Part shown: positions 1 through 64,000 of the stretch, piece after piece
How the letters are laid out: the number at the start of each line of letters is the position of its first letter
Position numbering within the stretch: the first letter of the stretch is position 1
From: Candidatus Omnitrophota bacterium
GTDB lineage: Bacteria > Omnitrophota > Omnitrophia > Omnitrophales > Aquincolibacteriaceae
Reading direction: 5' to 3'
DNA: 64,000 nucleotides
NCBI GenBank assembly: GCA_023247035.1
Contig: JAHFHG010000002.1
Span: forward strand, 12,090-76,089
Notes under the pieces: model-generated
The model's input: the letters and a program-made list of their open reading frames with translations, nothing else
Databases searched by the model: none
Told to the model about the DNA's origin: nothing
Program-made: the position numbers and the translations under genes

Positions 1-13
1 CGAAGAAATCTTT

Positions 14-1159
14 ATGGTCATGAAGGCGATTACGTTTGCGGTGGTGATTCTCATGGCCTTTACGTTTTTGTACCGCGGATTGAGTTATTCCCGCGTTTAC
101 CTTGTCGCTTTGTGGATTCTTTCCATTTTTTTGGTAAGTTTCGCGCGGTATTTTCTGATCCAATGGGAATACCGGCGGAAGATTCAGAAAAAGCAGCTCA
201 TCCGCGTCCTGATCGTCGGCGTGAATGCCAATGCCCGGAACATTATTCAGTGGGCTAACATCAATCCTCATTACGGCCATCAAGTGATCGGAGTCCTGGC
301 AAAAGACGCCTCTCTTACAGGCAAACATTTGGAGGATGCCGCGATCCTCGGGGAAGCGGATCAGTGCGAGAAATACATTGAAGAGCTGAAACCGGACCGC
401 GTCGTGCTTGTGGATCCTCTGTTCTCAAGGCAGAGGATCGCCGATCTTGTCGCTTTATGTGAAGACCGGATGATTGAATTCAAACTTGCCGCGGACCTCT
501 ACGGGCTGATGACTCAGTCGATCGACGTAGAATACATGAGCCGCGTGCCCCTGCTGGGCTTCCGCTCTCTTCCGCTGGATGACCCGTGGAACTGCGTCGT
601 GAAGAGAGCTTTTGATCTGGCGGTTTCACTGCTCTTGGGCGTCCTCGCGCTTCCGGTTTGGTCTTTTGCGATTTTGCTTATTAAGTTAGACGACGGCGGG
701 CCCGTCTTTTACATTCAGGAACGGATGGGCAGGGATCAGAAAATTTTTCCATTGATCAAGTTTAGAACGATGAAAGTGGACGCGGAAAAGGAAACGGGCC
801 CGGTATGGGCAAAGCCGGATGATAGGCGCCGGACAAGGATCGGAAATTTTCTGAGGCGGTGGAACATTGACGAACTGCCCCAGCTCTTCAATGTGCTGCG
901 GGGCGATATGAGCCTGGTAGGCCCGCGCCCGGAACGCCCTCATTTTATTACGGTGTTTCGAGAATCGATACCCCGGTATATGGCGCGGCATCAAATCAAG
1001 TCGGGGATCACGGGCTGGGCCCAAGTCAACGGCTACCGGGGAGACACTTCCATTCAGGAACGGATTAAATATGATCTTTATTATATGGAAAACTGGTCGC
1101 TTTTGCTGGACATCGAAATCTTGTTTATGACCTTTGTGGCGTATCGGAATGCGTATTAG
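14..1159 (+). CDS. Bacterial sugar transferase (polyprenyl-phosphate hexose-1-phosphate transferase, WbaP/EpsL-like). The reading frame is open to the window edge, so the true 5' end may lie upstream.
   Basis: N-terminal TM helices followed by the C-terminal motifs PLIKFRTM and DELPQLFNVLRGDMSLVGPRPERP typical of the Bac_transf domain. Confidence 0.8.
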   Translation: MVMKAITFAVVILMAFTFLYRGLSYSRVYLVALWILSIFLVSFARYFLIQWEYRRKIQKKQLIRVLIVGVNANARNIIQWANINPHYGHQVIGVLAKDASLTGKHLEDAAILGEADQCEKYIEELKPDRVVLVDPLFSRQRIADLVALCEDRMIEFKLAADLYGLMTQSIDVEYMSRVPLLGFRSLPLDDPWNCVVKRAFDLAVSLLLGVLALPVWSFAILLIKLDDGGPVFYIQERMGRDQKIFPLIKFRTMKVDAEKETGPVWAKPDDRRRTRIGNFLRRWNIDELPQLFNVLRGDMSLVGPRPERPHFITVFRESIPRYMARHQIKSGITGWAQVNGYRGDTSIQERIKYDLYYMENWSLLLDIEILFMTFVAYRNAY

Positions 1160-1192
1160 AGGGCTCGAAGTTAAATAACATTTGCAACCGGA

Positions 1193-1981
1193 GTGAAACG
1201 AATCATGGAAAAAGCACCTGTCTCTGTCGTGATTATCGCGAAGAACGAAGAAAAACGGATCGAGGAATGCCTTAAGAGTGCGGCGTGGGCAAGAGAAATT
1301 GTCGTCCTCGACGATATGAGCACGGATAAGACCGTTGAAAAGGCCCGCCCTTTCACGGATAAAATTTTTCAGCGCGCAATGGATATTGAAGGAAGGCAGC
1401 GCAATTTCGCCTATGAAAAGGCGACGGAGGAATGGGTGCTGAGCCTGGATGCGGACGAGCGCGTAAGCCCTGAATTGGCCTGCGAAATTGCCGAAACGAT
1501 CCGCCGGGATAACGGAAAATTTATCTGTTACGCGATTCCGATCAAGACTTTTATCGGTACGGAGTGGGTCCAGGGCGCGGGATATTACCCGGCCGCCAAG
1601 ACGCGGCTTTTCCGCAGGGGAAAATTCCGTTATGAGGAAGCGCGGGTTCATCCCCGCGCCATTTACGAAGGCGCCTGCGGCCTCCTGAAAGGCGATATCC
1701 TTCATTATTCCTGCCGGGATTTGGAGCATTGGATCGCAAAATTTAACCGCGAGACCACCCTGGAAGCCGACAAATGGATCGCGGACGGACGAAAGGTTAC
1801 GCTGTTTTCAAGCCTCCGCAAAACCGCGGATCGGTTTTTGAAAAATTATTTTCTTAAAAAAGGCTGGCGTTCCGGGTTTATGGGATTTTTGATGTCCGTC
1901 TTTCACGGCCTTTACCAGCTTTTCTCCTACGCGAAATACCGGGAAATGAAAAAAGCCCGGCAGAAAAAAGGGAGCTCCTAA
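1193..1981 (+). CDS. Glycosyltransferase family 2
   Basis: VSVVIIAKNEEKRIEECL ... VLDDMSTD ... LSLDADERV (GT2 DXD-type signature). The start may instead be the ATG at 1205. Confidence 0.75.
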   Translation: MKRIMEKAPVSVVIIAKNEEKRIEECLKSAAWAREIVVLDDMSTDKTVEKARPFTDKIFQRAMDIEGRQRNFAYEKATEEWVLSLDADERVSPELACEIAETIRRDNGKFICYAIPIKTFIGTEWVQGAGYYPAAKTRLFRRGKFRYEEARVHPRAIYEGACGLLKGDILHYSCRDLEHWIAKFNRETTLEADKWIADGRKVTLFSSLRKTADRFLKNYFLKKGWRSGFMGFLMSVFHGLYQLFSYAKYREMKKARQKKGSS

Positions 1982-1987
1982 AGACTC

Positions 1988-3124
1988 ATGGCAGAAGAGG
2001 CCGTAAAAATTTCCGTGCCTTATTTTGATCTTACGCGCCAGCGCCGCGAGCTGTCTTCGCAGCTCGAAACGGTTTTGAAGGACGTTTTAGAATCGGGCCA
2101 ATACGTCCTGTCGAGCGCCGTCCGGGACTTTGAAAACGCTTTTGCCCGATTCTGCGGGAGTCCCTATGCCGTGGGCGTAGGTTCAGGGACAGACGCCTTG
2201 ATTTTTGCCCTCAAGGCTTGCGGGATCGAAAAAGGGGATGAAGTCGTCGTCCCTTCTTTCACTTTTATCGCCAGCGCTTTTGGCATTTCTCATGCCGGAG
2301 CCCGGCCTGTTTTTGCGGACGTGGATCCCCGGACTTATACTCTAGATCCCGCCTCCGTCGAAAAAGTTTTAACCCGGCGGACGCGCGCGATTTTACCCGT
2401 TCATTTATACGGCCAGGCCGCGGATATGGAGCCGCTCCTTGCGCTGGCAAAAGAAAAAAAATTAAAAGTCATTGAAGATGCCTGCCAGGCTCACGGCGCC
2501 TTGTGGAAGAATAAAAAAGCCGGAACCCTGGGAGATGCGGGCTGTTTCAGCTTTTATCCTACGAAGAACCTTGGAGCGATCGGAGACGGGGGAATGGTCC
2601 TGACCTCGAAGGCCTCGCGCGCCGAAAGTGTCCGGCGGCTGGGCAATTTGGGACGCACGAGCCTAAAAGATCCGCACTGGGAATTCGGCTGGACGAGCCG
2701 CCTCGATGCGCTGCAGGCGGGAGTTTTGAGCGTCAAGCTGAAATTTTTGGACTCCTTTAATGAAAAACGAAGGAAGATCGCGGAGCGTTACAAAAAAAAT
2801 CTAAAGGATACGCCGCTGGTTCTTCCTTATGAGCGGGAAGATGGCCGGCACGTTTATCATCTTTTCGTGGTCCGGGTCCCGAACCGCCGGCGCGGCCCTT
2901 TGCAAAAATTCCTTCAGGAAGAAGGGGTGCCGACGAGGGTTCATTATCCGCAGCCAATCCACCGGCAGCCTCCTTACCTTGAGTTTGCCAAGGCTTTGAA
3001 ACGCCTTCCGGTTACGGAAATGCTTGCAAAGGAAATCCTCTCGCTTCCGATCTTTCCTGAAATGAAAGAAGAAGAAATTGACCGCGTTTGCGAAGTGATC
3101 AGGCGGTTTTACGGTATGGGTTAA
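1988..3124 (+). CDS. DegT/DnrJ/EryC1/StrS-family PLP-dependent sugar aminotransferase
   Basis: N-terminus SVPYFDLTRQ...ESGQYVL, a central GDEVVVPSFTF motif and a 378-aa length typical of the family. Confidence 0.85.
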   Translation: MAEEAVKISVPYFDLTRQRRELSSQLETVLKDVLESGQYVLSSAVRDFENAFARFCGSPYAVGVGSGTDALIFALKACGIEKGDEVVVPSFTFIASAFGISHAGARPVFADVDPRTYTLDPASVEKVLTRRTRAILPVHLYGQAADMEPLLALAKEKKLKVIEDACQAHGALWKNKKAGTLGDAGCFSFYPTKNLGAIGDGGMVLTSKASRAESVRRLGNLGRTSLKDPHWEFGWTSRLDALQAGVLSVKLKFLDSFNEKRRKIAERYKKNLKDTPLVLPYEREDGRHVYHLFVVRVPNRRRGPLQKFLQEEGVPTRVHYPQPIHRQPPYLEFAKALKRLPVTEMLAKEILSLPIFPEMKEEEIDRVCEVIRRFYGMG

Positions 3125-3135
3125 TCCAAACTTCA

Positions 3136-3675
3136 ATGGAGAAGATTATTTTCATCGACCGGGACGGAGTCATCAACGTGGACCCGATCGGCGATTACGT
3201 GAAATCCTGGGAGGAGTTCAAATTTGAAAACGGGGCGCTTGAGGGGCTTAAAATTCTCTCGGACCGCGGTTACGGGATCATTTTGATTTCCAATCAGGCG
3301 GGCATCGGCGACGGTGTTTTTTCCAAAGAAACCTTAGACGATATTCACCGGAAGATGCTGGAAGTCTTTGCCGGCCGGGGTATCCGGATACGCTCCTCGC
3401 ACTACTGCCTGCACGGCAAAAATGCAGGCTGCAAATGCCGCAAACCCGAAACCGGATTATTCCAGGCCGCCGTGAAGGGGATACAATATGATCCGCAGCG
3501 GACTTTTTTGATAGGAGATAAGGCAACCGATATGGAGGCCGGCGTCCGGTTCGGGATCAAGACTATTTTTGTACGGACCGGACACGGAATTTTTGACGAA
3601 CCCCGGCTTGAGGGAAGATTCAAACCGGATTTTATCGCCGATTCGCTCACGGATGCCGTAAAACTTTTACCATGA
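3136..3675 (+). CDS. gmhB: HAD-IIIA phosphatase, D,D-heptose 1,7-bisphosphate phosphatase (GmhB)-like
   Basis: KIIFIDRDGVIN and ISNQAGIG motifs plus a Cys cluster (CLHGKNAGCKC). ATG at 3136 chosen inside the longer ORF. Confidence 0.65.
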   Translation: MEKIIFIDRDGVINVDPIGDYVKSWEEFKFENGALEGLKILSDRGYGIILISNQAGIGDGVFSKETLDDIHRKMLEVFAGRGIRIRSSHYCLHGKNAGCKCRKPETGLFQAAVKGIQYDPQRTFLIGDKATDMEAGVRFGIKTIFVRTGHGIFDEPRLEGRFKPDFIADSLTDAVKLLP

Positions 3676-4808
3676 AAATTTTAATTTTTCACGCCCCGGC
3701 CGGGCACGGGCACCGCCAGGTCGCGGAAGTCATCGCCGAGACCTTTCGAAAGCGCGGCTTTTCTTCCGACGAAGTAAAAGTCACGGACGCGCTGGAATCG
3801 ACCCCCTTTTTTTTCAAAAAGTCCTACCCTGCCGTTTATTTTAATGCGGTCAAATACCTTCCCAAGATTTGGGGCTGGGTCTATGAGACCTTGGACCGGC
3901 CCGGAATTTACCGGTTTTTAAGGCCTTTGCGTCGTTTTTTTAACAGGCTCACGGGCGCCAGGCTCCTCGGCGAGGTTATCGCTCAAGGGCCGGACGTTAT
4001 CATCTGCGCTCATTTTTTTTCCGCGGAACTTTTTGCGACCGCCAAAAAAAGAGGCGAACTCAACGCCCTGCTGGTTACGGTCATTACGGATTTTTATCCC
4101 CATAGCTTTTGGGTCAATGACGGGACCGACGTTTACTGGGTGATGAGCGAGGAAGGAAAAATGGCCTTAAAAGAGCGCGGGGTGGATGAAAAACAGATTC
4201 ATCCCGGAGGAATTCCGGTCGCGTACGCCTTTAAGCCTTCGGGGCGCAAAGAGGAACTCTTGCGAAGATGGAATTTTTCCAAGGAAAGGATGACGCTTCT
4301 TTTCACAAGCGGCAGCTTCGGCCTGGGTTCGCAAGGGCTTTTATTAAAAGCCCTCGAGCCGTTCAAAGATAAAATCCAATGTTTTGTCGTCTGCGGAATG
4401 AATGAAAAATTGAATACGCTGCTGCGCGCGCGGGCTTTTGAATTTCCCGTTCAAGTTTTCGGATTTGTCCATTTTATGGCCGATCTGATGGAAGCCAGCG
4501 ACCTGATCCTCACCAAATGCGGCGGCTCAACCACCACCGAAGCCCTCGCCAAAGGCGTCCCGATAGTCGTGATGGATCCGATTCCCGGCCAGGAAACGCG
4601 CAACGCCCATTTATTAAAAGCGCGCAACGCCGCTTTTTTCATCGAAAAGCCGGATCAAATTTTTCTTATCCTCAAAGTCATTTTTGAACACCCTGAAATC
4701 CTCGCGGCAAAACATTCCGAGATTCAGCAACTCGCAAAACCCAATGCCGCCGATGACCTCGTCACATTCATTTTAGAGCTTTTAAAAAAGGCGGCGCATG
4801 AAATCTAA
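3672..4808 (+). CDS. GT28-family glycosyltransferase (MGDG synthase / processive diacylglycerol glycosyltransferase-like)
   Basis: N-terminus MKILIFHAPAGHGHRQVAEVIAE and the C-terminal GT-B donor-binding region KCGGSTTTEAL. Confidence 0.7.
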   Translation: MKILIFHAPAGHGHRQVAEVIAETFRKRGFSSDEVKVTDALESTPFFFKKSYPAVYFNAVKYLPKIWGWVYETLDRPGIYRFLRPLRRFFNRLTGARLLGEVIAQGPDVIICAHFFSAELFATAKKRGELNALLVTVITDFYPHSFWVNDGTDVYWVMSEEGKMALKERGVDEKQIHPGGIPVAYAFKPSGRKEELLRRWNFSKERMTLLFTSGSFGLGSQGLLLKALEPFKDKIQCFVVCGMNEKLNTLLRARAFEFPVQVFGFVHFMADLMEASDLILTKCGGSTTTEALAKGVPIVVMDPIPGQETRNAHLLKARNAAFFIEKPDQIFLILKVIFEHPEILAAKHSEIQQLAKPNAADDLVTFILELLKKAAHEI

Positions 4809-5490
4809 AGAAGCCCGTCTTTTTTTGAAATCCCTGAAAGAAGACGGGATCGAAGAAATTTATAGCGATCCTGCCGGACGAAAATCCCCTTCCGTTCCAG
4901 CGCCGGAACAAAACCGAATCCGATCGCCTGAGAAGGAATGGTTTCTGTTAAAAGAAAAAGCGGAGACGTGCACTTTATGCCGGGAACTTGCGGCCAAACG
5001 GAAAAAGGTCGTGTTCGGGGCGGGCAACGCCGGCGCAAAACTGATGTTTGTCGGCGAGGCGCCCGGATACGAAGAAGACGTGCAGGGGCTTCCTTTTGTC
5101 GGAGCGGCGGGCCAGCTTCTGACAAAAATCATTGAATCCATCGGCCTTAGGCGCGAGGAGGTCTTCATCGCCAATGTTTTAAAATGCCGGCCGCCCGCCA
5201 ACCGCCAGCCCAAACCGGATGAAATCTTGAATTGCGAGCCCTACCTGTTAAAGCAAATTGAGTTGATCCAACCCCAGATCCTCTGCGCGCTCGGGACGTT
5301 TGCGGCGCAAACGCTCCTTAAGACGGGAGAATCCATCTCGAGCCTTCGCGGGCGCTTTCACGACTTGCGCGGGATCAAGGTGATGTGTACTTATCACCCG
5401 GCTTATCTCTTGCGCAACCCGGGCGACAAGCGCAAAGTTTGGGAGGATATGAAAAAAATCAAGAAGGAATTGGAGGCCTTCGCCGCGTGA
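4798..5490 (+). CDS. Uracil-DNA glycosylase, family 4
   Basis: CTLCRELAAKRKKVVFGAGNAGAKLMFVGEAPGYEEDVQGLPFVGAAGQLL, matching the family-4 UDG motifs. Confidence 0.85.
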   Translation: MKSKEARLFLKSLKEDGIEEIYSDPAGRKSPSVPAPEQNRIRSPEKEWFLLKEKAETCTLCRELAAKRKKVVFGAGNAGAKLMFVGEAPGYEEDVQGLPFVGAAGQLLTKIIESIGLRREEVFIANVLKCRPPANRQPKPDEILNCEPYLLKQIELIQPQILCALGTFAAQTLLKTGESISSLRGRFHDLRGIKVMCTYHPAYLLRNPGDKRKVWEDMKKIKKELEAFAA

Positions 5491-7601
5491 CGGAGTTACT
5501 GAGCCGGACGGGAATTTGCGTGGATGTTGCCGTGCCTCTTCCGGTCGAGGGATTATTTTCATATCTCGCCCCGGTCCAGGAGGAGGGAAAAAAAATCCAG
5601 GCCGGCGTCCGCGTGCGTATTCCGTTCCGCAACCGCGAAATGATCGGCTATTTAGTCGGCCAGCGTCCGGCGCGGGAAGGGGAGAATCTCAAATCCGTGA
5701 TCCAAATCTTGGATGAAGCCCCTGTTCTTTCCCCGGTGATGCTTGAGCTGACCCGGTGGATCAGCAGTTATTACGGTTCAAGCTGGGGAGAGGCGATCGA
5801 GAACGCGCTTCCGCGCTGGGTAAAATATGGAAAAAAGGCGCTCGATCATTTGGAACGGCGCAAGGAGGAAGAAACCGGCGCAGGCCCGGCCCTTGGCGCT
5901 CCGGAGCCGGAGAACCGAAAACTTTCGGCCGCCCAGACCCGGGCTTTAGACGTTATCAAAAACGCTTTAAATACTCCTCACCCCAAACCGGTTTTGATCT
6001 ACGGAGTGACCGGGAGCGGGAAAAGTGAAATTTATATCCGGGCCATTCAAGAGGTGTTGAAAAGAAACCAATCCGCGATTTGCCTTGTGCCCGAGATCGC
6101 GCTCACCGAGCAGATCCGGCGTTTTTTCCTTCACCATTTCGGCGGCGAGCTGGAAATTCTGCACAGTAAATTGAGCGACGGGGAGAGGTTCCTTGCCTGG
6201 AAACGGCTTGAACAAGGAACCCGGAAGGTCGTCCTGGGTCCGCGCTCCGCCGTTTTTGCTCCTGTCCCGAACCTGGGCCTTATTATTATGGACGAGGAGC
6301 ATGAAGGGACTTATAAGCAGGAAACCTCACCCCGTTATCACGCCCGTGAAGTTGCGGCCTGGCGCGCCCGCCGCGAAAACGCGCTCTTGATGATGGGAAC
6401 CGCGACTCCCTCGCTGGAATCCATGTTCCGCGCGGAGCACGGTGAAATCGATTGTGTCCGCCTGGAGTCGCGGATTGATGAAAAACAAATGCCGCAGGTC
6501 CAGCTTTTGGATTTGAAGGATGAGATCAATCAGCGCAAAAAAGCCGCGATTTTGACGCCTCGCCTTATTGCCGAACTCGAGTTGAATCTGCGAAAAAAAG
6601 AAGGGACGCTCTTGCTGTTGAACCGCCGCGGATTTTCGACTCATATCAATTGCCCCCGATGCGGGTCGGTTGAGACGTGCAGCTCCTGCCACGTTTCACT
6701 GACTTTTCATCAGGAAGAAGAATCCCTTTTGTGCCATTACTGCAATTATCAGAAGCCCGTTTCGCGGGAGTGCTCCCAATGCCGAACCCCGGTCCTGCGT
6801 TTTGGAGGATTCGGCACGGAAAAAGTGGAAAGCGAGGTCGCCAGACATTTCCCCGCCGCGCGCATCGCCCGGATGGACGCCGACAGCGTGCGCAGGAAAG
6901 GCTCGCACGAAGAAATCCTCAAGGATTTCAGAGACCGTAAATACGACATCCTGATCGGGACGCAAATGATCGCCAAGGGTTTTGATTTTCCCCACGTCAC
7001 GCTGGTCGGAGTGATCCTGGCCGATGTCGGGCTCATGCTGCCGGATTTCCGGTCCGCGGAAAGGACTTTCCAGTTGCTGACCCAAGTCGCAGGCCGAGCG
7101 GGAAGGGGAGCGGCGCCGGGCCGGGTTTTTATTCAAACTTTTTCTCCGAGCCATCCGAGCATCCGGTTCGCCAAAGACCACGACTATATGAGTTTTTATA
7201 AACAGGAAAGCCGGGAGCGTTTTCAATACCGCTATCCGCCGGTTTGCCGCTTAATCAATATCATTGTCCGGTCGAAATCCGAAAATCCGGCCTACCTCCA
7301 CGCCCGCGCGATCCGCGATTCCCTGAAGCAGGCGCTTACGTTAAATCCTTCTGAGGAGGCCGCGGCGAACGGATCTTCCAATTCTTTTTCACCGCCCGAT
7401 CCTTTGCAATCCCTTGAGATTATCGGCCCTGCGCCGCTTCCTTTTTACAAACTCCGCGGGCATTACCGCTGGCATATTATGATTAAAATTCCCCGTCTTT
7501 CGGCGGAACTTCCGGCAGCCGTCAAGGCCGTTGTTTCCAAACTAAAAAAGCCTTCGAATGTCGCTTATGCCCTCGATATCGACCCGCTGAATATTCTCTA
7601 A
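5487..7601 (+). CDS. priA: Primosomal protein N' (PriA replication-restart helicase)
   Basis: Walker A GVTGSGKSE, a DEEHE box, a Cys4 zinc finger (CPRCGSVETCSSCH...CHYCNY) and a C-terminal helicase domain. GTG start at 5487 overlaps the UDG stop (GTGA). Confidence 0.85.
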   Translation: MTELLSRTGICVDVAVPLPVEGLFSYLAPVQEEGKKIQAGVRVRIPFRNREMIGYLVGQRPAREGENLKSVIQILDEAPVLSPVMLELTRWISSYYGSSWGEAIENALPRWVKYGKKALDHLERRKEEETGAGPALGAPEPENRKLSAAQTRALDVIKNALNTPHPKPVLIYGVTGSGKSEIYIRAIQEVLKRNQSAICLVPEIALTEQIRRFFLHHFGGELEILHSKLSDGERFLAWKRLEQGTRKVVLGPRSAVFAPVPNLGLIIMDEEHEGTYKQETSPRYHAREVAAWRARRENALLMMGTATPSLESMFRAEHGEIDCVRLESRIDEKQMPQVQLLDLKDEINQRKKAAILTPRLIAELELNLRKKEGTLLLLNRRGFSTHINCPRCGSVETCSSCHVSLTFHQEEESLLCHYCNYQKPVSRECSQCRTPVLRFGGFGTEKVESEVARHFPAARIARMDADSVRRKGSHEEILKDFRDRKYDILIGTQMIAKGFDFPHVTLVGVILADVGLMLPDFRSAERTFQLLTQVAGRAGRGAAPGRVFIQTFSPSHPSIRFAKDHDYMSFYKQESRERFQYRYPPVCRLINIIVRSKSENPAYLHARAIRDSLKQALTLNPSEEAAANGSSNSFSPPDPLQSLEIIGPAPLPFYKLRGHYRWHIMIKIPRLSAELPAAVKAVVSKLKKPSNVAYALDIDPLNIL

Positions 7602-7668
7602 AAGCGCGATTTACAAGCGCGATTGAATTTGCGCGAACCTATAGGGGGGTGATACAATCCCGTCATTT

Positions 7669-8157
7669 ATGGCGCTTCTGAAAATCCGAACCTATCCCGA
7701 TCCTATTTTGAACAAAAAGGCCGAGCCGCTCACCGATTTTGGCCCCGACACGCAGCGTCTTTTCGACGATATGATTCAGACGATGTACGTCGAAGACGGC
7801 GTGGGATTGGCCGCGCCGCAGGTCGGCATTTCCAAACGGATTTTGATCGCTTCGCCGGCGATGAAACAGGGCGAAGAGTTCGTGATCGTGAATCCCGAAG
7901 TTTATTCTTTTTCCGGCCGCGAGTCCGGAATCGAAGGGTGCCTGAGCCTGCCGGGCATCAGCGGGGAGGTCGTGCGCGCCCAAAAAATACGCGTGCGTTA
8001 TCAGGACCGTTTTGGGAAAGCCTTCGATCTCGAAGCCAAGGATTTTTTTGCGCGGATTATCCAGCACGAAATAGATCATTTAGACGGGATTCTGCTTATC
8101 GACCGCCTCAACTTCCATCAACGCCAGGAAGCGCTGGCCCAGTACAAACGTTTCTAA
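7669..8157 (+). CDS. def: Peptide deformylase
   Basis: The three def motifs are present: GVGLAAPQVG, EGCLSLPG and HEIDHLDG. Confidence 0.9.
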   Translation: MALLKIRTYPDPILNKKAEPLTDFGPDTQRLFDDMIQTMYVEDGVGLAAPQVGISKRILIASPAMKQGEEFVIVNPEVYSFSGRESGIEGCLSLPGISGEVVRAQKIRVRYQDRFGKAFDLEAKDFFARIIQHEIDHLDGILLIDRLNFHQRQEALAQYKRF

Positions 8158-8158
8158 T

Positions 8159-9133
8159 TTGACTCTTCTTTTTTTTGGTTCCTCCGACTTTTCCCTGGCC
8201 GCCCTGCGCGCTTGCCTTGACCTCTCCGCGAAAATTCTTCTTGTGATTACGACACCGGACCGCCGGAAGGGAAGAGGCCTCAAGGAAAGCCCGAATCCCG
8301 TCAAACGATTTGCGGAGCGCCGCAATATTTCCGTTCTTGCTCCGGAAAATTTAAAATCAAACGAACTCATCGAGAGAGTCGTCCCGTTCAAGCCCGATCT
8401 TTTTGTCGTCTCCTCTTACGGCAAGATGATCCCTTCAAGCTGGCTTGCGATCCCTTCAAAGCTTGCCCTGAATGTCCATCCTTCTCTGCTTCCTAAATAC
8501 AGGGGCGCCGCGCCTATCAACTGGGCCATTCTGAATGGAGAACCCGAGACCGGCGTCAGCATTGCGGAAGTGACCGGCGAGATCGATCAAGGGGATATTT
8601 TTTATCAGAAAAAGATTCCTCTGGAAGATTCCTTCGACGCCCAGTCGCTTACGCAAAAGCTGGCGGATCTTTCTTATGAAGCGCTCGCTTCCGTATTAAA
8701 GACAATCCGGGAAAATAAAGAAGCAGCCCGGACAAAGCAGGATCATGCCCTGTCTTCTTACGCGCCAAAGCTTAAAAAAGAAGACGGCCTTATCGATTGG
8801 AAAAAATCCGCCGTCGACCTGTTTAATCTCATACGGGGTTTGCAGCCCTGGCCCGGAGCTTACGCCGGCGCGGGTTCAGAGCAGATTCAAATCTTGAAGG
8901 CCTCGGTGAAGGATCGCTCGGAAGCGCCGGGCCAATGCGATGCCGGAACGGTTCTCTCTATTGAGAAGCAAGGAATCCTTCGGGTTCAGACCGGAAAAGG
9001 AGTTTTGGATATCGAAAGAGTCCGGCCCGCAGGGCGGAAAGAAATGAGCGGCGCGGATTTTGCCCGCGGAAAGCGTCTTCAGCCGGGTTTTCTATTCACA
9101 GTATCTTCCCGCCTGCCGGGAGCGGGTTCATAA
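8159..9133 (+). CDS. fmt: Methionyl-tRNA formyltransferase
   Basis: N-terminal formyltransferase fold (LLFFGSSDFS, HPSLLPKYRG) plus the C-terminal fmt domain. TTG start immediately after def. Confidence 0.85.
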   Translation: MTLLFFGSSDFSLAALRACLDLSAKILLVITTPDRRKGRGLKESPNPVKRFAERRNISVLAPENLKSNELIERVVPFKPDLFVVSSYGKMIPSSWLAIPSKLALNVHPSLLPKYRGAAPINWAILNGEPETGVSIAEVTGEIDQGDIFYQKKIPLEDSFDAQSLTQKLADLSYEALASVLKTIRENKEAARTKQDHALSSYAPKLKKEDGLIDWKKSAVDLFNLIRGLQPWPGAYAGAGSEQIQILKASVKDRSEAPGQCDAGTVLSIEKQGILRVQTGKGVLDIERVRPAGRKEMSGADFARGKRLQPGFLFTVSSRLPGAGS

Positions 9134-9134
9134 A

Positions 9135-10256
9135 ATGAAGATTCTGCATTTGACGACCCACCTGAATATCGGAGGCATCACGACTTATATTTTGAGGTTG
9201 ATCCGCCCCTTCAGACAAAACGGCATAGAGACTTTTGTCCTCTCCAGCGGCGGAACTTGCACGGCAATGCTCAGGGCCGCCGGGGCGACTGTTTTTGAAC
9301 TTCCGATCCGGACCAAAAGCGAGCTGAATCCCAAGATTTATTGGGCGATTCCAAAGATCCGAAGAATCATCAGGGAAAACAAAATTGATATTTTGCACGC
9401 CCACACGCGTGTGACGCAGGTTGTGGCATTTTGGATTCAGAAAGCGACCGGTATTCCCGTGGTGACAACATGCCACGGATTTTATAAACGCCGGCTGGGC
9501 AGAAGGATCCTCCCGGCCTGGGGGGATCGGGTGATTGGAATCAGCCAGGGCGTGGCCGGCCATCTCCAGCAAGATCATAAGGTGGGGTTGGAGCGGATCG
9601 TGACTGTCAATAATGGCGTTGATATCGAAGAATTGGACAGGGCTTATGCCGGCCACGATTCCGTAAAGACCAAAGAGGAGTTTGGATTCCTCCGCCGAGA
9701 TCCCGTGGTGGGAATTGTTGCCCGGCTCGTGGCCGACAAGGGGCACGAATATCTCATACGGGCTATCGACCTATTGCGGAAAAAACATCCGGATATCCGG
9801 CTTTTAATTGTAGGCGACGGAATCCAAAAGAATTATTTGCAGCAGATCACTTCCCAATTGGAGCTTCATCAGCACGTGTTTTTTTTGGGGAGCGTTTCAG
9901 ATGTGACCCGACCTTTGGCGGCAATAGATATTTTCGCTTTCCCGGCGACGTGGCGCGAAGGATTCGGCCTAAGTATTGTTGAAGCGATGGCTTGCCGCAA
10001 ACCCGTTATCGTTTCAAATATTTGGGCCTTGAATTCTTTGATTCTCGACCAATCCACCGGCGTTCTGATTGAGCCCAAGAAAATCGAGCCGCTTGCCGAA
10101 GCCATTTCCGAGCTGATCCGCAATCCCGATAAAAGAGCGAAGATCGGCAGGGCAGGCAGGGAAATGGTCGAAGCGTCCTTCTCTGTCTCTCGAATGGCCT
10201 TGGAAATCCAGCAGATTTACCAAGGCCTCCTGCCGCTCGATACCCAACGAACTTGA
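9135..10256 (+). CDS. Glycosyltransferase family 4 (GT-B, group 1)
   Basis: N-terminus MKILHLTTHLNIGG and a C-terminal EGFGLSIVEAMACRKPVI motif. Confidence 0.8.
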   Translation: MKILHLTTHLNIGGITTYILRLIRPFRQNGIETFVLSSGGTCTAMLRAAGATVFELPIRTKSELNPKIYWAIPKIRRIIRENKIDILHAHTRVTQVVAFWIQKATGIPVVTTCHGFYKRRLGRRILPAWGDRVIGISQGVAGHLQQDHKVGLERIVTVNNGVDIEELDRAYAGHDSVKTKEEFGFLRRDPVVGIVARLVADKGHEYLIRAIDLLRKKHPDIRLLIVGDGIQKNYLQQITSQLELHQHVFFLGSVSDVTRPLAAIDIFAFPATWREGFGLSIVEAMACRKPVIVSNIWALNSLILDQSTGVLIEPKKIEPLAEAISELIRNPDKRAKIGRAGREMVEASFSVSRMALEIQQIYQGLLPLDTQRT

Positions 10257-10482
10257 GTCTGCGAAAGCTGGAGGCGCCTCTCGTAGAGCGAGGAATCGCC
10301 GCGAAAAGTTCGCAATCCTAATTTCGGCAGGTATCGCAGGGCCGGATTGAAACTCCCGCGCCGAAATAACGTAGGAAATCGCCTTACGGTTGCTTAAAAC
10401 CCCCGAAAGGAACTTTCCATTTTCAAAATCACCCCGTATACTTGATTCAGAGAGAGAGGATTTTCGTAAACGATAAAGCCAG

Positions 10483-11130
10483 ATGAAAGTATCGGTCATC
10501 ATTCCCACCTTTAATGAAGAGAAGAGAATTTACAGCACTCTCGAAAATTTATTTTCAAAACATTTGCCTGAGGAAGTGATCGTCGTAGACGGTGAATCGA
10601 CCGACCAGACCGTCTCGGTCGCAAACGAATGGACAAAGGTCGTACGGACTTTTAAAGGCCGCGCGCGCCAGATGAACGAAGGGGTTCGGGCCGCTTCAGG
10701 AGGGATCCTTCTTTTCCTTGACGCGGGAACGAGGCTCCCCGAAGACGGCATCCTTAAACTTAAATACGCCATCCGAGAAGGCGCCAAGGCCGGGCGGTTT
10801 CGAATAAGTTTCGACAATGCCCACTGGGTTTTAAAACTCTGCGCGGCTTATACGCAATTTCAGTTGTTTCCGTTCGGCAGCCAGGGATTTTTTGTCCGCC
10901 GCGAGGTCTTTGAAGCGCTGGGCGGTTTTCGCCCCGACGCGCCGTTTGAAGACGTCGATTTTTATATGAGGCTTCTTTCTATCACGAGGCCCGTTATTAT
11001 AAAAGAAGCTGTCGTGGCTTCCGCGCCGAACCTCAGCGGCTCAGGCTGGCTCTGGAAAAAAATCGTCAAGCGGTTTCTGATCAGCCTCTACTACGCCGTC
11101 CACAAAAGCCTTCTTCTTAGAAAAAACTAA
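10483..11130 (+). CDS. Glycosyltransferase family 2
   Basis: MKVSVIIPTFNEEKRI ... VVDGESTDQT ... FLDAGTRL. Confidence 0.75.
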   Translation: MKVSVIIPTFNEEKRIYSTLENLFSKHLPEEVIVVDGESTDQTVSVANEWTKVVRTFKGRARQMNEGVRAASGGILLFLDAGTRLPEDGILKLKYAIREGAKAGRFRISFDNAHWVLKLCAAYTQFQLFPFGSQGFFVRREVFEALGGFRPDAPFEDVDFYMRLLSITRPVIIKEAVVASAPNLSGSGWLWKKIVKRFLISLYYAVHKSLLLRKN

Positions 11131-11137
11131 TTTCAGA

Positions 11138-11290
11138 CTTGAGTTCCGCGAATTTCCAAATTCATAGAGTATCGCTTTTTGTGAGACAAGCGGTTGTCAT
11201 GTCCGCGTCCGCCGATAATCGGCGGGAAAGCGGCCCCGATAAAAACATTCAAGAATGACGGAAAGAAAAGCAAAATCCGCGGAACTCAAG
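11138..11290. repeat. MITE-like palindromic repeat, copy 1 (terminal inverted repeats TTGAGTTCCGCGAATTT / AAATCCGCGGAACTCAA), carrying a roughly 35 nt internal insertion relative to copy 2
   Basis: Near-identical to 18620-18733. The perfect TIRs were read directly in the sequence. Confidence 0.6.
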
Positions 11291-11615
11291 TTCAGAATTA
11301 GGCCATTAGGCCAAGCTCTCTTGGCTGAGGGTTTTGATTTTGGAGGCCTTAACTCCTTGATCCCGCGCGCGTTTGGCTTATTTATTTTTTTTAAGAAGAC
11401 TTCTTCTCGAAATTTTTAATCTTCGCAAGGTTGCTAATTTTTACAATCCTGTTACGGTTTAAGTTAGGGCATGAAATGGAAAAACTTTTCGGGAACCCGG
11501 AGATCCCAAAAATAGGCCGGGCAGCCCAAGATTTCATCGCCAAGCCTTTTGACTCTGGAGCGGCATAAGTAAAAATTTACCGCCAAAATTAGAGATCAAA
11601 GAGGAGAGGAGAATT

Positions 11616-12638
11616 ATGGCAACTGAGAGGCAGCTTCATGCCTGGCTGATTGTTTTTTTGGCCTGTTTTTCCTGCACCATTTTGTTATGGAATTACTTTT
11701 TCAATTCCGCCGAGCCTCTGGACCGAACCATCACAAGCAACATGATTTTTCTGATGGGGTTGTTGTTTTCCGTCTCGACTTCGCTTTGGATCCGATCTCT
11801 GGAGAAGGGCAAAGATCTGGCCGAAAGGGCGGCTCAGGAATCCCAGGCAAAACAGAGGAAGCTTGAAAAGATGTACCGGGAACTTCAGGAGAGCGAAGAG
11901 AATCTGCGCCGGGCGAGCAAGACCGCGCTGATGGGCGAACTGGCCATCGGCCTGGCCAATGAGCTGAACAATCCTTTCGGAGTGATTCTCGGGTTCGCGC
12001 GGTCGGCCAGAAAACAGGGCGCCGAATCGGAATCCTTGAAGCACGCCCTTCATATTATTGAGCATGAAGCCGAGCAGTGCTCCCAGATCATCAAAGATCT
12101 TATGACCTTTTCTTCCTGTAAAGAAATCGTCACCAAACAAAAATTTTCTCTCGGCCCGCTGATCGATGAAGCGGCCTCCTACGTTCTCTCGAATCAAAAC
12201 GGATATTCGATTCAATATGCCAGAGAGCTGGAGACGGAAGATATGGACCTGACCGCAAACCGGAACCAATGCTACCAAATGCTTGTGCATCTTATGAAGA
12301 ATGCGGTCGAGGCGATTCAGGACAACAGTTTCGGCCCTCAGGAAGGCGTCCTCCGCATTCATGCGAAAAAATACCGGGAGAAGGATGAGCCCTGGCTGGA
12401 AATCAGAGTGGAAGATACGGGCATCGGCATTCCCCCCTCCATTCGCTCGCGTATCTTCGAGCCCTTTTTTACAACGAAACATGCCCGCCGAAGAGTGGGG
12501 CTGGGACTGGCCATTGTCCAGGAGGTGGTCAACCGGCACCGGGGCGTTATCACAGTTGAGAGCCAGGCAGGCCAGGGAACAAGCATCGGCGTGGCATTGC
12601 CTGCGGGAGATGATCCCTATGCCGGGCCTGGAGCCTAA
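11616..12638 (+). CDS. Sensor histidine kinase (2 TM helices, HisKA, HATPase_c)
   Basis: H-box ELNNPFGVILGF, N-box HLMKNAVEA, G1 DTGIGIP and G2 GLGLAIV. Confidence 0.8.
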   Translation: MATERQLHAWLIVFLACFSCTILLWNYFFNSAEPLDRTITSNMIFLMGLLFSVSTSLWIRSLEKGKDLAERAAQESQAKQRKLEKMYRELQESEENLRRASKTALMGELAIGLANELNNPFGVILGFARSARKQGAESESLKHALHIIEHEAEQCSQIIKDLMTFSSCKEIVTKQKFSLGPLIDEAASYVLSNQNGYSIQYARELETEDMDLTANRNQCYQMLVHLMKNAVEAIQDNSFGPQEGVLRIHAKKYREKDEPWLEIRVEDTGIGIPPSIRSRIFEPFFTTKHARRRVGLGLAIVQEVVNRHRGVITVESQAGQGTSIGVALPAGDDPYAGPGA

Positions 12639-14241
12639 AAAGCAGGGAAGAATCTTGATCGCTGAGGATGAGCCCGGAATGCAAGAATGGCTCAAGATGG
12701 AGCTTTCCCGCGCGGGGCATTCGGTGGAGGCCGTTTCCAACGGAATCGAGGCGGCCGAGCGCATTGAACGCGGGAAATTTGACCTTGTGATCAGCGATTT
12801 AAAAATGCCCCAAATGGGGGGAGCGGCGCTCTTAGATCATGTGAAGAGGGTGGCCCCGCAGCTTGAAGTCATTCTCATGACCGGCTACGGCACGGTGGAA
12901 TCCGCCGTTCTTGCGATGAAAAAAGGGGCTTATGATTTTATCCTGAAGCCCTTTAGCATCGAGGAGATGATCCTGCTGGTTGAAAAAAGTCTTGAGAAGC
13001 GGGATCTCAAAACCCTCGTGGCGCTTTACGAATCAAGCCGGGCGATTTTTTCTACGATCCAGATGGACAGGCTCTTTGAGATTATTATGGACATGCTGCA
13101 GACTGTCCTGGGAGGGGACGAAGGATCCCTTATGCTGTTTAATGAAGAAAAGAAACTGGTCATTGCGGCAAGCCGCGGCCTTTCGGAGGAAATTGTGCGT
13201 CAAACCCACGTTCAAGTGGGCGAACGGATCGCCGGCCGGGTTGCGGAAAAAAAACAGGCCCTCCTGCTTGTAGACGGGCTTGAAAAATATCCCGACTTTC
13301 GTGATCTCCCAAGCAACGACCGGATCAAGTCCTCGATTATCTGCCCTCTGATTTGGCAGGGAGAATTGTCAGGCATCCTCAATATCAACCGGACCCGGAA
13401 AAGGGAAAATTTCACGGTCGCCGATTTGCAAAGCGCCTCTATTTTTGCGGCCCAGGTATCCTTGGCGATCCAGAATGCGAAACTTTATGAAGGCCTGCGG
13501 CAAGCTTATCAAAAATTAGAGGCCGCTCAAAATCAACTGGTTCAATCCGAAAAACTGGCGTCCATCGGCCGCCTTGTCGCCGGAGTGGCCCATGAGCTGA
13601 ATAACCCGCTGACTTCCGTGATCGGATATTCCCAGCTCGCCCTTGAGTCGGAAGATGATTTAACGGAAATCCGCCGGCGGCTTTCGATCATTTTTGAACA
13701 AGCGCAGCGGTGCAATAAAATCGTCAAAGAGTTGCTTTTATTCGCGCAGCGCCGGACGCCCGAATTTCAGCAAGTCGATCTCTGTCGGCTCATCGATGAA
13801 AGCCTTGAGGGGATTTCAATCGAACTCAACAAGCAGGCCGTCAAGGTTTCAAAGCATTATCCTTCCGCCGGAGTTCATCTCCAAGCCGATCCGCAGTTGA
13901 TCCAGCAGGTTTTTACGAATATCCTCGCCAACGCTTGCCAGGCTTTGGAAGCCGCAGGACACGAAAAGGAGATCGGGATTACGATTTCCAGCTCAAAGGA
14001 AAAAGTCCTGACCTCTTTTTCAGACAATGGCCCGGGCATCTCCCAAGAAGTTCTCCATAAAATTTTCGATCCCTTTTTTACAACCAAAGGCGTCGGTAAG
14101 GGGACGGGGCTTGGGCTGAGTCTTTCCTACGGAATCATCAAAGAACACGGAGGGACGATCACGGTCAAAAGTGAATGCGGCCGGGGGACGGCTTTTACCG
14201 TCGAGCTGCCTTTAGAGAAAATCAGAACGGTTATTCGGTGA
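12619..14241 (+). CDS. Hybrid signalling protein: N-terminal receiver (REC), GAF domain, HisKA and HATPase_c
   Basis: REC motifs ILIAEDEP ... DLVISDLKMPQMGG, a H-box HELNNPLTSV and G-boxes DNGPGIS / GTGLGLS. Start chosen at ATG 12619 inside the longer ORF. Confidence 0.8.
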   Translation: MPGLEPKKQGRILIAEDEPGMQEWLKMELSRAGHSVEAVSNGIEAAERIERGKFDLVISDLKMPQMGGAALLDHVKRVAPQLEVILMTGYGTVESAVLAMKKGAYDFILKPFSIEEMILLVEKSLEKRDLKTLVALYESSRAIFSTIQMDRLFEIIMDMLQTVLGGDEGSLMLFNEEKKLVIAASRGLSEEIVRQTHVQVGERIAGRVAEKKQALLLVDGLEKYPDFRDLPSNDRIKSSIICPLIWQGELSGILNINRTRKRENFTVADLQSASIFAAQVSLAIQNAKLYEGLRQAYQKLEAAQNQLVQSEKLASIGRLVAGVAHELNNPLTSVIGYSQLALESEDDLTEIRRRLSIIFEQAQRCNKIVKELLLFAQRRTPEFQQVDLCRLIDESLEGISIELNKQAVKVSKHYPSAGVHLQADPQLIQQVFTNILANACQALEAAGHEKEIGITISSSKEKVLTSFSDNGPGISQEVLHKIFDPFFTTKGVGKGTGLGLSLSYGIIKEHGGTITVKSECGRGTAFTVELPLEKIRTVIR

Positions 14242-14388
14242 AGCCTTTTACAAAGGGCCGGCTTCTTAAGCGTCATCGGCGCTGTGATTAAAAATAAAGA
14301 TTAAAAAGAAACCGTAGTCAATTCCTCCTTCGATGAATAAAATGTATTCTGTTTTAGTGCGTCGTTTCTTAAGTTCGAGTGGTTATTC

Positions 14389-14445
14389 GTCATTCCCGCG
14401 AAATCGGGAATCCATGGATCCCCGATTAAAGCATTCGGGGATGAC
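14389..14445. repeat. Double-hairpin palindromic unit (outer GTCAT/ATGAC clamp around hairpins ATTCCCG...CGGGAAT and ATCCCCG...CGGGGAT) in the leader of the dsbD-like gene
   Basis: Homologous copy at 30470-30536 and degenerate versions inside both MITE-like elements. Confidence 0.5.
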
Positions 14446-14592
14446 AAGTTGGCATGATCAATCGAATTTAGGAAACAGCGTATTACTGACGTTTCGGAAA
14501 TTAATGGACACACGTTTTCCCTCTGAGAAAGCGTATCCATTCGATTCTGAAAGTTCAGTAGCTTAAATTCGAAAAACTATTCAGGAAATGGA

Positions 14593-15783
14593 ATGCACGA
14601 GAATTCACTGACTCTCCTAGGGGCTTTTGTGGTCGGACTCGGCCTGAACCTGACTCCCTGCGTCTATCCGATGCTTTCGATCACGGTTTCGCTGTTTGCC
14701 CATCCAAAAGAGCCGCGCGCCGGCAGCGCCTTTGCGAATGCCCTGATTTACATTTTTGGAATGGCCACGATGTATAGCGGTTTGGGGCTGGCCGCGGCTT
14801 TTACGGGAGAAATCTTCGGCGCTTTTCTCCAAAACCGTCTTGTTCTTCTGGGAATTGCCTTTTTTCTTTTTTTTACGGCCCTCAGTATGCTGGGGGCCTA
14901 TACCTTCCGGCTGCCCGCCGCGCTTGTGAATAGATTTTCCGCTCAAAAGGGAACCGGCCTGCTCAATTTCTATCTTTCCGGGCTGCTTGTCGGGATCTTT
15001 GCCGCGCCCTGTATCGGCCCTCCGGTGATCGCTCTCTTGACTTTTGCGGGCACGAAAGGGGATCCGCTGCTTGCCTTTTGGATTTTTTTCATTATGTCCG
15101 CGGGGCTGGGATTGCCTTACCTTATTTTGGGAACTTTTTCCGGATTGCTCCAGAGGCTGCCGAAATCGGGAATGTGGCTGGTGTGGGTGGAGCGCCTATT
15201 TGGGGTCGTGCTGATGGGCCTGGCCGGATTTTATTTGATCATCGCAATCCACGCCGAGTATCTCCCTTGGCTTGTTCCCGCGATGCTGGTGTCCGGAGGC
15301 GTTTACCTTGGATTCGTGGAACGTTCGCCCCAATACCGGCCCGCTTTTGTGCGCTTCAAGCAGGCCGTCGGGATCGGCGCGATTGTGATCGGGCTTGCCC
15401 TTCCGTTTCTGGGATCGCGGACGAGCGTAGTCTGGGAAAAATATTCGCCTGATAAACTTGAGTCCGCCAGGAAAAGTAATCAGCCGGTCATCCTCGATTT
15501 TTATGCGGATTGGTGCATTCCTTGCCACGAGCTTGACCGGTATACTTATTCGAATCCGGACGTCATCAAAGCCTTGGCGGGTTTTACCAGGCTCAAAGTG
15601 GACTTGACCCGCCCGGACACTCCGGAAGCTGAAGCGATCATTGAAAAATTCAACGTCCTTGGCGTCCCCACGATTCTTTTCCTGGACCGCGAGGGCAGCG
15701 AGGTGAAAGATTCCAGGATCACGGGTTTCGTGCCGCCGGAGGAATTTCTCAAAATGCTGACGCTTGAATATGAAACGCATTGA
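14593..15783 (+). CDS. dsbD: Thiol:disulfide interchange protein DsbD-like (CcdA-type TM core fused to a C-terminal thioredoxin domain)
   Basis: Multi-pass TM domain with a conserved Cys pair, and a C-terminal WCIPCH thioredoxin CxxC motif. Confidence 0.7.
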   Translation: MHENSLTLLGAFVVGLGLNLTPCVYPMLSITVSLFAHPKEPRAGSAFANALIYIFGMATMYSGLGLAAAFTGEIFGAFLQNRLVLLGIAFFLFFTALSMLGAYTFRLPAALVNRFSAQKGTGLLNFYLSGLLVGIFAAPCIGPPVIALLTFAGTKGDPLLAFWIFFIMSAGLGLPYLILGTFSGLLQRLPKSGMWLVWVERLFGVVLMGLAGFYLIIAIHAEYLPWLVPAMLVSGGVYLGFVERSPQYRPAFVRFKQAVGIGAIVIGLALPFLGSRTSVVWEKYSPDKLESARKSNQPVILDFYADWCIPCHELDRYTYSNPDVIKALAGFTRLKVDLTRPDTPEAEAIIEKFNVLGVPTILFLDREGSEVKDSRITGFVPPEEFLKMLTLEYETH

Positions 15784-16795
15784 TAATCCACCCAATCCCT
15801 TTGCCTCTTATGATTGCGAATACTTCGGAGGCGCCGTCCCGCCCGCGCGCCTTGAAGTTTATGAAGATGCGACCCGGCAGATTCTCTCGCGCAATGATTC
15901 GCCTGACATCGGATTCCGCTGGAGCGTCAATCCTTACCGCGGTTGCGTCCACGCCTGCGCCTATTGCTATGCCCGTCCCACGCACGAGTATTTGGGATTC
16001 GGAGCGGGAACGGATTTCGAAACCCGGATCGTGGTCAAAATGAATGCGGCCAAACTTCTTCGGGAGAGTTTTCTCAAAGAATCGTGGAAAGGGGAACGGA
16101 TTGTGTTTTCAGGCGATACGGATTGCTATCAGCCGCTTGAAGCCGGTTATGAATTGACGCGCCTGCTTTTAGAAGTCTGTCTGGAATTTGGAAATCCGGC
16201 CGGCATTATTACGAAATCCTTTCTGATCCTGCGGGACCTCGATCTGCTCAAAAAAATACATGAAAGGACGCGCCTTTGGGTCTCGATCAGCATTCCTTTT
16301 GCGGATGAAACAACAGCCCGGCAGATCGAGCCTCACGCCTCGGCGATTTCCAAACGCTTCGAGGCCGTTCAAAGGCTTTCCGAGGCCGGGATTTCTACCG
16401 GCGTTTTGATCGCGCCCATTATTCCGGGCTTAAACGATTCGGATATTCCCATTCTGCTTAAGAAAGCGGCGGAATGCGGCGCGCAATTTGCGTCTCCGGT
16501 TCTGCTCCGCCTTCCCGGAAACGTAAAAGATGTTTTTCTTTCGAAAATAAAAACTCTTTTTCCGCTTGCCTATAAAAAGATCATCGGCAGGATCCGCCAG
16601 GTCCGCAAGGGCGAGCTTTATCAGTCGGAATTTGGAAAACGGTTTCAGGGCGAGGGGCCGTATTGGGAAAATATTCAGAAAGTTTTTAGGATTTACTGCG
16701 ATAAATGGGGCCTTAACCGGCAGACCCAGGAACTTCCGCGCGATCCTTTCCGCCGTCCCAGCCTTCAGGAGGAGTTTGCTTTCTCCCGCGATTGA
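15764..16795 (+). CDS. Radical SAM protein, SplB-like (DNA repair photolyase family, COG1533)
   Basis: NPYRGCVHACAYCYA, a CxxxCxxC motif preceded by the SplB-type context. Confidence 0.75.
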   Translation: MNMKRIDNPPNPFASYDCEYFGGAVPPARLEVYEDATRQILSRNDSPDIGFRWSVNPYRGCVHACAYCYARPTHEYLGFGAGTDFETRIVVKMNAAKLLRESFLKESWKGERIVFSGDTDCYQPLEAGYELTRLLLEVCLEFGNPAGIITKSFLILRDLDLLKKIHERTRLWVSISIPFADETTARQIEPHASAISKRFEAVQRLSEAGISTGVLIAPIIPGLNDSDIPILLKKAAECGAQFASPVLLRLPGNVKDVFLSKIKTLFPLAYKKIIGRIRQVRKGELYQSEFGKRFQGEGPYWENIQKVFRIYCDKWGLNRQTQELPRDPFRRPSLQEEFAFSRD

Positions 16796-17039
16796 GGATT
16801 TAGAAAAGCTGCCGCATTTTTCCTTTACGCCACCCGTAAAGCAGGACTTCCGTTCCGGCGTGCATGATTAATGCCGGGCCGGCTCATAAGGTAAATCGGC
16901 ACGAGGGAAAAGATAACTTGTGTTTTGGCGAGAGTCAGTGATAACCTAAAAAGGGACGGCGGAACATCATGCCGTTATAAAAAGTAAAAAGCTGCCGATA
17001 CTCAGTCTCGAAAGTAACTGCTTAAAACAGGAGGATATT

Positions 17040-17330
17040 ATGAAAAAAAGCGCCGCGATTCTGGTTTTGACTCTCATGCTGTGCTCGTTGATGTCTTTTC
17101 CGGCTTATGCTGAAAATACCGCCGTCCAGGGCAAAATGACAGGCCGGACAGCTGTCCATGGACTGGCCTCATTATTACTGTGGCCCGGGCTTGGCCAATA
17201 CCTGAATCACAATGAAACAAAGAAAAATTGGACCCATGCCGCGCTGGGGCTGACGGGTATTTTTCGTCTTTGGTCGGGCTGGGACGCCTTAATTGACCGG
17301 CAGGGCGGCCGCTGGGACGGAAAAATATAA
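17040..17330 (+). CDS. Small exported hypothetical protein (signal peptide)
   Basis: MKKSAAILVLTLMLCSLMSFPAYA signal peptide and an SD-like GGAGGA upstream. Confidence 0.45.
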   Translation: MKKSAAILVLTLMLCSLMSFPAYAENTAVQGKMTGRTAVHGLASLLLWPGLGQYLNHNETKKNWTHAALGLTGIFRLWSGWDALIDRQGGRWDGKI

Positions 17331-17357
17331 GTTTTATAGCCTCAAGATATTTTCTGA

Positions 17358-17378
17358 AGCCGGCCGCAAGGCCGGCTC
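17358..17378 (+). terminator. Stem-loop AGCCGGCC-GCAA-GGCCGGCT downstream of the small exported ORF. No U-tract, so an intrinsic terminator is uncertain.
   Basis: Perfect 8-bp GC-rich stem with a GCAA tetraloop. Confidence 0.3.
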
Positions 17379-17549
17379 TCAACTCTAACGACCTTCCGCA
17401 AGCCCTCCTACAAAAAGGTTGAAAAGTAGTATCCAATTACGAGGCAAAGACCGGCTGGCTTTTGACCGGGATTTAAGTTAGAATCTGCCCCATGCGCCGC
17501 AAGCGATTCATTCCAACCCCATTTTTTACCCCATCCTAAGGAAATTTTC

Positions 17550-18617
17550 GTGCCCGAAATTCTTAAATTAAAAAGCCCTGCGGATTTCATCGGACGGCAG
17601 GGCGCGGGCGTGATCAGTTTTGGTTCCGGCCAGCCGGACCTGCCGCCTCCCAAAGAAGCGTTTGACGGGATCGATCTCAAAAGGGATCTCCGTTACGGGC
17701 TCATTCAAGGAGAATTAAAACTCCGCGAGGCGCTGGCCAAGGAATATCCCGGCTCCACGGCTGAGAACTTCGTGATTACAAACGGGGCGTCCGAAGCGCT
17801 GGACCTGATTTTCCGAAGCTGGGGCAAGGGCGGAAAGGTGCTGCTGCCGCGTCCTTATTATTATTCCTACCCTCCGATTATTGAGCTGGCCCATATGGTT
17901 CCTGTTTATACGGATTTAACCGACGGGCGGATTGATATTGAGGATTTCAAGAAAAAGGTGAAGGGCTGCCGCGCGGCGCTGATCAATTCGCCGTCTAATC
18001 CGACGGGCCGCGTCGAGGCGATCGAGACGCTCAAGGGGATTGAAAAGATCACGCAGAAGCTCGGTGTTTATGTGGTCTCCGACGAGGTGTACAAAGATAT
18101 CATTTACGAGCGCGAAAATTATCCTATTCAGGGCGATTACGTGATCACGGTCAATTCGTTTTCCAAAACCTACTGTATGTGCGGCGTGCGCGTGGGGTAT
18201 TTGTGGAGCGCGGATAAAAAGGTCGTGGAAGACGTGTGCGAGATGAAGACGCACACTTCAATGAATACAAATCTGATCGGGCAGGATATGGCGCTTAGCG
18301 CAATGAAGACGCCGAAGGAATATATCCGCCGGCAGCAGAAGGTCTGGCGCGAGCGGCGCGATTTCATTTATAAAGGGCTCACGGAACTGGGTTTTGATCT
18401 TTGGAAGCCGGAAGGCGCGTTTTATGTCCTGCCCAAGTGCAAGAACGCGCGCAAATTTCTGAGCGTGCTGTATCAGGAATACAAAGTGATTACCTACCTC
18501 GGCGAGTGGTTCGGCGCGCCCGATAGAATCCGCTTGAGCTACGCCCTCGATATTCAGCAGATCGCGGAAGGGTTGGAGCGGATTAAACAAGCCATGCAAA
18601 AGGTGAGGGTCTTTTAG
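17550..18617 (+). CDS. Class I/II PLP-dependent aminotransferase (aspartate aminotransferase superfamily)
   Basis: NSFSKTYCMCGVRVGY with the PLP-lysine context. GTG start. Confidence 0.8.
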   Translation: MPEILKLKSPADFIGRQGAGVISFGSGQPDLPPPKEAFDGIDLKRDLRYGLIQGELKLREALAKEYPGSTAENFVITNGASEALDLIFRSWGKGGKVLLPRPYYYSYPPIIELAHMVPVYTDLTDGRIDIEDFKKKVKGCRAALINSPSNPTGRVEAIETLKGIEKITQKLGVYVVSDEVYKDIIYERENYPIQGDYVITVNSFSKTYCMCGVRVGYLWSADKKVVEDVCEMKTHTSMNTNLIGQDMALSAMKTPKEYIRRQQKVWRERRDFIYKGLTELGFDLWKPEGAFYVLPKCKNARKFLSVLYQEYKVITYLGEWFGAPDRIRLSYALDIQQIAEGLERIKQAMQKVRVF

Positions 18618-18619
18618 AT

Positions 18620-18733
18620 GTTGAGTTCTGCGAATTTCCGAATTCATGGAGTATCGCTCTTTGTAAGACAAGCGCTGTCATTCCCGATAAAAACATTCAT
18701 GACGGAAAGAAAAACAAAATTTGCGGAACTCAA
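18620..18733. repeat. MITE-like palindromic repeat, copy 2
   Basis: Aligns almost base-for-base with 11138-11290 and has terminal inverted repeats. Confidence 0.6.
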
Positions 18734-18942
18734 ATTAGATCCTACTGGGAATACAATGAATACTACAAGATGACAATGAATTGAAAAAGAGAATTGCTCC
18801 AATTCAAAGTGCAAATTAAAATAAATCCGCAAGCGCCAACTCACGCTGTTCGGCGGGGAAGGGTAAAGCGGGATACCGGCATCGAACCCGTGTTTCCGTC
18901 TTGGGAACCCAAAAGTAGAACAGTGGAGGGCACAAAAGGAAA

Positions 18943-19173
18943 ATGAATCTCCTCACAATTTTTGGTTTGTTCGCAGTAACGGCGATGCTGGTGTGTTACG
19001 CGCTTGAGCAGAGAAGCCGGTGGTTCATTCTGGCCTTTGCAGGCGCGTGTGCCCTCGGATCGGTCTACGGATTTTTACAGGCGGCATGGCCTTTCGGCCT
19101 GGTTGAGGCAGTCTGGTCCGTAGTGGCTGTGCGGCGGTGGTCGCTGGCAGTGAAATCGACAAGCGCTGTATGA
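18943..19173 (+). CDS. Small membrane hypothetical protein (2 predicted TM helices)
   Basis: Hydrophobic 76-aa ORF whose stop overlaps the next start (ATGA). Confidence 0.35.
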   Translation: MNLLTIFGLFAVTAMLVCYALEQRSRWFILAFAGACALGSVYGFLQAAWPFGLVEAVWSVVAVRRWSLAVKSTSAV

Positions 19174-19511
19174 AAATCATAAAAGAAAAACTCAGCCTTG
19201 ATGAATTGAAACAGATGGCGGCCGCGATGTTCGGGGACATGGTGAAGGCTGTTGTCGACGCGGACCGTGAATGGATCGCCATTGATGCGGAACTTCATTC
19301 CGATCTTGAGGCTCTGCTTTTGGAAAGCGGATCTCAACAAAGCAGTCTCTGGGGAATCAACCTTTATCCCGGCGCGCAGGAGCAAGATTTTTTGGAATTC
19401 GATTCCATGATCAACATGCGTCCTTCCGGCGGCAATCAAAGCCGGGGCGTCGAAAGTGAAGCCGTGCGAAAAAAAATCCGCGCCGTCGTTTCAAAAAGAA
19501 TCCCGCGATGA
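19170..19511 (+). CDS. Hypothetical protein
   Basis: ORF translationally coupled (ATGA) to both of its neighbours. Confidence 0.4.
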   Translation: MKIIKEKLSLDELKQMAAAMFGDMVKAVVDADREWIAIDAELHSDLEALLLESGSQQSSLWGINLYPGAQEQDFLEFDSMINMRPSGGNQSRGVESEAVRKKIRAVVSKRIPR

Positions 19512-19840
19512 ACTACCGGCATCAGAGCCTTGCGGCAGGCCGCTGGAATCAGATGATGTTTGTCGAGCAAATGGCGAATATCGGAAGTGAAGTGGAACGC
19601 GCCCTCAATGGGCGGGCAAAAAAGAATGAAGGGTCCTCACAAAAAGCGTTTGAGCGGGCTTTGGAGTTAATGGATTTGACGCTGGGAAGCGCTTCAGGCT
19701 TTGCGCGGCTTAAAGAACTTGCCCGCGTCCGGGAAGCCCTGGTCGATTATTTTTTCGGAACCAATCAGTTTCGGTCCACAGAAGAATCGTGGAGGAAGTA
19801 TTTCCTGCATTTTAACTTTGCCGCGCGCAGGAATCGTTGA
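19508..19840 (+). CDS. Hypothetical protein, possibly a small MazG-like all-alpha NTP pyrophosphohydrolase (weak)
   Basis: Acidic helical pattern EVERAL...ERALELMDL. Only weak resemblance. Confidence 0.35.
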   Translation: MNYRHQSLAAGRWNQMMFVEQMANIGSEVERALNGRAKKNEGSSQKAFERALELMDLTLGSASGFARLKELARVREALVDYFFGTNQFRSTEESWRKYFLHFNFAARRNR

Positions 19841-19844
19841 GTCC

Positions 19845-20156
19845 GTGAAGCGGACAGGCTCATTCCACGTCTACATCGTTCAATGCTCGAATGGAAGTTA
19901 TTACACCGGAAGCACGAGCAATTTAAAAAAAAGGATTGAGCGGCACCGCCAAGGCCGCGGAGCAAAATATCTGCGCGGCAAAGCGCCGATCCGGCTCGTG
20001 TACGCCAAAGAATACCGATATTATAAAAATGTGCTGCGGGCGGAAAGGGATTTGAAGAAATTGAAACGAAAACAGAAACAGGCGCTGATTTTGAATGATG
20101 CTCAAACCCGCAAACTCATGGAAAGAGCCCTTCCTCCCTGCAGTTCTCGGGTTTGA
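19845..20156 (+). CDS. GIY-YIG domain protein (YhbQ/UPF0213-like)
   Basis: FHVYIVQCSNGSYYTGSTSNLKKRIERH...YLRG matches the GIY-YIG core. GTG at 19845 chosen. Confidence 0.7.
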   Translation: MKRTGSFHVYIVQCSNGSYYTGSTSNLKKRIERHRQGRGAKYLRGKAPIRLVYAKEYRYYKNVLRAERDLKKLKRKQKQALILNDAQTRKLMERALPPCSSRV

Positions 20157-20260
20157 AGCGCGGCCTTCCCAAGCGATCCGGCCTAAAAGTTTGACCTGTG
20201 AACCGCTCGACGAAGATTGGTTATTTGAAGGAAGGTTTTAGTTTCATCAATAAGGAAAAA

Positions 20261-20902
20261 ATGTTTTCTGGAATCGTTCAAAATCGAGGGATTGTCCGGC
20301 GGCGGATCCCACAAAACGGCCAAGTCCGATTTTCATTCCGTCTGGAAAAGCCGGAAAAAGGATTGAGGATCGGCGAAAGCATTGCCGTGGACGGCGTTTG
20401 TTTAACGGCCGCTAAAATTGGATCGCGGACCTTTGAAGCGGACGTCATCCGAGAGACTTTAGAGGCGACGACCCTCCGCCGCCTTAAAATGGGAGAGCGG
20501 GTCAATCTGGAACGCGCTCTGAAGTTTGGAGATCGGTTAAGCGGGCACTTTGTGACCGGCCACGTCGACGCTCAAGGAATTCTCCGGAAGATCCGGAAAA
20601 AAGGCGCTAACCGGACTTTTTTCATCGAAGCGCCGAAAGACATATTGAAATTCATTGCGCGAAAAGGATCGATTGCCGTCGACGGCGTCAGCCTTACGAT
20701 CCAAGATCGCTTTGGAAGGATTTTTTCCGTGGGTCTTGTCCCTCACACGCTCAGCGCCACTTCATTGCGCCTCAAAAAAATAGGAGACCCTGTAAATTTA
20801 GAAGCCGACTTGATGGCCCGCTATTTGGACCTTTTAAATTCCGCCGTCCCGCGCGACTTCCGGCGCCTTCAAATTTCAACTTTAAAGAAGCGGGGATTTT
20901 AA
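20261..20902 (+). CDS. ribE: Riboflavin synthase alpha chain
   Basis: MFSGIVQNRG...GESIAVDGVCLT repeat and the GHVD motif. Confidence 0.85.
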   Translation: MFSGIVQNRGIVRRRIPQNGQVRFSFRLEKPEKGLRIGESIAVDGVCLTAAKIGSRTFEADVIRETLEATTLRRLKMGERVNLERALKFGDRLSGHFVTGHVDAQGILRKIRKKGANRTFFIEAPKDILKFIARKGSIAVDGVSLTIQDRFGRIFSVGLVPHTLSATSLRLKKIGDPVNLEADLMARYLDLLNSAVPRDFRRLQISTLKKRGF

Positions 20903-20903
20903 A

Positions 20904-22739
20904 TTGCCCAGCGCCCCGCCGCCTCAAGGAATCAGAATCCACAATGTGACGACGAATGTGACGGGCCGCACGCCGGTCGAGCGGATTGTCTCGGATCAAG
21001 TTTGGCAAAGCGAAATCCGGCCGGTTCTTTCCAGATTTCTTCAGGGCCCCGGAATCAAACATCACAAGGCCTTGATCGGGCAATGGATCATCGAATATGT
21101 TGGAAATGACCCGCATATGCACGAGTTTTTCGTCAAGAATTGGAAGCCGGCGCCGGCCGAAGCCTCGCCGCACATTCAAAGTTACGTTTTCACCGGGATT
21201 CAAGATCGTGAAGGGATGAAAAAGTTTCTGGGATTGAGGAGCGAGGAGGAGGTCCGTAATCACCGGGAAAATTTTTTGCGGATCATTCAAAATAATAAAA
21301 AATACCGCAGCGCGCTGCGCGATCCGAGACTCAAAGAGATCGAGAGGTATCCCGAAAACGAGCAGCTTGATATCGCGCTTTTCGCGCCCGCCACGGTCTA
21401 TGGCCCGCAGGAAAAAAGTTTTGTCAGCCTCAACACGAATTACTACGGCCAGCTCAAATCCAAGTCCTCGTTAGGGCCGCTTGAGGAATACCTGATCGAG
21501 AAAGCGCGCGTCACGCCGGAAGGAAAAATTTTGAATCCTGCGGACGTATGGCTTTCAATGCACGCGGGCTGCAGCGAATACACTGCGGAAAACGGCCAAA
21601 AACGGGGCATTGTCATTCTCGCGCCGACGGGAAGCGGAAAATCGACGCACGGCTACGGCCTGGTCGAGGCCAAAAAACGCAACCGCCTGCATTCCGACGA
21701 TTGGGTTTTTGTCAACCTCGCTTCGCGCGAAGTCATGATCTCCGAAAATCAGTTTTATATGCGCACCAATATCGCCGGCATTTACCCTCACTTAATTCCG
21801 CTGCTGGTCAATCAGCCCTTGGAAAACGCCGCCTTGAGTCCGGAAATCATCCGGCTTCTTGAGCATTTTGATTCGCCCGAAGATTTGCGTAACGCTTTCA
21901 CGGACGGCCGCGTCTCCGCTTCGGATTACCGCAAGATCAGGGAACAGATGATCGAAAATAACGCGGCCCGGGCCTTGATCGATCCGCGGCTCATGGTCGG
22001 CGCGGAAAAATTCATCGAAAAAACAGCGCTGACCGATCTCTTTTTGATGAAGAGGGATTATGACAGCCGGATGGTTTTAAAAATTCTCACGGAAGATGAA
22101 ACGATCGAGATCCTGACGTCGAAGGGAAATGTTTTTAATTATGTTTACGGAAAGTCCGACGCGGACGGCTACGGAATCCTGGAAGGCAGGACAACGGAAA
22201 TTTATTATAATCCTTATCTCTGCCAATGCGGCGTGGATGCCGAAAAAGGGAAAATCAGCGGGTTGGATAAGATCAGGATCGAAGCCTACCGCACGCTTGC
22301 GCGTCATCCGGAGATCCGCGTTTCGTGGGTCAATACGCGGCTTCCTGCGGCGCAATGCCAGTTCTGTCTCCGGCGGTTTCTGGAGGGCGGGATCGATTTT
22401 ATCCAGGTGGAAAAAGGCCGGACCGTCGAGCGGGAAATAATGGATTTGCTTCACCTGAATGAAAAGGAAAAATCGCCGCTTCCGGGGCGCAGAGAAATGG
22501 ACAGGACCGGGCTTTACGACCCCAGCGGGCAGGAGGTCGAGGTGATTGCTTTTTACTCGCAGGACAAAGCCGAAGAGGTCATTGCATTTTTTAAATCTGC
22601 GCAGGAGGGCGTAAAAAATCCGGTCGCCGGATATTTAAGCCGCCCTTTTGCGGAGGCTTCGTTTCGCGTGGAACTCCCAGAAACATTTTTCAAAAAATAC
22701 GCGCGCTTAGGCGTCGGCGAATTGCTTGGGAAGAATTAG
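20904..22739 (+). CDS. Hypothetical 611-aa P-loop protein with an HprK/PEPCK-like kinase core
   Basis: GIVILAPTGSGKSTHGYGL...RLHSDDWVFV resembles the HprK Walker A plus its downstream DD motif. Confidence 0.5.
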   Translation: MPSAPPPQGIRIHNVTTNVTGRTPVERIVSDQVWQSEIRPVLSRFLQGPGIKHHKALIGQWIIEYVGNDPHMHEFFVKNWKPAPAEASPHIQSYVFTGIQDREGMKKFLGLRSEEEVRNHRENFLRIIQNNKKYRSALRDPRLKEIERYPENEQLDIALFAPATVYGPQEKSFVSLNTNYYGQLKSKSSLGPLEEYLIEKARVTPEGKILNPADVWLSMHAGCSEYTAENGQKRGIVILAPTGSGKSTHGYGLVEAKKRNRLHSDDWVFVNLASREVMISENQFYMRTNIAGIYPHLIPLLVNQPLENAALSPEIIRLLEHFDSPEDLRNAFTDGRVSASDYRKIREQMIENNAARALIDPRLMVGAEKFIEKTALTDLFLMKRDYDSRMVLKILTEDETIEILTSKGNVFNYVYGKSDADGYGILEGRTTEIYYNPYLCQCGVDAEKGKISGLDKIRIEAYRTLARHPEIRVSWVNTRLPAAQCQFCLRRFLEGGIDFIQVEKGRTVEREIMDLLHLNEKEKSPLPGRREMDRTGLYDPSGQEVEVIAFYSQDKAEEVIAFFKSAQEGVKNPVAGYLSRPFAEASFRVELPETFFKKYARLGVGELLGKN

Positions 22740-22745
22740 CCCGCC

Positions 22746-24158
22746 ATGAATGAAAATTTCCACGCGGTTTTGATTGCCGGCACGCATTCCAGCGCCGGCA
22801 AGACCACCTGGTCGCTCGCTTTAATGGCGCTGGCCCGGAAAAAAGGACTCACGGTGCAGCCCTTTAAGGCGGGCCCGGATTACATCGATCCGGGTTTCCA
22901 TCATGAAATTTGCTCTCCGCGGCGTTCAAGAAACCTCGACCTCTTTTTCCTTTCAAAAGAAAAAATATCCGAGAGTTTTCATAACCGCTCTCGGGATACC
23001 GGCCTCGCGATTGTGGAAGGAGTCATGGGACTTTATGACGGCAAAGGGCCGAGCGGTACCGAAGGAAGCAGCGCGGAACTGGCGAAGATTTTGAGGCTTC
23101 CGGTTCTGTTAGTGATCGACGGCTCGAAAATGGCCGGGAGCGCGGCGGCATTGGTTTCAGGATTTAAAAATTTTGATCCCGCAGTTCATTTGGCCGGTGT
23201 TTTGATCAATCGCGTGCGGCCGGGGCATTTCCATTTGCTCAAGCGGGCGATTGAACTTTCGACGGGGCTCCCGTGTCTTGGATTCCTGCCCGAGGAGGAA
23301 GCCTTTTCGATTCCCGAGAGGCATTTAGGATTGACCCCCGCCGCTGAGACGCAAAATTGGAAAGTGAAAATCGACCGGGCCGCCTCTTTTCTTGAAAAGA
23401 ATTTGGATTGGGATGCTTTCCTCCGGATTTCCACGATTCCAAGACCGCCTGCGCAAGCTCAGCCTAAGGAGAAGGTTGAAAGGAATAAGTCTTCCCAAGA
23501 ACCGGTTAAGATCGGCGTGGCGCGTGACGCCGCTTTTTCCTTTTATTATGAAGACAACTTGGATCTCCTCAACGAGCAGGGAGCGGAGATTCTTTTCTTT
23601 TCTCCCCTTAAGGATCCTGTTTTGCCCGAAGGCTTGGATTTCCTTTATCTGGGAGGCGGATTCCCTGAAATTTACGCCCAGGAGCTCGCCAAGAATGAAT
23701 CGATGATAAAATCCGTCCGGGATTTTTACGCCCGGGGCGGTTTTATTTACGGCGAATGCGGCGGGCTTATTTATTTGGCGGAGGCTTTCTGCGATTCAGA
23801 CGGAACGGAATATCCTTTATTGAAATTGCTGCCGGGAAAAATCGCGATGACCCGCCGGTTGCAGAATTTCGGATACCATGAAATAAAAACGCAAACCGAT
23901 ACTTTCCTATTTTCCAAAAATACGGCGCTTCGATCTCATGAATTCCATTATTCGATTTGGAATCAGGAAGGAAACGCCTCTCCGGCGTATCAGATCGGAG
24001 ACCGGCCGGAAGGTTTTGCGTCCGGGCGGATTTTTGCAAGTTATCAGCACTTGCATTTTGGTTTGGATTCCCGGATTTTAGCCCGGCTGTTTGAAAGTTT
24101 AAAGGCTTCCCAAGATCTTAATCGCGGCAAACAAATAAAAAAGGAGGAAAAACAATGA
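22746..24158 (+). CDS. cbiA: Cobyrinate a,c-diamide synthase (CbiA/CobB)
   Basis: N-terminus AVLIAGTHSSAGKTT and a C-terminal GATase1 domain with a conserved Cys (GECGG). Confidence 0.85.
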   Translation: MNENFHAVLIAGTHSSAGKTTWSLALMALARKKGLTVQPFKAGPDYIDPGFHHEICSPRRSRNLDLFFLSKEKISESFHNRSRDTGLAIVEGVMGLYDGKGPSGTEGSSAELAKILRLPVLLVIDGSKMAGSAAALVSGFKNFDPAVHLAGVLINRVRPGHFHLLKRAIELSTGLPCLGFLPEEEAFSIPERHLGLTPAAETQNWKVKIDRAASFLEKNLDWDAFLRISTIPRPPAQAQPKEKVERNKSSQEPVKIGVARDAAFSFYYEDNLDLLNEQGAEILFFSPLKDPVLPEGLDFLYLGGGFPEIYAQELAKNESMIKSVRDFYARGGFIYGECGGLIYLAEAFCDSDGTEYPLLKLLPGKIAMTRRLQNFGYHEIKTQTDTFLFSKNTALRSHEFHYSIWNQEGNASPAYQIGDRPEGFASGRIFASYQHLHFGLDSRILARLFESLKASQDLNRGKQIKKEEKQ

Positions 24159-24505
24159 AATCAAAACAGACGAAGGCGGTTTTCATTGCGCTGGTTTTGT
24201 CCCTCGGATTTATTTCTAACTTTCCGCTTGCGGCGCAGGCGGCGGGGGAGGGAACGACGGGGGATTATTTCGTCGATATCGGAACGAAGTTCGGCAGGGG
24301 CCTTTGGAACACGGTTTCAAGTCCGGCCGAGATCCCCTGCACGATCACGGCGGATATTCAAAATCAGGGGGGCGTCGGATTTTTCAGCGGTTTTGGAAAG
24401 GGAATCTTGTTTATGCTGCGCCGCATTCTTGTCGGAGTCACCGAAGTCGGCACGTTTATCATTCCGATGGGCGCGACGATTCCTGCTGTTTGCAGTTCGA
24501 AATAA
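24155..24505 (+). CDS. Small exported hypothetical protein
   Basis: Signal peptide MKSKQTKAVFIALVLSLGFISNFPLAAQA. Sits between cbiA and cobQ. Confidence 0.4.
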   Translation: MKSKQTKAVFIALVLSLGFISNFPLAAQAAGEGTTGDYFVDIGTKFGRGLWNTVSSPAEIPCTITADIQNQGGVGFFSGFGKGILFMLRRILVGVTEVGTFIIPMGATIPAVCSSK

Positions 24506-24511
24506 ATACGA

Positions 24512-26041
24512 ATGAAAAAAGCTAAAAGCTTGATGGTGCTCGGCACGGGTTCCGGCGTCGGCAAGTCCTTTGTGGCCGCAGGGCTCTGCCGTTTGCTTTC
24601 CAATTCCGGATTTCGCACGGCCCCTTTCAAGGCGCAAAATATGTCCAACAATTCTTACGTGACGGAGGAGGGCGGAGAAATCGGCCGGGCCCAGGCCGTG
24701 CAAGCGGAGTGCGCCCGGGTCACGCCTCATACGGATATGAATCCGGTGCTTTTAAAACCGGCCTCGGACAACGGCTCTCAAGTGATTTTGCAGGGAAAAT
24801 CGATCGGGCATTTTAAAGCCCGCGAATTTTATTCTCAAAGGGAACGGATCGCAAAGGCCATCCGCGAATCTTACGAACGCCTGTCCGCTTCTTATGAAAT
24901 GATTATCTTAGAAGGCGCGGGAAGCCCGGCGGAAATCAATCTGAAAAAAAATGACCTCGTCAATATGCCGATGGCCCGGCTTGCAGGCGCGCGCTGCATT
25001 CTTGTCGGCGACATTGACCGGGGCGGTGTTTTCGCTTCCCTGATCGGGACGCTGAGCCTGCTGGAGGCTGAGGAACAGGAACGGATCGCCGGATTTGTGA
25101 TCAATAAATTCCGCGGCGATTTCTCGCTTCTTGAAGACGGCCTAGACTTTTTAGAGGAGCGGACGGGAAAAAAAGTCTGGGGCGTGCTTCCTTACGATCG
25201 CGATTTGTGGATCGAGGAAGAGGACGCGCTTGCGGTGGAGAATACGAATTTTCGTGATCCAGATAAACAAAAACTTGATAAACTTGATATCGCCGTCATT
25301 TTGCTGCCGCGGCTTTCCAATTTTACGGATTTCGAAATCCTCAAACACGATCCTTCCGTTCAGCTCCGTTATATCAAAAAACCCGAAGAAGTGGGGGAGC
25401 CTGACCTTTTAATTTTGCCCGGCACGAAAGCGACGCTTGCCGACTTGGCGTACCTTAAGGAAAAGAGATTGGATACAAAGATTCTGGATTTTGCGGATCG
25501 AGGCGGCAGGATCCTCGGCATTTGCGGGGGCTATCAAATGATGGGAACGCGCCTTCGTGATCCGCACGGTTTTGAGGAAAGGAATCAAGGGGAAATCGAA
25601 GGCCTTAAGCTGTTTAAAATGGCCACGGAATTTTATCCTGAAAAGGTGTTGCGAAAGGCCGAAGATTTTGTCGATTCGGAAATTTTCGGCGCGCGCGTTT
25701 CGGGAAAACTGGAGTGTTACGAAATCCATATGGGGCAAAGCACGCTTGAAGAGTCTTATCAACCGTTCGGAACTTGCGGCGCTATCCATCCTTCAGGAAA
25801 AATATTGGGCACGTATTATCACGGATTATTCGACAGCGGGGAATTTCGCGAGTCCTTTTTGAATGCGCTCGCTCAAAGCGCGGGGAAGCGGAGAGCCGGC
25901 GGAGGGCATTTACAATCTGCAGGCCAACTCAAGGAAATTCATTATGAGCGTCTCAGCCGGCTTCTTTTGCAGCGCCTTAATCTGAATTTATTAAGCGAGG
26001 CGTTGGGGATTACGGAATTTCATGCGGTTCCTCAGGCGTAG
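24512..26041 (+). CDS. cobQ: Cobyric acid synthase
   Basis: SLMVLGTGSGVGKS start and a GATase-like C-terminus (ICGGYQMMG). Confidence 0.9.
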   Translation: MKKAKSLMVLGTGSGVGKSFVAAGLCRLLSNSGFRTAPFKAQNMSNNSYVTEEGGEIGRAQAVQAECARVTPHTDMNPVLLKPASDNGSQVILQGKSIGHFKAREFYSQRERIAKAIRESYERLSASYEMIILEGAGSPAEINLKKNDLVNMPMARLAGARCILVGDIDRGGVFASLIGTLSLLEAEEQERIAGFVINKFRGDFSLLEDGLDFLEERTGKKVWGVLPYDRDLWIEEEDALAVENTNFRDPDKQKLDKLDIAVILLPRLSNFTDFEILKHDPSVQLRYIKKPEEVGEPDLLILPGTKATLADLAYLKEKRLDTKILDFADRGGRILGICGGYQMMGTRLRDPHGFEERNQGEIEGLKLFKMATEFYPEKVLRKAEDFVDSEIFGARVSGKLECYEIHMGQSTLEESYQPFGTCGAIHPSGKILGTYYHGLFDSGEFRESFLNALAQSAGKRRAGGGHLQSAGQLKEIHYERLSRLLLQRLNLNLLSEALGITEFHAVPQA

Positions 26042-26118
26042 GGGTTGCAATGCCCCCCCTGCGATCAGCGCAACGAATGTATTGCAATTTAGGATTATTG
26101 TTTTATGATTTTTAATCT

Positions 26119-26529
26119 ATGCCGACGAAAAAAGACGCTTACCTGATTATCGCGCACGGGACCCGGGATCCGGAAGGCCGGCGCGCCTTCGGGGAATTTC
26201 TCGGAAAATTCCGGGCGGCTTATCCGCACCGGCATATCCAGGGCGCATTTTTAAGTATGGGCGAACCGACGGTCCCTCAAGCCGTTGAGCGCTGCGTCCA
26301 GGAAGGGGCCCGGCAAATTTTCGTCATTCCTCTTTTGTTTTTTTCCGGCCGGCACGCAAAGGAAGATATCCCCCGCCGCATTCAGGAGGCGAAAAGCACT
26401 TACCCCGAGATTGACTTTCATTATGCGAGTCCGCTCGCCGAAAATCCCAAGTTGTTTTCACTCTTGGAAGAAAAGATGAAGACCTTAACACAAGGTAAGA
26501 TGAAAGGCAAATGCACCAACGCGGTATAA
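26119..26529 (+). CDS. cbiX: Sirohydrochlorin cobaltochelatase, short form (CbiX-like)
   Basis: AYLIIAHGTRDPEGR ... FVIPLLFFSGRHAKEDI. Confidence 0.7.
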   Translation: MPTKKDAYLIIAHGTRDPEGRRAFGEFLGKFRAAYPHRHIQGAFLSMGEPTVPQAVERCVQEGARQIFVIPLLFFSGRHAKEDIPRRIQEAKSTYPEIDFHYASPLAENPKLFSLLEEKMKTLTQGKMKGKCTNAV

Positions 26530-26559
26530 AGCGATGAGTTCAACCGCTGGAGGTGCAAG

Positions 26560-27106
26560 ATGGAGTATTCAAACCCTTGAGAGGAAAATGTTGGATGAAG
26601 ACCTGGAGTTTTTAGAAGCTTTGAGGACGTTCGGTCTATGGGATCAGTTTTGGAGGAACTGAGAGAAAAGGATGAAGTCGGTAGAGGGTTTGAAGAGCGT
26701 TCCCGGGATCGGGAAATTCTTCGCGATGCCCATACGCCACGAGATTGAGGGCATCGATTGATTTCAGACATCCGATAAGCTTTGTGCTTATGCAGGATGG
26801 GTCTCCTCGACTTGCGGCATCATCAAGCAAGGGAATAAATGCTTACGGTGTGCGCTTATTGAAGCGGTGATTCCGGCCATTAGAGTCGATGCGCAGTTTA
26901 GAAGTTATTACGAATCCATGAAGGTGAAGAAAGGCGCCAACGCAGCGAAGGCGGCGACAGCAAGAAGACTGCTGAGAATCATTTGCCGGATTTGGAAAGA
27001 GAAAAGATTGTATCGAACACAATCACTTAATGGACCGCTCTCCTCACCTCCTAAAGGTCCCGGATTTATGGGGAGCGTTCTTGGACATAGGTTAGAGGAT
27101 CCGTGA
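26560..27106 (+). mobile_element. IS110-family transposase remnant: C-terminal Transposase_20 region only, with at least one frameshift; the DEDD N-terminal domain is absent
   Basis: LKSVPGIGKFFAMPIRHEIEGID then, after a frameshift, FQTSDKLCAYAGW...GANAAKAATARRLLRIICRIWKE; typical IS110/IS116/IS902 C-terminus. Confidence 0.6.
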
Positions 27107-27247
27107 ATCGGATTTTACGATGTGCGGCGCTGATGCGGGCACGAATAGAAGGATGATCAGCTTTTATGAGGGGATCAAAGCAACAAAAGCCAATGCAGCC
27201 CCTTAAAAAATAATCTTGCATTTGGCTTTCATAGAAGGAGACAAGGC

Positions 27248-27442
27248 ATGAGCGAATCGAAAAAACCAAAATATGAACCTCCGAAAGTTTACCGCGTTGT
27301 GCTGAACCACGATCAGGCGATCCTTTCGGGCTGCTCCACAGGGACGACGAGTATTTCCAACACGACCGGCGCGAATTGTAATACCAGCTGCCGCCGAAGC
27401 ACGTCCACCGCGACCAGTTCCAACTCATCGGCTTCCTCGTAA
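27248..27442 (+). CDS. Candidate RiPP precursor peptide (64 aa; leader MSESKKPKYEPPKVYRVVLNHDQAIL, core rich in Ser/Thr/Asn/Gly with 3 Cys)
   Basis: AAGGAG Shine-Dalgarno 7 nt upstream. Stop lies 8 nt before the kinase gene. Low-complexity STNC core. Confidence 0.5.
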   Translation: MSESKKPKYEPPKVYRVVLNHDQAILSGCSTGTTSISNTTGANCNTSCRRSTSTATSSNSSASS

Positions 27443-27450
27443 AACCGGCG

Positions 27451-28326
27451 ATGCGGAATAAACGCTTTGAGATCGCCAATATTCCGTTTAGTTTCCTTCA
27501 CGATTCCTTTCATATTACCGACTGGCCGAACCCTTTTTATTTCCCGTTTCAAACTCAGAAGCCCGAGTTGATCAGGATACAAACCCGCCGCCTGAGAAAT
27601 ATTCCCTCCCGCGCTTCTTTTTCTGACCTGCGCTTCGACGGCGGTGCGCATTGGCGCCTTTTCGAGAATCACGGGCAATTCGAAGTCCATCTTTTCGATC
27701 CCAAAACCAAAGCGCACGACCGGACGGCGCGTATCTCGCCTGATTTTACGGAAGTGGAGCTGATCCATTGGAAAAAGTCTCATTTCCTGAACTGGATCCT
27801 GCGTCCGCTTGCCGAGATTCTGCTCGTCCATTATCTTGCGTCCCGGGAAGGTTTGCTGGTTCACGCAGCGGCGGTGCGGGACGGCGATCAGGCCTATCTT
27901 TTCGTGGGCCGCTCCGGCGCCGGAAAAACCACGATTTCAACGTTTTGGGCCGGCGTCGAGGGCGACGTTTCTGTTTTGGGAGACGAGCGGCTCGTGGTGC
28001 GGCGCGAGGCCGGCGAATGGTTTGCGTACGGCACTCCCTGGCCGGGAATGGGTTTCCGCTGCAACAATGAACGCGTGCGGATCAGCCGCGTTTTTTTTAT
28101 CCGCCACGGGAGTGAGCATGAAATCATCGAGCAGGGTCCCGCCCTTTATTTTAATGAATTGTTCACGCAGGTTTTTTCCTCTTTTTGGAACCTTGAGGCG
28201 CTCGATCAAATCACGCGGACTTGCCAGAAAGCTGTGGAGGAAATTCCCTGCCGCCTGCTGGCCTTCGCGAAAGCGCCGGATGTGACCGGGTTTGTCAGGA
28301 ATTTTAACTGCGCCGCGCAGCCTTAA
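27451..28326 (+). CDS. HprK-related P-loop serine kinase-like protein
   Basis: AYLFVGRSGAGKTTIS...VLGDERLVV parallels the HprK C-terminal kinase core (Walker A plus acidic motif). Confidence 0.6.
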   Translation: MRNKRFEIANIPFSFLHDSFHITDWPNPFYFPFQTQKPELIRIQTRRLRNIPSRASFSDLRFDGGAHWRLFENHGQFEVHLFDPKTKAHDRTARISPDFTEVELIHWKKSHFLNWILRPLAEILLVHYLASREGLLVHAAAVRDGDQAYLFVGRSGAGKTTISTFWAGVEGDVSVLGDERLVVRREAGEWFAYGTPWPGMGFRCNNERVRISRVFFIRHGSEHEIIEQGPALYFNELFTQVFSSFWNLEALDQITRTCQKAVEEIPCRLLAFAKAPDVTGFVRNFNCAAQP

Positions 28327-28334
28327 ATCCGCTT

Positions 28335-29378
28335 ATGGAAAATTTGCCGCAGGTTTCCGTTCATGAGTTCAATGACCGTCTCCGCGCCCGCGCAAAAGAG
28401 CTGCGGATCCCGTTTCAGGCCTCGCTGGAATTGACCTATGCCTGCAACTTTCGCTGCGTCCATTGTTTTAATCCGCACCACGAATCGAAGGACGACCTTG
28501 GAACCGAATTTTGGAAATCCGTTCTTGGCCAGCTTGCCGGCGAGGGCTGTCTCGTCGCGCTTTTTACCGGCGGCGAGCCGCTCGTGCGCAAAGATCTTTT
28601 TGATCTGCTCGCTCACGCCCGCAATTTGGGAATGCAGTGTATTCTCAACACCAACGGCCTTCTGCTCGATCCGGAAAAAATCCAGAGGCTCGAGGAATCG
28701 GGTCTGACCTTGCTGGCGGTTTCCGTTTTCGGGATGAGCGTTCAAAGTTACGAATCGGTGACCCGCATCCCCGGATCGTTCGCGCGCTTTTTGCTCCACG
28801 TGGAGCAGCTCAGGCGGTCCCGAATCCCGCTCCTTTTTAAAATGCCGGTGATGCAAATGAATTACCAGGAAGTGGAATACGCCAAGGATTGGTTTTCAAG
28901 CCGGGGACTTCTCCTCAAACACACTTCGGAGATCCAGCCTCGCGCGGACGGCGATCCGGAACCTTTGCAGCACCGTATTTCAAGCGCCCAAGCAGCGGAT
29001 TTGAGATTCCGTTACGAAGAAGATTTAGGATGCGGAAAACGAAGCCCCCGGAAAGATGAATTTTTTGATTGCCAATGCGGGAAAAGCGCGGTCGCCATTA
29101 CCCCGCGCGGCGAAATGAATCTGTGCGTCTCTTTCCATTATCCGCGCCACTCGCTTTTAAAAGGAAGTGTCCGGGAGGGCTGGAAAAGGCTTGTGGATTT
29201 TGCGGCAGATTTCAAACCCTCCGAAAAATACGAGTGCCCGGGCTGCCGGTTGTCTCCTTACTGCTCGCGCGGCGCAATGGATTCGTGGCTGAATACGGGC
29301 GATTTCAATCCGTGCGTCCCTTACTTTAAGGAAGTCGCAGGCCGGATTGAAGGCGCCCTGAAAAAAAGGAGTGAATGA
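28335..29378 (+). CDS. Radical SAM enzyme with a C-terminal SPASM domain (peptide-modifying maturase class)
   Basis: TYACNFRCVHCFN (CxxxCxxC) near the N-terminus. C-terminal CQCG...CPGCRLSPYC auxiliary-cluster Cys pattern. Confidence 0.8.
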   Translation: MENLPQVSVHEFNDRLRARAKELRIPFQASLELTYACNFRCVHCFNPHHESKDDLGTEFWKSVLGQLAGEGCLVALFTGGEPLVRKDLFDLLAHARNLGMQCILNTNGLLLDPEKIQRLEESGLTLLAVSVFGMSVQSYESVTRIPGSFARFLLHVEQLRRSRIPLLFKMPVMQMNYQEVEYAKDWFSSRGLLLKHTSEIQPRADGDPEPLQHRISSAQAADLRFRYEEDLGCGKRSPRKDEFFDCQCGKSAVAITPRGEMNLCVSFHYPRHSLLKGSVREGWKRLVDFAADFKPSEKYECPGCRLSPYCSRGAMDSWLNTGDFNPCVPYFKEVAGRIEGALKKRSE

Positions 29379-29385
29379 AGAAAGT

Positions 29386-29850
29386 TTAGGGCGGGCTTCC
29401 GGAATGCAATCGCCTTAAAATCCGCGAAGGCGCGTCGAGAAACCAGGGATTGGTCGGTGAAAGGAGGGCCTGCCAAAAGCGAAGAAGGAACGGCCGTTTT
29501 TCCAGGTCGAAAATTTTTTCTCCTCTTTGAACCTGCGTGATCTTTCCCACCAGCGGAGAAATTCCGGCGCGTCCTTTGAAGAAAGGGACAAAACAGGTGT
29601 TCGCATGAAAATTTTCACCGGATATTTTTCTCACCGCGACATCGCCGAATCGAAGGCTCGATTCGTCTGTTTTCTTGATCGTAACGAGGTCGCCCCGGCG
29701 CACCACCGGCCACATGCAATTTCCAAAGAGTTTCATTTGAACGGAGCCGGAAAATTCCAATTCCGAAAGAAGAATCGAGGCCTGCAGGGGTTGGGAAAGG
29801 GCCTTTTCTTCAAGAGGCGGATTAAGGGACGGCACGGCCAAATTTAGCAC
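29386..29850 (-). CDS. S24/S26-like (LexA/signal-peptidase fold) peptidase with Cys in place of the nucleophile Ser
   Basis: GNCMWPVVRRGDLVTIKK ... FGDVAVRKI mirrors G(D/N)SMxP...GDlvlV...GDivVaK of S24 peptidases. Convergent with the rSAM gene, gap 8 nt. Confidence 0.5.
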   Translation of the reverse strand: MLNLAVPSLNPPLEEKALSQPLQASILLSELEFSGSVQMKLFGNCMWPVVRRGDLVTIKKTDESSLRFGDVAVRKISGENFHANTCFVPFFKGRAGISPLVGKITQVQRGEKIFDLEKRPFLLRFWQALLSPTNPWFLDAPSRILRRLHSGSPP

Positions 29851-30020
29851 GGCGGAGCCGGCTTCCGCAACGGATCTTTTGCCTTCGCCGGATTTTCAAT
29901 TCTTTCTAACATTCAGGATCATTTTCAGTCTTCGGCTCAAAAGCGCATTCTGCGCATTTGATCTTACAAAACGAACCGCTATAATTAATGAAACACGGGC
30001 GGCAGGAAATCGAACCCTTC

Positions 30021-33000
30021 ATGAAAACCATCTCTTTATTCCAGAAACCCAGCGCGATTTTTTTAATCTTTTCTTTAAGCCTTTCCCAAAGTCCCTCGTA
30101 TGCCGCTGCCGCGCCGGCGCCTCCGCTGGCGGTTTCTGAGCGCTCCCGGGCGCTTCTTTTTCTTCCCGAAGAACTTGGCGAGATCGAAGAATCCTTTCAG
30201 GGATCGAACGGAAAAACCGTGATCTTCATTCAAGACGCCCACGATTCCCTCGAAGCGCAGGAAAATATCGCCAAGACTATTCAATACCTGGTGGACAAGT
30301 ACGGGGTGAAGACTGTTTTTGAAGAAGGCTATGAAGGTCCTGTTCCCACGGATGATTATTTCGGCTTCATCAAAGATCCGTCCGTCAAAGAGAAAGTTTC
30401 TTACTTTTTATTAGATAAACTCCGCCTCGGCGGCGCGGAATACGCACACATCAACCGCTTTCACAACTTGTCATTCCCGCACGCGTTAAGCGGGAATCCA
30501 AATTTTAGGTCCCCGATAGAAACATTCGGGGACGACAAAAAACGTGTCGATTTCAAACTGATTGGGGCAGACAATATAAAGTTACATCTTGAGAATATCG
30601 ATTGGTATCGCCAGAATGCCAAGCATAAAGAAGAAACTGGAAGAGATTTGACTATTCTGCAAAATGAAATCGACAAACTTGCCAACCGGTATTTTCCTAA
30701 GGAACTCAAAGAATGGATGAAGCTTAAGAAAAGGTTTGATGAGAAACAAATTGATCTTTTGGATTATTTAAAGCGGACAATACAAGTCCCTCATCGAGAA
30801 TCCATAGACCATAAACTTTACCCCAATCTTTCGCTTCTCCTTCAAGCAGAACACACTCAAGACAAAGAAGTCCTAGAGAAAGTGAAAACCATTGAAGCCA
30901 AGATTCTTTTCGAGGAAATCGATTCGTTGGAAAACGCCGCCGCCGGCCCATTCCTACAAAATGGAACAGACCGGAAAATCTTCCAATATTACAAAGGAAT
31001 AAATCTTCTCAAAAGACTCAACGAGATTGAGATTACGCCCGCTGAATATGAGGCGGTCAAAGCGCAGCTTCAACATCTCAGCACCCAGGAACTGGCCCAA
31101 TTTATTGTCCAGCAAACGAATAAATCCATCGTCCTTTCCAAACGATGGGAGGAAAATATTGAAAGCGCCATTCGGTTTTATCAAATCTCACGAGCCAGAG
31201 ATTCTGCGATTGCCGAGCGACTGAATGATTTTCTTAAAAATCATGATGAAAAAGTGGCTGTCCTTGTCTTTGGAGGATTTCATAAAGAGAGGATTACAGA
31301 ATTGTTGAGAAAGAAAGGACTCCCTTACTATATAGTTTCTCCTCGAATAATGAACGTCGACAATAAGCATAAGGAACTCTACGCGCATTTAATGACAAAG
31401 GGATATTCGCTTTTCCCCGTTGCGGCAAATGTTGCTAAGGCAGCGCGTTTAGCAGGAGAGATCGAGCTCGCGGAAATGGGCGGCCAGAACGCAAAGTCAG
31501 AACTCCGAGCGTACCATGCGGCAATCACTAACATTGTTTCTTCATTGGTCTCCAATCGACCCAATCAAACATCTCGAGAACTGCTCGATCGTTTGATTAA
31601 CGGACGATTGATACACGAAGTTCTAAAAGTATCCAAACAAGCAATGGGAAAACGCCGATCCGAACTAAGAAGTAAAGAATCGGATTTTGCTTTAAGAGAA
31701 AAACGCCGTGATTATCTCAAGCGGCTAATGAATCAAGAAAATAAGCAATGGACGTTGGATGAGTTAGCAAACGCTACAGGTCAATCAACAGGACAGATTG
31801 TTAAGGATTTGCGATATTTGAATCTTTTTAAGCCCTCAAATCACCTAAATTTAGATGCCGAACGCATAGACCGAAGAAGACAGTGGGGATTACCAGATTA
31901 TTCTGACCTCGATAAGCTTTTACCTCGCTTGGATGAAGAATTTGCATATCTTCATGGAGAGGCTCTTTTTAATTTTTTAGCTCAAAAAGGCCGCGAGAAT
32001 GACCCCGTAAGCATGGAAGCGGCTATTTACGGCTTCTATAAATTTGTTGGAGAAAAAACCCCCGGTAATATTTCAGAACGAGGGCGATTGCTTGGTGAAC
32101 GCATTTATCACTATCTGAGGTTAAGAGAAAGTATGCCTTCTGACGGCCTGCGTCGAAATCCAGATGTTGAGTTCGATATTGGTATGGCAGAAAAAAGGAA
32201 GCGGGAGTCACGGCTTCCAAAATTTGGAAATATAAAAACAAGGAGGCCGAAGAAGAAAGTTTCTTTTTCGGAAGCACAGCAAATTATGGAAGAAAAAAAT
32301 TTACATTTAGATCAATCAATCGCATTCGTTGCGTTGTCCACGGCAGAAAATGAAACTTTATTTCGAGCGCTTAAATCAAGCGAATTGGAAGAGTCCGAGC
32401 GAAGACAAATTTATGATTATTTGATTCAGAAGCATGTAGGGTTTGTCGGCTGGTGGATCAAACATAAGATGCCGCCTTGGTATTTTGAACATTTTAACTT
32501 CGAAGAACTTTTAGCTTTTGGCCAAATTGGCCTTATGAAAACGATTGAAAGATATGATTTCAAAATGGGGCGGCGCTTTACCAGTTATGCCGAATGGTGG
32601 ATTCGCCATTCTATCCAACGCTCCATAGAGAAAAAAACACATAAATCTTTAAATGTCAGGCGTGATGAGGATAGCCCGGAGTGGATTGATACTTTGTCGG
32701 ATTCAAAAGATCAATCGGAAGAAGAATTATGGCCGGAACTATTTTCCAGTCTTAGGCATCTCGATAGTCGGTCTCGCATTATGTTGAGCTTGCGTTACGG
32801 GATTGGATCAGTAAGAACATACAATCTTCGAGAAATTGGCTTAATGTTTGGTGTAACTCACGAGCGTGTTAGACAAATTACAGAAAGAGCAGTTGAAAAG
32901 TTAAAACGCTTGGTTGGAAAAGTAACGGTTGATGATTCTTCTCAAGACCATACCGATGTTTTTTTATTCGAGGCTATGGAGTTAGAGCCAGAGAATCCAC

Positions 33001-36000
33001 TTTTCAAGCCACTAAGCCATCTCGGAGTTAAAAAGCTTGACCGGATTCGAGAAGTTCTTTCAAAAGAAAATCGCTTCAACTCGGAAATGCTGATGAGGAT
33101 TTTTAGGTCACGCGGCCAGTATGTGATAGCTCCATCGAAATATTTATGGGGTCTGCCTGCGGGTTTGCTTGAAACCGGCGGTGACACTTCCCATCATTTT
33201 GGATCGTGGAATGAAGAAGGTGGAAGACATAACATAGATTTACAAAAACCCAAAAAGATTCATTTTTCCAACGCACTCACAACCACAACCGAAATCATAA
33301 AAAGGTATCCTTATGCTCGGTATCTACTGCCTCCTGAAGAACAACTATTGCTGGCCTCTCAGGCTCAAGGAGAAAGGAGCCGATTCTATGCTTTGGGTAA
33401 GACATTGCAGTGGATTGGACTTTCTCCGCAAGATTTTATTATTTGGCTTGTTGAAAATAAAAAATATTTAGATCAAGAAATCGTTGATTTTATCGCACAA
33501 TCACCACTTTCTAAACGTCCTCGATACGAGCTAACGGCATCCCGCACAGGTGAGCATCTTCATGGGTCTTTACCAAGACCACGTACTGACCGAAAGATTG
33601 CAACGAAATGGATTTCAACTGAAGAAACCAGCTACACGCTAATCACACCTGCTGAATTGGCGGACCGCTTCCCTTCTGCCGAACCCTTCTTGGATAAACT
33701 CGAACCTCAATTACTTCTTGAGGCGGATTCGTCCGAGCATGATGAAATTAAATACTATTCTTTTGTTGAAGATGGACATCATACAAAAATTCTAATAAGG
33801 ATCAATAAAAGAACCGGCGAAATCCAAAGTCCTCATGATGGCCCAATCGGTTTTAGAAAGGAAATTTTGGATTTTGTAAGAAAAGGTGAGTTTGGCAATA
33901 AGCAAAAGCCTCCTGTTACCGCGCCTTTTGAAATGCACGCCGGATCACGGCATTTTATTTATTTCGGAACGATGGGGAAAGGTTCCATTGGCTTGAGTAT
34001 GAAGGGAGTGAAACCTAACACGCGTGTATCAGGAAGCGCTGTTCATTTGGAGCATGCTCCTCTTGGAATGGGGCCGCAATGGCTTTTAAGACTCACTGTT
34101 CATTTGAAAAGACCAAGAGTTGTTTATGCGAGATTCAAACGCTCTGGAACCCGCTTAGGTTTATTTAAAAAATCCCCTCAAACTTATATCGGAGCTTTTG
34201 TCAAACTTGGGAAATGGAATCAGGAAAAAATCCAGCCATTCCCTGAAAATGAAATCGAAATTACCGCGAGTTCCAAAGGACGTTTGGAACTTGGAAGCAA
34301 TGGCGATGGAGAGCGGATTGTTATTCACTTACCACTTTTACCCAAAGATCATAAAGTTTTAATTCGAAAAGTCCGCAATCAAGAAGATGGACAACAGCTC
34401 TTGGTCGTTCATACCCGCAATCCTGCTTATCGATATAGAAAATTTTATTATCGATTCACGAATCGTGGCTATCACACCCGAAGATACCACGAGGAAGTAA
34501 AGGACATAAGTCCCACGGCTAGAAGGAAGCTTAGCTATGAAGAAATTGCAAAGGCACAAGAAGATTTGAGAAGCCGAGAAGGAGCAGAGGCAAACTTATG
34601 GCGCGATCCCGAAAAGATTGCTTATGAGCTTGACCTATTCGACGCTTATTATCTTGTTTCGGAAGTTCAAAGAATAAACGCTTCTTTAGTTGCTCAAGAC
34701 ACAGCTAATTTGCCGCCTCTCGAAATAGACACCTCAAAGATTGTTGAGCTGCCGACTCCGGCTTACGATCAAGTAGGAGACGTTTATCATGCTGTTCCAG
34801 AATCTTCTGAGCGACCGGAGAAATCCGAGAAACCAGTCAAACCTAAACCATTATCCCCTTTAAGACTTGCTCAAAAAAGATTGGAAGAAGCTGAAAAAAA
34901 AACATTAGCTGAACGTTTGAAGGTTGGCTTTCGAGATGTGGGAGAAAGCGGTCGGTTTTTAGATTTGGGCGCAGGAAAGGGTGATTTAACCGCTGAACTT
35001 GCTGGACAATTTCAAGGTGGGGTTGCAGTCGAAATAAATGAAGATCGAGTCGAGCAGCTACGGCAGAGAAAAATTCCAAATCTTAATATTTGGGACATGG
35101 ATTTTTTTGATTATATGGAGATGGCGATTAAAGGGAATCAGCTTTTTGATGCGATTCTCATTTCACATGCTCTTTTATTCATTAAATTTGATCGCCGGGA
35201 CGCTTTCTTAAAAGATGTTCTATCAAGACTTAAGCCGAATGGAAAATTAGCGATTATTTTAAATGGCAGTAAAATTGAAGAGAGAAACCAAGTTCAGTTG
35301 CGAGCAAAGCTCATGAGAAAGCATGAGGCGCTAGCAGGAGACAACCCATCAACCAATATTGAAAGCAAACTGCGACAAATCGGCTATGGGGTACAAACCG
35401 AAAGAGTCAGAATCATTCATGAGACTCCTTCCAGAGACGAAATGATTTCTATTGTAAAAGCAATATTGCCACGCGAAGACCGTTTTCGTCTGTCGAATAT
35501 CACTGGATTTGTCGATTCAGTCCTGAAATTACCTGGAGAAGAAAAGTACCGCCTCTATGTTGATCAAGATATTTTATGGATAACACATCCTCGTTCTGAG
35601 GTTAGAAAGCAAGAAAATGTATTTGCAATGGTGTCTGTCAACGATTGGCAAAACTTTAATCGAACTAATCAGAATACCGAGGCTACGGCCACCAAAGCCG
35701 TCGTTTTTATAGATGGTTCCGTCGATAGCAAAGATGCCAAGCAGCGGGCGGAAGAATTAGCGGTGCTGGCCGCAGGTAATCCGAACCGAACGATTGTGGT
35801 TTATAATGCGGACAAAGTTTTTAAAAATAAAGGCGGTGAAATGGCGGAACTTTTAAAGTCGTTTGGTCTCGCCAATGTCAAGTTCGCTGCGGGTGAGTTG
35901 TCCGAAGCCCTCAAGCCCTACCAATTCCGGGATCAAGTTGATTTGGTGCACTACTCGGCAAGCGAAGAGGAGGCTGTTTTTGTTCAAGCCTCCGTTGGGA

Positions 36001-36209
36001 AATGGCTGGCGCAAAAACTGACCCGATTTGTCGGAGGGCCCGGCGCCTTAGGATACGGAATAAAATATTTGCAGGCTGTGAAATTGGGCAAGCCTGTGGA
36101 AGGTATCACGCCCGAGAACGGCTACTACGCCGTTTCCCCAGGCGCTTCGGAGTGGATGCGAAGCCTTTATCGAGCTCGGTTCGCGACCGTTTTCGCTCAA
36201 GCGGCGTGA
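30021..36209 (+). CDS. Giant multidomain protein (about 2060 aa): signal-peptide-like N-terminus, TraB/GumN/TIKI-like domain, sigma-70 region 2 plus region 4 module, central unknown region, class I SAM-methyltransferase motif, unknown C-terminus
   Basis: Uninterrupted 6.2 kb frame in AT-rich DNA. Motifs IFIQDAHDS...VLVFGGFHKERITELLRKKGLPYYIV; GQIGLMKTIERYDFKMGRRFTSYAEWWIRHSIQRSI; LREIGLMFGVTHERVRQITERAVEKL; FLDLGAGKGDLT. Confidence 0.7.
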   Translation: MKTISLFQKPSAIFLIFSLSLSQSPSYAAAAPAPPLAVSERSRALLFLPEELGEIEESFQGSNGKTVIFIQDAHDSLEAQENIAKTIQYLVDKYGVKTVFEEGYEGPVPTDDYFGFIKDPSVKEKVSYFLLDKLRLGGAEYAHINRFHNLSFPHALSGNPNFRSPIETFGDDKKRVDFKLIGADNIKLHLENIDWYRQNAKHKEETGRDLTILQNEIDKLANRYFPKELKEWMKLKKRFDEKQIDLLDYLKRTIQVPHRESIDHKLYPNLSLLLQAEHTQDKEVLEKVKTIEAKILFEEIDSLENAAAGPFLQNGTDRKIFQYYKGINLLKRLNEIEITPAEYEAVKAQLQHLSTQELAQFIVQQTNKSIVLSKRWEENIESAIRFYQISRARDSAIAERLNDFLKNHDEKVAVLVFGGFHKERITELLRKKGLPYYIVSPRIMNVDNKHKELYAHLMTKGYSLFPVAANVAKAARLAGEIELAEMGGQNAKSELRAYHAAITNIVSSLVSNRPNQTSRELLDRLINGRLIHEVLKVSKQAMGKRRSELRSKESDFALREKRRDYLKRLMNQENKQWTLDELANATGQSTGQIVKDLRYLNLFKPSNHLNLDAERIDRRRQWGLPDYSDLDKLLPRLDEEFAYLHGEALFNFLAQKGRENDPVSMEAAIYGFYKFVGEKTPGNISERGRLLGERIYHYLRLRESMPSDGLRRNPDVEFDIGMAEKRKRESRLPKFGNIKTRRPKKKVSFSEAQQIMEEKNLHLDQSIAFVALSTAENETLFRALKSSELEESERRQIYDYLIQKHVGFVGWWIKHKMPPWYFEHFNFEELLAFGQIGLMKTIERYDFKMGRRFTSYAEWWIRHSIQRSIEKKTHKSLNVRRDEDSPEWIDTLSDSKDQSEEELWPELFSSLRHLDSRSRIMLSLRYGIGSVRTYNLREIGLMFGVTHERVRQITERAVEKLKRLVGKVTVDDSSQDHTDVFLFEAMELEPENPLFKPLSHLGVKKLDRIREVLSKENRFNSEMLMRIFRSRGQYVIAPSKYLWGLPAGLLETGGDTSHHFGSWNEEGGRHNIDLQKPKKIHFSNALTTTTEIIKRYPYARYLLPPEEQLLLASQAQGERSRFYALGKTLQWIGLSPQDFIIWLVENKKYLDQEIVDFIAQSPLSKRPRYELTASRTGEHLHGSLPRPRTDRKIATKWISTEETSYTLITPAELADRFPSAEPFLDKLEPQLLLEADSSEHDEIKYYSFVEDGHHTKILIRINKRTGEIQSPHDGPIGFRKEILDFVRKGEFGNKQKPPVTAPFEMHAGSRHFIYFGTMGKGSIGLSMKGVKPNTRVSGSAVHLEHAPLGMGPQWLLRLTVHLKRPRVVYARFKRSGTRLGLFKKSPQTYIGAFVKLGKWNQEKIQPFPENEIEITASSKGRLELGSNGDGERIVIHLPLLPKDHKVLIRKVRNQEDGQQLLVVHTRNPAYRYRKFYYRFTNRGYHTRRYHEEVKDISPTARRKLSYEEIAKAQEDLRSREGAEANLWRDPEKIAYELDLFDAYYLVSEVQRINASLVAQDTANLPPLEIDTSKIVELPTPAYDQVGDVYHAVPESSERPEKSEKPVKPKPLSPLRLAQKRLEEAEKKTLAERLKVGFRDVGESGRFLDLGAGKGDLTAELAGQFQGGVAVEINEDRVEQLRQRKIPNLNIWDMDFFDYMEMAIKGNQLFDAILISHALLFIKFDRRDAFLKDVLSRLKPNGKLAIILNGSKIEERNQVQLRAKLMRKHEALAGDNPSTNIESKLRQIGYGVQTERVRIIHETPSRDEMISIVKAILPREDRFRLSNITGFVDSVLKLPGEEKYRLYVDQDILWITHPRSEVRKQENVFAMVSVNDWQNFNRTNQNTEATATKAVVFIDGSVDSKDAKQRAEELAVLAAGNPNRTIVVYNADKVFKNKGGEMAELLKSFGLANVKFAAGELSEALKPYQFRDQVDLVHYSASEEEAVFVQASVGKWLAQKLTRFVGGPGALGYGIKYLQAVKLGKPVEGITPENGYYAVSPGASEWMRSLYRARFATVFAQAA
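30470..30536. repeat. Second copy of the double-hairpin unit, located inside the coding sequence of the giant ORF (read through in frame)
   Basis: TTGTCATTCCCGC...GCGGGAATCC...GTCCCCGATAGAAACATTCGGGGACGAC aligns with 14389-14445. Confidence 0.5.
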
Positions 36210-36270
36210 GGAGTTCAATCGAGAAAAAAAGTTTTGAATTCGGAATGCGTGTTCAGAATCGCGGCCGTAT

Positions 36271-36696
36271 CTAATTCAACTTCACGACGTCGCTGACGCG
36301 GTCGCGGTGAATCTTCACAATGAAGGCCCCTGCGGCGAGGCGAGGCTCGATCGTGCGTTCCGTGATTTTATCCACGTAGGGAAGATACCCTTTGTAGTAA
36401 ACAAAATACCAGTCCTGCGAAACGTTCTGCTCAATCGTGCGGATTTCCTGCGGCTGCCCCAAAAGACTCAGGACCTCGTTAGCGCTTTTGCCTTTGAGGA
36501 ACAACTTTCCATTGGCGATGATCCGCCGGTTGGTCATTTGATCCCTGCCGAACTGGTCGCCTCCCTTGAAAAAGGTGTAGGGCTTCTCCTGCAGGGGCTG
36601 CCAAATCCCGATGCCCGCGCAGCCGCTTAAAAATAAAACAAAACAAAAAAGCAAAAGGGAATGCAGAACTTGTAGATTCGAAATTGGGGTCTTCAT
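36271..36696 (-). CDS. Small lipoprotein, hypothetical
   Basis: Lipobox LFLSGCAG after a hydrophobic signal. Confidence 0.5.
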   Translation of the reverse strand: MKTPISNLQVLHSLLLFCFVLFLSGCAGIGIWQPLQEKPYTFFKGGDQFGRDQMTNRRIIANGKLFLKGKSANEVLSLLGQPQEIRTIEQNVSQDWYFVYYKGYLPYVDKITERTIEPRLAAGAFIVKIHRDRVSDVVKLN

Positions 36697-36841
36697 TTTT
36701 ACTGCTAAGCATATCGGCGTTTTTGAGGAGGCCTTAAATCAGATCCCGCGCCCCAGCCGTCCGTTTATTCTGCTAGACGCTTGCCTGAGGCGCTTGATAT
36801 GATTGATCCTTGAACATTCAAGGATCGCTTCAGAGAGGCCT

Positions 36842-38914
36842 ATGAGTTCTCATCATCCGGATCCCGCCAACCGTTTGGCGAAAGAAAAAAGCCCTTACCT
36901 TCTCCAGCACGCCCAAAATCCCGTAGATTGGTATCCGTGGTCGGAAGAGGCCTTCGAAAAAGCAAAGCGCGAGGGCAAGATGATCTTCCTTTCCATCGGC
37001 TATTCGACCTGCCACTGGTGCCACGTGATGGAACACGAATCCTTCGAGAATCGGGAAATCGCCGCGCTCTTGAACCGGCATTTTGTCTCGATCAAAGTCG
37101 ACCGCGAAGAAAGGCCCGATATCGACCAGATTTATATGACCGCGATCCAGACGATGACCGGATCGGGAGGCTGGCCGCTGACCGCATTCCTGACTCCGGA
37201 AGGCCGGCCGGTCACCGGCGGGACCTATTTTCCTCCCGAGGACAAGTGGGGCCGGATGGGAATGAAAACCCTCCTGCCGCGGCTCGCTCAAATGTGGGAA
37301 GAAAAACGCCGGGAAATGGAAACGGCCGGAGAGCAGCTGGCGGGAATCCTTCAATCCCAGCCCTCCCCGTCTTCTCCAATGATCCTGAGTGAAGAAATTT
37401 TTACCGTCGCGCACGGCCAGTTTGCGGCAAGCTTCGATCCCGAGCACGGCGGCTTCGGAAAGGCGCCCAAGTTTCCCCGCCCGCACGATTTGTCCTTCCT
37501 TCTCCGCTATTGGAAAAGGACTTCCGGCGCGCGCGAACTTGAAATGGTGAAGACGACTTTAAATCAGATGGCCCAAGGCGGGATTTACGATCACCTCGGC
37601 GGCGGATTCCACCGCTATTCCACGGACGAGGCCTGGCTCGTCCCTCATTTTGAAAAGATGCTTTACGATCAGGCGCTTCTGGCCCGGACCTACCTTGAGG
37701 CGTACCAGGCGGCGCGAATCCCGGAATACGCGGACGTGGCGCGCGATATTTTCAATTATGTCCAGCGGGATATGACGGCTCCGGAAGGCGGATTCTATTC
37801 CGCCGAAGACGCGGACAGCGAAGGCGAAGAGGGGAAGTTTTACGTCTGGCGCCCGGAAGAAATCCGGAAAATCTTGGGCGAAGAAGACGGGAAAATTTTC
37901 AATGAATTTTATGGAATCACGGACGCCGGGAATTTTGAGCACGGGATGTCCATCCTGCACCTCACTCAGCGCATTCCGGAATTCGCGGCGCAAAAAGGGA
38001 TACCGGTTGAGGAACTGAAAAGAAAACTCGTCGAGGGCCGGCGGAAACTTTTTGAATCCCGCCGCAGAAGAATCCCGCCGCATAAGGACGATAAAATCCT
38101 CACGGCCTGGAACGGGTTAATGATTTCTGCGCTGGCGCTCGGGGCGCAAATCTTAGATGAGCCTTCTTATTCCGCAAGCGCCGGCCGGGCCGCGGATTTT
38201 ATCCTTACAAGCCTCCAGCGCGGAGGAAGGCTTTGGCGCCGCTTCCGCCAAGGCGAGGCTGCGGTCCCGGCGTTTCAGGAGGATTACGCCTTTTTTGCCT
38301 TGGGCCTCCTTGATCTTTATCAGGCCACTTTTGAAATCAAATGGTTTGAAGAGGCGAAACGGCTGACGGAAGACATGATCCGTTTTTTCTGGGATGAAAA
38401 AGCCGGCGGATTTTTTTACACGGCATCAGACAGCGAACCTTTGATCGCCCGGATGAAGGAATATTACGACGGGGCCGTCCCTTCCGGGAATTCCATCGCC
38501 GCCCTTTTGCTTTTAAGATTGAGCCACATGACGGGCGGAAGCTCTTTGCGGGAAACGGCCGAAAAAATTTTTCATTCCAACGCCCAGGCCCTGGAAAAAT
38601 ATCCGATGGCTTTTCCTCAGTTCTTGATCGCGGTCGATTTTGCGCTCGGCCCGGCGCGGGAGATTGTTTTGGCGGGAAAAAAAGACTCCCCGGATTTTCA
38701 AAATTATCTGCGGCTGCTGCGGAGCCGTTTTGAACCGCGCCAGGTCGTCTTGCATCATCCGGAAGATGAAACGGCCGGGAGGATCGAAAATTTGGCGGGT
38801 TTTATCAAGGATCAGATTGCTCCGGCGGGCAGGACCGCGGTTTATGTCTGCCGGAACCGGACGTGCCGGCGGCCGGCCGCGACACTCCAAGAGCTTGAGA
38901 AGATATTATCGTAA
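36842..38914 (+). CDS. Thioredoxin-domain protein of the DUF255 / YyaL (spermatogenesis-associated protein 20-like) family, with a C-terminal six-hairpin glycosidase-like region
   Basis: [17 protein letters not shown]...[16 protein letters not shown]. Confidence 0.8.
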
Positions 38915-38945
38915 ACCCATTTTGAATAACTCCGGCGGCCGATAG

Positions 38946-40079
38946 ATGAAAATACAAGATTTTCCCGATCAAAAATTTGACGCCATTGTCTTGGGAACGG
39001 GAATTGCCGGACTGGCCGCTGCGATCTCGCTGGCGCGCCGCCGGCAAAAAGTCCTCATGATCGGCAAAAAAAATCTGGCGGGCGAGGCCTCTCCGGCCGC
39101 GGCGGGAATTTTGGATCCTTTTCTCGAAATGACTCCCGGCCATCCGCTTTTTAAATTAAGCCGCGAGGCTTTTTTCCGTTATCCGGCCTGGCTTAGGCAT
39201 CTGCGGAAGTTTACAAAAAAGGATTTGGGTTATGCCCGGCCCGGAATGCTTTACGTTGCTTTCAACCGCCGCGAGGAATCAGAATTGAGGAGGCGTTTCG
39301 CGTGGCAGCGCAAAAGCGGGATTCCCGTGATCCGGAAATCGCGTCCGGAAATTCTCAGGAGCGAGCCGCACCTTAACCGGCAAGCCCGCAGCGGTCTTTT
39401 ATATCCGACAATCGGGCGGATTAAGCCGCGCGCTTTTTTGAAGGTTCTTTTCCGCTTCGCAAAGCGCCGCGGCGTTGGAATTCTGAACACAAGGCAGGAT
39501 GCCCGCCTGCTCACGCTTCGAAACCATGTCCGTGGAGTCCAAGTGGATTCTTCGGTATACTTGTCTCCCGTTGTCATTAACGCGACCGGAGCCTGGGCGG
39601 GCAAAAATCCTTACTTAGGGATGAAGCCTCCTATTCTCCCGGCCCGAGGACAGGCGCTTGTCGTGAAGGCAAAAAAAATCACACAAAGGATCCTGCACGG
39701 CCTGGCGGGATTTTATATTGTTCCCTGGGGAAAGAATGCTTATCTTCTGGGTTCCACCGTTGAATTTTCCGGCTTCAAAGCCCGGACAACGCGGGAAGGG
39801 ATCAAAAAAATCAAGGAAGGAGCCGAAAAACTGATTCCGGCGCTGCGGGATTTTAAAGCCGTCAACCGCTGGGCGGGCCTGCGTCCTTTTTCCAAAGACG
39901 GTTTGCCCTGGATCGGCCCTACGCGAATGGGCGGCCTTTATTGGGCGCTGGGTTTTTACCGGAGCGGAATCTTGATGAGCGGTTATATCGGAGAGCTTAT
40001 GGCCGACGGAATTCTTTCGGGGAAGTGGCCGGCAATCTTAAAGCCGTTTGATCCAAGGCGGCTTTCTCGGGGAACGTAA
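38946..40079 (+). CDS. FAD-dependent oxidoreductase (DAO family; glycine oxidase ThiO-like)
   Basis: FDAIVLGTGIAGLAAAISLARRRQKVLMIGKK dinucleotide-binding motif. Confidence 0.7.
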   Translation: MKIQDFPDQKFDAIVLGTGIAGLAAAISLARRRQKVLMIGKKNLAGEASPAAAGILDPFLEMTPGHPLFKLSREAFFRYPAWLRHLRKFTKKDLGYARPGMLYVAFNRREESELRRRFAWQRKSGIPVIRKSRPEILRSEPHLNRQARSGLLYPTIGRIKPRAFLKVLFRFAKRRGVGILNTRQDARLLTLRNHVRGVQVDSSVYLSPVVINATGAWAGKNPYLGMKPPILPARGQALVVKAKKITQRILHGLAGFYIVPWGKNAYLLGSTVEFSGFKARTTREGIKKIKEGAEKLIPALRDFKAVNRWAGLRPFSKDGLPWIGPTRMGGLYWALGFYRSGILMSGYIGELMADGILSGKWPAILKPFDPRRLSRGT

Positions 40080-40101
40080 CCTTAAAAGATCCTATAAAGA
40101 G

Positions 40102-40980
40102 ATGAAAGAAAAACAAATACTGACTACGACAAAAGCCATTAAGTGGTCCGTTGCCACCGCGCTTTTTCTGGTGTTTTTAAAATTCGCGACCGGGATTCTC
40201 ACTCATTCGATGGCCATTTTGGCCTCTGCGCTGGATTCTACAATGGACCTGGCGATTTCGATCGTCAATCTGATCGCGGCCCGGGAAGCGGCGAAACCTC
40301 CGGATGAAGATCACGCCTACGGCCACGGGAAAATCGAAAGCCTCGCCGGCCTTTTGCAGAGCTTTTTGATCGGCGTGAGCGGGCTTTATGTCATTTTTGA
40401 ATCGGTGAAGCGGCTGATCTACGGGACGTATATTCAAATTATTCCCCTGGGGATCGGCGTGATGCTTCTCGCAATGCTGATCAGTCTGAGCCTTGTCTGG
40501 CGGCTCAGGATGACAGCCCGGGAAAATAAATCCCTGATCCTTTCCACCGAGACGCTCCATTACGTCACGGATGTGACCACCAACGGCGGGACGGTGGTGG
40601 CTCTCTTGCTTGTCCAGTTTACCCATTTTCCGGTTTGGGACCTCGGGGTTTCCATTGCCGTATCCTTTTATGTTTTTAGAATGGCCTACCGGATTTTACG
40701 CCAGGCCGTCGATGAGCTCTTGGACCGCAGCCTTCCTCCCGTGCCTAAAGAAGAAATCGAAAAGATTATCCAGGAATTCAGCCCGTCCGTCGTGGGGCTC
40801 CATAATTTCCGAAGCCGCCAGGTCGGCGCTCAAATTTTTTTGGATTTTCATATCGAAATCCGCGGGGAAGATGATTTCAAAAAAGCCCACACGATGACCG
40901 AATCCCTCATCGCGCGCATCCAGACGCATTATCCCGGCGCGGATGTCACGGTCCATTATGATCCGGAAGGAGAGATCTGA
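40102..40980 (+). CDS. Cation diffusion facilitator (CDF) family metal efflux transporter
   Basis: 6-TM core with HSMAILASALDSTMD ... DEDHAYGHGKIE and a C-terminal cytoplasmic domain. Confidence 0.8.
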   Translation: MKEKQILTTTKAIKWSVATALFLVFLKFATGILTHSMAILASALDSTMDLAISIVNLIAAREAAKPPDEDHAYGHGKIESLAGLLQSFLIGVSGLYVIFESVKRLIYGTYIQIIPLGIGVMLLAMLISLSLVWRLRMTARENKSLILSTETLHYVTDVTTNGGTVVALLLVQFTHFPVWDLGVSIAVSFYVFRMAYRILRQAVDELLDRSLPPVPKEEIEKIIQEFSPSVVGLHNFRSRQVGAQIFLDFHIEIRGEDDFKKAHTMTESLIARIQTHYPGADVTVHYDPEGEI

Positions 40981-41654
40981 TGCGGATTCTTCTTGTGGAA
41001 GATGAAAAGAAAATGGCGAGTTTTATCGAGCGCGGGCTTAAAGAAGAAGGCTACGCGGTGGACATTGCCCTGGACGGGGAGAAAGGTTTGGAATACGTAT
41101 CGATCAACGAATATGACGTCATTATTTTGGATATTTTGCTGCCCAAAATCAACGGCTTGGCCCTTTGCGAAAAAATCCGCAAGGCCGGTTCCCGACTCCC
41201 CATCCTGATGGTGACGGCCCGGGATTCGGTCCAGGATAAAATCCGCGGCCTGGATCAGGGGGCCGACGACTATTTAACGAAGCCCTTTTCGTTTGACGAG
41301 CTCCTGGCCCGCATCCGGGCCCTTTCAAGGCGCCCGCGCGAGCTCCAGGAAAAATCCGAACTCCGTTCGGGGGACCTTTCTTTAAATCTCCTGACTCGGC
41401 GTGTGTTGATCGGTAAAAATGAAGCGGCGCTTTCTCAAAAGGAATTTGCGCTTTTGGAATACCTGATGAAGCGCAAAGGCGCGGTCGTTTCCCGCACTCA
41501 AATCGCAGAGCACGTTTGGGACATCCATTTTGATCCGATGAGCAACACCATTGATGTCTACATTAATTTCCTGCGCAAAAAAATCGACGGGGATCGAAAA
41601 CAAAGCCGGATTGAAACCCTTCGAGGGGCGGGCTACCGCCTGTTAGCGGAATGA
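40980..41654 (+). CDS. OmpR-family response regulator (REC plus winged-helix Trans_reg_C)
   Basis: MRILLVEDE...DVIILDILLP...LTKPF and a C-terminal LSQKEFALLEYL...GAGYRL. Confidence 0.85.
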   Translation: MRILLVEDEKKMASFIERGLKEEGYAVDIALDGEKGLEYVSINEYDVIILDILLPKINGLALCEKIRKAGSRLPILMVTARDSVQDKIRGLDQGADDYLTKPFSFDELLARIRALSRRPRELQEKSELRSGDLSLNLLTRRVLIGKNEAALSQKEFALLEYLMKRKGAVVSRTQIAEHVWDIHFDPMSNTIDVYINFLRKKIDGDRKQSRIETLRGAGYRLLAE

Positions 41655-43120
41655 GACGGTTTCAATCCGTTAAATTACGGCTCACGCTTTGGTACGCTTT
41701 TGTTTTGACGGTCCTTCTTTCTTTATTCGCCTTTCTTATGTACGCCGAATTTGCCCGCGCCCTTTACCGGGATACGGACAAAAATCTTTTCTATCAGGCT
41801 TTGGAAGTCGAGCAATCCTTGAGGCGATACTGGGAGAAAATGAATCCGTCCGCCAAGGCCGGGCGGCTGGATCTAAAACCGGCTTCTTCGCTCGAAACAG
41901 TATCAAGGCTTCAAGAGGTTTTGGAAAAATGGAAACGGGAAAACCGTTTGCTGGGCCGCAGCAACCTTATGATCCGCCTGGAGGCTATGGACCACAAGCG
42001 CCTTCTTTCGAACCTTGGCGGCTGGCAGCGGGAGATTATCTTTCCGGATTTTGAGCGCGATTCCTTTTTTATGGAAAAAGGCGAATCGTTTCAGATTATC
42101 CATTTCCAGAATCAGCCCTTTCGGCTTTATTACCGGCTTGTCCGGTTCCGTACCGAGCCGGTCCTAGTGATCCAAACGGCGGATTCCGTGCAGGAAATCA
42201 AAAGGGCCTTGCAGCGGCTGGGTTTCATTATTCTCATCTCGATTCCGGGCGCTGTCGGCGCGGCTTGCATGATCGGATGGTTTTTTATGAAACGCGCGTT
42301 CTGCCCTTTAGATTCTATCGTCCGCAAGGCGCGCGAAATCACGGGAGATCATCTTGAGGGCCGGCTCCCCAGAACTTATGCGGGGGATGAACTGGACCGG
42401 CTGGCCGAGACGCTTAATGAGATGATGGACCGGCTGGAACTTTCCACCCGCGCCATTCAGGATTTCAGTTCCAATATTTCTCACGAATTAAAAACGCCGC
42501 TGGCCATTATTCGCGGAGAGATTGATCTTGCGCTCAGGAAGACCCGCTCGAATGAAGAGCTTATTCAAACCCTCGGGGTGATCGAAGGGGAGGTCAACGA
42601 GTTAATCCGCCTTGTCGACGATTTGATGCTTCTTGTTAAAAGCGACGCCAAACAAATCCATTTTGAGAAAAGAAAGGTCGCGCTTACCGATATTTTGAGG
42701 CCCGTCGCTGAACGGTTCAGGGAAAGAATCCAGACCAGAAAAATCGATTTTGCGTTGAATTTCATCGACACACCTGAGGTCGAAGGCGACGAGGTTTATC
42801 TCAAAAGGCTGTTTAGCAACCTGCTGGATAATGCCATTAAATTTACTTCCGAGGGAGGGCGTATCGGGATCGAACTCAAGAAATCAAGCCGGAATGCTTA
42901 CATTAAGATTTCCGATAACGGGATTGGGATTGAACCGCAAATGCTAACCAAAGTTTTTTCCCGTTTTTATAGGACCGACCAGGCAAGGGCCCATGAAGGA
43001 GCCGGCCTCGGGTTGAATATTGCCAAAACCATTTGCGAGGCCCATCAGGGAATCATTGAAGTTGAGAGCGCTCTCGGCGCTGGAACCACGGTTACGGTTT
43101 GCCTGCCTCTTCAGCATTAA
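41651..43120 (+). CDS. Sensor histidine kinase (2 TM, HAMP, HisKA, HATPase_c), heavy-metal sensor-like
   Basis: SHELKTPLA H-box and DNGIGI / GAGLGL G-boxes. Overlaps the response regulator stop. Confidence 0.85.
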   Translation: MRRFQSVKLRLTLWYAFVLTVLLSLFAFLMYAEFARALYRDTDKNLFYQALEVEQSLRRYWEKMNPSAKAGRLDLKPASSLETVSRLQEVLEKWKRENRLLGRSNLMIRLEAMDHKRLLSNLGGWQREIIFPDFERDSFFMEKGESFQIIHFQNQPFRLYYRLVRFRTEPVLVIQTADSVQEIKRALQRLGFIILISIPGAVGAACMIGWFFMKRAFCPLDSIVRKAREITGDHLEGRLPRTYAGDELDRLAETLNEMMDRLELSTRAIQDFSSNISHELKTPLAIIRGEIDLALRKTRSNEELIQTLGVIEGEVNELIRLVDDLMLLVKSDAKQIHFEKRKVALTDILRPVAERFRERIQTRKIDFALNFIDTPEVEGDEVYLKRLFSNLLDNAIKFTSEGGRIGIELKKSSRNAYIKISDNGIGIEPQMLTKVFSRFYRTDQARAHEGAGLGLNIAKTICEAHQGIIEVESALGAGTTVTVCLPLQH

Positions 43121-43225
43121 AAAAATTTAATCTTATTTTAATCTTTTTTTAACTCACCGCTTGCTATCATTCTTGGAAATTAGTCCTCTTATTCCAAGAG
43201 ACATAAAAAGACAGGAAAATCTCAC

Positions 43226-43579
43226 ATGAAAATTACAGGATTGCTTTTAAAGCCTGATTTGGAAAATTTAAAAGACGATTTTCTGAAACTCCAAAAGGAA
43301 CTAGCGGCCTTTCAACAGCCTTCCGATTTCATTCGGGAACTTAGCGCGCTTGTTCAAAACGGATTAAAGGAAATGGAGCAGAATCTTTTTGCTTTAGACC
43401 TTTATAATAATGTGGCCTCGCCTGAAAATGCGGATCCTCAAAAATTTTACTCGAATTTTCGGCGTCTAAAACTCGGCCTCCATTTCGCCCGCCGCCGAAT
43501 GAGACGTATGATTTCCACCCGCGTGCGAATCCAAAAAATACAGGAGAGACGTTCCCGTGTTTCAACATTTGCTGCATGA
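43226..43579 (+). CDS. Hypothetical protein
   Basis: ORF only; immediately upstream of the EIIA-like gene. Confidence 0.3.
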   Translation: MKITGLLLKPDLENLKDDFLKLQKELAAFQQPSDFIRELSALVQNGLKEMEQNLFALDLYNNVASPENADPQKFYSNFRRLKLGLHFARRRMRRMISTRVRIQKIQERRSRVSTFAA

Positions 43580-44063
43580 ACAGTCGATCCGGACCCATTT
43601 TGAGGCGCCCAATCGCGAAGCCGCGTTAGCCGAGCTCATTGCGCTCCTGCCTTCCCGGTATTTGAGTTCCCAGCAAAAGGGGAAGATACTCGATTTGCTT
43701 CTGCAGCGGGAGAGTTTGGGGACGACCGCGATGGGCGAGGGGATCGCTTTACCGCACTGCTCGATTCCCGATATCGCTTTTCCTTTTGCCTCACTTGGGA
43801 TCAGCCGGAAAGGAATCTATTATCCTTCCTTAGACGGCGCCCCCGTTTACTTGCTCACCCTGATCCTCTTTCCGAGCGGCCAGGGATTTACCACATTTCA
43901 GCGTTACCGTATGCTGCGTGAAGTCGAGATCCTGTTCCGCGACCGGTTTTTAAAAGAACGCCTCAAGATATGCGAGTCGCCGCAGGAAGCTTATGAAATC
44001 ATCTTGCGGGAATCCTCGCATATTTCTGAAATTAAAAAGCTAAGCAATTCCTCAAGAGCCTAA
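43557..44063 (+). CDS. PTS EIIA type-2 domain protein (nitrogen-regulatory PtsN-like)
   Basis: RESLGTTAMGEGIALPHC with the active-site His context. Confidence 0.7.
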   Translation: MFQHLLHEQSIRTHFEAPNREAALAELIALLPSRYLSSQQKGKILDLLLQRESLGTTAMGEGIALPHCSIPDIAFPFASLGISRKGIYYPSLDGAPVYLLTLILFPSGQGFTTFQRYRMLREVEILFRDRFLKERLKICESPQEAYEIILRESSHISEIKKLSNSSRA

Positions 44064-44167
44064 GAAACCCTGATTCCCAAGCAGGGGCGCGCCGCCGCCG
44101 CGAAGGTCATTCTTCCGAGTGACGAACATAACGAGGAGAGTATTTTCCGGCCGCTCTCCGCTTCAGG

Positions 44168-45553
44168 TTGCGCCTTTATTCTTTAGTCCCGCCGAAAATG
44201 GCCGACATAACTCTTATGCGAATTTTGTCGGCGATAACCAGCGAGCCGTTAGTTGTTTTGATGAAGCGAGCCCTTTCGCGTTTTAATTATGAATGGGAGG
44301 ACGTGGAAAACGGCCTCGACGCGTTTCAGCGGGTCATGACCCGGAAATTTGATCTCGTGATCCTGGAATTTGACCTGCCTAGGATGAGCGCCCTTGAGAT
44401 TTTGCGCCGGTTCGGATCGCTTGAACATTTTAACGCCCCGCCCGTCATGGTCCTTACACTTACCGAAGACCAGCGGCTCCAAATTGAATCCGGCCATTTT
44501 CACAGAACGGAGATCGTCGCGCGGCCGATGGCGATCCGGAAATTTGTCGGCAGGGTCCAGCAAATCTTGCACCAGAGCGTGCGCGTTGCGTGTTTAGGCG
44601 GGGGAACGGGGCTCTTTACCCTCCTGTTAGGATTGAAGTCCCTTTCCGGCATCAGCCTCGCCTCCATTGTAAGTATGAGTGACGACGGCGGCTCCACGGG
44701 AAAATTAAGAGATATGTTCGGAATTTTGCCTCCCGGCGATATCCGCCGCAGTCTCGTCGCTCTTTCCACGGCGCCGGATCTTCTCAATGAGTTGATGCAA
44801 TACCGTTTCAAGCGCGGGGAGGGCCTCGCCGGGCACACGCTGGGCAACTTGTTCTTGACCGCGCTTTCCGAAATGAGGGGATCGATGCCGCAAGCCGTAA
44901 AGGCGATCAGCGAAATCCTCAATATTCAAGGAGAGGTGATCCCTGTCACGGACACGGTCAATACCTTGAAGGCCAGACTCGAAAACGGTTCGACCCTTGA
45001 AGGGGAGCGCCGCATTGACCTTTTCGAGGGGCACGATCCGCGCGTAAGGATCAGCGAGCTCTGGCAGGAGCCTGCCGCAGAGGCCAATCCCGAGGCCTTG
45101 GAAGCGCTTTTTAATGCGCGTTTTATTATTTTAGGCCCCGGCGACCTTTTCACCAGCGTGATCTCCAATTTAATCGTAGGCAGCATTGCCGAAGCCATTT
45201 GTTCCAGCCGCGCCAAAAAAATTTATATTTGCAATGTAATGACCAAACCGGGCGAGACCACGGATTTCAGCGTCGGGGATCACGTCCGGGAAATCCTCAA
45301 ATACCTGAAAAAAGATGCGCTGGATTATGTCCTGTGTTCGTCCACTGCATTTTCAGAAACGTCGCTTGAAAAATACGCCGAGAAAAGTCAGATTCCGGTC
45401 GTGGAAAATTTTCCGGATCAGCTTCGCAGCCTCACCAAGGCGGAGGTGTTGTGGGCTGACATGGGATCGGAAAGCGAACTCGTCCGGCACGACAGCGTCA
45501 AATTAGCGGCCGAATTGAAGAAAATTTTGGAAAAAGAAAACAGGCACCTTTAA
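44168..45553 (+). CDS. YvcK/CofD-family protein (gluconeogenesis factor-like) with an N-terminal degenerate receiver-like domain
   Basis: VACLGGGTGLFTLLLGLK...SMSDDGGSTGKLR is the YvcK signature. The first 130 aa are CheY-like, with Glu at the phospho-acceptor position (DLVILEFDLPRM). Confidence 0.75.
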   Translation: MRLYSLVPPKMADITLMRILSAITSEPLVVLMKRALSRFNYEWEDVENGLDAFQRVMTRKFDLVILEFDLPRMSALEILRRFGSLEHFNAPPVMVLTLTEDQRLQIESGHFHRTEIVARPMAIRKFVGRVQQILHQSVRVACLGGGTGLFTLLLGLKSLSGISLASIVSMSDDGGSTGKLRDMFGILPPGDIRRSLVALSTAPDLLNELMQYRFKRGEGLAGHTLGNLFLTALSEMRGSMPQAVKAISEILNIQGEVIPVTDTVNTLKARLENGSTLEGERRIDLFEGHDPRVRISELWQEPAAEANPEALEALFNARFIILGPGDLFTSVISNLIVGSIAEAICSSRAKKIYICNVMTKPGETTDFSVGDHVREILKYLKKDALDYVLCSSTAFSETSLEKYAEKSQIPVVENFPDQLRSLTKAEVLWADMGSESELVRHDSVKLAAELKKILEKENRHL

Positions 45554-45556
45554 AAC

Positions 45557-45580
45557 GGAGCGGGCGCGCCGCTTTTTTTA
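45557..45580 (+). terminator. Rho-independent terminator candidate (GC stem followed by TTTTTTTA)
   Basis: GGAGCGGGCGCGCCGCTTTTTTTA directly after the yvcK-like stop. Confidence 0.5.
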
Positions 45581-45760
45581 TTTGCTTTCTGGTTGTAAAC
45601 TCGTATGATACGAAACAGATCACGGCTAAAATGAAGAAGCGAGTGGCCCTTCAAAAATAGCCCTCATTGTTTTTTTGATTCGCAAAAAATTTCCAACATA
45701 AGGACTTCGCTTTTCAATTGCCCATTCACATCCTAAAAGAGAATCCGCTTCTTTATTGAG

Positions 45761-47485
45761 ATGAGAGGCCCGGAACCGGTTTTTATAAGAGAGCAAGTAC
45801 GTTTTCAAATCGAAAAACGTATTGAGGCCCTGTTGAAAGGTTACCGGCAGAATTTGGGGATCCTGGGCCCCGAAGGGATGGGAAAAACTTTTATTCTGTC
45901 CTCCCTTTTCCGGACGTTCTCCCTGCAGTCCCAATTGATCCCCATTTACGTTCACGCCGAGGCGCTTCATTTCAACCATTTTATCGACCGCTGGCTCAAG
46001 GGCGTGATTTCCGGCCTTCTTACGGGCCTAAGTGAACAGAAAATTTCATCTCAGGGAGAGAATTTTTTTGAGGCGGCGGAGCCGTTTGTCCCGAAGACCG
46101 TAGAGAGAATCAAACATTTGAAGAAGCAGCTCTGTCGTGAAAAAAGTGCGCCGCTTCTTAAAGAGCTTTTTTCTCTGACGGGAGTTGCGGCCCGGGAAAC
46201 GGGACGAAAAATCATTTTAATGATCGATGAGTTTCAAGCCCTTTCGAGGCTTCCGGTGGCAAATCCTTACGCCTTATTGGGACATGAAATCATGATCCAG
46301 CCGAATACGCTTTTTATGGTGGCCAGTTCCCAGGCCGCCAAGGCCCACGAGATTTTCCGCGAACACCTGACCCTGCTTTTTGGAAATTTCGAAGTCATCA
46401 AACTGGTTTCTTTTAGTTTCTCGCAGGCCTCGGCCTTTTTAACCAACCGCCTGCCTTTTCTTTCCCTGACGAACTCGCAAAAAAGGTTCCTCATCCGTAT
46501 GACGGATGGCTGCCCTGCTTATTTGGAGATGCTCTCTGACCGCCTGGCTTCTTTTTTCCCCCGCCGGCAGCGGGAGGCATTTTTTCTCTCGGAGCAAGAC
46601 TTCGCGCCTGCAACCGACGAAGATATCCTGACCGCTTTCCAGGATGAGCTTTTCGATGAGAAAGGCCGGCTGGCTTTGAGGTTTGAAAGGCGCCTTGAAA
46701 ATTGCAAGCATCTTTCAAAAGATCCCGCCGCTTTCGTTCAGGCCCTTTGGGCAGTCGCCGAAGGCAGAAGAAGAGTTTCCGAGATTGCTTTTTCCATTCA
46801 GCGAAAATCGGCCGAGACTAAAAAGATTCTAAGCCGTCTTGTCGAAGAAAATTTTCTTTTTAAACAGGGGGCGTTTTATTCCCTTGAAGATCCGCTGTTC
46901 CAGTTTTGGCTCCGCTGGATTGATCACCGAAAGCAAAGTCTGCCGATTCAGGATGCGGAGCGCTTTCGGGAAGAATTCTACCGGGTCCTCGCCGGAGAGT
47001 TTGAAAAAAGCGAAGCGGAAGAAAATACCGGCGTCGCGGCCAAGGCGGAGGCTTTATTGAGGGAATTTCGTAATGATGTCCTGGAAATCGACGACCGCAA
47101 GATCCGCTGCCCCCAATTTTCCGAAATTTCTATGCGGCCCGCCCACGGCAGGTTTTTTGCGCTTGTCGCCCGCAGCCCCAAAGAAAAATGGATATGCCAC
47201 ATCCTCCGCGAATTAGCGCGCGAAGAAGATGTCTTGTCCCTGTTGGAAGAATCCAAACGTTACCGCCGGAGCGCGCACCGCAAGATTCTGATTACGGTTG
47301 GCGGCATCGAGCAGAATGCGAAGCTTATGGCGCAGGAAGCAAAGGTCCAGCTTTGGGACCTCAGAAGCTTCAACCGTTTGCTGGACCTCTACAATCAACC
47401 CAAAATCGTTCTCTTATCCGAACCCGAAAAAGAGTTTGATGGACCAGCTCTGGGCCCCTTGGCGCAAAGCTTACATTCGGCCTAA
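45761..47485 (+). CDS. AAA+ superfamily ATPase (Arch_ATPase/DUF234-like)
   Basis: Walker A GILGPEGMGKTF and Walker B ILMIDEFQ. Confidence 0.6.
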   Translation: MRGPEPVFIREQVRFQIEKRIEALLKGYRQNLGILGPEGMGKTFILSSLFRTFSLQSQLIPIYVHAEALHFNHFIDRWLKGVISGLLTGLSEQKISSQGENFFEAAEPFVPKTVERIKHLKKQLCREKSAPLLKELFSLTGVAARETGRKIILMIDEFQALSRLPVANPYALLGHEIMIQPNTLFMVASSQAAKAHEIFREHLTLLFGNFEVIKLVSFSFSQASAFLTNRLPFLSLTNSQKRFLIRMTDGCPAYLEMLSDRLASFFPRRQREAFFLSEQDFAPATDEDILTAFQDELFDEKGRLALRFERRLENCKHLSKDPAAFVQALWAVAEGRRRVSEIAFSIQRKSAETKKILSRLVEENFLFKQGAFYSLEDPLFQFWLRWIDHRKQSLPIQDAERFREEFYRVLAGEFEKSEAEENTGVAAKAEALLREFRNDVLEIDDRKIRCPQFSEISMRPAHGRFFALVARSPKEKWICHILRELAREEDVLSLLEESKRYRRSAHRKILITVGGIEQNAKLMAQEAKVQLWDLRSFNRLLDLYNQPKIVLLSEPEKEFDGPALGPLAQSLHSA

Positions 47486-47954
47486 GGCCTCGCCCTTGTC
47501 TCCCAAAGGCTGCTTATTCTGCCGCCTGGATTCGGAAAAGCGAGACAAGAAGAATTACATTCTCAAACGCACCCGCCACAGTTTTGCGGTACTCAATCTC
47601 TATCCTTATAATAACGGGCATACCCTGATCGTGCCGCGCAGGCACGGGAGCAGAGTCGAGACGTTAAGCGCCGCCGAAAAGCTGGACTGGCTCGCTTTGC
47701 ACGACGAGATCCTGAATGCGCTCAAGCGGGCGATGAATCCGGATGGGTTCAATGTCGGCATCAATCTGGGGAAATCCGCAGGGGCAGGAATTCCGGATCA
47801 TCTTCATCTGCACATTGTTCCGAGATGGAGGGGAGACACCAATTTTATGCCCGTTTTGACAAAGACAAAAGTGATCTCGGAATCGCTGGACTCAGCTTAT
47901 GTTTTGATCGCAGCGCAACTGGGCCGGAAGGATCGAAAAAAGCGAGGCCGGTGA
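47439..47954 (+). CDS. HIT-family protein (Ap4A phosphorylase / GalT-like branch)
   Basis: NLYPYNNGHTLIVPRRH ... HLHLHIVPRWRGD histidine triad. ATG at 47439 chosen. Confidence 0.75.
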   Translation: MDQLWAPWRKAYIRPKASPLSPKGCLFCRLDSEKRDKKNYILKRTRHSFAVLNLYPYNNGHTLIVPRRHGSRVETLSAAEKLDWLALHDEILNALKRAMNPDGFNVGINLGKSAGAGIPDHLHLHIVPRWRGDTNFMPVLTKTKVISESLDSAYVLIAAQLGRKDRKKRGR

Positions 47955-47967
47955 TCGCCGATAAGCA

Positions 47968-49134
47968 ATGAATAAAACTGGGGCGATAGGACTGAAAGTC
48001 ACTCGTTTTGATTATCAAAAATATGAGGAAAATTTTCTAGCTCCTTATGCGGTTAAGAGTTCTCAAAGCAGGGGGCGGAAACATAAGGAAAAAGAGCACG
48101 AATTCCGCACCGCTTTTCAGCGTGACCGGGACAGGATCATTCACTCGACCGCCTTCCGCCGCCTAGAATATAAGACGCAAGTTTTTGTCAATCATGAAGG
48201 GGATCATTACCGCACGCGCCTGACCCACACGCTCGAGACCTCCCAAATCGCCAGAACCATTGGCCGCGCCCTCCGGCTTAACGAAGATTTGGTGGAAGCG
48301 ATTGCGCTGGCTCATGATTTGGGCCACGGCCCGTTTGGCCACGCCGGGGAATGGGCTTTAAGCGAACTGATGAAAAATCACGGGGGCTTTGAACATAATG
48401 TTCAGACCTTGAGGATTGTAGAAGAATTGGAAGACAGCTACGTTGATTTCCCCGGACTCAACCTTACCTTTGAAACCTTAGAAGGGCTTAAGAAGCATCC
48501 CGAGCGTTTTTACCGGCGCCGCGCCCAGCGCTTCAGATCTCTTGAAGCGGATATCGTGGATCTTGCCGATGAAATTGCCTATTCCAATCACGACCTTGAC
48601 GACGGTCTCCGTTCCGAACTATTGAGTGAGGCGAGCCTGCGAGACCTTCATTTATGGCGGGAGGCGGAGAAATATATTGGGAATAAATACGCTTCGTTTT
48701 CGTCTAGGACCCAGAAGAAACGCCTGACGATCCGCTTGATGATCAACCGCTTGGCCACGGACGTGGTCGAGCATTCGGTCAAGCAGATCCGGCGGCTCGG
48801 AATCCGCTCTTTGGATGACCTTCAGAAGACCCGACCTCCCGTCATTTCATTATCGGACACAGGCCGGCGCAGTTTGGCGGAGCTTAAAAGATTTCTTTAC
48901 CAAAATCTTTATCAAAACTACCGCGTCATCCGGATGACCGATAAGGGACAGAGGTTTTTAAAGGCTCTTTTTCAGATTTATCTTCAGAAACCCGAGCAGC
49001 TTCCGCCGGATGCGCTGATGCGCCGCAAAAAAGAGGGGATTCACCGGGCCATTTGCGATTATCTGGCGGGAATGACAGACCGCTTTGCCCTGGATGAATA
49101 TAAACGTTTTTTTGAGCCTTATGAGCGTGTGTAG
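47968..49134 (+). CDS. dgt: dGTPase-like HD-domain triphosphohydrolase
   Basis: FQRDRDRIIHSTAFRRL...HTLETSQIAR...AHDLGHGPFGH. Confidence 0.85.
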   Translation: MNKTGAIGLKVTRFDYQKYEENFLAPYAVKSSQSRGRKHKEKEHEFRTAFQRDRDRIIHSTAFRRLEYKTQVFVNHEGDHYRTRLTHTLETSQIARTIGRALRLNEDLVEAIALAHDLGHGPFGHAGEWALSELMKNHGGFEHNVQTLRIVEELEDSYVDFPGLNLTFETLEGLKKHPERFYRRRAQRFRSLEADIVDLADEIAYSNHDLDDGLRSELLSEASLRDLHLWREAEKYIGNKYASFSSRTQKKRLTIRLMINRLATDVVEHSVKQIRRLGIRSLDDLQKTRPPVISLSDTGRRSLAELKRFLYQNLYQNYRVIRMTDKGQRFLKALFQIYLQKPEQLPPDALMRRKKEGIHRAICDYLAGMTDRFALDEYKRFFEPYERV

Positions 49135-49179
49135 GTTATAATCTACATATCATAATGTTATCCTATAGATATTAAAAGT

Positions 49180-50742
49180 ATGAATCAAAAACATAAAACA
49201 ACCGTTCTTGAACATTATCTGCTTCCGAACCCGGCGTGGCAGGAAGGCTATAAATCATTTAACCGCCTCTTTGGCCGTCCGCTGGGATGGCTTTTTCTTG
49301 TGGGAGAAGAAGGGGGCGACCTTCTGATCCGTCTTGACCGTAAAGGAGATTGTTCGTTCTACGCTAATTCTCTTTCGAACGCGGCCAGTTGCGAAGGGTT
49401 TCTTGTGAAATACAGTGAGCAGATGATGCAAAACGAGGAGATGATTAAAAAGCTGCCCTCCTTTTATAAATGTGCTTTTGGAAAAAATGGGGCCGTCTTT
49501 GCGTTGCAGCATCTTGAGCGCGTCAAAGGCTTTCTGATCCTTTGCGCTTTTAAACGCTCGGAAAAAGAAATCCGCGATCTTCTCGGCCCTTTTGACCATT
49601 TTTTAAAAAGCCACGTGGAGCTTGCCTATAAGACTTTTGAGCTCAACAATTTTTATGAGACCGTGCATCCCCGGGCGCTTGCTTTGTCGACGATCCATTC
49701 GGTGCACAGGGTCATCAGCTCCTCGCTGCGTTTAAATGAGCTTCTGCCGCGGATCGGCAGGTTGAGCGCGCAGGTCATGAAAGCCAAAGGGTGTTCCATT
49801 ATGCTGGTTGACTCCAATCACGAATTTTTATTTCCTTTTTTCTCGTTCGGAGATAACCGCAAATTTATTCACCGCCAAAGGCTCAGAATTGGAAGAGGCC
49901 TTGAGGGCCATATGGCCAAGACCGGTGACTTCCACTTGAGCCGGCGCTCAATCGCCGTGCCTTTTATCGACGACGATGTGGTCGGCGTGATCACGCTTTG
50001 GGATAAAATCGACAATCAGCCTTTTACAAAGACCGACCTTGAGATTCTCAAATCGCTTTCCGAGCAGGCCGTCGTCGCGATTAAAAACGCCCAGCTTTAT
50101 GAAGAAACCGAACAGTTGACCCTCGGAAGCATTAAGACCATCAACGAGCTTTTGGAATTAAATTTCGGCGTGGACCGGCGGCAGGTCCCGATTTTCGGCG
50201 AGGTGATTCTGGAAATCGGAAAAGAGTTGACCCTCTCCAGCCGGGAACTCGTGCAGCTTAGCCGGGCCGTGCTCCTTCTGGATACGGGGACTTTGGCGTT
50301 TCCTCAAGAAATTCTCCGGAAAAAAGGAAAGCTCACAAAAAAAGAATTTGAACTGATCAAAAGCATTCCTTTGCGCGGGGCGAATCTTTTGCGCTCGATT
50401 TCTTCCTTGAAACCGGTGATTCCGATCATTCTGCACCATCATGAACGTTATGACGGAAAAGGTTATCCTCAAGGGCTTCGCGGAGAAGAAATCCCTATTG
50501 GCGCACGGATTGTTTCTGTGGTAGACTCCTTCATCGCAATGATTTCGAAAAGTACTTACCGTGAGTCGATGACAATTGAAGAAGCCAAATCCGAAATCCA
50601 AGCCAATTCAGGAACACAGTTTGACCCGCACGTCGTGGAGTGTTTTATGAAGGTCGTTAGCCGGAAAGAAATTTTGGAGAAAGTTCATACCGTTCAAAAG
50701 CGGAACTCGAAAGAAGCCGGTAGTGGAGATCCGAAGAAATGA
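49180..50742 (+). CDS. GAF-domain HD-GYP phosphodiesterase (c-di-GMP signalling)
   Basis: HHHERYDGKGYPQGL HD-GYP signature; upstream GAF-like regions. Confidence 0.8.
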   Translation: MNQKHKTTVLEHYLLPNPAWQEGYKSFNRLFGRPLGWLFLVGEEGGDLLIRLDRKGDCSFYANSLSNAASCEGFLVKYSEQMMQNEEMIKKLPSFYKCAFGKNGAVFALQHLERVKGFLILCAFKRSEKEIRDLLGPFDHFLKSHVELAYKTFELNNFYETVHPRALALSTIHSVHRVISSSLRLNELLPRIGRLSAQVMKAKGCSIMLVDSNHEFLFPFFSFGDNRKFIHRQRLRIGRGLEGHMAKTGDFHLSRRSIAVPFIDDDVVGVITLWDKIDNQPFTKTDLEILKSLSEQAVVAIKNAQLYEETEQLTLGSIKTINELLELNFGVDRRQVPIFGEVILEIGKELTLSSRELVQLSRAVLLLDTGTLAFPQEILRKKGKLTKKEFELIKSIPLRGANLLRSISSLKPVIPIILHHHERYDGKGYPQGLRGEEIPIGARIVSVVDSFIAMISKSTYRESMTIEEAKSEIQANSGTQFDPHVVECFMKVVSRKEILEKVHTVQKRNSKEAGSGDPKK

Positions 50743-50963
50743 CCGCCGGAGTGGCGACGCAAAATCGTCCGTTTCAGACGGAGGTGCGGATGAAAAAAAT
50801 TCGCATTGAGAGGCCTGAAATTTCCCCGGCAAGAAATCCCGGCCAAACCCCGGGGAAGAATCCTTTAGGGCCAGGATTTCTGGGGTTATTGATTCTTACG
50901 TACCTGATTTCGGCGGTTTGCCTTTGCTGGATTTTTTACGTCCGCTCGAAGTTTTAAACCCGT

Positions 50964-51656
50964 TTGACCTCTCCGCAGAAGAGAGAAGGTTTTCTTTTGG
51001 ATGAAGCAGCCCGGATATTTTTAAGGCGGAATTTCCTTTTTTTTATTCTGGGCGCTGCGCTCTTCGGATGCTCCGGAAAGTCCGGCAGCCTCGAAGCCCT
51101 CAATAGGCAGCAGGCCGCGACCCTCCAAAGCCTTCATCATGAAATAGGCCGTTTGAATGCCGAACTTGAGTCCCTCCTTCAGTCCCGCGAAGAATTAGCG
51201 AAAACCAAATCCGACTTAGAAAAAAAATTACGCCAAGAACTGGCTTCCGGGAATCTTTCTGTCTCGATGCAGGATCGCGGGCTGGTCGTTACGGTTCTGG
51301 ACCGCGTTTTATTTGATTCCGGAAAGGCGGAGCTCAAAACGTCTTCCCTTAAGACGCTGGATAAGGTTGCGGAGATATTGGGCCAAAAAGTCCGCAAAAA
51401 CAGGGTTTATGTCGAGGGACACACCGATAACGAACCCATCCATCGTTCGGGGTGGCGCTCGAATTGGGAGCTTTCCGCGGCGCGCGCGACCGAAGTCATC
51501 CACTATTTTGTGGATGTGAAAAAACTCGATCCGGGGCGTCTGGCCGCAACGGGATATGGCGAGTTTTATCCGGTGGCGGAGAACAAAACCGAGAATGGGC
51601 GCCTCAAAAATAGGCGGGTCGAGATCGTCATTTCGCCTAAAAAGATCGGCAGTTAA
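50964..51656 (+). CDS. OmpA/MotB-domain protein (peptidoglycan-binding), probably a lipoprotein
   Basis: FDSGKAELK...YVEGHTDNEPI...WELSAARA OmpA_C motif. LFGCSG lipobox-like. Confidence 0.7.
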   Translation: MTSPQKREGFLLDEAARIFLRRNFLFFILGAALFGCSGKSGSLEALNRQQAATLQSLHHEIGRLNAELESLLQSREELAKTKSDLEKKLRQELASGNLSVSMQDRGLVVTVLDRVLFDSGKAELKTSSLKTLDKVAEILGQKVRKNRVYVEGHTDNEPIHRSGWRSNWELSAARATEVIHYFVDVKKLDPGRLAATGYGEFYPVAENKTENGRLKNRRVEIVISPKKIGS

Positions 51657-52177
51657 TGCTTCAAGAGCGGAGCCTATCCCGCAGGATTGTAAAAAAGGCA
51701 TTTCCCTTTCTAGGGCTTGCGGCTGCGGCCCTTTTTTTTATTCTGCCCGCCGCCGGCTTGTGGGTGGAGCGGGAATTGCAGGCCCGCTTAAAAATCGAGC
51801 TTCATGGAAAATTCGAGCCCGTTCTCTTTTCGCCTTCTTTTTACCTGCGCCATCTCGAATTCGTTTGGAAAGGAAAAGTGAAATTGATTTCCGGAGACCT
51901 TCAAGTGAAATACCGCTTGGGCGGGCTCCTCACGAAGAACGCCCTTCGCCTGGAACTCAAAGGAAAGAATTTGGAGGTTGAATTTTTAGACGAGTGGGCG
52001 GCCGCTCAAGGAATTGAAAAGGTAACCCTGCGATCCTTTTATGCGGATTTGGATCTCGGTCCTGAAGGCTTAAGAGAAATTTTTGCCCTTGATGCCGAGG
52101 CCCCTTCATTTCAGTTTCGAATCCAAAGAACCGAAAATAATGACAAATCACTTCCGTCTCGCGGAGAAAAGGTGTGA
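51656..52177 (+). CDS. Hypothetical membrane-anchored protein
   Basis: N-terminal TM helix. ORF overlaps both neighbours by 1-4 nt. Confidence 0.4.
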   Translation: MLQERSLSRRIVKKAFPFLGLAAAALFFILPAAGLWVERELQARLKIELHGKFEPVLFSPSFYLRHLEFVWKGKVKLISGDLQVKYRLGGLLTKNALRLELKGKNLEVEFLDEWAAAQGIEKVTLRSFYADLDLGPEGLREIFALDAEAPSFQFRIQRTENNDKSLPSRGEKV

Positions 52178-53658
52178 AACTCGGCGCGTTGTTCCAAGAT
52201 GTTCCTGTCCTTGAAAAAATCCACTGGGATCCCCATCGTTCCATAAAAAAAATCACTTCCGATTCGCGCGCGATCGAACCCGGAGATATTTTTGTGGCTT
52301 GTCCCGGTTCCCGGATGGACGGGCACGATTTTCTCGGCCAAGCTGTTTTGGCGAAGGCTTCGGCCGTTATTTTTGAGCGAATGCCGGAGATAAATCTTCC
52401 CAGCCGCGTGACGGGACTGAGAGTGGAGAATTCACAGGCTTGCCTGGCCGAAATTCTAAATCGTTTTTACGATTACCCGGACCGCAAAGTAAAGCTCGTG
52501 GGAGTGACGGGAACGAACGGTAAAACGACGATTGCTTATCTTTTGCACCAGATCCTTCGGGAAAAGGCGCGGGCCGCCTATGTTGGAACGCTTTGGTATG
52601 AGCTTCCGCACGGGAAGATTCAAGCTCCCAATACCACACCCGGCGCGGAGGTTCTTATTCCTCTTTTAAAACAGATGCAGCACGAACGGGTGGCCCATTG
52701 CGTGATGGAAGTATCCTCTCACGCGCTTGAGCAGCGGCGGGTTCACGGCCTTGAATTTGAGCTCGCCATTTTCACCCAGCTCACCCGGGATCACTTGGAT
52801 TATCACAAGGATATGGAGCATTATTTCCAATCCAAGCGTCTTTTATTTTCCAGCAAGCCCTTCCCGCGCCAAATCCTCATAAACAAGGATTGCCTTTACG
52901 GACAGCGGCTCCTCGAGGAGCATCCCAACGCAAAAAGCGTGAGTTTAAAAGGCCCTGCGGATTATGAGGTCGTCTCCTTTTCTCCTTCCTTTCAAGGCAG
53001 CCAGTTCCGGCTCCGCTTTAAAGGAAGGGAAGTCCCTTTTCATATCCGCCTTCCGATGCGGCATAATGTGGCCAATGTGGCAACCGTTTTAGCGGCCCTT
53101 CATCTTATGGGTTTGGATCCCGAAGAGTTTCGAGGGGTTTTATCCGAAATCCACGGCATCCCCGGACGGATGGAGGCCGTTTCAACGCTGGAGGAAAACT
53201 TTCAAGTTTTCGTCGACTACGCGCACACCCCGGACGCGGTCGAAAATGTCCTCTCCGAGGCGAGAAAACTGAATCCGAAACGGGTGCTGGCCCTTTTGGG
53301 CTGCGGCGGCGACCGGGACCGGGGTAAACGCCCGCTTATGGCTCAAATGGCGTGCCGTTATTCCGACATTGTCATTTTTACTTCCGATAATCCCCGTTCC
53401 GAAGATCCCGAAGCCATTTTGAGGGAGATTCAAAAAGGGGTCCCCGCCGCGGGCAAAGCAATCCAAGTGATCGAAATCCTCGACCGGCATGAAGCCATTG
53501 AAAAATTAGTCAGTTTGGCGGAACCGGGCGATGTCCTATTTGTTTTAGGTAAAGGCCACGAAAACTACCAAATCATCGGCGACAAAAAAAATCCTTTCGA
53601 TGATCGCCTGGTCGTCCAGGAATGCCTTAAAAGGAAAAGCGGTGTTTTCCTTTCTTGA
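52174..53658 (+). CDS. murE: UDP-N-acetylmuramoyl-L-alanyl-D-glutamate--2,6-diaminopimelate ligase
   Basis: VGVTGTNGKTT. Mur ligase domains. GTG start. Confidence 0.9.
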   Translation: MKLGALFQDVPVLEKIHWDPHRSIKKITSDSRAIEPGDIFVACPGSRMDGHDFLGQAVLAKASAVIFERMPEINLPSRVTGLRVENSQACLAEILNRFYDYPDRKVKLVGVTGTNGKTTIAYLLHQILREKARAAYVGTLWYELPHGKIQAPNTTPGAEVLIPLLKQMQHERVAHCVMEVSSHALEQRRVHGLEFELAIFTQLTRDHLDYHKDMEHYFQSKRLLFSSKPFPRQILINKDCLYGQRLLEEHPNAKSVSLKGPADYEVVSFSPSFQGSQFRLRFKGREVPFHIRLPMRHNVANVATVLAALHLMGLDPEEFRGVLSEIHGIPGRMEAVSTLEENFQVFVDYAHTPDAVENVLSEARKLNPKRVLALLGCGGDRDRGKRPLMAQMACRYSDIVIFTSDNPRSEDPEAILREIQKGVPAAGKAIQVIEILDRHEAIEKLVSLAEPGDVLFVLGKGHENYQIIGDKKNPFDDRLVVQECLKRKSGVFLS

Positions 53659-55054
53659 TGCGTCCCGCGCCCTGGGCATTGAACTGCAGTTTCCCGACCC
53701 TCGTTTTTCTTTCATTTCAGGGGCCTCGATAGATTCCCGGACCATCGAACGCGGTGAACTTTTTGTCGCTTTGCGGGGAAGCCGTGACGACGGACACCGT
53801 TTTCTTGCCGACGCTTTTCGCAAAGGGGCGTCCGGCGCGCTGATTGAAAAAAGTTTTTTTTCCTTCAAACAAAAAGAGCTGGCCCAAGCGCCTGTCCTTT
53901 ACAGGAATCTCTTGCTCGTGGCCGATCCTCAATCCGCCTTGGTGGATCTCGCCGCGCACCTTCGCCGTTTCTACCATCCTCTGACGGTCGGCATTACCGG
54001 CAGTGTCGGAAAAACGAGCGCCAAAGAATTTTTAAATTATCTCTTGGATAAAAAATTCAAAGTCCTTTCGAGCGCGGGCAATTTTAACAATCACTTGGGG
54101 CTTCCGCTCACCCTTTTGAGATTGAAGCCGGACCACCGGATTTGCATTGCCGAGCTCGGCGCGAATCACAAAGGAGAAATCCGTTGCTTGGCGAACCTTC
54201 TCATGCCGCAGCACGCGATCATTACCCGCATTTCTCCCGCCCATCTGAGCGGCTTCGGGTCGATGGAGGGAATTTATGAAGCGAAATTGGAAATCCTGGA
54301 ACCGCTGCCGGACGGCGCGGGGGTCGTTCTTCCCTATGAAGACCGACTGCTCTTCGAACGGGTCAGAAAGCGGAATGTCAAAATTCTGACCGTCGGACAT
54401 TCGTCGAACGCCGACTATTGCATTGAAAATGTAGCCGTCCGGAATTCGTGTGTAAGCTTCGAGCTGAACGGCCGGAGTTTTGCTTTTCCGGGTGTCGCAG
54501 GTTTTCTTGCAATCAACGCGGCAATGGCCATTGCAATGGCCGGACATATAGGCGTTTCTCCGGGAGAAATTCCGGAACGCTGGAGTGACCTGCGGCTGCC
54601 TGAAGGGCGTTTCCAGGAGCGGCATTTGGATCAGGATATCCGGGTGATTTACGACGGATACAATGCCAGCCCGGCTTCCTTTGAAGCGGCCCTTGACGCC
54701 TTTGAGATGATTGAGGCGACGGGCAGAAAATTTTTAGTCTTTGCGGATATGCTTGAATTGGGGGACGAGGCTTTCAAGTACCACGAAAGACTCGGCCGGA
54801 GGGCCTCGCGTTTTCCTCTGGATTATGCGGCGGCCTATGGGCCGAATGCGAAAGTAAGTATTGACGCCATTCGCCGGGAGAATCCGCTGATTCGGGCTGA
54901 ACACTTTGAGCGCGCCGAAGACGTAGCTGCATTTTTGCGGGATCAAATCCGCGCCGGAGACATCCTGCTTTTGAAGGCCTCGCGCGGCATGAAGATTGAC
55001 GAAGTTTTAGAATTCCTGGATCAGAAAAAATTGACCGCTCCGCCGCAGGGCTGA
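53642..55054 (+). CDS. murF: UDP-N-acetylmuramoyl-tripeptide--D-alanyl-D-alanine ligase
   Basis: ITGSVGKTS and the full Mur ligase architecture. Start approximate (GTG 53642). Confidence 0.85.
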   Translation: MFSFLDASRALGIELQFPDPRFSFISGASIDSRTIERGELFVALRGSRDDGHRFLADAFRKGASGALIEKSFFSFKQKELAQAPVLYRNLLLVADPQSALVDLAAHLRRFYHPLTVGITGSVGKTSAKEFLNYLLDKKFKVLSSAGNFNNHLGLPLTLLRLKPDHRICIAELGANHKGEIRCLANLLMPQHAIITRISPAHLSGFGSMEGIYEAKLEILEPLPDGAGVVLPYEDRLLFERVRKRNVKILTVGHSSNADYCIENVAVRNSCVSFELNGRSFAFPGVAGFLAINAAMAIAMAGHIGVSPGEIPERWSDLRLPEGRFQERHLDQDIRVIYDGYNASPASFEAALDAFEMIEATGRKFLVFADMLELGDEAFKYHERLGRRASRFPLDYAAAYGPNAKVSIDAIRRENPLIRAEHFERAEDVAAFLRDQIRAGDILLLKASRGMKIDEVLEFLDQKKLTAPPQG

Positions 55055-55154
55055 TGATTTTGATTTAAAAGTCGGCGGCCGCATAAGCCGGCGCCGGCTT
55101 CATTGAAAATATTGAAAATCAGGTTATCTTTCGGTTTTCGGACTTAGAAATAAA

Positions 55155-56240
55155 ATGTTTTATTTTTTATACCCTCTCAAAGACATCTCGATTGTTTTCA
55201 ATCTGTTCCGTTACATTACGGTCCGTTCAGCAGGAGCGAGCATTACGGCCTTTCTTCTGTCTTTGTGGCTTGGGCCGCGCATCATTGCGTGGCTGAAAAA
55301 AGTGAATGTGACCCAGAATCAAAAGCGCGAGTACGCCGAATCGATCCATACCTTTTATGCCCATAAAGAAAAAGTCCCCACGATGGGCGGCGTTTTGATT
55401 GTGGCGGCCGTAGTCATTTCAATGCTCCTCTGGGGAAATCTCACGAACTGGTTTGTCTGGATTCTGATCGGGACCATTACGAGTTTCGGCGCCGTCGGTT
55501 TTCTTGACGACTGGATCAAACTGCGCTCCCGAAGCTCGCGCGGCTTAGGTTCGCTTACGAAAGTCGTGGGCCAGCTTGTGATCGGAGTCGCCGTCGGGCT
55601 TTACCTTTATATGGATCCGGTTTTTGACAAATGGCTTTATTTTCCCTTCTTTAAAAAAGGGGCGATTTATCTGAGCGTCTTTTTTATCCCTTTTGTCGTC
55701 CTGGTCCTGGTCGGCTCGTCGAACGCCTTAAATTTGACGGACGGTTTGGACGGACTCGCCATCGGATGCACGCTTTTTACTTCCATTTCGCTGGGAATTA
55801 TCGCTTATCTGGTGGGGCGTGTCGATTTCGCTTCCTACCTTTCAATCCCTTATATTCCGGCCGCTGGAGAGATTGCAGTTTTTGCGGCGGCCCTGATCGG
55901 AGCCAGCGCGGGATTCCTATGGTTTAATTGTTATCCTGCCGAAGTCATGATGGGTGATACGGGATCTCTGGCGCTCGGGGGCGCCATCGGAACCATTGCC
56001 GTGATGACCAAGAAGGAAATGGTCCTCGTCATTATCGGCGGAGTGTTTGTGTGGGAGGCCCTTTCGGTGATCCTTCAGGTGGCAAGTTTTAAACTGTTTC
56101 ACAAAAGGATTTTTCGAATGTCTCCCTTTCATCATCATTTGCAGCTCAAGGGGTGGGCGGAATCCAAAGTGACGATCCGCCTTTGGATTATCGCGTTGAT
56201 TTTGGCTGTCGTGGGATTGAGCACCCTGAAGGTTCGCTGA
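55155..56240 (+). CDS. mraY: Phospho-N-acetylmuramoyl-pentapeptide transferase
   Basis: NALNLTDGLDGLA, and VMMGDTGSLALGG. Confidence 0.9.
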   Translation: MFYFLYPLKDISIVFNLFRYITVRSAGASITAFLLSLWLGPRIIAWLKKVNVTQNQKREYAESIHTFYAHKEKVPTMGGVLIVAAVVISMLLWGNLTNWFVWILIGTITSFGAVGFLDDWIKLRSRSSRGLGSLTKVVGQLVIGVAVGLYLYMDPVFDKWLYFPFFKKGAIYLSVFFIPFVVLVLVGSSNALNLTDGLDGLAIGCTLFTSISLGIIAYLVGRVDFASYLSIPYIPAAGEIAVFAAALIGASAGFLWFNCYPAEVMMGDTGSLALGGAIGTIAVMTKKEMVLVIIGGVFVWEALSVILQVASFKLFHKRIFRMSPFHHHLQLKGWAESKVTIRLWIIALILAVVGLSTLKVR

Positions 56241-56242
56241 AG

Positions 56243-57544
56243 ATGAAGGTTCCGGGACAGAAGGTAGCGATCCTAGGGCTCGGGGTGAGCGGGTATGAAA
56301 GCGCGCGGTTTCTTTTTGATAGGGGATTTCATCTTTTCGTATCGGATCAAAGCCAAACTCCTTTGCTTCAAGACCGGGCCCAAGGCTTGCGGCAAAAGGG
56401 GATCGAAGTGGAAACCGGCCGCCACAGCTTAGACCGCATTCTTAGATCCGACTGGGCGCTGATTTCTCCCGGCATAGCGCCTTCTTCGTCTGTTTATCAG
56501 GCCATTTGTGAAAAGGGGCTGCCGGTTTTTAGCGAGATTGAAGCGGCAAGCTGGTTTTGCCCGTCCCCAAAAATTATTGCGGTCACCGGATCCGCAGGCA
56601 AGACTACCGTTACGACGCTTCTCGCGCAGGCCACCCAAAAAGCATTTGGCGCTTCCTTTCTCTGCGGCAATATCGGCAATCCCTGGATCGGCGAGCTGCA
56701 TAAAATTTCCAAGGAGGATTTCGTCGTCCTTGAAGTGAGTTCTTTTCAGTTGATGCACTGCGAAAGTTTTCGCCCGCAGGTCGGCGTTTTGCTTAATCTC
56801 AGCCCCAATCATCAGGACTGGCACCGGGATATGCGGGAATATGCCGGCGCGAAATTGAGGATTTTCCGGAATCAAACGGAAAATGACTTCGCTGTTTTGC
56901 GCTTTAAGGATCAGGAATGTTTCTTTCCAGAATTCCAAGGGGGAGGGAAGGCCGTTTATTTCGATAAAGAAACGGACAAAAATCCCAATGAAGCTGCGGT
57001 CTTTTGCGTGGCGCGGCTTCTCGGAATCGAGGATTCGATCGTCGAATCGGTCTTGAGGAATTTCGAGGGCATCGAGCACCGCCTTGAAAAGGTGGCGTCT
57101 TCAAAGGGGGTCAATTATATCAACGACTCGAAGTGCACAACTCCGGCCTCACTCGCCTGGGCCCTCCAAAAATTTCCGGACGGGAGCGTCATTCTTTTGG
57201 CCGGGGGGCATCCGAAATCCAATGATTTCGATACGGTCAAAGATCTGGTTCATAAAAAAGTGAAACTGGCCTTGCTTCTCGGGGAGGCCCGGCTCCTGCT
57301 CCGCCGAGCCTGGCAGAAAGTTTGTGATTGGGATGAGGCGGAAAGTTTTCAAGAGGCGGTCTATAAAGCGCATTCGGCGGCGCGCGGCGGGGATACCGTG
57401 CTTCTTTCTCCGGCCTGCGCGAGTTTCGATATGTTCAAAAATTACCAGGAACGCGGAGCGGTATTTAAAAAATTGGTTCTCGAACTCACTGAAAGAAAAG
57501 GCGAAAGAAAAAACGATAAAGGGAAAATGACCGTTAAAAATTAA
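56243..57544 (+). CDS. murD: UDP-N-acetylmuramoylalanine--D-glutamate ligase
   Basis: KVAILGLGVSG...AVTGSAGKTT. Confidence 0.9.
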   Translation: MKVPGQKVAILGLGVSGYESARFLFDRGFHLFVSDQSQTPLLQDRAQGLRQKGIEVETGRHSLDRILRSDWALISPGIAPSSSVYQAICEKGLPVFSEIEAASWFCPSPKIIAVTGSAGKTTVTTLLAQATQKAFGASFLCGNIGNPWIGELHKISKEDFVVLEVSSFQLMHCESFRPQVGVLLNLSPNHQDWHRDMREYAGAKLRIFRNQTENDFAVLRFKDQECFFPEFQGGGKAVYFDKETDKNPNEAAVFCVARLLGIEDSIVESVLRNFEGIEHRLEKVASSKGVNYINDSKCTTPASLAWALQKFPDGSVILLAGGHPKSNDFDTVKDLVHKKVKLALLLGEARLLLRRAWQKVCDWDEAESFQEAVYKAHSAARGGDTVLLSPACASFDMFKNYQERGAVFKKLVLELTERKGERKNDKGKMTVKN

Positions 57545-57614
57545 AAATAAAGTAAAAAAAGAAATTCTGAATTTGAAGTTTCACATTTTTCCGTCTTTCC
57601 TTTTGACTTAAATC

Positions 57615-58712
57615 ATGTCCCGTCAGGCGCAGGTTATCTTTATTTCGGTCTACGTTCTTATCGCCCTAGGCATTATCATGACCTATAGCGCCAGCGCTGT
57701 GTATGCGGAGCGGGTCTATTCGAATCCGAATCATTTTTTGACAAGGCAATTGCTTTATGCCGTTTTAGGCACGCTGGTTTTATTTTTTACCGCTTCCGTT
57801 CCGATTGTATTCTGGAAACGCCGCGCGCGCGCCATGATTTTGACCGCCATTTTCCTTCTGATCCTTGTTTATTTGCCCGTCATCGGCCACAGCGCGGGAG
57901 GGGCGCGCCGTTGGATCGGCCTGGGGGTTATCAATTTCCAGCCCGCGGAATTTGCGAAGATCGCGGCGTCTCTTTATCTGGCCGATTATCTTTCCCGGAA
58001 AAAAAACATCATAAAAAAAGGAAGCCTCTCGGTTTTTTTTCCTCCGCTTCTTCTTATCGGGTGCATCTCGTCCTTGACGCTTCTCCAGCCGGATTTGGGG
58101 TCCACGGCATTTATTTTTTTGATCGTCGTCGTCTTATTTTTTCTCGGCGGCATCCGCTTGCGTTATATTCTAGGATCGGTCGCGTTGATGATTCCCGTTT
58201 TCTATTTTCTCGTGGCGCGCGCGCCGTACCGCGTCAGCCGGATCACGGCCTATTTGAATCCGTGGGAAGATCCTCAAGGCAGCGGCTTTCAAATTATTCA
58301 GTCCTTTCTGGCGTTTGGACTAGGCGGCCTGAAGGGCGCGGGGCTCGGCCAGGGAATGCAGAAACTTTTTTATCTTCCCTCGAGCTATAACGATTTTATT
58401 TTTTCAATCCTCGCCGAAGAATTGGGGTTGATCGGTATTTTATTTGTGTTGATTCTCTACGCGGGAATTTTTATCTCCGGTATTCAAATGGCGGAACGCG
58501 CAGCCCAGGATTACGAAAAATTTCTTATCATCGCTTTAGTCTTATCGATTGTCCTTCAGGCGGTCATCCACATGCTTGTGACGATGGGATTAATCCCAAC
58601 GAAAGGCTTGCCGCTGCCTTTTGTGAGTTTCGGGGGAACGGCGCTTATTTTTAATATGATGGCGGTCGGGCTCCTGATGGCCCTGGACAGGCAGATGCGC
58701 GGCCGGGGATAA
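57615..58712 (+). CDS. ftsW: Cell division protein FtsW (SEDS family)
   Basis: 10-TM SEDS pattern with QPDLGS and FIFSILAEELG. Confidence 0.85.
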   Translation: MSRQAQVIFISVYVLIALGIIMTYSASAVYAERVYSNPNHFLTRQLLYAVLGTLVLFFTASVPIVFWKRRARAMILTAIFLLILVYLPVIGHSAGGARRWIGLGVINFQPAEFAKIAASLYLADYLSRKKNIIKKGSLSVFFPPLLLIGCISSLTLLQPDLGSTAFIFLIVVVLFFLGGIRLRYILGSVALMIPVFYFLVARAPYRVSRITAYLNPWEDPQGSGFQIIQSFLAFGLGGLKGAGLGQGMQKLFYLPSSYNDFIFSILAEELGLIGILFVLILYAGIFISGIQMAERAAQDYEKFLIIALVLSIVLQAVIHMLVTMGLIPTKGLPLPFVSFGGTALIFNMMAVGLLMALDRQMRGRG

Positions 58713-58739
58713 AATGAGGAAGCCGCAAAGAAAGAATCC

Positions 58740-59888
58740 GTGCCCGTAACGCAGGAACCTGCCCCGAATCCCCTTACCGCGCTTGTCTTTGCGGGACACT
58801 CGGGGGGGCATCTTTTTCCGGCGCAGGCCTTCGCGGAATGCTTTCGAAAAAGGCGCCGCCGAAGCCGCCTTTATCTTGTCACCGGCCGAAAGGGAAAAAA
58901 TCTAGCGGCCAAAATGCCGCACGGGCTTTTCAACGAAGTCTTTTATTTGGAAGAATTTCCTTTTCCGTCCGGAATTTCCTTGAGATCAATGACCTTTTTG
59001 TTACAATTGCCCAAGGCTTTTTTAGCGTCTGCAAATCTTTTGCTTCGCTTCAAACCGGACGTGTGCGCGGGCTTCGGCAGCTACGTTTCTTTTCCGGGGA
59101 TATTTCTTGCGTCGCTTTTTAGGATTCCAACGCTTATTCACGAGCAAAACTTAATCCCGGGGAAGGCGACCCGGCTTCTTGCTTCGAGGGTCACGAGCGT
59201 TGCCGTAAGTTTTGAAGAAACTTTGAGCGGCAAACTTGACGGCCGCACCGTCACGGGCCTTCCTCTAAGGTCGCCCTTGCGTGAAAGCGCAAAAAAAAGG
59301 CAGCCCGGGAAAAGAGAAAAGTTTTGCGTATTGGTTGTGGGCGGTTCGCAGGGCGCGCAACGACTCAACGGGCTTTTTTTAGAAGCTTTAGAGGGTTTGA
59401 ATTCTGAAGAAAAGAAAAAAATAGCCGTTATTCATATTGCAGGCACAAACGATTACACGCGCGTCGGAGAATCTTACAAAAAAATGGAAATTGAAAGCGA
59501 CGTTTTTCCTTTCCATGAAAAAATGCAGGAATTATACCTACGGGCCGATATGGCCGTGACGCGCGCCGGCGCGAATACGCTTTTTGAGCTTTCTTTGTTC
59601 CGGCTTCCCGCGATTGTGGTTCCTTATCCTTATGCGGAGGCGCACCAGGCCGCCAACGCAGCCTATTTTGAATCCAGGCAGGCGATCGTTTTTAAAAATC
59701 AAGACACTTTGAGCGCTTACGATCTGCGCCGGGAAATCCTGCGCCTTATGAACAGTCCCGAGGATTGTGAAAGGCTTTCGGAAAACATCGCGGAAATTTA
59801 TTCGGCGGAAGCGGAGGAGCGTCTTGTGGACTTGGCCGAAAACTTAATTCCAAAACTGCGGAAGACTTACGCCTATTGTGGATTCTGA
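58740..59888 (+). CDS. murG: Undecaprenyl-PP-MurNAc-pentapeptide-UDP-GlcNAc GlcNAc transferase
   Basis: LVFAGHSGGHLFPAQA and a GT28 C-terminal domain. Confidence 0.85.
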   Translation: MPVTQEPAPNPLTALVFAGHSGGHLFPAQAFAECFRKRRRRSRLYLVTGRKGKNLAAKMPHGLFNEVFYLEEFPFPSGISLRSMTFLLQLPKAFLASANLLLRFKPDVCAGFGSYVSFPGIFLASLFRIPTLIHEQNLIPGKATRLLASRVTSVAVSFEETLSGKLDGRTVTGLPLRSPLRESAKKRQPGKREKFCVLVVGGSQGAQRLNGLFLEALEGLNSEEKKKIAVIHIAGTNDYTRVGESYKKMEIESDVFPFHEKMQELYLRADMAVTRAGANTLFELSLFRLPAIVVPYPYAEAHQAANAAYFESRQAIVFKNQDTLSAYDLRREILRLMNSPEDCERLSENIAEIYSAEAEERLVDLAENLIPKLRKTYAYCGF

Positions 59889-61272
59889 TTTGATCCGCGA
59901 ATCGCGGCACGCTTATTTCATAGGAATCGGCGGGGTGGGAATGAGCGCCCTTGCGCGCGTGCTCCGGCATCAAGGGCTCAGGGTTTCAGGCTCCGATTCC
60001 AAGGAGACTTATACGACACGCGAACTTCTCAAAAACGGAATTCCCGTCGCCATTGGACAAAAAGAAGTCGGATTCACGGACGCCGATATGATTATTTACT
60101 CTTCCGCTATTCAGCCGGATCATATCGAGCTTCGGGCCGCACGCTCGCTAGGCAGGAAAATTTATCACCGCGCGGAAATTTTGTCCTCCCTTTTAAATCG
60201 CGCAAAGACCTCCATCGCGATCACCGGAACTCACGGTAAAACAACGACCTCGTCCATGATTTCTTTTATCCTGACGGAACTCGGCAAAAATCCTACTTGC
60301 CTCGTGGGCGGAGAGGTCGTCAATTGGGGCACCAATACGGTCTTGGGAAGCTCCGACCTTTGGGTCTCGGAAGTGGATGAAAGCGATAAGACGCACGAAC
60401 TCTACGCGCCCAACTACGCCATTGTCACGAATCTTGAAGAAGACCACATTGATCATTACCACGGACTGGAGGACCTTAAAGATTCTTTCGAGCGTTTTTT
60501 GAGCCACTTAAGGAATCCCGGGCTGGTCGTTTATTCCGAGGATGATCCGGTCCTTAAGGAACTCGTCCTGAAAAGCGGCCGTCCGCAAATAAGTTTCGGG
60601 TTGTCGCCTTCCGCGGATTTTTCCGCGCGGAATATACGGATGACCGATTATGGCTCCGAATTCGACCTTTACGAATACGGTCTTTTCTCGATCCCCATCA
60701 AACTCTCGGTGCCGGGAATGCACAATATTGCGAACGCCCTTGCAGCCCTTTCGGTGTTTGCCCAGCTGGGCCTGGATATGGATTCGATTCCACCTTATTT
60801 TTTCAAATTCCGCGGCGCGCGCCGGCGCCTGGAAATCAAGTGGTCCTCTAAAGACTGCACGGTCATCGATGATTACGCCCATCATCCTACCGAAGTCCGC
60901 GCCTCCATCCGTGCGCTCCGGCGGACGGGGCAGCGCTTGACGGTTGTTTTTCAGCCCCACCGCTTCAGCCGGACAGGCTATTTTTTCAAACAGTTCGGGC
61001 AGGCCTTCGGAGAGGCCGACGAGGTCATTCTTACGGATATTTACGGGGCCGGTGAAAGCAATACGGAACAGATCGACGTCCGCTGGATTTATGACGAAGT
61101 TGTGGCTTCGGGCCATCCCCGCGTGCACATTTTGGAAAAACATAAAATTTTGGAATACCTTTTATTGAATCCCTCCCGCCGGAGCGGAACGATCGCGTTT
61201 CTCGGGGCCGGAGACATCGGAGAACTTGCGGATGAGTTTGCGAACCGATTTAAAGACCTTACTCCGGTCTGA
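59878..61272 (+). CDS. murC: UDP-N-acetylmuramate--L-alanine ligase
   Basis: YFIGIGGVGMSALA...ITGTHGKTTT. GTG start overlapping the murG stop. Confidence 0.9.
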   Translation: MDSDLIRESRHAYFIGIGGVGMSALARVLRHQGLRVSGSDSKETYTTRELLKNGIPVAIGQKEVGFTDADMIIYSSAIQPDHIELRAARSLGRKIYHRAEILSSLLNRAKTSIAITGTHGKTTTSSMISFILTELGKNPTCLVGGEVVNWGTNTVLGSSDLWVSEVDESDKTHELYAPNYAIVTNLEEDHIDHYHGLEDLKDSFERFLSHLRNPGLVVYSEDDPVLKELVLKSGRPQISFGLSPSADFSARNIRMTDYGSEFDLYEYGLFSIPIKLSVPGMHNIANALAALSVFAQLGLDMDSIPPYFFKFRGARRRLEIKWSSKDCTVIDDYAHHPTEVRASIRALRRTGQRLTVVFQPHRFSRTGYFFKQFGQAFGEADEVILTDIYGAGESNTEQIDVRWIYDEVVASGHPRVHILEKHKILEYLLLNPSRRSGTIAFLGAGDIGELADEFANRFKDLTPV

Positions 61273-62170
61273 AGTTAAGCTTTCTAATTATTGCACGATG
61301 CAGGTCGGAGGAACGGCCAGGTATTTTGCCGAACCCTCCCAAGAGGAGGAACTCCTCGATCTGATCGAATTTTCCCGCCACGAGAATATTCCCTTTTTTA
61401 TCTTGGGCAAAGGTTCCAACGTCATTTTTCCGGACGAAGGCTATCCCGGGCTCGTCATCACGCTTATTCATTATGAACTGGATCGTTTCCGTTTTGATGC
61501 GCATCAATGTCTTCTGAACGCTTCCGCCGGCATTCACCTTTACCGGCTGTGCCTTCTGTGCCGGGATCACGGGATGGGAGGCGCGGAATTTTTGGCCAAT
61601 ATTCCGGGCACGCTCGGAGGAGCCCTGTTTATGAATGCGGGATTCAGCCGTTTTCCCGGCCAGAAAAGTGAAATCAGCGATCTCACCGAAGAAGTTACGG
61701 TCCTGGATACGCAGGGTGTGAAAGAAACCCTTCAGCGCTCCCAGCTTCAATTTACTTATCGCCACTCGAATCTGGAGGGAAAAATTGTTCTGGGAGGGAC
61801 GCTTCGATTGTGGCGCCGCCGTCCGGAAGAAATTCAAAAAGAAATTCAGGCGAATTTTGCCTATCGAAATGACAAGCAGGACCTCAAACACCCGAGCTCG
61901 GGATCTATTTTTAAGAATCCCGCAGCGCTGCAGGATCAAACGGATGGATTAAAATTTCGTTCTGCCGGAGAGATCATCGAAGGCTTGGGCGTAAAGGGAA
62001 TGCGGCTTGGCGGGGCGGCCGTTTCTCCCAAGCACGGCAATTATATTATCAATACCGGCGGCGCGAAAAGTTCCGATATTATTCAACTGATCCGTAAAGT
62101 CCAACACATGGTTTTTGATGCTACAGGATTTTTCCTCGAACCCGAGGTTCGCATTATCGAAAAGTCTTAG
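61226..62170 (+). CDS. murB: UDP-N-acetylenolpyruvoylglucosamine reductase
   Basis: FAD-binding MurB N-terminus (TMQVGGTARYF) and a C-terminal MurB_C. Start uncertain because it overlaps the murC 3' end. Confidence 0.8.
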   Translation: MRMSLRTDLKTLLRSEVKLSNYCTMQVGGTARYFAEPSQEEELLDLIEFSRHENIPFFILGKGSNVIFPDEGYPGLVITLIHYELDRFRFDAHQCLLNASAGIHLYRLCLLCRDHGMGGAEFLANIPGTLGGALFMNAGFSRFPGQKSEISDLTEEVTVLDTQGVKETLQRSQLQFTYRHSNLEGKIVLGGTLRLWRRRPEEIQKEIQANFAYRNDKQDLKHPSSGSIFKNPAALQDQTDGLKFRSAGEIIEGLGVKGMRLGGAAVSPKHGNYIINTGGAKSSDIIQLIRKVQHMVFDATGFFLEPEVRIIEKS

Positions 62171-63116
62171 AATTGGCGTCCTCCTTGGGGGCTCCTCTTC
62201 AGAGCGAAAAATTTCTATCCGTTCCGGCCGCGCCGTCAGCAACGCGCTGCGCCGTATCGGATTTAAAACACTTCCGCTGGACGCGAAGTATTCCAATCGC
62301 TTCAAGACGTGGCGCGATCATATTGATTTGGCGTTCGTGGCGCTTCACGGCCGAGGCGGTGAGGACGGCCAAATTCAAAAAACCCTGGAGCAGTGGAAGG
62401 TGCCTTATATAGGTTCTGACGCGCCGAGCAGCCTGAGGGCCTTTCACAAGGGAATAAGCAAAAAAGTTTTTGCGCAGCAGAAAATCTCCACGCCGCCCTT
62501 TCTTCAGGTCCATGCCTCGAACTGGCGGAAGCAATTGAAGCATTTTCCGGTTCCGTTTGTCGTCAAGCCTTTCTGTGAAGGTTCCAGCATCGGCGTTTTT
62601 ATCGTTGAAGATTTAAAGAAGGAAGACGAAAAAATAAGGCGCGCCTTGAATCTTTACGGCGAGCTTTTAATAGAAAAAAAAATTGAAGGAAGGGAATTTA
62701 CAGTGGGCATCTTAGGCCCTAGCGCTCTCCCCGTCGTCGAGCTTAAGACGAAACGTTCTTTTTACGATTACCGCGCAAAATACACCCGGGGAATGACGGA
62801 ATACGAAGCGCCGGCCCTCATTGCCGATTCCTTAAAAAGACGGCTCCAAAACCTGGCTTTAAAAGTTCACAAAAGCCTCGGCTTACGCGACTTCTCCAGG
62901 GTGGATATGATGGTCGACGAGAAAGGAAATCCGTATGTGCTTGAGGCCAATTCCATTCCCGGATTCACGGAACTGAGCCTTCTGCCTAAAGCGGCCCAGG
63001 CCGCCGGATTTTCTTTTGAGGAGCTTTGTTACACGTTGGTCCGGCTGGGGTATGAAAGGAACAAACAGTTGAAGCAAACTCTAAAAGGACGGTCCCATGG
63101 CAAAAAAGAGGCGTAA
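62118..63116 (+). CDS. ddl: D-alanine--D-alanine ligase
   Basis: RIGVLLGGSSSERKISIRSG and an ATP-grasp C-terminus (EANSIPGFT). Confidence 0.85.
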   Translation: MLQDFSSNPRFALSKSLRIGVLLGGSSSERKISIRSGRAVSNALRRIGFKTLPLDAKYSNRFKTWRDHIDLAFVALHGRGGEDGQIQKTLEQWKVPYIGSDAPSSLRAFHKGISKKVFAQQKISTPPFLQVHASNWRKQLKHFPVPFVVKPFCEGSSIGVFIVEDLKKEDEKIRRALNLYGELLIEKKIEGREFTVGILGPSALPVVELKTKRSFYDYRAKYTRGMTEYEAPALIADSLKRRLQNLALKVHKSLGLRDFSRVDMMVDEKGNPYVLEANSIPGFTELSLLPKAAQAAGFSFEELCYTLVRLGYERNKQLKQTLKGRSHGKKEA

Positions 63117-63924
63117 GAAAAGCGGCAAGGGGCCGGGCATTGGGACGGCGCTGGCCGCAGGAGTTAAACTTTCGGCCCAATTCGTCGTCAAGGCCTTTCC
63201 CTTTTTTCTCCTTCTGGTTGCGGCCGCGGCCCTTGGGTTCGGCATTCGAAGCGCTTTATATGCCGATTCGTATTTAAGCATTCAGAAGATTGCCGTGAAA
63301 CCGCCGGAGGCGCTTGCTGTAAAACATTTGGAGCGGCTCAAGGAAAGGCTTCTGGGGAAGAACATTTTGGCGCTGGACATTCAGAGCGTCGCTGAAGAAC
63401 TGGAGCGGGATCCGGAAATCCGCACAGCCCGCGTTCATAAATTGCTGCCCTTTGAACTGGAGATTGAGATTGAAAAGCGCGCTCCTTTTGCTTTTCTCCG
63501 GCTTCCGGGCAAGGGCGCCTACGGGATCATTTCTGAAGACGGCATGATTCTGGATACTGTCCCGGAGCGCAATGTTTCGGGCCTTATCGTGGAAGCCTCA
63601 GACCTCGGCGTTGGAAATCCTTCTGCTGGAAAAAAAGTTGAGATCCGCGGATTGGAAGACGCGGTGAAATTTTCCGGAGAATTCCAAAATCATATCCTGG
63701 CCCGGTATGAAACGCTTACAAAAATAGATTTGGATCACTTGGGGAATGCGACGATCACCTTAGGCCGCGGGCCGGCGGTCCGGCTGGGCCGGCGTCCTAC
63801 GGAAAAGCTGGCCGCGCTGGAGCAGGTTTTGCCTCTCATCGAAGGACAAGGCCGCGAAAAAATTGATTACATTGACTTGGAGTTTGAAAATGTCATCATC
63901 AAACATAAACGGGGAGTGAAATGA
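63097..63924 (+). CDS. ftsQ: Cell division protein FtsQ/DivIB (single TM, POTRA)
   Basis: Basic N-terminus, a TM helix and a POTRA-like region; positioned between ddl and ftsA. Confidence 0.7.
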   Translation: MAKKRRKKSGKGPGIGTALAAGVKLSAQFVVKAFPFFLLLVAAAALGFGIRSALYADSYLSIQKIAVKPPEALAVKHLERLKERLLGKNILALDIQSVAEELERDPEIRTARVHKLLPFELEIEIEKRAPFAFLRLPGKGAYGIISEDGMILDTVPERNVSGLIVEASDLGVGNPSAGKKVEIRGLEDAVKFSGEFQNHILARYETLTKIDLDHLGNATITLGRGPAVRLGRRPTEKLAALEQVLPLIEGQGREKIDYIDLEFENVIIKHKRGVK

Positions 63925-64000
63925 CTTTTGAAATCAAACCGGGGAAAGTAACGGTCTACATCGGGAGCCATAAACTGGTCGCTCTGGAAGGAAACGCAGA
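63921..64000 (+). CDS. ftsA: Cell division protein FtsA, N-terminal fragment (runs off the window)
   Basis: MTFEIKPGKVTVYIGSHKLVALEG resembles the FtsA actin-fold phosphate-1 start. ATG overlaps the ftsQ stop. Confidence 0.45.
   Translation, partial: MTFEIKPGKVTVYIGSHKLVALEGNA

Follow-up and report, generated by a model that had tools for sequence, protein, structure and literature searches.

A giant open reading frame (ORF; 29988..36209, + strand, as for all features below) in the analysed window, a 64,000-nt stretch of a Candidatus Omnitrophota contig, encodes a protein of 2,073 amino acids, and the segment spanning aa 775-1006 (32310..33005) is almost certainly a real sigma-70-family module. 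Sigma factors are free cytoplasmic subunits, and the location of this one within a signal-bearing protein suggests that a transcription-initiation domain is exported as cargo. The protein belongs to a previously undescribed modular family, and we consider it probable that the sigma module is cargo of this family and that the family is exported. The overall explanation that we favor, at a probability of roughly 40%, is export of the chain, release of the cargo, and action on foreign RNA polymerase or DNA.

Profile searches supported the identity of the module at both ends. Pfam Sigma70_r4 (PF04545) matched aa 922-973 at 39.9 bits (cut-off 24.1, E 3e-10), Sigma70_r2 (PF04542) matched aa 836-884 at 27.5 bits (cut-off 24, E 2.8e-6), and NCBIfam TIGR02937 matched aa 810-974 at 73.1 bits (cut-off 42.9, E 1.9e-20), bearing out an earlier sequence-only reading, which had proposed sigma-70 region 2 and region 4 signatures at 32400-32930. 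The two peptides cited in that reading, GQIGLMK...IQRSI (aa 845-880; 32520-32627) and LSLRYGIG...VEKLK (aa 933-973; 32784-32906), fall inside this interval, in frame, in one uninterrupted ORF, but the spacing of about 95 aa given for them proved to be 88 aa from start to start, with 52 aa in between. In phmmer searches of PDB chains the module matched RpoD/SigA (E 9e-20 to 1e-15). An AF2 model of the module had a mean pLDDT of 80, rising above 90 over most of the sigma2 and sigma4 blocks, and the top 50 Foldseek matches of this model in the PDB were all sigma chains of RNA polymerase complexes, including SigA and RpoS chains in holoenzymes, at a probability of 1.00. A hidden Markov model (HMM) built from sigma modules carried by giant proteins matched the protein at aa 771-878 and 881-1030.

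The module begins with a region-1.2-like helix, LSTAENETLFRAL (32334..32372; aa 783-795), identified in sequence alignments and conforming to the signature L[ST]xxEExxLFRAL of sigma modules in related giant proteins; the Pfam r1_2 profile gave no match on the ORF at E <= 1, and region 1.1 is lacking. The sigma2 domain (regions 2.1-2.4; 32493..32639), which includes FTSYAEWWIRHSIQRSI, was delimited with Pfam r2 and an alignment to RpoD. In the phmmer alignment to RpoD, where segment 97-144 of the query corresponds to residues 399-446 of E. coli sigma70, Y430, W433, W434, R436 and R441 are preserved; the aromatic cluster for -10 recognition anticipated by the sequence-only reading is present, as Y and WW. 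The changes are Q437 to H, T440 to Q, Q406 to A, and E407 to F, the last two placing A/F at core-binding positions of region 2.2. A hydrophobic residue at the E407 position is also found in other sigmas of the alignment, such as P0218 (ISIGSVGL), and sporulation sigmas likewise have hydrophobic residues at this position.

Where sigma3 and region 3.2 would be expected there is an acidic linker of 20 aa, RRDEDSPEWIDTLSDSKDQS (32658..32717), which is disordered in the model (pLDDT 41-44) and aligns with PIGDDEDSHLGDFIED of RpoD. It is followed by sigma4, comprising the helix-turn-helix (HTH) of regions 4.1-4.2, GVTHERVRQITERAVEKLK (32751..32906; Pfam r4 and RpoD alignment), in which the -35 residues E585, R586, R588 and Q589 are preserved and R584 is replaced by H. 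The module ends with QDHTDVFLFEAMELEPENPLF (32943..33005; aa 986-1006), an instance of a consensus, DHxDV[FY]LxE..GIxPxDxxF, shared with P0358, P0356, P0220, P0118b and the giant protein L080. Region 3, described previously as short or absent, is absent: no Sigma70_r3 match was obtained even at E <= 1, and about 61 profile positions are missing. Sigma3 has been lost cleanly, leaving the 1.2-like helix and the 3.2-like linker, and among the giant-borne sigma modules compared this deletion is seen here alone.

These alignments and motifs indicate that the module descends from RpoD-like sigmas and not from extracytoplasmic function (ECF) sigmas, and place it in a clade of sigma modules borne by Omnitrophota giant proteins. 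The LFRAL and DHxDVFLxE...P.D..F motifs are common to this protein, P0358, P0356, P0220, P0118 and L080, and an HMM of the clade matched 9 of 202 family sequences. In sequence and in fold alike, the module matches group 1 and 2 sigmas (RpoD/SigA, RpoS) best, sharing with them the 1.2-like helix, regions 2.1-2.4 with Y/WW, the acidic 3.2-like segment, and the recognition helix RERVRQI of region 4.2; unlike RpoD and RpoS, it has neither sigma3 (PF04539) nor region 1.1, is embedded in a long signal-peptide protein, and scores far below the equivalog cut-offs (RpoD_Cterm, 78.9 vs. 354; rpoS, 69.3 vs. 378.7). The suggestion that it resembles ECF or group-3 sigmas did not hold. Its closest relatives, RpoD/SigA/RpoS-type sigmas and the other giant-borne modules, all have sigma3, and either assignment is ruled out by these relatives and by the alignment; group-3 sigmas, moreover, possess region 3. 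The module does resemble ECF (group 4) sigmas in its two-domain make-up, in which a short linker connects sigma2 to sigma4, and in passing TIGR02937, but it differs in its 1.2-like helix, in a -10 aromatic cluster of the primary-sigma kind, in the lack of an adjoining anti-sigma gene, and in an architecture that came from sigma3 deletion in an RpoD-like ancestor. The top NCBIfam and PADLOC match was MzaA, which belongs to the MZA anti-phage system and likewise has its sigma-70 domain within a larger non-housekeeping protein. This candidate was rejected, as the score (NF041931 / PDLC02203) of 79.5 bits fell short of the cut-off, 800, the match covered only profile positions ~500-545 and only sigma2/sigma4 stretches, and no Mza partner genes are nearby.

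Translation of the giant ORF likely starts at the second methionine, M12 (ATG at 30021), although the promoter evidence for this is weak. A promoter-like site, TTGATC-16-TATAAT (29958..29985; 10 of 12 matches), lies directly 5' of the ORF and is the best-scoring such site in 29300-36900, a region in which the 13 promoter-like sites found are no excess over the 10.9 found in shuffles. From M12 to A39 the protein has a putative Sec-type signal peptide, MKTISLFQKPSAIFLIFSLSLSQSPSYA/AAAP (30021..30104), recognized by eye and with simple statistics, which consists of a charged n-region, a short uncharged h-region of 13-16 aa, and an SYA/A c-region. The same n/h/c pattern was found in 99 N-termini of the family, with a median of 3 K/R and an h-region of about 13 aa. 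No internal transmembrane (TM) segment was found in this protein, in which the maximal hydrophobicity of a 19-aa window, 1.37, is below TM level. Cysteine is absent from all 2,073 positions and has a family median of 0.1%, compared with 1.07-1.09% in neighboring genes, a depletion of about 10-fold.

Four further segments make up the rest of the protein. The conserved N-module (30150..31472; aa ~55-495) has a fold resembling the TIKI/TraB/EreA/ChaN superfamily, and its invariant motifs are IQDAHD (H85), EEGxEG (E112/E113), AEYAH (H154) and GGFH (H432); D83/H85, E112/E113 and H432, invariant across the family, form a candidate catalytic set. Active TIKI enzymes, among them the sequence-specific endopeptidase RRSP, have a 2His/2Glu site (PMC6254334). 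Between the sigma module and the methyltransferase is an orphan region of ~630 aa (33006..34907; aa ~1007-1640) that matched no Pfam or NCBIfam model; searches with aa 985-1641 retrieved no homologues from a set of 5.8 billion proteins or from within the family. The class I SAM-dependent methyltransferase domain (34941..35267; aa 1652-1760), with motif I LDLGAGKG, scored above the cut-offs of Pfam Methyltransf_31/25/12/11/23 and showed only generic methyltransferase similarity in NCBIfam. The conserved C-module (35607..36206; aa 1874-2073), ending in VFAQAA-COOH, matched nothing in PDB, Pfam or NCBIfam, yet jackhmmer placed this unit of ~190 aa at the very C-terminal end of about 75 members of the family, and an Asp and the terminal Ala are invariant in an alignment of the module. 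Judged from its sequence pattern, the C-module looks like a globular alpha/beta domain, for which reason an autotransporter barrel and a type I secretion signal were rejected as interpretations.

The family to which this protein belongs includes more than 119 proteins and 139 genomic loci, with 3-5 paralogues per metagenome-assembled genome (MAG). All named members are Candidatus Omnitrophota and the rest are in unclassified MAGs; Pfam and NCBIfam contain no models of the family. Members range from 1,100 to over 4,000 aa and follow one layout, namely a Sec-type signal peptide, N-module, RSE[LVIM]R, variable cargo, RSE[LVIM]R, and a C-module ending FAxAA, in which the N- and C-modules are conserved and the middle is variable. 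The protein studied here has all of these features, including RSExR at the module boundaries and the depletion of cysteine. Family cargo includes sigma, radical SAM, kinase, NUDIX, nucleotide-sugar enzyme and SecA domains. No conserved secretion or protease genes were found among the neighbors, the most widely shared of which occurred at 5 of 80 loci, and the family could be linked to neither a delivery apparatus nor a conserved partner gene. A phage or mobile-element origin was rejected, given that tRNA genes are absent and that IMG/VR contigs contain no members of the family; an Rfam scan of the window gave no match.

The boundaries between modules are marked by a short punctuation motif. 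RSELR (31656..31670; aa 557-561) separates the N-module from the cargo and RSEVR (35592..35606; aa 1869-1873) separates the cargo from the C-module, so that the sigma module, the orphan region and the methyltransferase share one RSExR-delimited unit, aa 562-1868. Across the family there are 438 instances of R[SA]E[LVIM]R where 4.55 are expected, an enrichment of ~96-fold, with the first copy near aa 510, the final copy ~201 aa before the C-terminus, and a median spacing of 344 aa. The motif flanks every sigma module of P0118, and giant proteins without the N-module do not contain it. Different codons are used to encode it, so the constraint acts on the peptide; a DNA-level recombination or repeat site was rejected on this basis. 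No mention of the motif was found in the literature searched.

Omnitrophota have been described as host-dependent or predatory nanobacteria (PMC10066038), and giant "archaeovorin" proteins from this phylum, predicted to be largely extracellular, have been proposed as surface coats or adhesins (PMC10066038; 10.1101/2023.11.21.568195). The family resembles archaeovorins (West-Roberts et al., bioRxiv 10.1101/2023.11.21.568195) in phylum, in N-terminal signal peptides, and in the sharing of cytoplasm-type domains, including methyltransferases, NUDIX, PPDK_N, HEAT, radical SAM, HAD, AAA_5 and SecA. Archaeovorins, which have been suggested to cleave themselves by means of an N-terminal peptidase (10.1101/2023.11.21.568195), are longer than 30,000 aa, contain numerous TM helices, and bear a C39/S8 peptidase at the N-terminus, none of which applies to the protein described here. 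In the literature searched, no mention was found of a TIKI-like N-module, a conserved C-module or the RSExR motif in archaeovorins, or of sigma domains in Omnitrophota giant proteins. MARTX toxins, which are modular, autoprocessing effector carriers, are a second point of comparison. The family differs from them in that it lacks both RTX repeats and a cysteine-protease domain and has a Sec signal in place of type I secretion; its TIKI domain is the constant N-module and not part of the cargo, and its translocation into other cells is hypothetical.

In the explanation that we favor, the 2,073-aa chain would be exported via Sec, and cuts at both RSExR sites would free a cargo unit of ~1,300 aa (aa 562-1868). 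The protease would most likely be the TIKI-like N-module, which retains a candidate His/acid catalytic set. The sigma module could then bind RNA polymerase core and/or promoter DNA in the cytoplasm of a cell other than the producer, that is, the host or prey of a presumably host-dependent Omnitrophota bacterium, where transcription would be redirected or blocked with the methyltransferase as an enzymatic partner. The parts of this proposal differ in strength. We give processing at RSExR an even chance and regard action on a foreign RNA polymerase as doubtful, and in its most specific form, a self-processing polyprotein that ships the sigma module into a host or prey cell where the ~1,300-aa unit reprograms or jams RNA polymerase, the proposal is unlikely. 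The altered region 2.2 residues (Q406A, E407F) speak against it. The module is flanked by ~775 and ~1,070 residues (~210 and ~860 if cleaved), which is unusual for a sigma docking on core enzyme. Takeover of another organism's RNA polymerase by a foreign minimal sigma has precedents in the phage proteins T4 gp55 and SPO1 gp28, small free proteins made within the infected cell. The module has no sequence relationship to either and, unlike them, would need to arrive as protein made in a different cell.

A rather unlikely alternative is that the protein serves the RNA polymerase of its own producer as a tethered or pro-sigma factor, most of it remaining cytoplasmic, with the N-terminus as a membrane anchor or unused, and regulated cleavage at RSExR freeing a sigma fragment in the manner of pro-sigmaK and pro-sigmaE or of membrane-held sigma/anti-sigma pairs. 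The preserved -10 and -35 recognition residues fit such a role, and the RSExR sites offer a plausible release route. Observations that tell against export also favor it: sigma, radical SAM and other cargo domains of the family need cytoplasmic cofactors, for which the producer's cytoplasm fits equally well, and TM-like segments, present in ~45% of family members and often located shortly past the N-module, would return the cargo to that cytoplasm. In P0220 the sigma modules and an extracellular-type glycoside-hydrolase domain lie on opposite sides of a TM helix. The present protein, however, is TM-free apart from an h-region of a length typical of cleaved signal peptides, and its depletion of cysteine is unexpected in a cytoplasmic protein. 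In addition, the freed fragment would still be ~1,300 aa, and neither an anti-sigma-like gene adjoining the ORF nor regulated-proteolysis genes nearby were found. Carriage in a signal-peptide-bearing, cysteine-free family casts doubt on an ordinary role with the RNA polymerase of the producer; the sequence-only reading was correct about the sigma domains, but the idea of a plain sigma factor within a giant ORF gives way to cargo of a modular family.

The sigma fold might instead have been reused as a DNA-, RNA- or protein-binding or structural module, perhaps in a coat of the archaeovorin kind, without contact to RNA polymerase, which we judge to be improbable. The loss of sigma3 and the changed core-binding positions would be in keeping with reuse, as would the degenerate WW motif in the sister copies of P0220 and P0118 and the coat or adhesin roles proposed for Omnitrophota giants, and arrays of sigma4-only HTH repeats in the related giants P0307, P0358 and P0356 suggest that the HTH serves as a generic building block. 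Nevertheless, this module keeps both sigma2 and sigma4, an acidic linker of ECF-like length, and residues for -10 melting and reading and for -35 recognition that have no obvious role beyond promoter binding.

It is more improbable still that the module is a decaying, non-functional relic captured by domain shuffling, with the loss of sigma3 as the first step. The deletion is confined to this protein, no orthologues above ~30% identity were found in the 5.8-billion-protein set and none in JGI metagenome contigs, the adjoining region is an orphan, and the GC content of the gene (0.39-0.45) is ~9 points off that of its flanks (0.51-0.58), suggesting recent acquisition. Set against these observations, the loss of sigma3 is a clean, in-frame one that leaves an ECF-like sigma2-linker-sigma4 arrangement, the functional motifs are better kept than in several sister copies, both domains are modeled with high confidence, and a 6.2-kb ORF has been maintained free of stop codons.

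An assembly or sequencing error that joined separate genes, making a small sigma gene appear inside a giant ORF, is extremely unlikely: two independent assemblies do end within the C-module (at 35821 and 36092), 7 mismatches cluster at 35930-35951, and the GC content changes at the gene, but an independent megahit contig from ENA matches 18334-36092 of the window with 99.9% identity and shows no difference over 29988-35929. This contig extends from the upstream flank through 99% of the gene, which rules out a chimera or gene fusion; the overlap between the two contigs is 272 nt, all 6,219 nt are stop-free, and the same N-module/cargo/C-module layout, sigma cargo included, recurs in many other MAGs.

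The presence of so well preserved a sigma2-sigma4 pair in a cysteine-free modular protein with a signal peptide raises the question of whether a transcription-initiation factor can work beyond its producing cell, serving host-dependent nanobacteria as, for instance, a weapon or a means of manipulation. Should the sigma module indeed be delivered into a host or prey cell, it would be the first sigma-based effector among those secreted by bacteria, and the family would represent a new kind of bacterial polyprotein effector carrier with a dedicated cleavage code. The features of the family provide a testable protease/substrate pair and a defined cargo unit, and the protein itself is a natural experiment in the conversion of an RpoD-like sigma to an ECF-like two-domain architecture via sigma3 loss. 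More broadly, the N-module, the C-module and RSE[LVIM]R could explain how Omnitrophota make use of "cytoplasmic" enzyme domains in large exported proteins.

The 2,073-aa giant protein is encoded by a single uninterrupted open reading frame at window 29988-36209 on the forward strand, and both peptides quoted by the sequence-only reading as sigma-70 signatures lie inside it, GQIGLMK...IQRSI at aa 845-880 (window 32520-32627, +) and LSLRYGIG...VEKLK at aa 933-973 (window 32784-32906, +). The proposed regions 2 and 4 were confirmed by profile searches, in which Pfam Sigma70_r2 (27.5 bits, cut-off 24), Pfam Sigma70_r4 (39.9 bits, cut-off 24.1) and NCBIfam TIGR02937 (73.1 bits, cut-off 42.9, spanning aa 810-974) all scored above their cut-offs, and a phmmer search of all PDB chains matched RpoD, SigA and RpoS with E-values of 9e-20 to 1e-14. 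An AlphaFold2 model of aa 740-1000, made from a 38-sequence alignment, showed sigma2 and sigma4 blocks mostly at pLDDT >90 joined by a disordered linker, and a Foldseek search of the PDB with this model retrieved only sigma chains of RNA polymerase holoenzyme or initiation complexes, at probability 1.00. By domain-level tests the module is a member of the sigma-70 family; the giant protein falls outside the RpoD and RpoS equivalogs, ECF descent, MzaA and the archaeovorins.

Residues were numbered from a phmmer alignment in which residues 97-144 of the segment correspond to 399-446 of E. coli sigma70. The aromatic cluster assigned to -10 recognition was borne out, as Y430, W433 and W434 are kept, together with R436 and R441; these residues serve the capture of flipped -10 bases and promoter melting. 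Two positions that read -12 are changed (Q437 to H, T440 to Q), and in region 4.2 E585, R586, R588 and Q589 are kept while R584 is H. A multiple alignment of the module with 37 stand-alone relatives revealed a region-1.2-like helix, LSTAENETLFRAL, a retained acidic stretch, RRDEDSPEWIDTLSD, which aligns with the 'PIGDDEDSHLGDFIED' part of RpoD, and a clean gap in place of the entire sigma3 domain. The Pfam models Sigma70_r3 and Sigma70_r1_2 had zero matches in the protein even at E <= 1, so the suggestion that region 3 is absent held, but the ECF- or group-3-like kinship drawn from it did not. A word-indexed search matched 96 proteins, all of them free sigmas of 223-456 aa at a local identity of 24-47%. 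Almost all bear an annotation as primary or RpoD-like sigmas and have region 3, and these relatives, with the alignment, rule out an ECF or group-3 sigma. Because the nearest relatives are RpoD-like and carry the domain that is a gap here, the ECF-like two-domain layout is derived from an RpoD-like ancestor by loss of sigma3.

When 1.84 billion representatives were searched exhaustively with phmmer, 44,100 sigma relatives came back. Very long proteins took the top rank and several of those after it, among them P0220 (3,581 aa, several sigma copies), P0118 (2,384 aa, two copies), P0356 (2,965 aa) and P0358 (4,033 aa). The alignment distinguished these giant-borne modules from free sigmas by two motifs that the latter lack, L[ST]xxEExxLFRAL(H)A(R)N ahead of sigma2 and DHxDV[FY]LxE..GIxPxDxxF about 10 residues past sigma4, the second of which reads QDHTDVFLFEAMELEPENPLF at aa 986-1006 of our protein. 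Sigma3 is kept in all other giant-borne modules aligned, and an HMM of the clade matched our protein at positions 1-105 and 167-321, a 61-position deletion. The WW[IV][RK] signature is kept in our protein, in P0358, in P0356 and in the L080 protein, and is lost in several copies of P0220 and P0118. Arrays of sigma4-like helix-turn-helix repeats (...RYGI/YYGIQD...) were seen in P0358, P0356 and the 1,692-aa protein P0307; in P0307 phmmer matched 9 separate stretches and the repeat is visible many more times in the sequence, without sigma2. Region 4 seems to serve in some very long proteins as a building block that is used repeatedly.

More than 119 proteins of 1,100-3,600 aa matched the full giant protein, but the part in common was only aa ~20-500, at 40-54% identity. 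Apart from two labelled Verrucomicrobiae, every match with a named source was Candidatus Omnitrophica/Omnitrophota. In 185,579 species genomes, 139 family loci turned up; the 80 kept all come from MAGs labelled Omnitrophota or 'uncultured bacterium', with 3-5 paralogues in each, and the family was absent from IMG/VR. A second constant part of ~190 aa, the C-module, occupies the extreme C-terminus of about 75 sequences and ends in [AV]FAxAA-COOH with an invariant final Ala (...VFAQAA here, window 36189-36206), an ending reminiscent of the nonpolar C-terminal tags that tail-specific proteases or secretion machinery recognise. Pfam and NCBIfam have no model for the N-module or the C-module, and neither module has a sequence relative in the PDB. 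The N-module appears to belong to the TIKI superfamily: lower in its list of matches were HopBA1 and the MARTX effector RRSP, and a sub-threshold match to Pfam Cofac_haem_bdg agrees with this placement. Its invariant residues D83/H85 (IQDAHD), E112/E113 (EEGxEG), H154 and H432 (GGFH) lie at the ends of core strands; active TIKI enzymes have a 2His/2Glu site and include sequence-specific endopeptidases (RRSP, Tiki) and esterases (PMC6254334). Between the constant parts family members carry varied cargo, including methyltransferases, NUDIX, PPDK_N, HEAT, radical SAM, HAD, ROK, epimerases, glycosyltransferases, NDK, SecA, pseudouridine synthase and kinases among others, with sigma or sigma4-like cargo in 9 of 202 family sequences by the clade HMM. 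The archaeovorins, Omnitrophota proteins of >30,000 aa, have the same odd cargo repertoire (10.1101/2023.11.21.568195).

The boundaries between these modules are punctuated by a pentapeptide, R[SA]E[LVIM]R (RSExR), for which 438 occurrences were counted across 298,514 residues of family sequence versus 4.55 in shuffles, a density of 1.47 per 1,000 aa versus 0.10 in control ORFs. Of 123 family proteins, 115 have it, with a maximum of 12 copies in a single protein, whereas P0220 and P0356, giant proteins without the N-module, have none. The first motif lies just past the N-module (median aa 510), the last just ahead of the C-module (median distance to the C-terminus 201 aa), and motifs are a median 344 aa apart; in P0118 they bracket each sigma module (508 / 554-880 / 933 and 1290 / 1339-1615 / 1680). 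The flanks are unconserved save for small residues at -1 and +5, and the motif is encoded with the full set of synonymous codons, which places the constraint on the peptide. In our protein the motifs at aa 557 (window 31656-31670, +) and aa 1869 (window 35592-35606, +) delimit a cargo unit, aa 562-1868, made up of a 210-aa leader with a weak HTH_11 match, the sigma module, a 630-aa orphan region and a generic class I SAM methyltransferase. The orphan region (aa 1007-1640, window 33006-34907) had no homologue in 5.8 billion proteins, none within the family and no NCBIfam match. A near-motif, KSELR, was seen at aa 503-507 (window 31494-31508), where most members bear their first RSExR; the canonical RSELR lies 54 residues further on. 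Since an invariant pentapeptide in otherwise free linkers co-occurs with a constant protease-type domain, the simplest reading of RSExR is as a candidate site of polyprotein processing.

In 99 complete members the N-terminus has a basic n-region (median 3 K/R), followed by an uncharged h-region of ~13 residues and then a polar c-region that ends in ...SYA|A; these features are predicted to form a Sec-type signal peptide that is not long enough to serve as a membrane anchor. The best-scoring promoter-like site, TTGATC-16-TATAAT at window 29958-29985, lies just ahead of the first ATG, so M12 is the likely start, giving MKTISLFQKPSAIFLIFSLSLSQSPSYA|AAAP. No other hydrophobic segment was found in the protein (maximum 19-aa Kyte-Doolittle mean 1.37), and none of its 2,073 residues is a cysteine; cysteine content has a family median of 0.1%, versus 1.07% in other window genes and, in other genomes, 1.09% in the ORFs next to family members. 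Cysteine is typically excluded from the exported proteins of bacteria that lack a disulfide-forming system, and from proteins secreted unfolded. TM-like segments occur in ~45% of family members, in which cysteine depletion also holds, and several are convincing helices; unlike our protein, many paralogues, such as P0044, P0056, P0110, P0014, P0035 and P0077, have such helices directly past the N-module, and in those N-module and cargo may lie on opposite membrane sides. In the P0220 fragment at least 4 sigma-like modules, mostly with a degenerate WW, are separated by a TM helix from a glycoside-hydrolase-like C-terminal domain; because it lacks both the N-module and RSExR, P0220 represents another type of giant protein that draws on the same sigma clade. 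The TM-like segments and the P0220 layout indicate that topology is not uniform across the family, as has also been noted for archaeovorins.

We propose that the protein is exported through Sec, that it would then be cleaved at RSExR, perhaps by the N-module, and that the sigma module would bind RNA polymerase and/or a promoter away from the producer's cytoplasm. To this chain as a whole we assign a probability of about 0.4, and its last step, taken separately, is doubtful. Alternatively, the protein could be a tethered pro-sigma serving the cell's own polymerase, a possibility that we consider unlikely. A reused fold making no contact with polymerase is somewhat less probable still. Region 2.2 has changed (Q406 to A, E407 to F), but other aligned sigmas, such as P0218 (ISIGSVGL), also have a hydrophobic residue at the E407 position, so these changes are not decisive against core binding. 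A decaying relic is quite improbable. The sigma2-linker-sigma4 module was shown to be structurally intact, with its promoter-reading residues preserved, and to sit as cargo in a modular protein that is punctuated by RSExR, bears a predicted signal peptide and lacks cysteine.

The giant gene is flanked by ordinary chromosomal genes. Directly upstream (window 27451-29378) are an ScmC-family gene (PF27840 in the public annotation of the same contig) and a radical SAM gene, preceded by two CbiA/CobQ-type amidotransferases and CbiX, a cobalamin-related cluster and SynChlorMet-type cassette without evident link to the giant gene; downstream are a DUF255 thioredoxin, a DAO oxidoreductase, a CDF transporter and a two-component system. 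Small ORFs on the opposite strand lie on either side, at 29386-29850 (-, 154 aa) and 36271-36696 (-, 141 aa), neither with a Pfam match; public gene calls give shorter versions of 149, 109 and 141 aa. The window had no tRNA genes, Rfam matches, second family member or second sigma, and no neighbour gene was conserved across family loci. GC content is 0.39-0.45 in the gene body (window 30200-35800) versus 0.51-0.58 in the flanks, switching at the start codon and ~400 nt ahead of the stop, so that the final ~400 nt are already flank-like; in most relatives the gap is 3 points at most. The low GC may stem from recent horizontal acquisition, from a lower-GC member of the Omnitrophota, or from cassette replacement between conserved ends. 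Two ENA contigs cover window 18334-36092 and 35821-50079, with a 272-nt overlap, and the gene is identical to the ENA sequence over 29988-35929; an artefact is extremely improbable. Seven clustered mismatches at 35930-35951, in the C-module, change one codon and are otherwise synonymous, which suggests strain or paralogue variation. Both public assemblies, made independently, break inside the C-module (35821-36092), probably because it is repeated among paralogues or strains.

In the literature covered here we found no description of a sigma module in such a context, nor any mention of sigma domains in Omnitrophota giant proteins, and likewise none of the N-module/C-module architecture, the RSE[LVIM]R punctuation or the cysteine exclusion. 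Family cargo such as sigma, radical SAM, kinase and NUDIX domains needs ATP, SAM and nucleic acids, so an exported location would point to delivery into another cell, which would fit the proposal that Omnitrophota are host-dependent or predatory (PMC10066038).

Follow-up and report, generated by a model that had tools for sequence, protein, structure and literature searches.

Compositional mosaicism inside a giant modular gene of an Omnitrophota bacterium

Classical mosaic genes, such as the penicillin-binding-protein genes of Streptococcus pneumoniae and Neisseria, arise through interspecies homologous recombination; their donors and unrecombined alleles are known, and the foreign blocks are orthologous replacements. 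Polymorphic toxin, Rhs and CDI loci diversify by C-terminal displacement, and the acquired tips often deviate in GC content. A single giant gene in the 64-kb window (the whole stretch of DNA analysed here) can be set beside these systems. As in the penicillin-binding-protein mosaics, an apparently foreign block lies in frame, its breakpoints fall in conserved sequence and mobile-element hallmarks are absent; unlike them, the Omnitrophota block brings different domain content and is recognised by its composition rather than through an identified donor. The polymorphic toxin, Rhs and CDI loci offer a conserved N-terminal part followed by variable distal modules exchanged by recombination, a layout that this gene resembles, but here both ends are conserved and it is the interior that varies; the neighbourhood holds no immunity gene or orphan cassette array, and no toxin domain was detected. 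The likeness to the MARTX gene rtxA1 of Vibrio vulnificus is one of architecture and evolution, not of membership: the Omnitrophota protein has no RTX/A-type or glycine-rich repeats by Pfam, no cysteine protease domain and no cysteines at all, an N-terminal EreA/ChaN/TIKI-like domain serves as its conserved handle, it comes from another phylum, secretion and processing are only predicted, and the cargo modules are mostly housekeeping-type enzyme domains plus a sigma-70-like region. At a smaller scale, Rickettsia palindromic elements and other MITEs insert in frame in coding genes (PMC10969869). An element within this gene is likewise a short multi-copy palindrome with inverted-repeat ends that keeps the frame and encodes a peptide loop at a tolerant position; it differs in belonging to an unrelated sequence family and in having only 4 copies in the 64 kb examined.

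Gene architecture and protein family

The features of the gene and its surroundings are as follows.

29958..29985, +, sigma-70-type promoter-like site TTGATC-16-TATAAT, proposed from a consensus match of 10/12
29988..36209, +, giant ORF of 2073 aa; alignments with homologues begin at about residue 10-20
29988..30458, +, host-like 5' segment spanning codons 1-157 (GC3 about 0.57, codon-usage LLR 0.232)
30021..30104, +, putative Sec-type signal peptide, MKTISLFQKPSAIFLIFSLSLSQSPSYA followed by A, inferred by reading the translation
30105..31487, +, family-defining N-domain, aa ~40-500, EreA/ChaN/TIKI/TraB/RRSP-like fold
30159..30458, +, conserved N-domain block, aa 58-157, with motifs IQDAHDSLEAQEN, VFEEGYEGPVPTD and GGAEYAHINR
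30470..30536, +, MITE-like double hairpin, 67 nt, in frame, with imperfect terminal inverted repeats GTCATTCCCG...CGGGGACGAC
30537..31187, +, transition zone in the N-domain, codons 184-400 (GC 0.402, GC3 0.43, LLR about 0)
30537..35669, +, AT-rich tract, unlike the host in composition (GC 0.413, GC3 0.36, Karlin distance 120.7)
31494..31508, +, KSELR variant of the punctuation motif
31656..31670, +, RSELR punctuation motif after the N-domain
32415..32909, +, sigma-70-like region, regions 2 and 4, within the AT-rich cargo
33075..34688, +, repeats of about 120 aa (PPF...PQW[LI]L), function not assigned
34941..35270, +, SAM-dependent methyltransferase domain within the AT-rich cargo
35592..35606, +, RSEVR punctuation motif; the 3' change point follows 21-25 codons downstream
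35688..36206, +, conserved C-terminal module (KAVVFIDGS...TVFAQAA), host composition
14396..14445, +, intergenic full copy of the MITE-like element
11196-11262 and 18675-18705, variant or truncated copies of the MITE-like element

The promoter-like site lies directly 5' of the ORF, where the DNA is host-like in composition, and the true start is likely the ATG at 30021, ahead of the signal peptide. The N-domain shares its fold with the EreA/ChaN/TIKI/TraB/RRSP superfamily; its match to Pfam PF04187 covers only aa 350-435 and stays below the gathering score (22.1 bits against a cut-off of 27.7), and NCBIfam gives no match for it. His, Glu and Arg residues in the motifs DAH, EEGYEG, AEYAH..R and GGFH are invariant in 40 family members and are candidates for a catalytic role. 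Nowhere in the gene other than in the block at 30159-30458 does nucleotide identity with many family members reach 73-81%, which makes this block a plausible substrate for crossover. By profile cut-offs the internal region is a member of the sigma-70 family (PF04542, 27.5 bits against 24; PF04545, 39.9 against 24.1; TIGR02937, 73.1 against 42.9), with a putative sigma function. Relatives of the repeat region are only about 30% identical, several of them within other giant proteins, and the C-terminal module is common to family members P0003 and P0004 (56-57% identity) and P0013 (45%).

The ORF belongs to an Omnitrophota family that is apparently not yet described, in that NCBIfam holds no model for it and no description was found by full-text literature search or in the accessible text of the Omnitrophota papers looked up. 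Its proteins, of 1-3.6 kaa, are cysteine-poor and carry a signal peptide, from which secretion is predicted; a shared N-terminal domain of about 500 aa is followed by highly divergent cargo modules, between which stands the motif RSE[LVMA]R, a pentapeptide over-represented about 170-fold, and some members also carry the conserved C-terminal module.

Composition along the gene and its junctions

The preliminary description had noted by eye an AT-rich middle of some 5 kb between GC-normal ends, and quantitative profiles of GC, GC3 and codon usage bear this out. GC content is 0.413 in nt 30537-35669 as against 0.512±0.010 in equally long windows elsewhere, the lowest 5.1-kb window outside the ORF standing at 0.493 (mean 0.512, sd 0.010) and the remaining 64-kb window at 0.511-0.516. 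That both ends exceed 50% GC holds for 35670-36209 (0.526) and not for 30021-30469, which is slightly below (0.486; 0.495 for 29988-30458). The deficit lies at silent sites and is step-like, GC1 and GC2 being nearly flat along the ORF: GC3 is 0.57 in codons 1-183, 0.36 in codons 184-1894 and 0.55 in codons 1895-2073, while the window's 42 other long ORFs span 0.50-0.67. A three-segment GC3 model is better than a single rate by 25.8 lnL units, and each end differs from the middle in Fisher tests (p = 7e-7 and 4e-7). Codon-usage LLR is +0.232 in codons 1-157 (host mean 0.225) and falls to between -0.23 and -0.27 in the core. By Karlin dinucleotide distance the middle stands 120.7 away from the host, where host segments of the same size give 37.6±11.6 with a maximum of 61, and the GC-normalised signature of the tract lies about 7 SD off host segments, a measure that is partly dependent on the codon-usage shift and thus not fully independent evidence. 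The deviant composition is strictly intragenic. An in-frame compositional discontinuity with localisable breakpoints within one intact ORF is one mark of a mosaic gene, and this gene bears it.

Maximum likelihood places the GC3 change points at nt 30537 and 35670, which essentially match the boundaries of 30470 and 35700 first drawn by eye. The transition at the 3' end is sharp (support 35607-35895) and forms a step at the edge of a module: the change point (codons 1894-1900) falls where the C-module begins to align with P0003, P0004 and P0013, and RSEVR at residue 1869 shortly precedes it. The 5' boundary falls within the N-domain, immediately 3' of the family's most conserved DNA block and of the 67-nt element, and is graded across about 650 nt (30537-31187); its 2-lnL support interval is 30480-31638, and the codon-usage model switches at 31188, with an intermediate zone over codons 184-400. 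Both breakpoints are thus in sequence conserved across the family, at or after the N-domain block and at the start of the C-module. Within the N-domain the step in GC3 (aa 58-157 minus aa 184-490) is +0.133 here against 0.000±0.057 in 79 loci, only 1 of which has a step as large, so that this is not a property of the family.

The double-hairpin repeat that the preliminary description had placed at the 5' transition is real: the element at 30470-30536 folds with ΔG -30.7 kcal/mol (z = -5.0) and has related copies, 4 in the 64 kb examined, of which 3 are intergenic. It is small, non-coding in type, bounded by terminal inverted repeats, stably folded and multi-copy, as MITEs are; a clear target-site duplication is not readable at its ends, and no transposase was seen within the 64-kb window. 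Together with flanking residues (30459-30536) it accounts for about 26 aa missing from homologues, the element itself is absent from 80 other Omnitrophota loci, and the structure model renders its peptide as a low-confidence surface loop. The point estimate of the 5' change point falls exactly on the 3' end of this copy, as had been claimed, but because the support interval is wide and codon usage switches at 31188 the coincidence is only suggestive. The link between element and junction is hypothetical: a host-specific MITE may have been the heterology that halted exchange, or may have inserted later by coincidence.

Origin of the AT-rich interior

The most likely explanation, to which we assign a probability of roughly 0.6, is that the interior was imported in frame by recombination from a lower-GC lineage into a resident modular gene. 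The ORF would then be a recombinant member of an Omnitrophota-specific family of modular giant proteins with predicted secretion. The imported 5.1 kb would comprise the distal two-thirds of the N-domain and one 1,300-aa cargo (sigma-70-like region, repeat region and SAM methyltransferase) from a source lineage of about 41% GC and GC3 of about 0.36. Recombination between family members would have joined this tract in frame to ends of resident composition, with one crossover in or just after the most conserved N-domain DNA block and the other at the start of the conserved C-terminal module. Since family-conserved modules stand at both junctions, homologous recombination between family members could cross over there. 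Lineages like that of P0007/L089 are a plausible donor type; this member has GC 0.406 and GC3 0.36 throughout and stands near the top of the relatives of N-domain residues 184-490. The ranking of neighbours changes from aa 58-157 to aa 184-490, with concordance equally weak in control family members.

Of the two origins raised in the preliminary description, capture of foreign DNA in frame is the better supported: silent sites and dinucleotides are not those of the host, the ends are host-like and the junctions lie in conserved modules, although neither a donor nor an alternative allele was found. Acquisition of the whole gene followed by partial amelioration is disfavoured because amelioration is gradual and gene-wide, and would not be expected to leave a step at a module edge with ends in full host codon usage. 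No donor or parental sequence was recovered for the tract: cargo relatives do not exceed about 31-35% identity in protein sets of 5.8 billion sequences and 1.84 billion representatives, and the cargo has no match in phage or plasmid collections. Nor is any orthologous locus close enough to supply an empty or alternative allele, a 79%-identity relative's contig stopping 302 nt upstream of the downstream neighbour and more distant relatives having different genes at the locus. Because of this, it is from composition that we infer a foreign origin; recombination as the mechanism and replacement of the interior as the direction are likewise proposals.

The strongest competitor, though an unlikely one, is intrinsic heterogeneity without transfer, in which a fast-evolving or weakly expressed cargo is subject to AT-biased mutation unopposed by codon selection or biased gene conversion and the conserved end modules keep the genome's composition. 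Cargo GC3 family-wide is -0.04±0.06 relative to background, and because of this small general deficit part of the effect could be intrinsic; the orphan cargo with only remote relatives, the graded 5' transition and the missing donor also suit this reading. The deficit here, however, is -0.23, about 3.3 SD past the family mean and the largest seen, and the AT-richness of the tract's orphan parts is matched by some 300 N-domain codons of good conservation (residues 184-500), by the sigma-70 domains and by the methyltransferase. The step within the N-domain is peculiar to few loci, the 3' change is abrupt at a module edge, and low-GC family members have low values throughout, even in the conserved block.

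Less probable still is that a low-GC lineage supplied the whole gene and that gene conversion by resident paralogues afterwards replaced its ends, a scenario that differs from import of the interior in direction only and is counted within the value given above, to which it adds a small probability of its own. Genomes carry family genes in several copies (one MAG alone yields several loci), synteny with L085 and L086 is broken at the gene, and the patchy codons 184-400 and, in one assembly, 7 substitutions clustered in 22 nt of the C-module resemble conversion tracts. Against this, the promoter-proximal DNA, signal peptide and flanks are seamlessly host-like, and island hallmarks are lacking.

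The locus was recovered in three independent assemblies from different samples, 99.6-99.97% identical and carrying the same allele: L083 (ENA ERZ27276474) matches window positions 18334-36092 at 99.92%, continuous through both junctions with native flanks, L081 (ERZ27280021) covers the 3' junction at 99.58%, and the ORF's first 279 nt are present in L084 (SRR14366783). An assembly chimera, in which contigs from two organisms were fused at conserved family sequence during metagenome assembly, is thereby rendered very improbable, even though the sequence derives from a MAG, the family is rich in paralogues and contains conserved blocks, and related contigs (L082, L083) tend to end near such genes, because the independent contigs agree, one of them through both junctions, and in addition the frame is intact over 6.2 kb, the flanks are alike in composition and downstream synteny is conserved. 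Between assemblies there are 0 differences across 29887-35929 and 8 in 11.7 kb upstream, which is weakly consistent with a recent event (conditional p about 0.04, our own estimate from the counts).

The neighbouring cobalamin-synthesis, radical-SAM, DUF255, oxidoreductase and cation-efflux genes are of host composition. A genomic island or integrative element was considered and rejected: neighbours are host-like, the deviant tract is limited to one gene, and there is no integrase, no flanking repeat and, in 64 kb, no tRNA or Rfam match.

Module exchange in the family

Mosaic genes are a known kind of event, of which this is a new instance, and the protein family is the more interesting lead. 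The locus provides a clean example of apparent intragenic import in an uncultured and probably host-dependent phylum, corroborated by independent assemblies, and suggests that these giant genes evolve through whole-module swaps across lineages, beyond duplication and drift alone. A speculative reading, doubtful as a whole, would see in the mosaic the trace of cassettes exchanged within a hitherto undescribed effector system of Omnitrophota, made up of secreted, cysteine-free polyproteins. The TIKI/RRSP-like N-domain would act as a protease cutting at RSE[LVMA]R and freeing the cargo, enzymes and sigma-like factors would be released into or onto a host cell, and the biased CGY-TCN codons of the punctuation would double as microhomology for transfer of modules between lineages that differ in GC content. 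If these are indeed processed effector polyproteins, they offer a concrete and testable handle on the interaction of Omnitrophota with hosts. Across the family, GC3 mosaics (range at least 0.12) are present in 10 of 74 genes, and of 14 change points, 5 have an R[SA]E.R motif no more than 10 codons away, where 0.57 would be expected (P = 1.4e-4).

Composition and edges of the giant gene

Within the 64-kb window, strong AT-richness is confined to a single stretch inside the giant ORF, which encodes a protein of 2073 aa; in 2-kb windows GC is 0.41-0.43 at 31-36 kb versus 0.48-0.56 in the rest of the 64 kb. The features concerned are as follows.

29988-36209, plus strand: giant ORF
30470-30536: 67-nt double hairpin, the MITE-like element
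30537-35669: AT-rich tract, within the giant ORF

With fitted boundaries, GC is 0.413 in the tract, 0.495 in the 5' part of the gene, 0.526 in the 3' part and 0.51-0.52 in the flanks, and windows of the same length placed outside the gene give 0.512±0.010 with a minimum of 0.493. The deficit is carried by third codon positions, GC1 and GC2 being nearly unchanged in the tract and its amino-acid composition differing only modestly. GC3 is 0.57 over codons 1-183, 0.36 over codons 184-1894 and 0.55 over codons 1895-2073 (range 0.50-0.67 in the other 42 long ORFs of the window), and a three-segment GC3 model gains 25.8 lnL units over a single rate. The GC-normalised dinucleotide distance from tract to host is 120.7, while host segments of equal length give 37.6±11.6 (maximum 61). 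GC, the three-segment fit and the dinucleotide signature all confirm the AT-rich middle reported in the preliminary description, whose boundary coordinates were off by only ~70 nt at the 5' edge and ~30 nt at the 3' edge; the ends do look host-like, although the "over 50% GC" given for the 5' end was slightly generous. Elsewhere, between a CobQ-like gene and an ScmC-like ORF (26042-27450), lies ~1.4 kb without a long ORF, with GC of 0.46-0.49, a strongly positive GC skew of up to 0.32 and no Rfam match.

Assembly chimera is rejected in view of three independently assembled contigs from other samples, retrieved by exact look-up of neighbouring proteins. L083 (ENA ERZ27276474, 17.8 kb) matches window 18334-36092 at 99.92% and spans both junctions; L081 (ENA ERZ27280021) matches 34811-39102 at 99.58% and spans the 3' junction, and L084 (Logan SRR14366783) matches 27212-30266 with a single mismatch. 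L083 differs from the window at 8 positions across the 11.7 kb that precede the giant gene and at none in 29887-35929, an absence of differences within the gene for which our own conditional estimate is p ~0.04. After these 6 kb of identity, seven substitutions are clustered in 22 nt (35930-35951) of the conserved C-terminal module (C-module), 140 nt before the L083 contig ends; the cluster may stem from micro-conversion by a paralogous module, or from mixing of assembly-graph paths.

The 3' change point falls at codon 1894 by GC3 and at codon 1900 by a hidden Markov model of codon usage, which is where conservation of the C-module begins (KAVVFIDGS, aa 1901), 21-25 codons past an RSEVR motif. 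At the other edge, host-like codon usage (LLR 0.232, host mean 0.225) extends to aa 157, where the best-conserved block of the N-domain, the family-defining EreA/ChaN/TIKI/RRSP-like N-terminal ~500 aa, also ends; within the gene, this block alone reaches 73-81% nucleotide identity with many family members. The MITE-like element follows it immediately and, with its flanking residues, contributes ~26 extra aa that are absent from homologues and form a low-confidence loop in the structure model. Placement of the 5' transition at this repeat copy, as first proposed, agrees with the maximum-likelihood change point, which is the end of the element, as a point estimate whose support interval exceeds 1 kb. 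Past the element total GC is low at once (0.402), but codon usage stays intermediate to about codon 400, and the 5' junction is therefore graded and lies within a conserved domain.

Four copies of the MITE-like element, three of which are intergenic, lie in the window, and 80 other Omnitrophota loci lack it, so that as far as could be seen it appears host-specific. It may have limited strand exchange by acting as a heterology, or it may be a later insertion that was tolerated. The window also holds a longer intergenic repeat of ~120-150 nt, the two copies of which are ~80-89% identical in parts.

11139-11292: longer repeat, first copy
18620-18736: longer repeat, second copy

Both copies lie just downstream of ORF ends and embed a variant or truncated MITE-like hairpin. 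The N-terminus of P0264, a remote homologue of the cargo (the variable modules downstream of the N-domain), bears "VIPAQAGIH", a peptide typical of translated palindromic repeat elements, and in-frame repeat insertions may for this reason be common in these giant proteins.

Origin of the tract

Recombination between members of the giant gene's own family is the best-supported explanation of the mosaic. A lower-GC allele would have supplied the sequence between a point inside the N-domain and the margin of the C-module; the promoter-proximal part and the C-module are of resident composition. The interior may have been imported into a resident gene, or an imported gene may have had its ends converted by resident paralogues, and the window alone fits either course.

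Compositional mosaics recur in the family. GC3 segments differing by at least 0.12 are present in 10 of 74 family genes, and an R[SA]E.R motif is found no more than 10 codons from 5 of the 14 change points, against 0.57 expected (P = 1.4e-4); the modules delimited by this motif thus behave as composition units, which fits exchange between lineages of different GC. In six loci (L061, L045, L044, L019, L022 and L060) internal segments of 500-1,500 codons depart in GC3 by 0.12-0.28 from the rest of the ORF, as in L061 (0.69 / 0.41 / 0.59) and L045 (0.71 / 0.48 / 0.59), with several breakpoints placed precisely on an RSExR motif. P0007 (locus L089), a gene from a low-GC genome that ranks with the closest relatives of the N-domain's AT-rich part, has the same composition as the tract (GC 0.406, GC3 0.36; flanks 0.36-0.43).

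The main rival is purely intrinsic drift toward AT with no transfer, and it keeps that position because no donor was found. Searches of the whole protein and of the middle alone against 5.8 billion proteins gave no donor and no close homologue of the middle, and none came from residues 977-1640 against 1.84 billion representatives or from the middle by tblastn against phage and plasmid collections; the yield was limited to generic sigma factors and ~30%-identical repeat-domain relatives. Drift nevertheless sits poorly with the family controls and with the fact that conserved domains within the tract are AT-rich too. GC3 of the aa 58-157 block minus that of aa 184-490 is 0.000±0.057 over 79 family loci and +0.133 in the window gene, a step equalled in only 1 of the 79, and low-GC members are uniformly low. 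The step in the N-domain is not intrinsic to the family, and a conserved block that is always GC-richer is ruled out. AT-rich cargo is only weakly a family property, cargo GC3 minus flanking-gene GC3 being -0.04±0.06 over 53 loci versus -0.23 in the window gene, the most extreme value.

The same evidence bears on the two readings offered in the preliminary description. In-frame capture of foreign DNA is partly supported, in that the composition of the middle is not that of the host, but a donor is lacking; gradual amelioration of a wholly acquired gene fails to explain the step-like edges. Rank differences were seen between N-domain segments but were not taken as evidence of phylogenetic discordance, the controls being equally noisy.

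Exact look-up of the giant protein returned no record, and the locus was compared through the downstream DUF255 gene, homologues of which were found on one same-species contig, in one 79% relative and in 63-66% relatives. From window position 36803 on, gene order (DUF255 thioredoxin-like, FAD oxidoreductase, cation efflux, response regulator, histidine kinase, PTS EIIA, CofD and others) is kept in contigs L082, L085 and L086 at 63-79% protein identity. The contig of the 79% relative (L082), the nearest one, ends 302 nt upstream of DUF255, just short of the giant-gene locus, and the 63-66% relatives have different genes upstream of DUF255, which places the giant gene at a synteny breakpoint. 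As for hallmarks of a genomic island, the locus has no tRNA, Rfam match or integrase.

In its behaviour the giant gene most closely resembles the MARTX toxin gene, which encodes a giant secreted protein with conserved ends, in which recombination at homologous sequences or short repeats rearranges the internal effector modules (PMC12777771). The window protein is not itself a MARTX toxin, as it is without RTX repeats, a cysteine protease domain or any cysteine. Other analogues are classical mosaic genes and polymorphic-toxin loci, and Rickettsia is among the bacteria in which in-frame MITEs are known (PMC10969869). The event is thus of a known kind, here in a protein family that seems undescribed, and the family exposed by the mosaic is of more interest than the mosaic itself.

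The giant protein family

The closest 119 homologues of the window protein are all from Omnitrophota, range from 1.1 to 3.6 kaa and match it over the first ~500 residues only; their downstream domains are very diverse (PEP-utilising, NUDIX, HAD, ROK, radical SAM, epimerase, methyltransferase and others). The cargo of the window protein comprises a sigma-70-like region (regions 2 and 4) and a SAM methyltransferase, separated by ~650 aa whose sole relatives are ~30% identical, several of them in other giant proteins that also pair sigma-like and repeat regions. The C-terminal module of ~175 aa is shared with the family proteins P0003 and P0004 (56-57% identity) and P0013 (45%). The literature on Omnitrophota giant ORFs deals with proteins of at least 10 kaa or ORFs longer than 20 kb, and term searches within the papers covered gave no mention of this family, of the RSExR motif or of compositional mosaics.

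The 120 proteins contain 419 copies of the motif RSE[LVMIA]R, against 2.5 expected from composition (a ~170-fold excess); 111 of them have at least one, and the window's remaining proteins, examined over 15.8 kaa, have none. One copy directly follows the N-domain and the rest lie between modules at a median spacing of 344 aa, the flanking residues not being conserved; the motif resembles punctuation between modules or a site of processing. Motif sites in the window protein are at aa 503 (KSELR), 557 (RSELR) and 1869 (RSEVR). Over 346 instances in loci L001-L080 the first Arg is encoded by CGY in 82% (background 41%) and Ser by TCN in 95% (background 69%), and codon use at the last Arg is near background. 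This bias could reflect common descent of the copies or a role at the nucleotide level, such as microhomology for module exchange.

Cysteine has a median frequency of 0.11% in the family, compared with 1.0% in the window's other ORFs, and is absent from 17 of the 120 members, as it is from the window protein; such a near lack is unusual for proteins with enzyme domains of cytoplasmic type.

Follow-up and report, generated by a model that had tools for sequence, protein, structure and literature searches.

Proteins of the GlmR/YvcK family, the mycobacterial counterpart of which is CuvA, bind UDP-GlcNAc, serve as accessory uridyltransferases and also stimulate GlmS, thereby tuning the supply of peptidoglycan precursors, and they constitute a widely conserved and poorly understood checkpoint of cell-envelope precursor synthesis. 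They are known to be regulated by RapZ/YvcJ, by the Ser/Thr kinase PrkC, by acetylation and by UDP-GlcNAc itself, with an adjacent rapZ/yvcJ partner gene being typical, though not obligatory. The activity of GlmR, as a uridyltransferase or as an activator of GlmS, is debated in Firmicutes and has to our knowledge never been tested in a didermic lineage outside of the Firmicutes. In GlmR, D38 and D39 are catalytic, R301 binds UDP-GlcNAc and T304 is the site phosphorylated by PrkC (PMC13046274). A PTS regulatory gene is found beside a regulator of amino-sugar or envelope-precursor synthesis both in the proteobacterial rpoN operon (ptsN-rapZ-npr) and in the yvcJ-yvcK-whiA-crh cluster of Firmicutes.

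Receiver domains joined N-terminally to an enzyme domain are found in response regulators with enzymatic output, such as PleD (REC-GGDEF), CheB, RpfG and PorX. Pseudo-receivers are defined in PMC12632262 as computationally recognised receivers that lack key phosphotransfer residues, with D-to-E and K-to-R being the commonest substitutions among those of bacteria, and aspartate-less receivers are those having an acceptor residue other than Asp (PMC4395418). Here we describe a gene of an uncultured Omnitrophota bacterium in which such a domain precedes YvcK, found in a stretch of 64 kb that was analyzed as a whole and is hereafter called the window.

The maximal open reading frame of this gene (44168..45553, forward strand) has 461 codons and a TTG start, and the preliminary description of the locus had used it in full, thereby placing the start 16 codons too far upstream. 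The coding sequence starts at the ATG at 44216 (MRILSAITSEP...) and extends to 45553 on the forward strand, giving 445 residues plus the stop. This start is shared by most homologues, which are typically about 445 residues long, and a relative with 90% identity (L092) has frame-breaking indels 5' of the position of this ATG, with the other candidate starts missing. Judged by these comparisons, TTG 44168 is the wrong start and the first 16 codons of the 461-codon frame are spurious, non-coding sequence. Directly after the stop codon there is a terminator-like GC hairpin followed by a run of T (45557..45585, forward strand), which is a pattern match only, the count of terminator-like sites in the region being no higher than in shuffled sequence; an Rfam scan of 40–50 kb revealed no riboswitch or sRNA near the gene.

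Residues 122–445 (44579..45550, forward strand) were identified as a YvcK/GlmR (CofD-like) core by profile, by fold and by active-site residues alike. The Pfam match to CofD (PF01933) covered residues 140–414 with E=1e-86, the NCBIfam model of YvcK (TIGR01826) gave 315.5 bits against a cut-off of 196, and Foldseek superposed the core on BH3568 and the solved YvcK homologues (2hzb/2o2z) with TM scores of 0.94–0.95 and an rmsd of 1.5 Å, at 37–38% sequence identity to the solved homologues. The codons at 44681..44686 (forward strand) encode D156 and D157, which match the catalytic residues D38/D39 of GlmR from B. subtilis ('SMSDDGGSTG' aligned to 'VTVADDGGSSG'), with D156 being invariant and D157 present in 79 of 81 relatives. 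Those at 45485..45496 (forward strand) encode R424-H-D-S427, with 'VRHDS' aligned to 'LRHNA' of BH3568; R424, also invariant, takes the position of the UDP-GlcNAc-binding R301, and S427, a Ser in 71 of the 81 relatives, takes that of the PrkC phospho-site T304. In these alignments the catalytic and ligand-binding residues of YvcK are intact. The window protein thus resembles GlmR/YvcK of B. subtilis and L. monocytogenes in its catalytic Asp pair, ligand-binding Arg, close superposition and Ser at the phospho-site position, and in having its gene near cell-wall synthesis genes (a murE-murF-mraY-murD cluster about 6.6 kb downstream), whereas it differs from them in its additional 118-residue N-terminal pseudo-receiver, its Omnitrophota lineage and the lack of an adjacent rapZ/yvcJ or whiA.

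The pseudo-receiver comprises residues 1–118 (44216..44569, forward strand) and has a (beta-alpha)5 fold. Response_reg (PF00072) was matched at residues 30–130 with E=2.8e-9 and 37.6 bits, above its gathering cut-off of 30.2, and a phmmer search against PDB sequences found the receivers of PmrA, ArlR, PhoP and CheY (best E=6e-9), with a Glu of the query opposite the acceptor Asp and an Arg opposite the conserved Lys. The AlphaFold2 model (mean pLDDT 89.7; about 91–97 for residues 1–90 and 81–87 for residues 91–120) showed the topology b1-a1-b2-a2-b3-a3-b4-a4-b5-a5, with helix a5 entering strand b1 of YvcK after about 4 residues. When compared by Foldseek with RR468, YycF, PhoP and DivK, the domain aligned over about 119 columns with TM scores of 0.78–0.85 and an rmsd of about 2 Å. 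Also among the matches was the constitutively active D10A/D53E receiver of PhoB (2jb9), having the same kind of substitutions as the domain studied here. The fusion of an N-terminal CheY-like domain to YvcK, as claimed in the preliminary description, was hence borne out both by the Pfam search, in which Response_reg and CofD each exceeded their cut-offs, and by the predicted fold; the caveat raised there, that the extension might have no receiver similarity by profile search, fell with the PF00072 score.

Alignment with CheY and with the OmpR-type regulator of the window placed I7 and T8 (44234..44239) at the Mg2+-binding acidic-pair positions (CheY D12/D13), and alignment to receivers placed E51 (GAA, 44366..44368) at that of the phospho-acceptor (CheY D57) and R103 (CGG, 44522..44524), followed by the conserved P104, at that of the conserved Lys (CheY K109), all on the forward strand; the Thr is kept as T81, and the aromatic switch position is occupied by I100. 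Where the catalytic quintet is DD, D, T/S and K, the window protein consequently has I, T, E, T and R, and by sequence its domain is therefore not a functional receiver, with the Glu acceptor and the destroyed acidic pocket making phosphorylation on Asp very unlikely. The Glu had been seen correctly in the preliminary description, within 'ILEFDLPRM', and the phosphorylation-independent receiver-like module proposed there gains support from the receiver fold in combination with this Glu and the destroyed pocket. The acidic pair had been misplaced, however, since 'LVVLMKRA' is helix a1 and the real positions are I7/T8 in 'SAITSEP'. Being recognised computationally as a receiver and lacking key phosphotransfer residues, the domain is a pseudo-receiver, and with E51 it is also aspartate-less. 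It shares with FrzS, ChxR and HP1043 (PMC12632262, PMC4395418) the recognition by PF00072, the (beta-alpha)5 fold, the absence of catalytic residues, the typical D-to-E and K-to-R changes and, presumably, activity without phosphorylation; it differs from them in having a YvcK/CofD-type enzyme as its partner domain.

A survey of YvcK homologues, as had been suggested earlier, showed the REC-YvcK fusion in 149 relatives, all of the named ones belonging to the Omnitrophota except for one partial match labelled Nitrospinae. As the family-specific receiver HMM mis-scored P0121 and P0122 through C-terminal matches, such representatives were classified by eye from sequence. The combination of a receiver with YvcK/CofD was not mentioned in the available text of PMC12632262, in PMC4395418 or in any paper from a full-text literature search. 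REC-YvcK is a real and conserved variant of known parts, the mechanism of which we infer. The canonical site D/E-D-D-T/S-K is kept in only 4 of the 149 members, the other 145 lacking at least one catalytic residue, so that the domain has the appearance of a genuine response regulator gone into decay. Asp is found at position 13 (CheY D13) in only 18 members; the acceptor is D in 102 (68%), E in 31 and another residue in 16, the Lys position has R in 64 and K in 55, and Thr/Ser87 is kept in 123. With only 47 of the 149 being aspartate-less, the family is one of pseudo-receivers as a whole and not uniformly aspartate-less, and since 68% have the acceptor Asp and most retain Thr87, inefficient phosphorylation could still occur in some orthologues. 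Among 81 relatives, the aromatic switch position is V or I in 60, R108 in helix a5 never varies and 77 have R22, both of these Arg positions not being conserved in generic receivers.

A neighbour-joining tree of the YvcK core, which is approximate in being based on Kimura distances without support values and in having a rooting that depends on the chosen outgroup, grouped REC-YvcK into a single clade that a long branch separates from membrane-anchored outgroups, with D and E at the acceptor alternating repeatedly among close tips in the window's clade. The members P0100, P0102 and P0111, which have canonical sites, fell within one subclade of this tree and probably work in the same manner as PleD, CheB, RpfG and PorX, with which the family shares the order of N-terminal receiver and enzyme domain; REC-YvcK differs from these regulators in having a UDP-sugar-binding YvcK domain as output, and the window protein has lost the phospho-switch.

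We hold with moderate confidence that the gene encodes a GlmR/YvcK-type protein whose N-terminal receiver has decayed to a phosphorylation-independent pseudo-receiver. An ancestral YvcK of Omnitrophota would have gained a genuine receiver, making it a response regulator with enzymatic output, and in the window's clade the phospho-switch would have been lost, the domain now being a constitutive structural or regulatory module. By analogy with other pseudo-receivers it probably mediates dimerisation or partner docking. It is predicted to pack rigidly on the YvcK Rossmann domain via helix a5, which carries the family-invariant R108, and the acidic D or E kept opposite R/K103 may stabilise a single conformation through a salt bridge. 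The domain would occupy the N-terminal position that belongs to a two-helix membrane anchor in the closest relatives, and the protein would operate without an adjacent RapZ; its gene is probably co-transcribed with a 117-aa ORF and an EIIA gene, and possibly with a two-component pair.

The membrane-anchored proteins in question, being the nearest relatives without a receiver (41–45% identity in the core), are found in Planctomycetia, other Omnitrophota, Negativicutes and Atribacterota, and carry directly before the GGGTG strand an extension of the same length (about 100–125 residues), which consists of two transmembrane helices instead of a receiver. A rapZ gene lies directly upstream in 46 of 74 YvcK loci without receiver, and rapZ precedes the anchored YvcK of Negativicutes and Atribacterota. 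In Planctomycetia and Omnitrophota, the anchored YvcK has an EIIA gene upstream, as in the window, and is then followed by HPr, an arrangement found in 18 species-representative loci; in the two loci scanned with Pfam, GH57 and EI were also present, in the order EIIA-YvcK-GH57-HPr-EI. Since this linkage occurs in relatives having no receiver, the EIIA link predates the REC-YvcK fusion and is not tied to the receiver domain.

In the window, four genes precede REC-YvcK in the same orientation, encoding an OmpR-type response regulator (40980..41654), a HAMP histidine kinase (41651..43120), a 117-aa ORF without family match (43226..43579) that overlaps the start of the next gene, and an EIIA-2 protein of 168 residues (43557..44063), while an AAA_16/ATPase_2 P-loop protein of 574 residues (45761..47485) is encoded downstream, also on the forward strand. 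The EIIA protein matched PF00359 (E=3e-18; 66.6 bits versus 27) and keeps the phospho-His motif GIALPH (H67, codon 43755..43757, as aligned with E. coli PtsN), but gave only 55.1 bits with the PtsN equivalog TIGR01419, the cut-off of which is 138.7. Of the 'PtsN-like EIIA' reported earlier, membership in the PTS_EIIA_2 family and the His thus stand, with PtsN equivalence falling short. The locus thereby recalls ptsN-rapZ-npr and yvcJ-yvcK-whiA-crh in having a PTS regulatory gene beside an amino-sugar or envelope-precursor regulator, although it lacks RapZ as well as HPr or NPr and its EIIA lies well below the PtsN threshold. No homologues of rapZ, HPr or NPr were found in the 64 kb window (tblastn, E<=0.01, using approximate query sequences), and no rapZ was found around 24 other REC-YvcK loci, some of them duplicates, within flanks of 5–10 kb on each side where the contig allowed; the earlier statement that rapZ is absent holds within that range.

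Contig scans of genomes and metagenomes with a single protein gave only 6 + 7 REC-type loci, because the scan patterns mostly caught other YvcK genes, and the sample for EIIA linkage is consequently small, with about 15 distinct close loci. An EIIA gene was present in only 7 of these and absent from about 8, as well as from all four distant loci, and the 117-aa ORF was always found together with it. The two-component pair lies upstream in most, not all, close loci, and the AAA_16 gene is the downstream neighbour in 10 of the about 15, with none downstream in L093 or L094. The window's clade also shares a conserved GAF/HD-GYP gene, located four genes downstream; in L093, L098 and L099 a GAF-GGDEF gene precedes REC-YvcK and a PilZ gene overlaps its 3' end, and in L007 a gene for a Ser/Thr kinase directly adjoins REC-YvcK.

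It could be that the PtsN-like EIIA encoded upstream docks on the pseudo-receiver and controls YvcK in place of RapZ according to its phosphorylation, which a relay resembling PTS-Ntr would set, but we regard this as unlikely. The EIIA gene is the immediate upstream neighbour, is co-oriented with REC-YvcK and has kept its phospho-His, and the order of small ORF, EIIA and REC-YvcK is repeated in L001, L014, L091, L092 and L096; L011 also has an EIIA relative upstream of REC-YvcK, yet without the His. Such docking is also favoured by the older cluster EIIA-YvcK-(GH57)-HPr-EI, seen in Planctomycetia and other Omnitrophota, but as it belongs to anchored proteins without receiver the linkage is not specific to REC. 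In Salmonella, EIIA-Ntr binds and inhibits GlmS (PMC5024086), which sets a precedent for PTS-Ntr control of amino-sugar synthesis. The REC-linked EIIAs are, however, far more diverged from PtsN than those beside anchored YvcK, the gene is missing from the close and distant loci counted above, and the window and the surroundings of the REC-YvcK genes in the fetched loci yielded neither HPr nor EI. The nitrogen-PTS-linked control of YvcK proposed in the preliminary description therefore gains from the independent synteny in 18 loci, and loses from its not being tied to the receiver and from the presence of EIIA in only 7 of about 15 close loci.

We find it improbable that the pseudo-receiver senses a small ligand, for instance c-di-GMP as the pseudo-receiver of ShkA does (PMC7010744), and thereby links a second messenger to cell-wall precursor supply. 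Binding of a ligand by a pseudo-receiver has this precedent, B. subtilis GlmR has an effect on c-di-AMP levels (PMC13046274), and the GAF/HD-GYP, GAF-GGDEF and PilZ genes noted above would fit with it. This evidence is purely one of gene neighbourhood, however. No motif for binding was identified, many genomes are rich in HD-GYP and GGDEF genes, and the link to second-messenger genes was not seen at the distant REC-YvcK loci.

Quite improbable, in our judgement, is also that the N-domain still works as a receiver, at least in the Asp-bearing orthologues, with the upstream kinase phosphorylating it in a branched pathway that has YvcK as output. The OmpR-type regulator and HAMP kinase do lie upstream in the window and in L001, L003, L011, L014, L091, L092 and L094, with L096 having only the 3' end of the kinase gene there, but this kinase comes with a cognate regulator of its own, several loci lack the kinase, and L006, with a canonical site, has no kinase nearby. 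The frequent acceptor Asp, the retained Thr/Ser87 and the four complete active sites speak for function, against which stand the 145 members lacking at least one catalytic residue and the window protein itself, with its Glu acceptor, no acidic pair, Arg for Lys and no aromatic switch residue. Nor would D and E be expected to swap freely among near relatives if phospho-Asp chemistry were under selection.

That the N-terminal extension is an annotation artefact, the real protein starting at the YvcK core as the preliminary description had considered, can be rejected as practically inconceivable even with an internal Met (M105) shortly before the core, because only the 16 codons before ATG 44216 are spurious whereas residues 1–118 score above the Pfam threshold as a receiver, have a high-confidence fold, show protein-level conservation across 149 equally long homologues and run through helix a5 into strand b1 of the core, leaving no space for a ribosome-binding site or gene boundary.

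With a phosphorylation-independent pseudo-receiver on YvcK as the favoured reading, a bolder proposal, itself rather doubtful, is that UDP-GlcNAc and precursor supply in Omnitrophota would be governed by a YvcK with a non-phosphoryl pseudo-receiver input, which would take its signal either from the phosphorylation of a PtsN-like EIIA or from a c-di-GMP-like messenger, and which would replace both RapZ and the membrane anchor. If true, this would be the first receiver-fold domain to directly control a cell-wall precursor enzyme. The EIIA-YvcK-HPr clusters of Planctomycetia and Omnitrophota extend to further lineages the link of the PTS with amino-sugar control that is known from Proteobacteria and Firmicutes, and the N-terminus of YvcK turns out to be a hot spot of regulatory alternatives, including a membrane anchor, REC, HAD and RapZ. 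In the uncultured and often ultra-small Omnitrophota, YvcK was joined to a receiver-fold domain, the phospho-chemistry of which would later have been lost, and the REC-YvcK family thereby offers a natural series from canonical receiver to pseudo-receiver on one enzymatic output, useful for the question of how bacterial pseudo-receivers work.

The REC-YvcK gene, which encodes an N-terminal CheY-like receiver followed by a YvcK/GlmR (CofD-like) core, lies within an open frame of 461 codons at 44168..45553 (+). In the numbering of that frame, Response_reg PF00072 covers residues 30-130 in Pfam (E=2.8e-9; its 37.6 bits exceed the gathering score of 30.2 bits) and CofD PF01933 covers residues 140-414 (E=1e-86); NCBIfam assigned the core to TIGR01826, the YvcK subfamily (315.5 bits, cut-off 196), and matched the N-terminus with many response-regulator models, several alignments starting at residue 17. 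The Met of 'MRIL...' is the first residue of most homologues, which are about 445 aa long, and in the 90% identical relative L092 the codon of this Met (ATG 44216) is conserved with some 45 bases ahead of it, the DNA upstream of that ATG showing indels (2, 9 and 1 bases) and no alternative ATG. From the homologue starts and these indels, the gene is therefore 44216..45553 (+), giving the 445-aa protein used for residue numbering below. The shared noncoding stretch at 44170..44215 ('CTTTAGTC.C.CCGAA...GCCGACATAA'), upstream of which conservation with L092 stops, may be a promoter or translational signal.

The N-terminal domain matched the receivers of PmrA, ArlR, PhoP, RR468 and CheY in a phmmer search of PDB sequences, down to E=6e-9, with alignments such as 'FDLVILEFDLPRM' over 'FDLILLDLELPMM' and 'VARPM' over 'LIKPY'. 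An AlphaFold2 model built from 81 family sequences (mean pLDDT 89.7; about 91-97 at residues 1-90 and 81-87 at 91-120) gave the succession b1 2-6, a1 10-19, b2 26-30, a2 33-42, b3 47-51, a3 59-68, b4 77-81, a4 84-92, b5 98-102 and a5 107-117, with the first YvcK strand at 122-128, so that the linker between receiver and core is only about four residues. In a Foldseek comparison with the PDB, the core superposed on BH3568 (2hzb) with TM 0.94 and rmsd 1.5 A. The N-domain matched numerous receivers, among them RR468, YycF, PhoP, DivK and the PhoB variant D10A/D53E, a constitutively active receiver, with TM 0.78-0.85 and rmsd near 2 A across about 119 columns. In a MAFFT alignment that included CheY of E. 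coli and the OmpR-type regulator encoded in the window, I7/T8 fell at CheY D12/D13, E51 at D57, T81 at T87, I100 at Y106, R103 at K109 and P104 at P110. The Glu at the acceptor position reported in the preliminary description is thus E51; its replaced acidic pair had been sought in 'LVVLMKRA', a stretch that the alignment puts in helix a1, the pair being I7/T8. The domain folds as a receiver, but its active site is dead and its phospho-chemistry lost; it is a pseudo-receiver in the sense of Bourret et al. (PMC12632262), who found D to E and K to R to be the commonest replacements in such domains.

Searching 5.8 billion proteins yielded over 100 clusters with the annotation PF00072+PF01933 and a length of about 445 aa; all that bear an organism name are from Candidatus Omnitrophica/Omnitrophota. 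A second search with P0111, a member with a canonical receiver, returned the same family with one partial match labelled Nitrospinae. Only four of 149 full-length members (P0100, P0102, P0111 and P0287) kept the D/E-D-D-T/S-K set; position 13 was Asp in 18, the acceptor was D in 102, E in 31 and another residue in 16, and the Lys position held R in 64 and K in 55. In an approximate neighbour-joining core tree without support values, rooted on membrane-anchored YvcK, REC-YvcK formed one clade on a long branch, with the canonical members in one subclade, D-P-D-S-K and I-G-D-S-K groups next, and the window in a large clade of T/S-x-D/E-T-R type. The fusion is a lineage trait, mostly degenerate. 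Repeated alternation of D and E between close tips of the window's clade fits selection for an acidic side chain and not for phospho-Asp chemistry. Outside the canonical set, R108 in a5 was invariant and R22 was found in 77 of 81, which suggests a family-specific interface whose partner surface is plausibly the YvcK domain.

The catalytic and ligand residues of the core are intact. D156/D157, in 'SMSDDGGSTG', align to D38/D39 of B. subtilis GlmR, needed for uridyltransferase activity, and 'VRHDS' holds R424, equivalent to the UDP-GlcNAc-binding R301, and S427 at the position of T304, the PrkC phospho-site (PMC13046274). Among 81 relatives D156 and R424 were invariant, D157 was kept in 79 and S427 was Ser in 71, and by these residues the core looks functional. 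REC-YvcK would then do the job of GlmR, binding or making UDP-GlcNAc and/or stimulating GlmS, and so keep the flow of carbon into peptidoglycan in balance. The pseudo-receiver would need no phosphorylation: joined rigidly to the core via a5, it would be a fixed module, structural or regulatory, through which the protein dimerises or docks a partner. The ancestor would have been a genuine response regulator whose output domain was YvcK. This joint reading we consider fairly probable.

The closest cores to the window YvcK, at 41-45% identity in species-representative genomes, carry instead of a receiver an N-terminal extension of 100-125 residues with two hydrophobic helices ('LKWLYPGMxIKRW...'), here called TM-YvcK. 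Among the top matches in an exhaustive library of 50%-identity representatives, about seven were of REC type; of those classified, 51 of 147 had this anchor, 68 were short classical YvcK and a few were HAD-YvcK or RapZ-YvcK fusions. Two-helix forms (L016, L025, L036, L037, L053, L055, L060 and others; P0127-P0267) occurred in Negativicutes, Atribacterota, Planctomycetia, Omnitrophota and Armatimonadota, and the longer proteins P0214, P0241, P0246, P0254 and P0265 (about 560-580 aa) and P0244 (630 aa) carried a HAD-like hydrolase domain ('IKAIIFDLDDTLFD') or a full RapZ. The YvcK N-terminus is thus an attachment site for differing modules. Among the 80 best matches of a pattern-based scan, none of the six species genomes with REC-YvcK, which are incomplete MAGs, had a TM-YvcK locus as well; this fits, if weakly, a replacement of TM-YvcK and not an addition to it.

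Directly upstream of YvcK, rapZ was found in 46 of 74 non-REC loci (Negativicutes, Atribacterota and others), and 18 species-representative loci of Planctomycetia and other Omnitrophota had a strongly PtsN-like EIIA upstream of TM-YvcK and HPr downstream, so the linkage of PTS and YvcK is real in that part of the tree. Two loci (L025:9248-15117 and L055:9232-15046) contained a conserved cluster of PtsN-like EIIA, TM-YvcK, GH57 alpha-amylase/4-alpha-glucanotransferase, HPr and Enzyme I; Pfam recognised the first three in both, and HPr and EI on L025. The linkage parallels ptsN-rapZ-npr of Proteobacteria and yvcJ-yvcK-whiA-crh of Firmicutes, fits the control of GlmS by EIIA-Ntr in Salmonella (PMC5024086), and is older than the REC fusion and eroding inside the REC clade. 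Searches for RapZ, HPr and NPr homologues found none in the 64-kb window, nor near any REC-YvcK gene among the loci examined.

Docking of EIIA on the REC domain is an alternative that we regard as rather unlikely. EIIA-2 (43557..44063) lies upstream of REC-YvcK in the window, its start overlapped by a basic 117-aa ORF (43226..43579, +) without a Pfam or significant NCBIfam match. The two genes recur together in L001, L014, L091, L092 and L096, and L011 has an EIIA relative upstream, which makes seven loci, with the window, out of about 15 distinct ones in the close clade; EIIA is absent from L003, L009, L010, L012, L013, L093, L094 and L097. These EIIAs have diverged from PtsN; that of the window retains GIALPH, that of L011 lacks the His. 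A pseudo-receiver sensing a small ligand is improbable, the only hint being recurrent HD-GYP, GGDEF and PilZ neighbours. Slightly less probable still is residual phosphorylation by the adjacent kinase: a regulator-kinase pair, in the window an OmpR-type regulator (40980..41654) and a HAMP kinase (41651..43120), does stand upstream in most close-clade loci, and the receiver has lost its phospho-chemistry. That the extension is an annotation artefact is next to inconceivable given its receiver fold.

Downstream, AAA_16, HIT and dGTPase genes follow in most close-clade loci, AAA_16 directly in 10 of the roughly 15. In the window this gene (45761..47485, +; AAA_16/ATPase_2 P-loop protein of 574 aa with a weak Mrr_cat-like match at its C-terminus) is probably a separate transcription unit because of a terminator-like hairpin at 45557..45575, and beyond it, in an order partly assigned via synteny with related loci, come HIT, dGTPase, GAF/HD-GYP, an OmpA-like protein, and murE with the remaining cell-wall cluster. 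Distant REC-YvcK loci had contexts unrelated to these. In L006 GH57 is encoded two genes downstream; in L007 a Pkinase (Ser/Thr protein kinase) gene (8865-10004) overlaps the start of REC-YvcK (10001-11365) by 4 bases, recalling PrkC-GlmR phosphorylation of Firmicutes. In the close-clade locus L093 (1759-6642) REC-YvcK follows GAF-GGDEF, glpX fructose-1,6-bisphosphatase and an ORF of unknown type, and overlaps at its 3' end with a PilZ-domain gene, as in L098 and L099, a context combining c-di-GMP and gluconeogenesis genes. Elsewhere in the window, a 2073-aa ORF (29988..36209, +) in a low-GC island (0.41-0.43 vs about 0.51 around) has sigma-70 regions 2 and 4 mid-protein (aa 836-973) and a SAM methyltransferase domain at about aa 1652-1760, an odd architecture that may have been horizontally acquired; a hybrid REC-GAF-HisKA-HATPase kinase (12301..14241, +) and two tandem CobB/CobQ-type amidotransferase genes (22746..26041, +) are unrelated to REC-YvcK.

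No paper found by full-text searches linked YvcK or CofD to a receiver or to an output of response regulators, or Omnitrophota to YvcK, and neither CofD nor YvcK is mentioned in the 2025 pseudo-receiver review (PMC12632262). Public pipelines already annotate both domains, the NCBI name being 'UDP-GlcNAc-binding protein YvcK'; the architecture can therefore be seen in databases, although it is uncharacterised. REC-YvcK is two well-known parts newly combined, not a new kind of system, and so far offers no mechanistic surprise. The family supplies a natural series, attached to an enzymatic output, in which receivers go from canonical to pseudo, and it stands for a kind of YvcK control as yet unexplored, in a phylum both large and uncultured.
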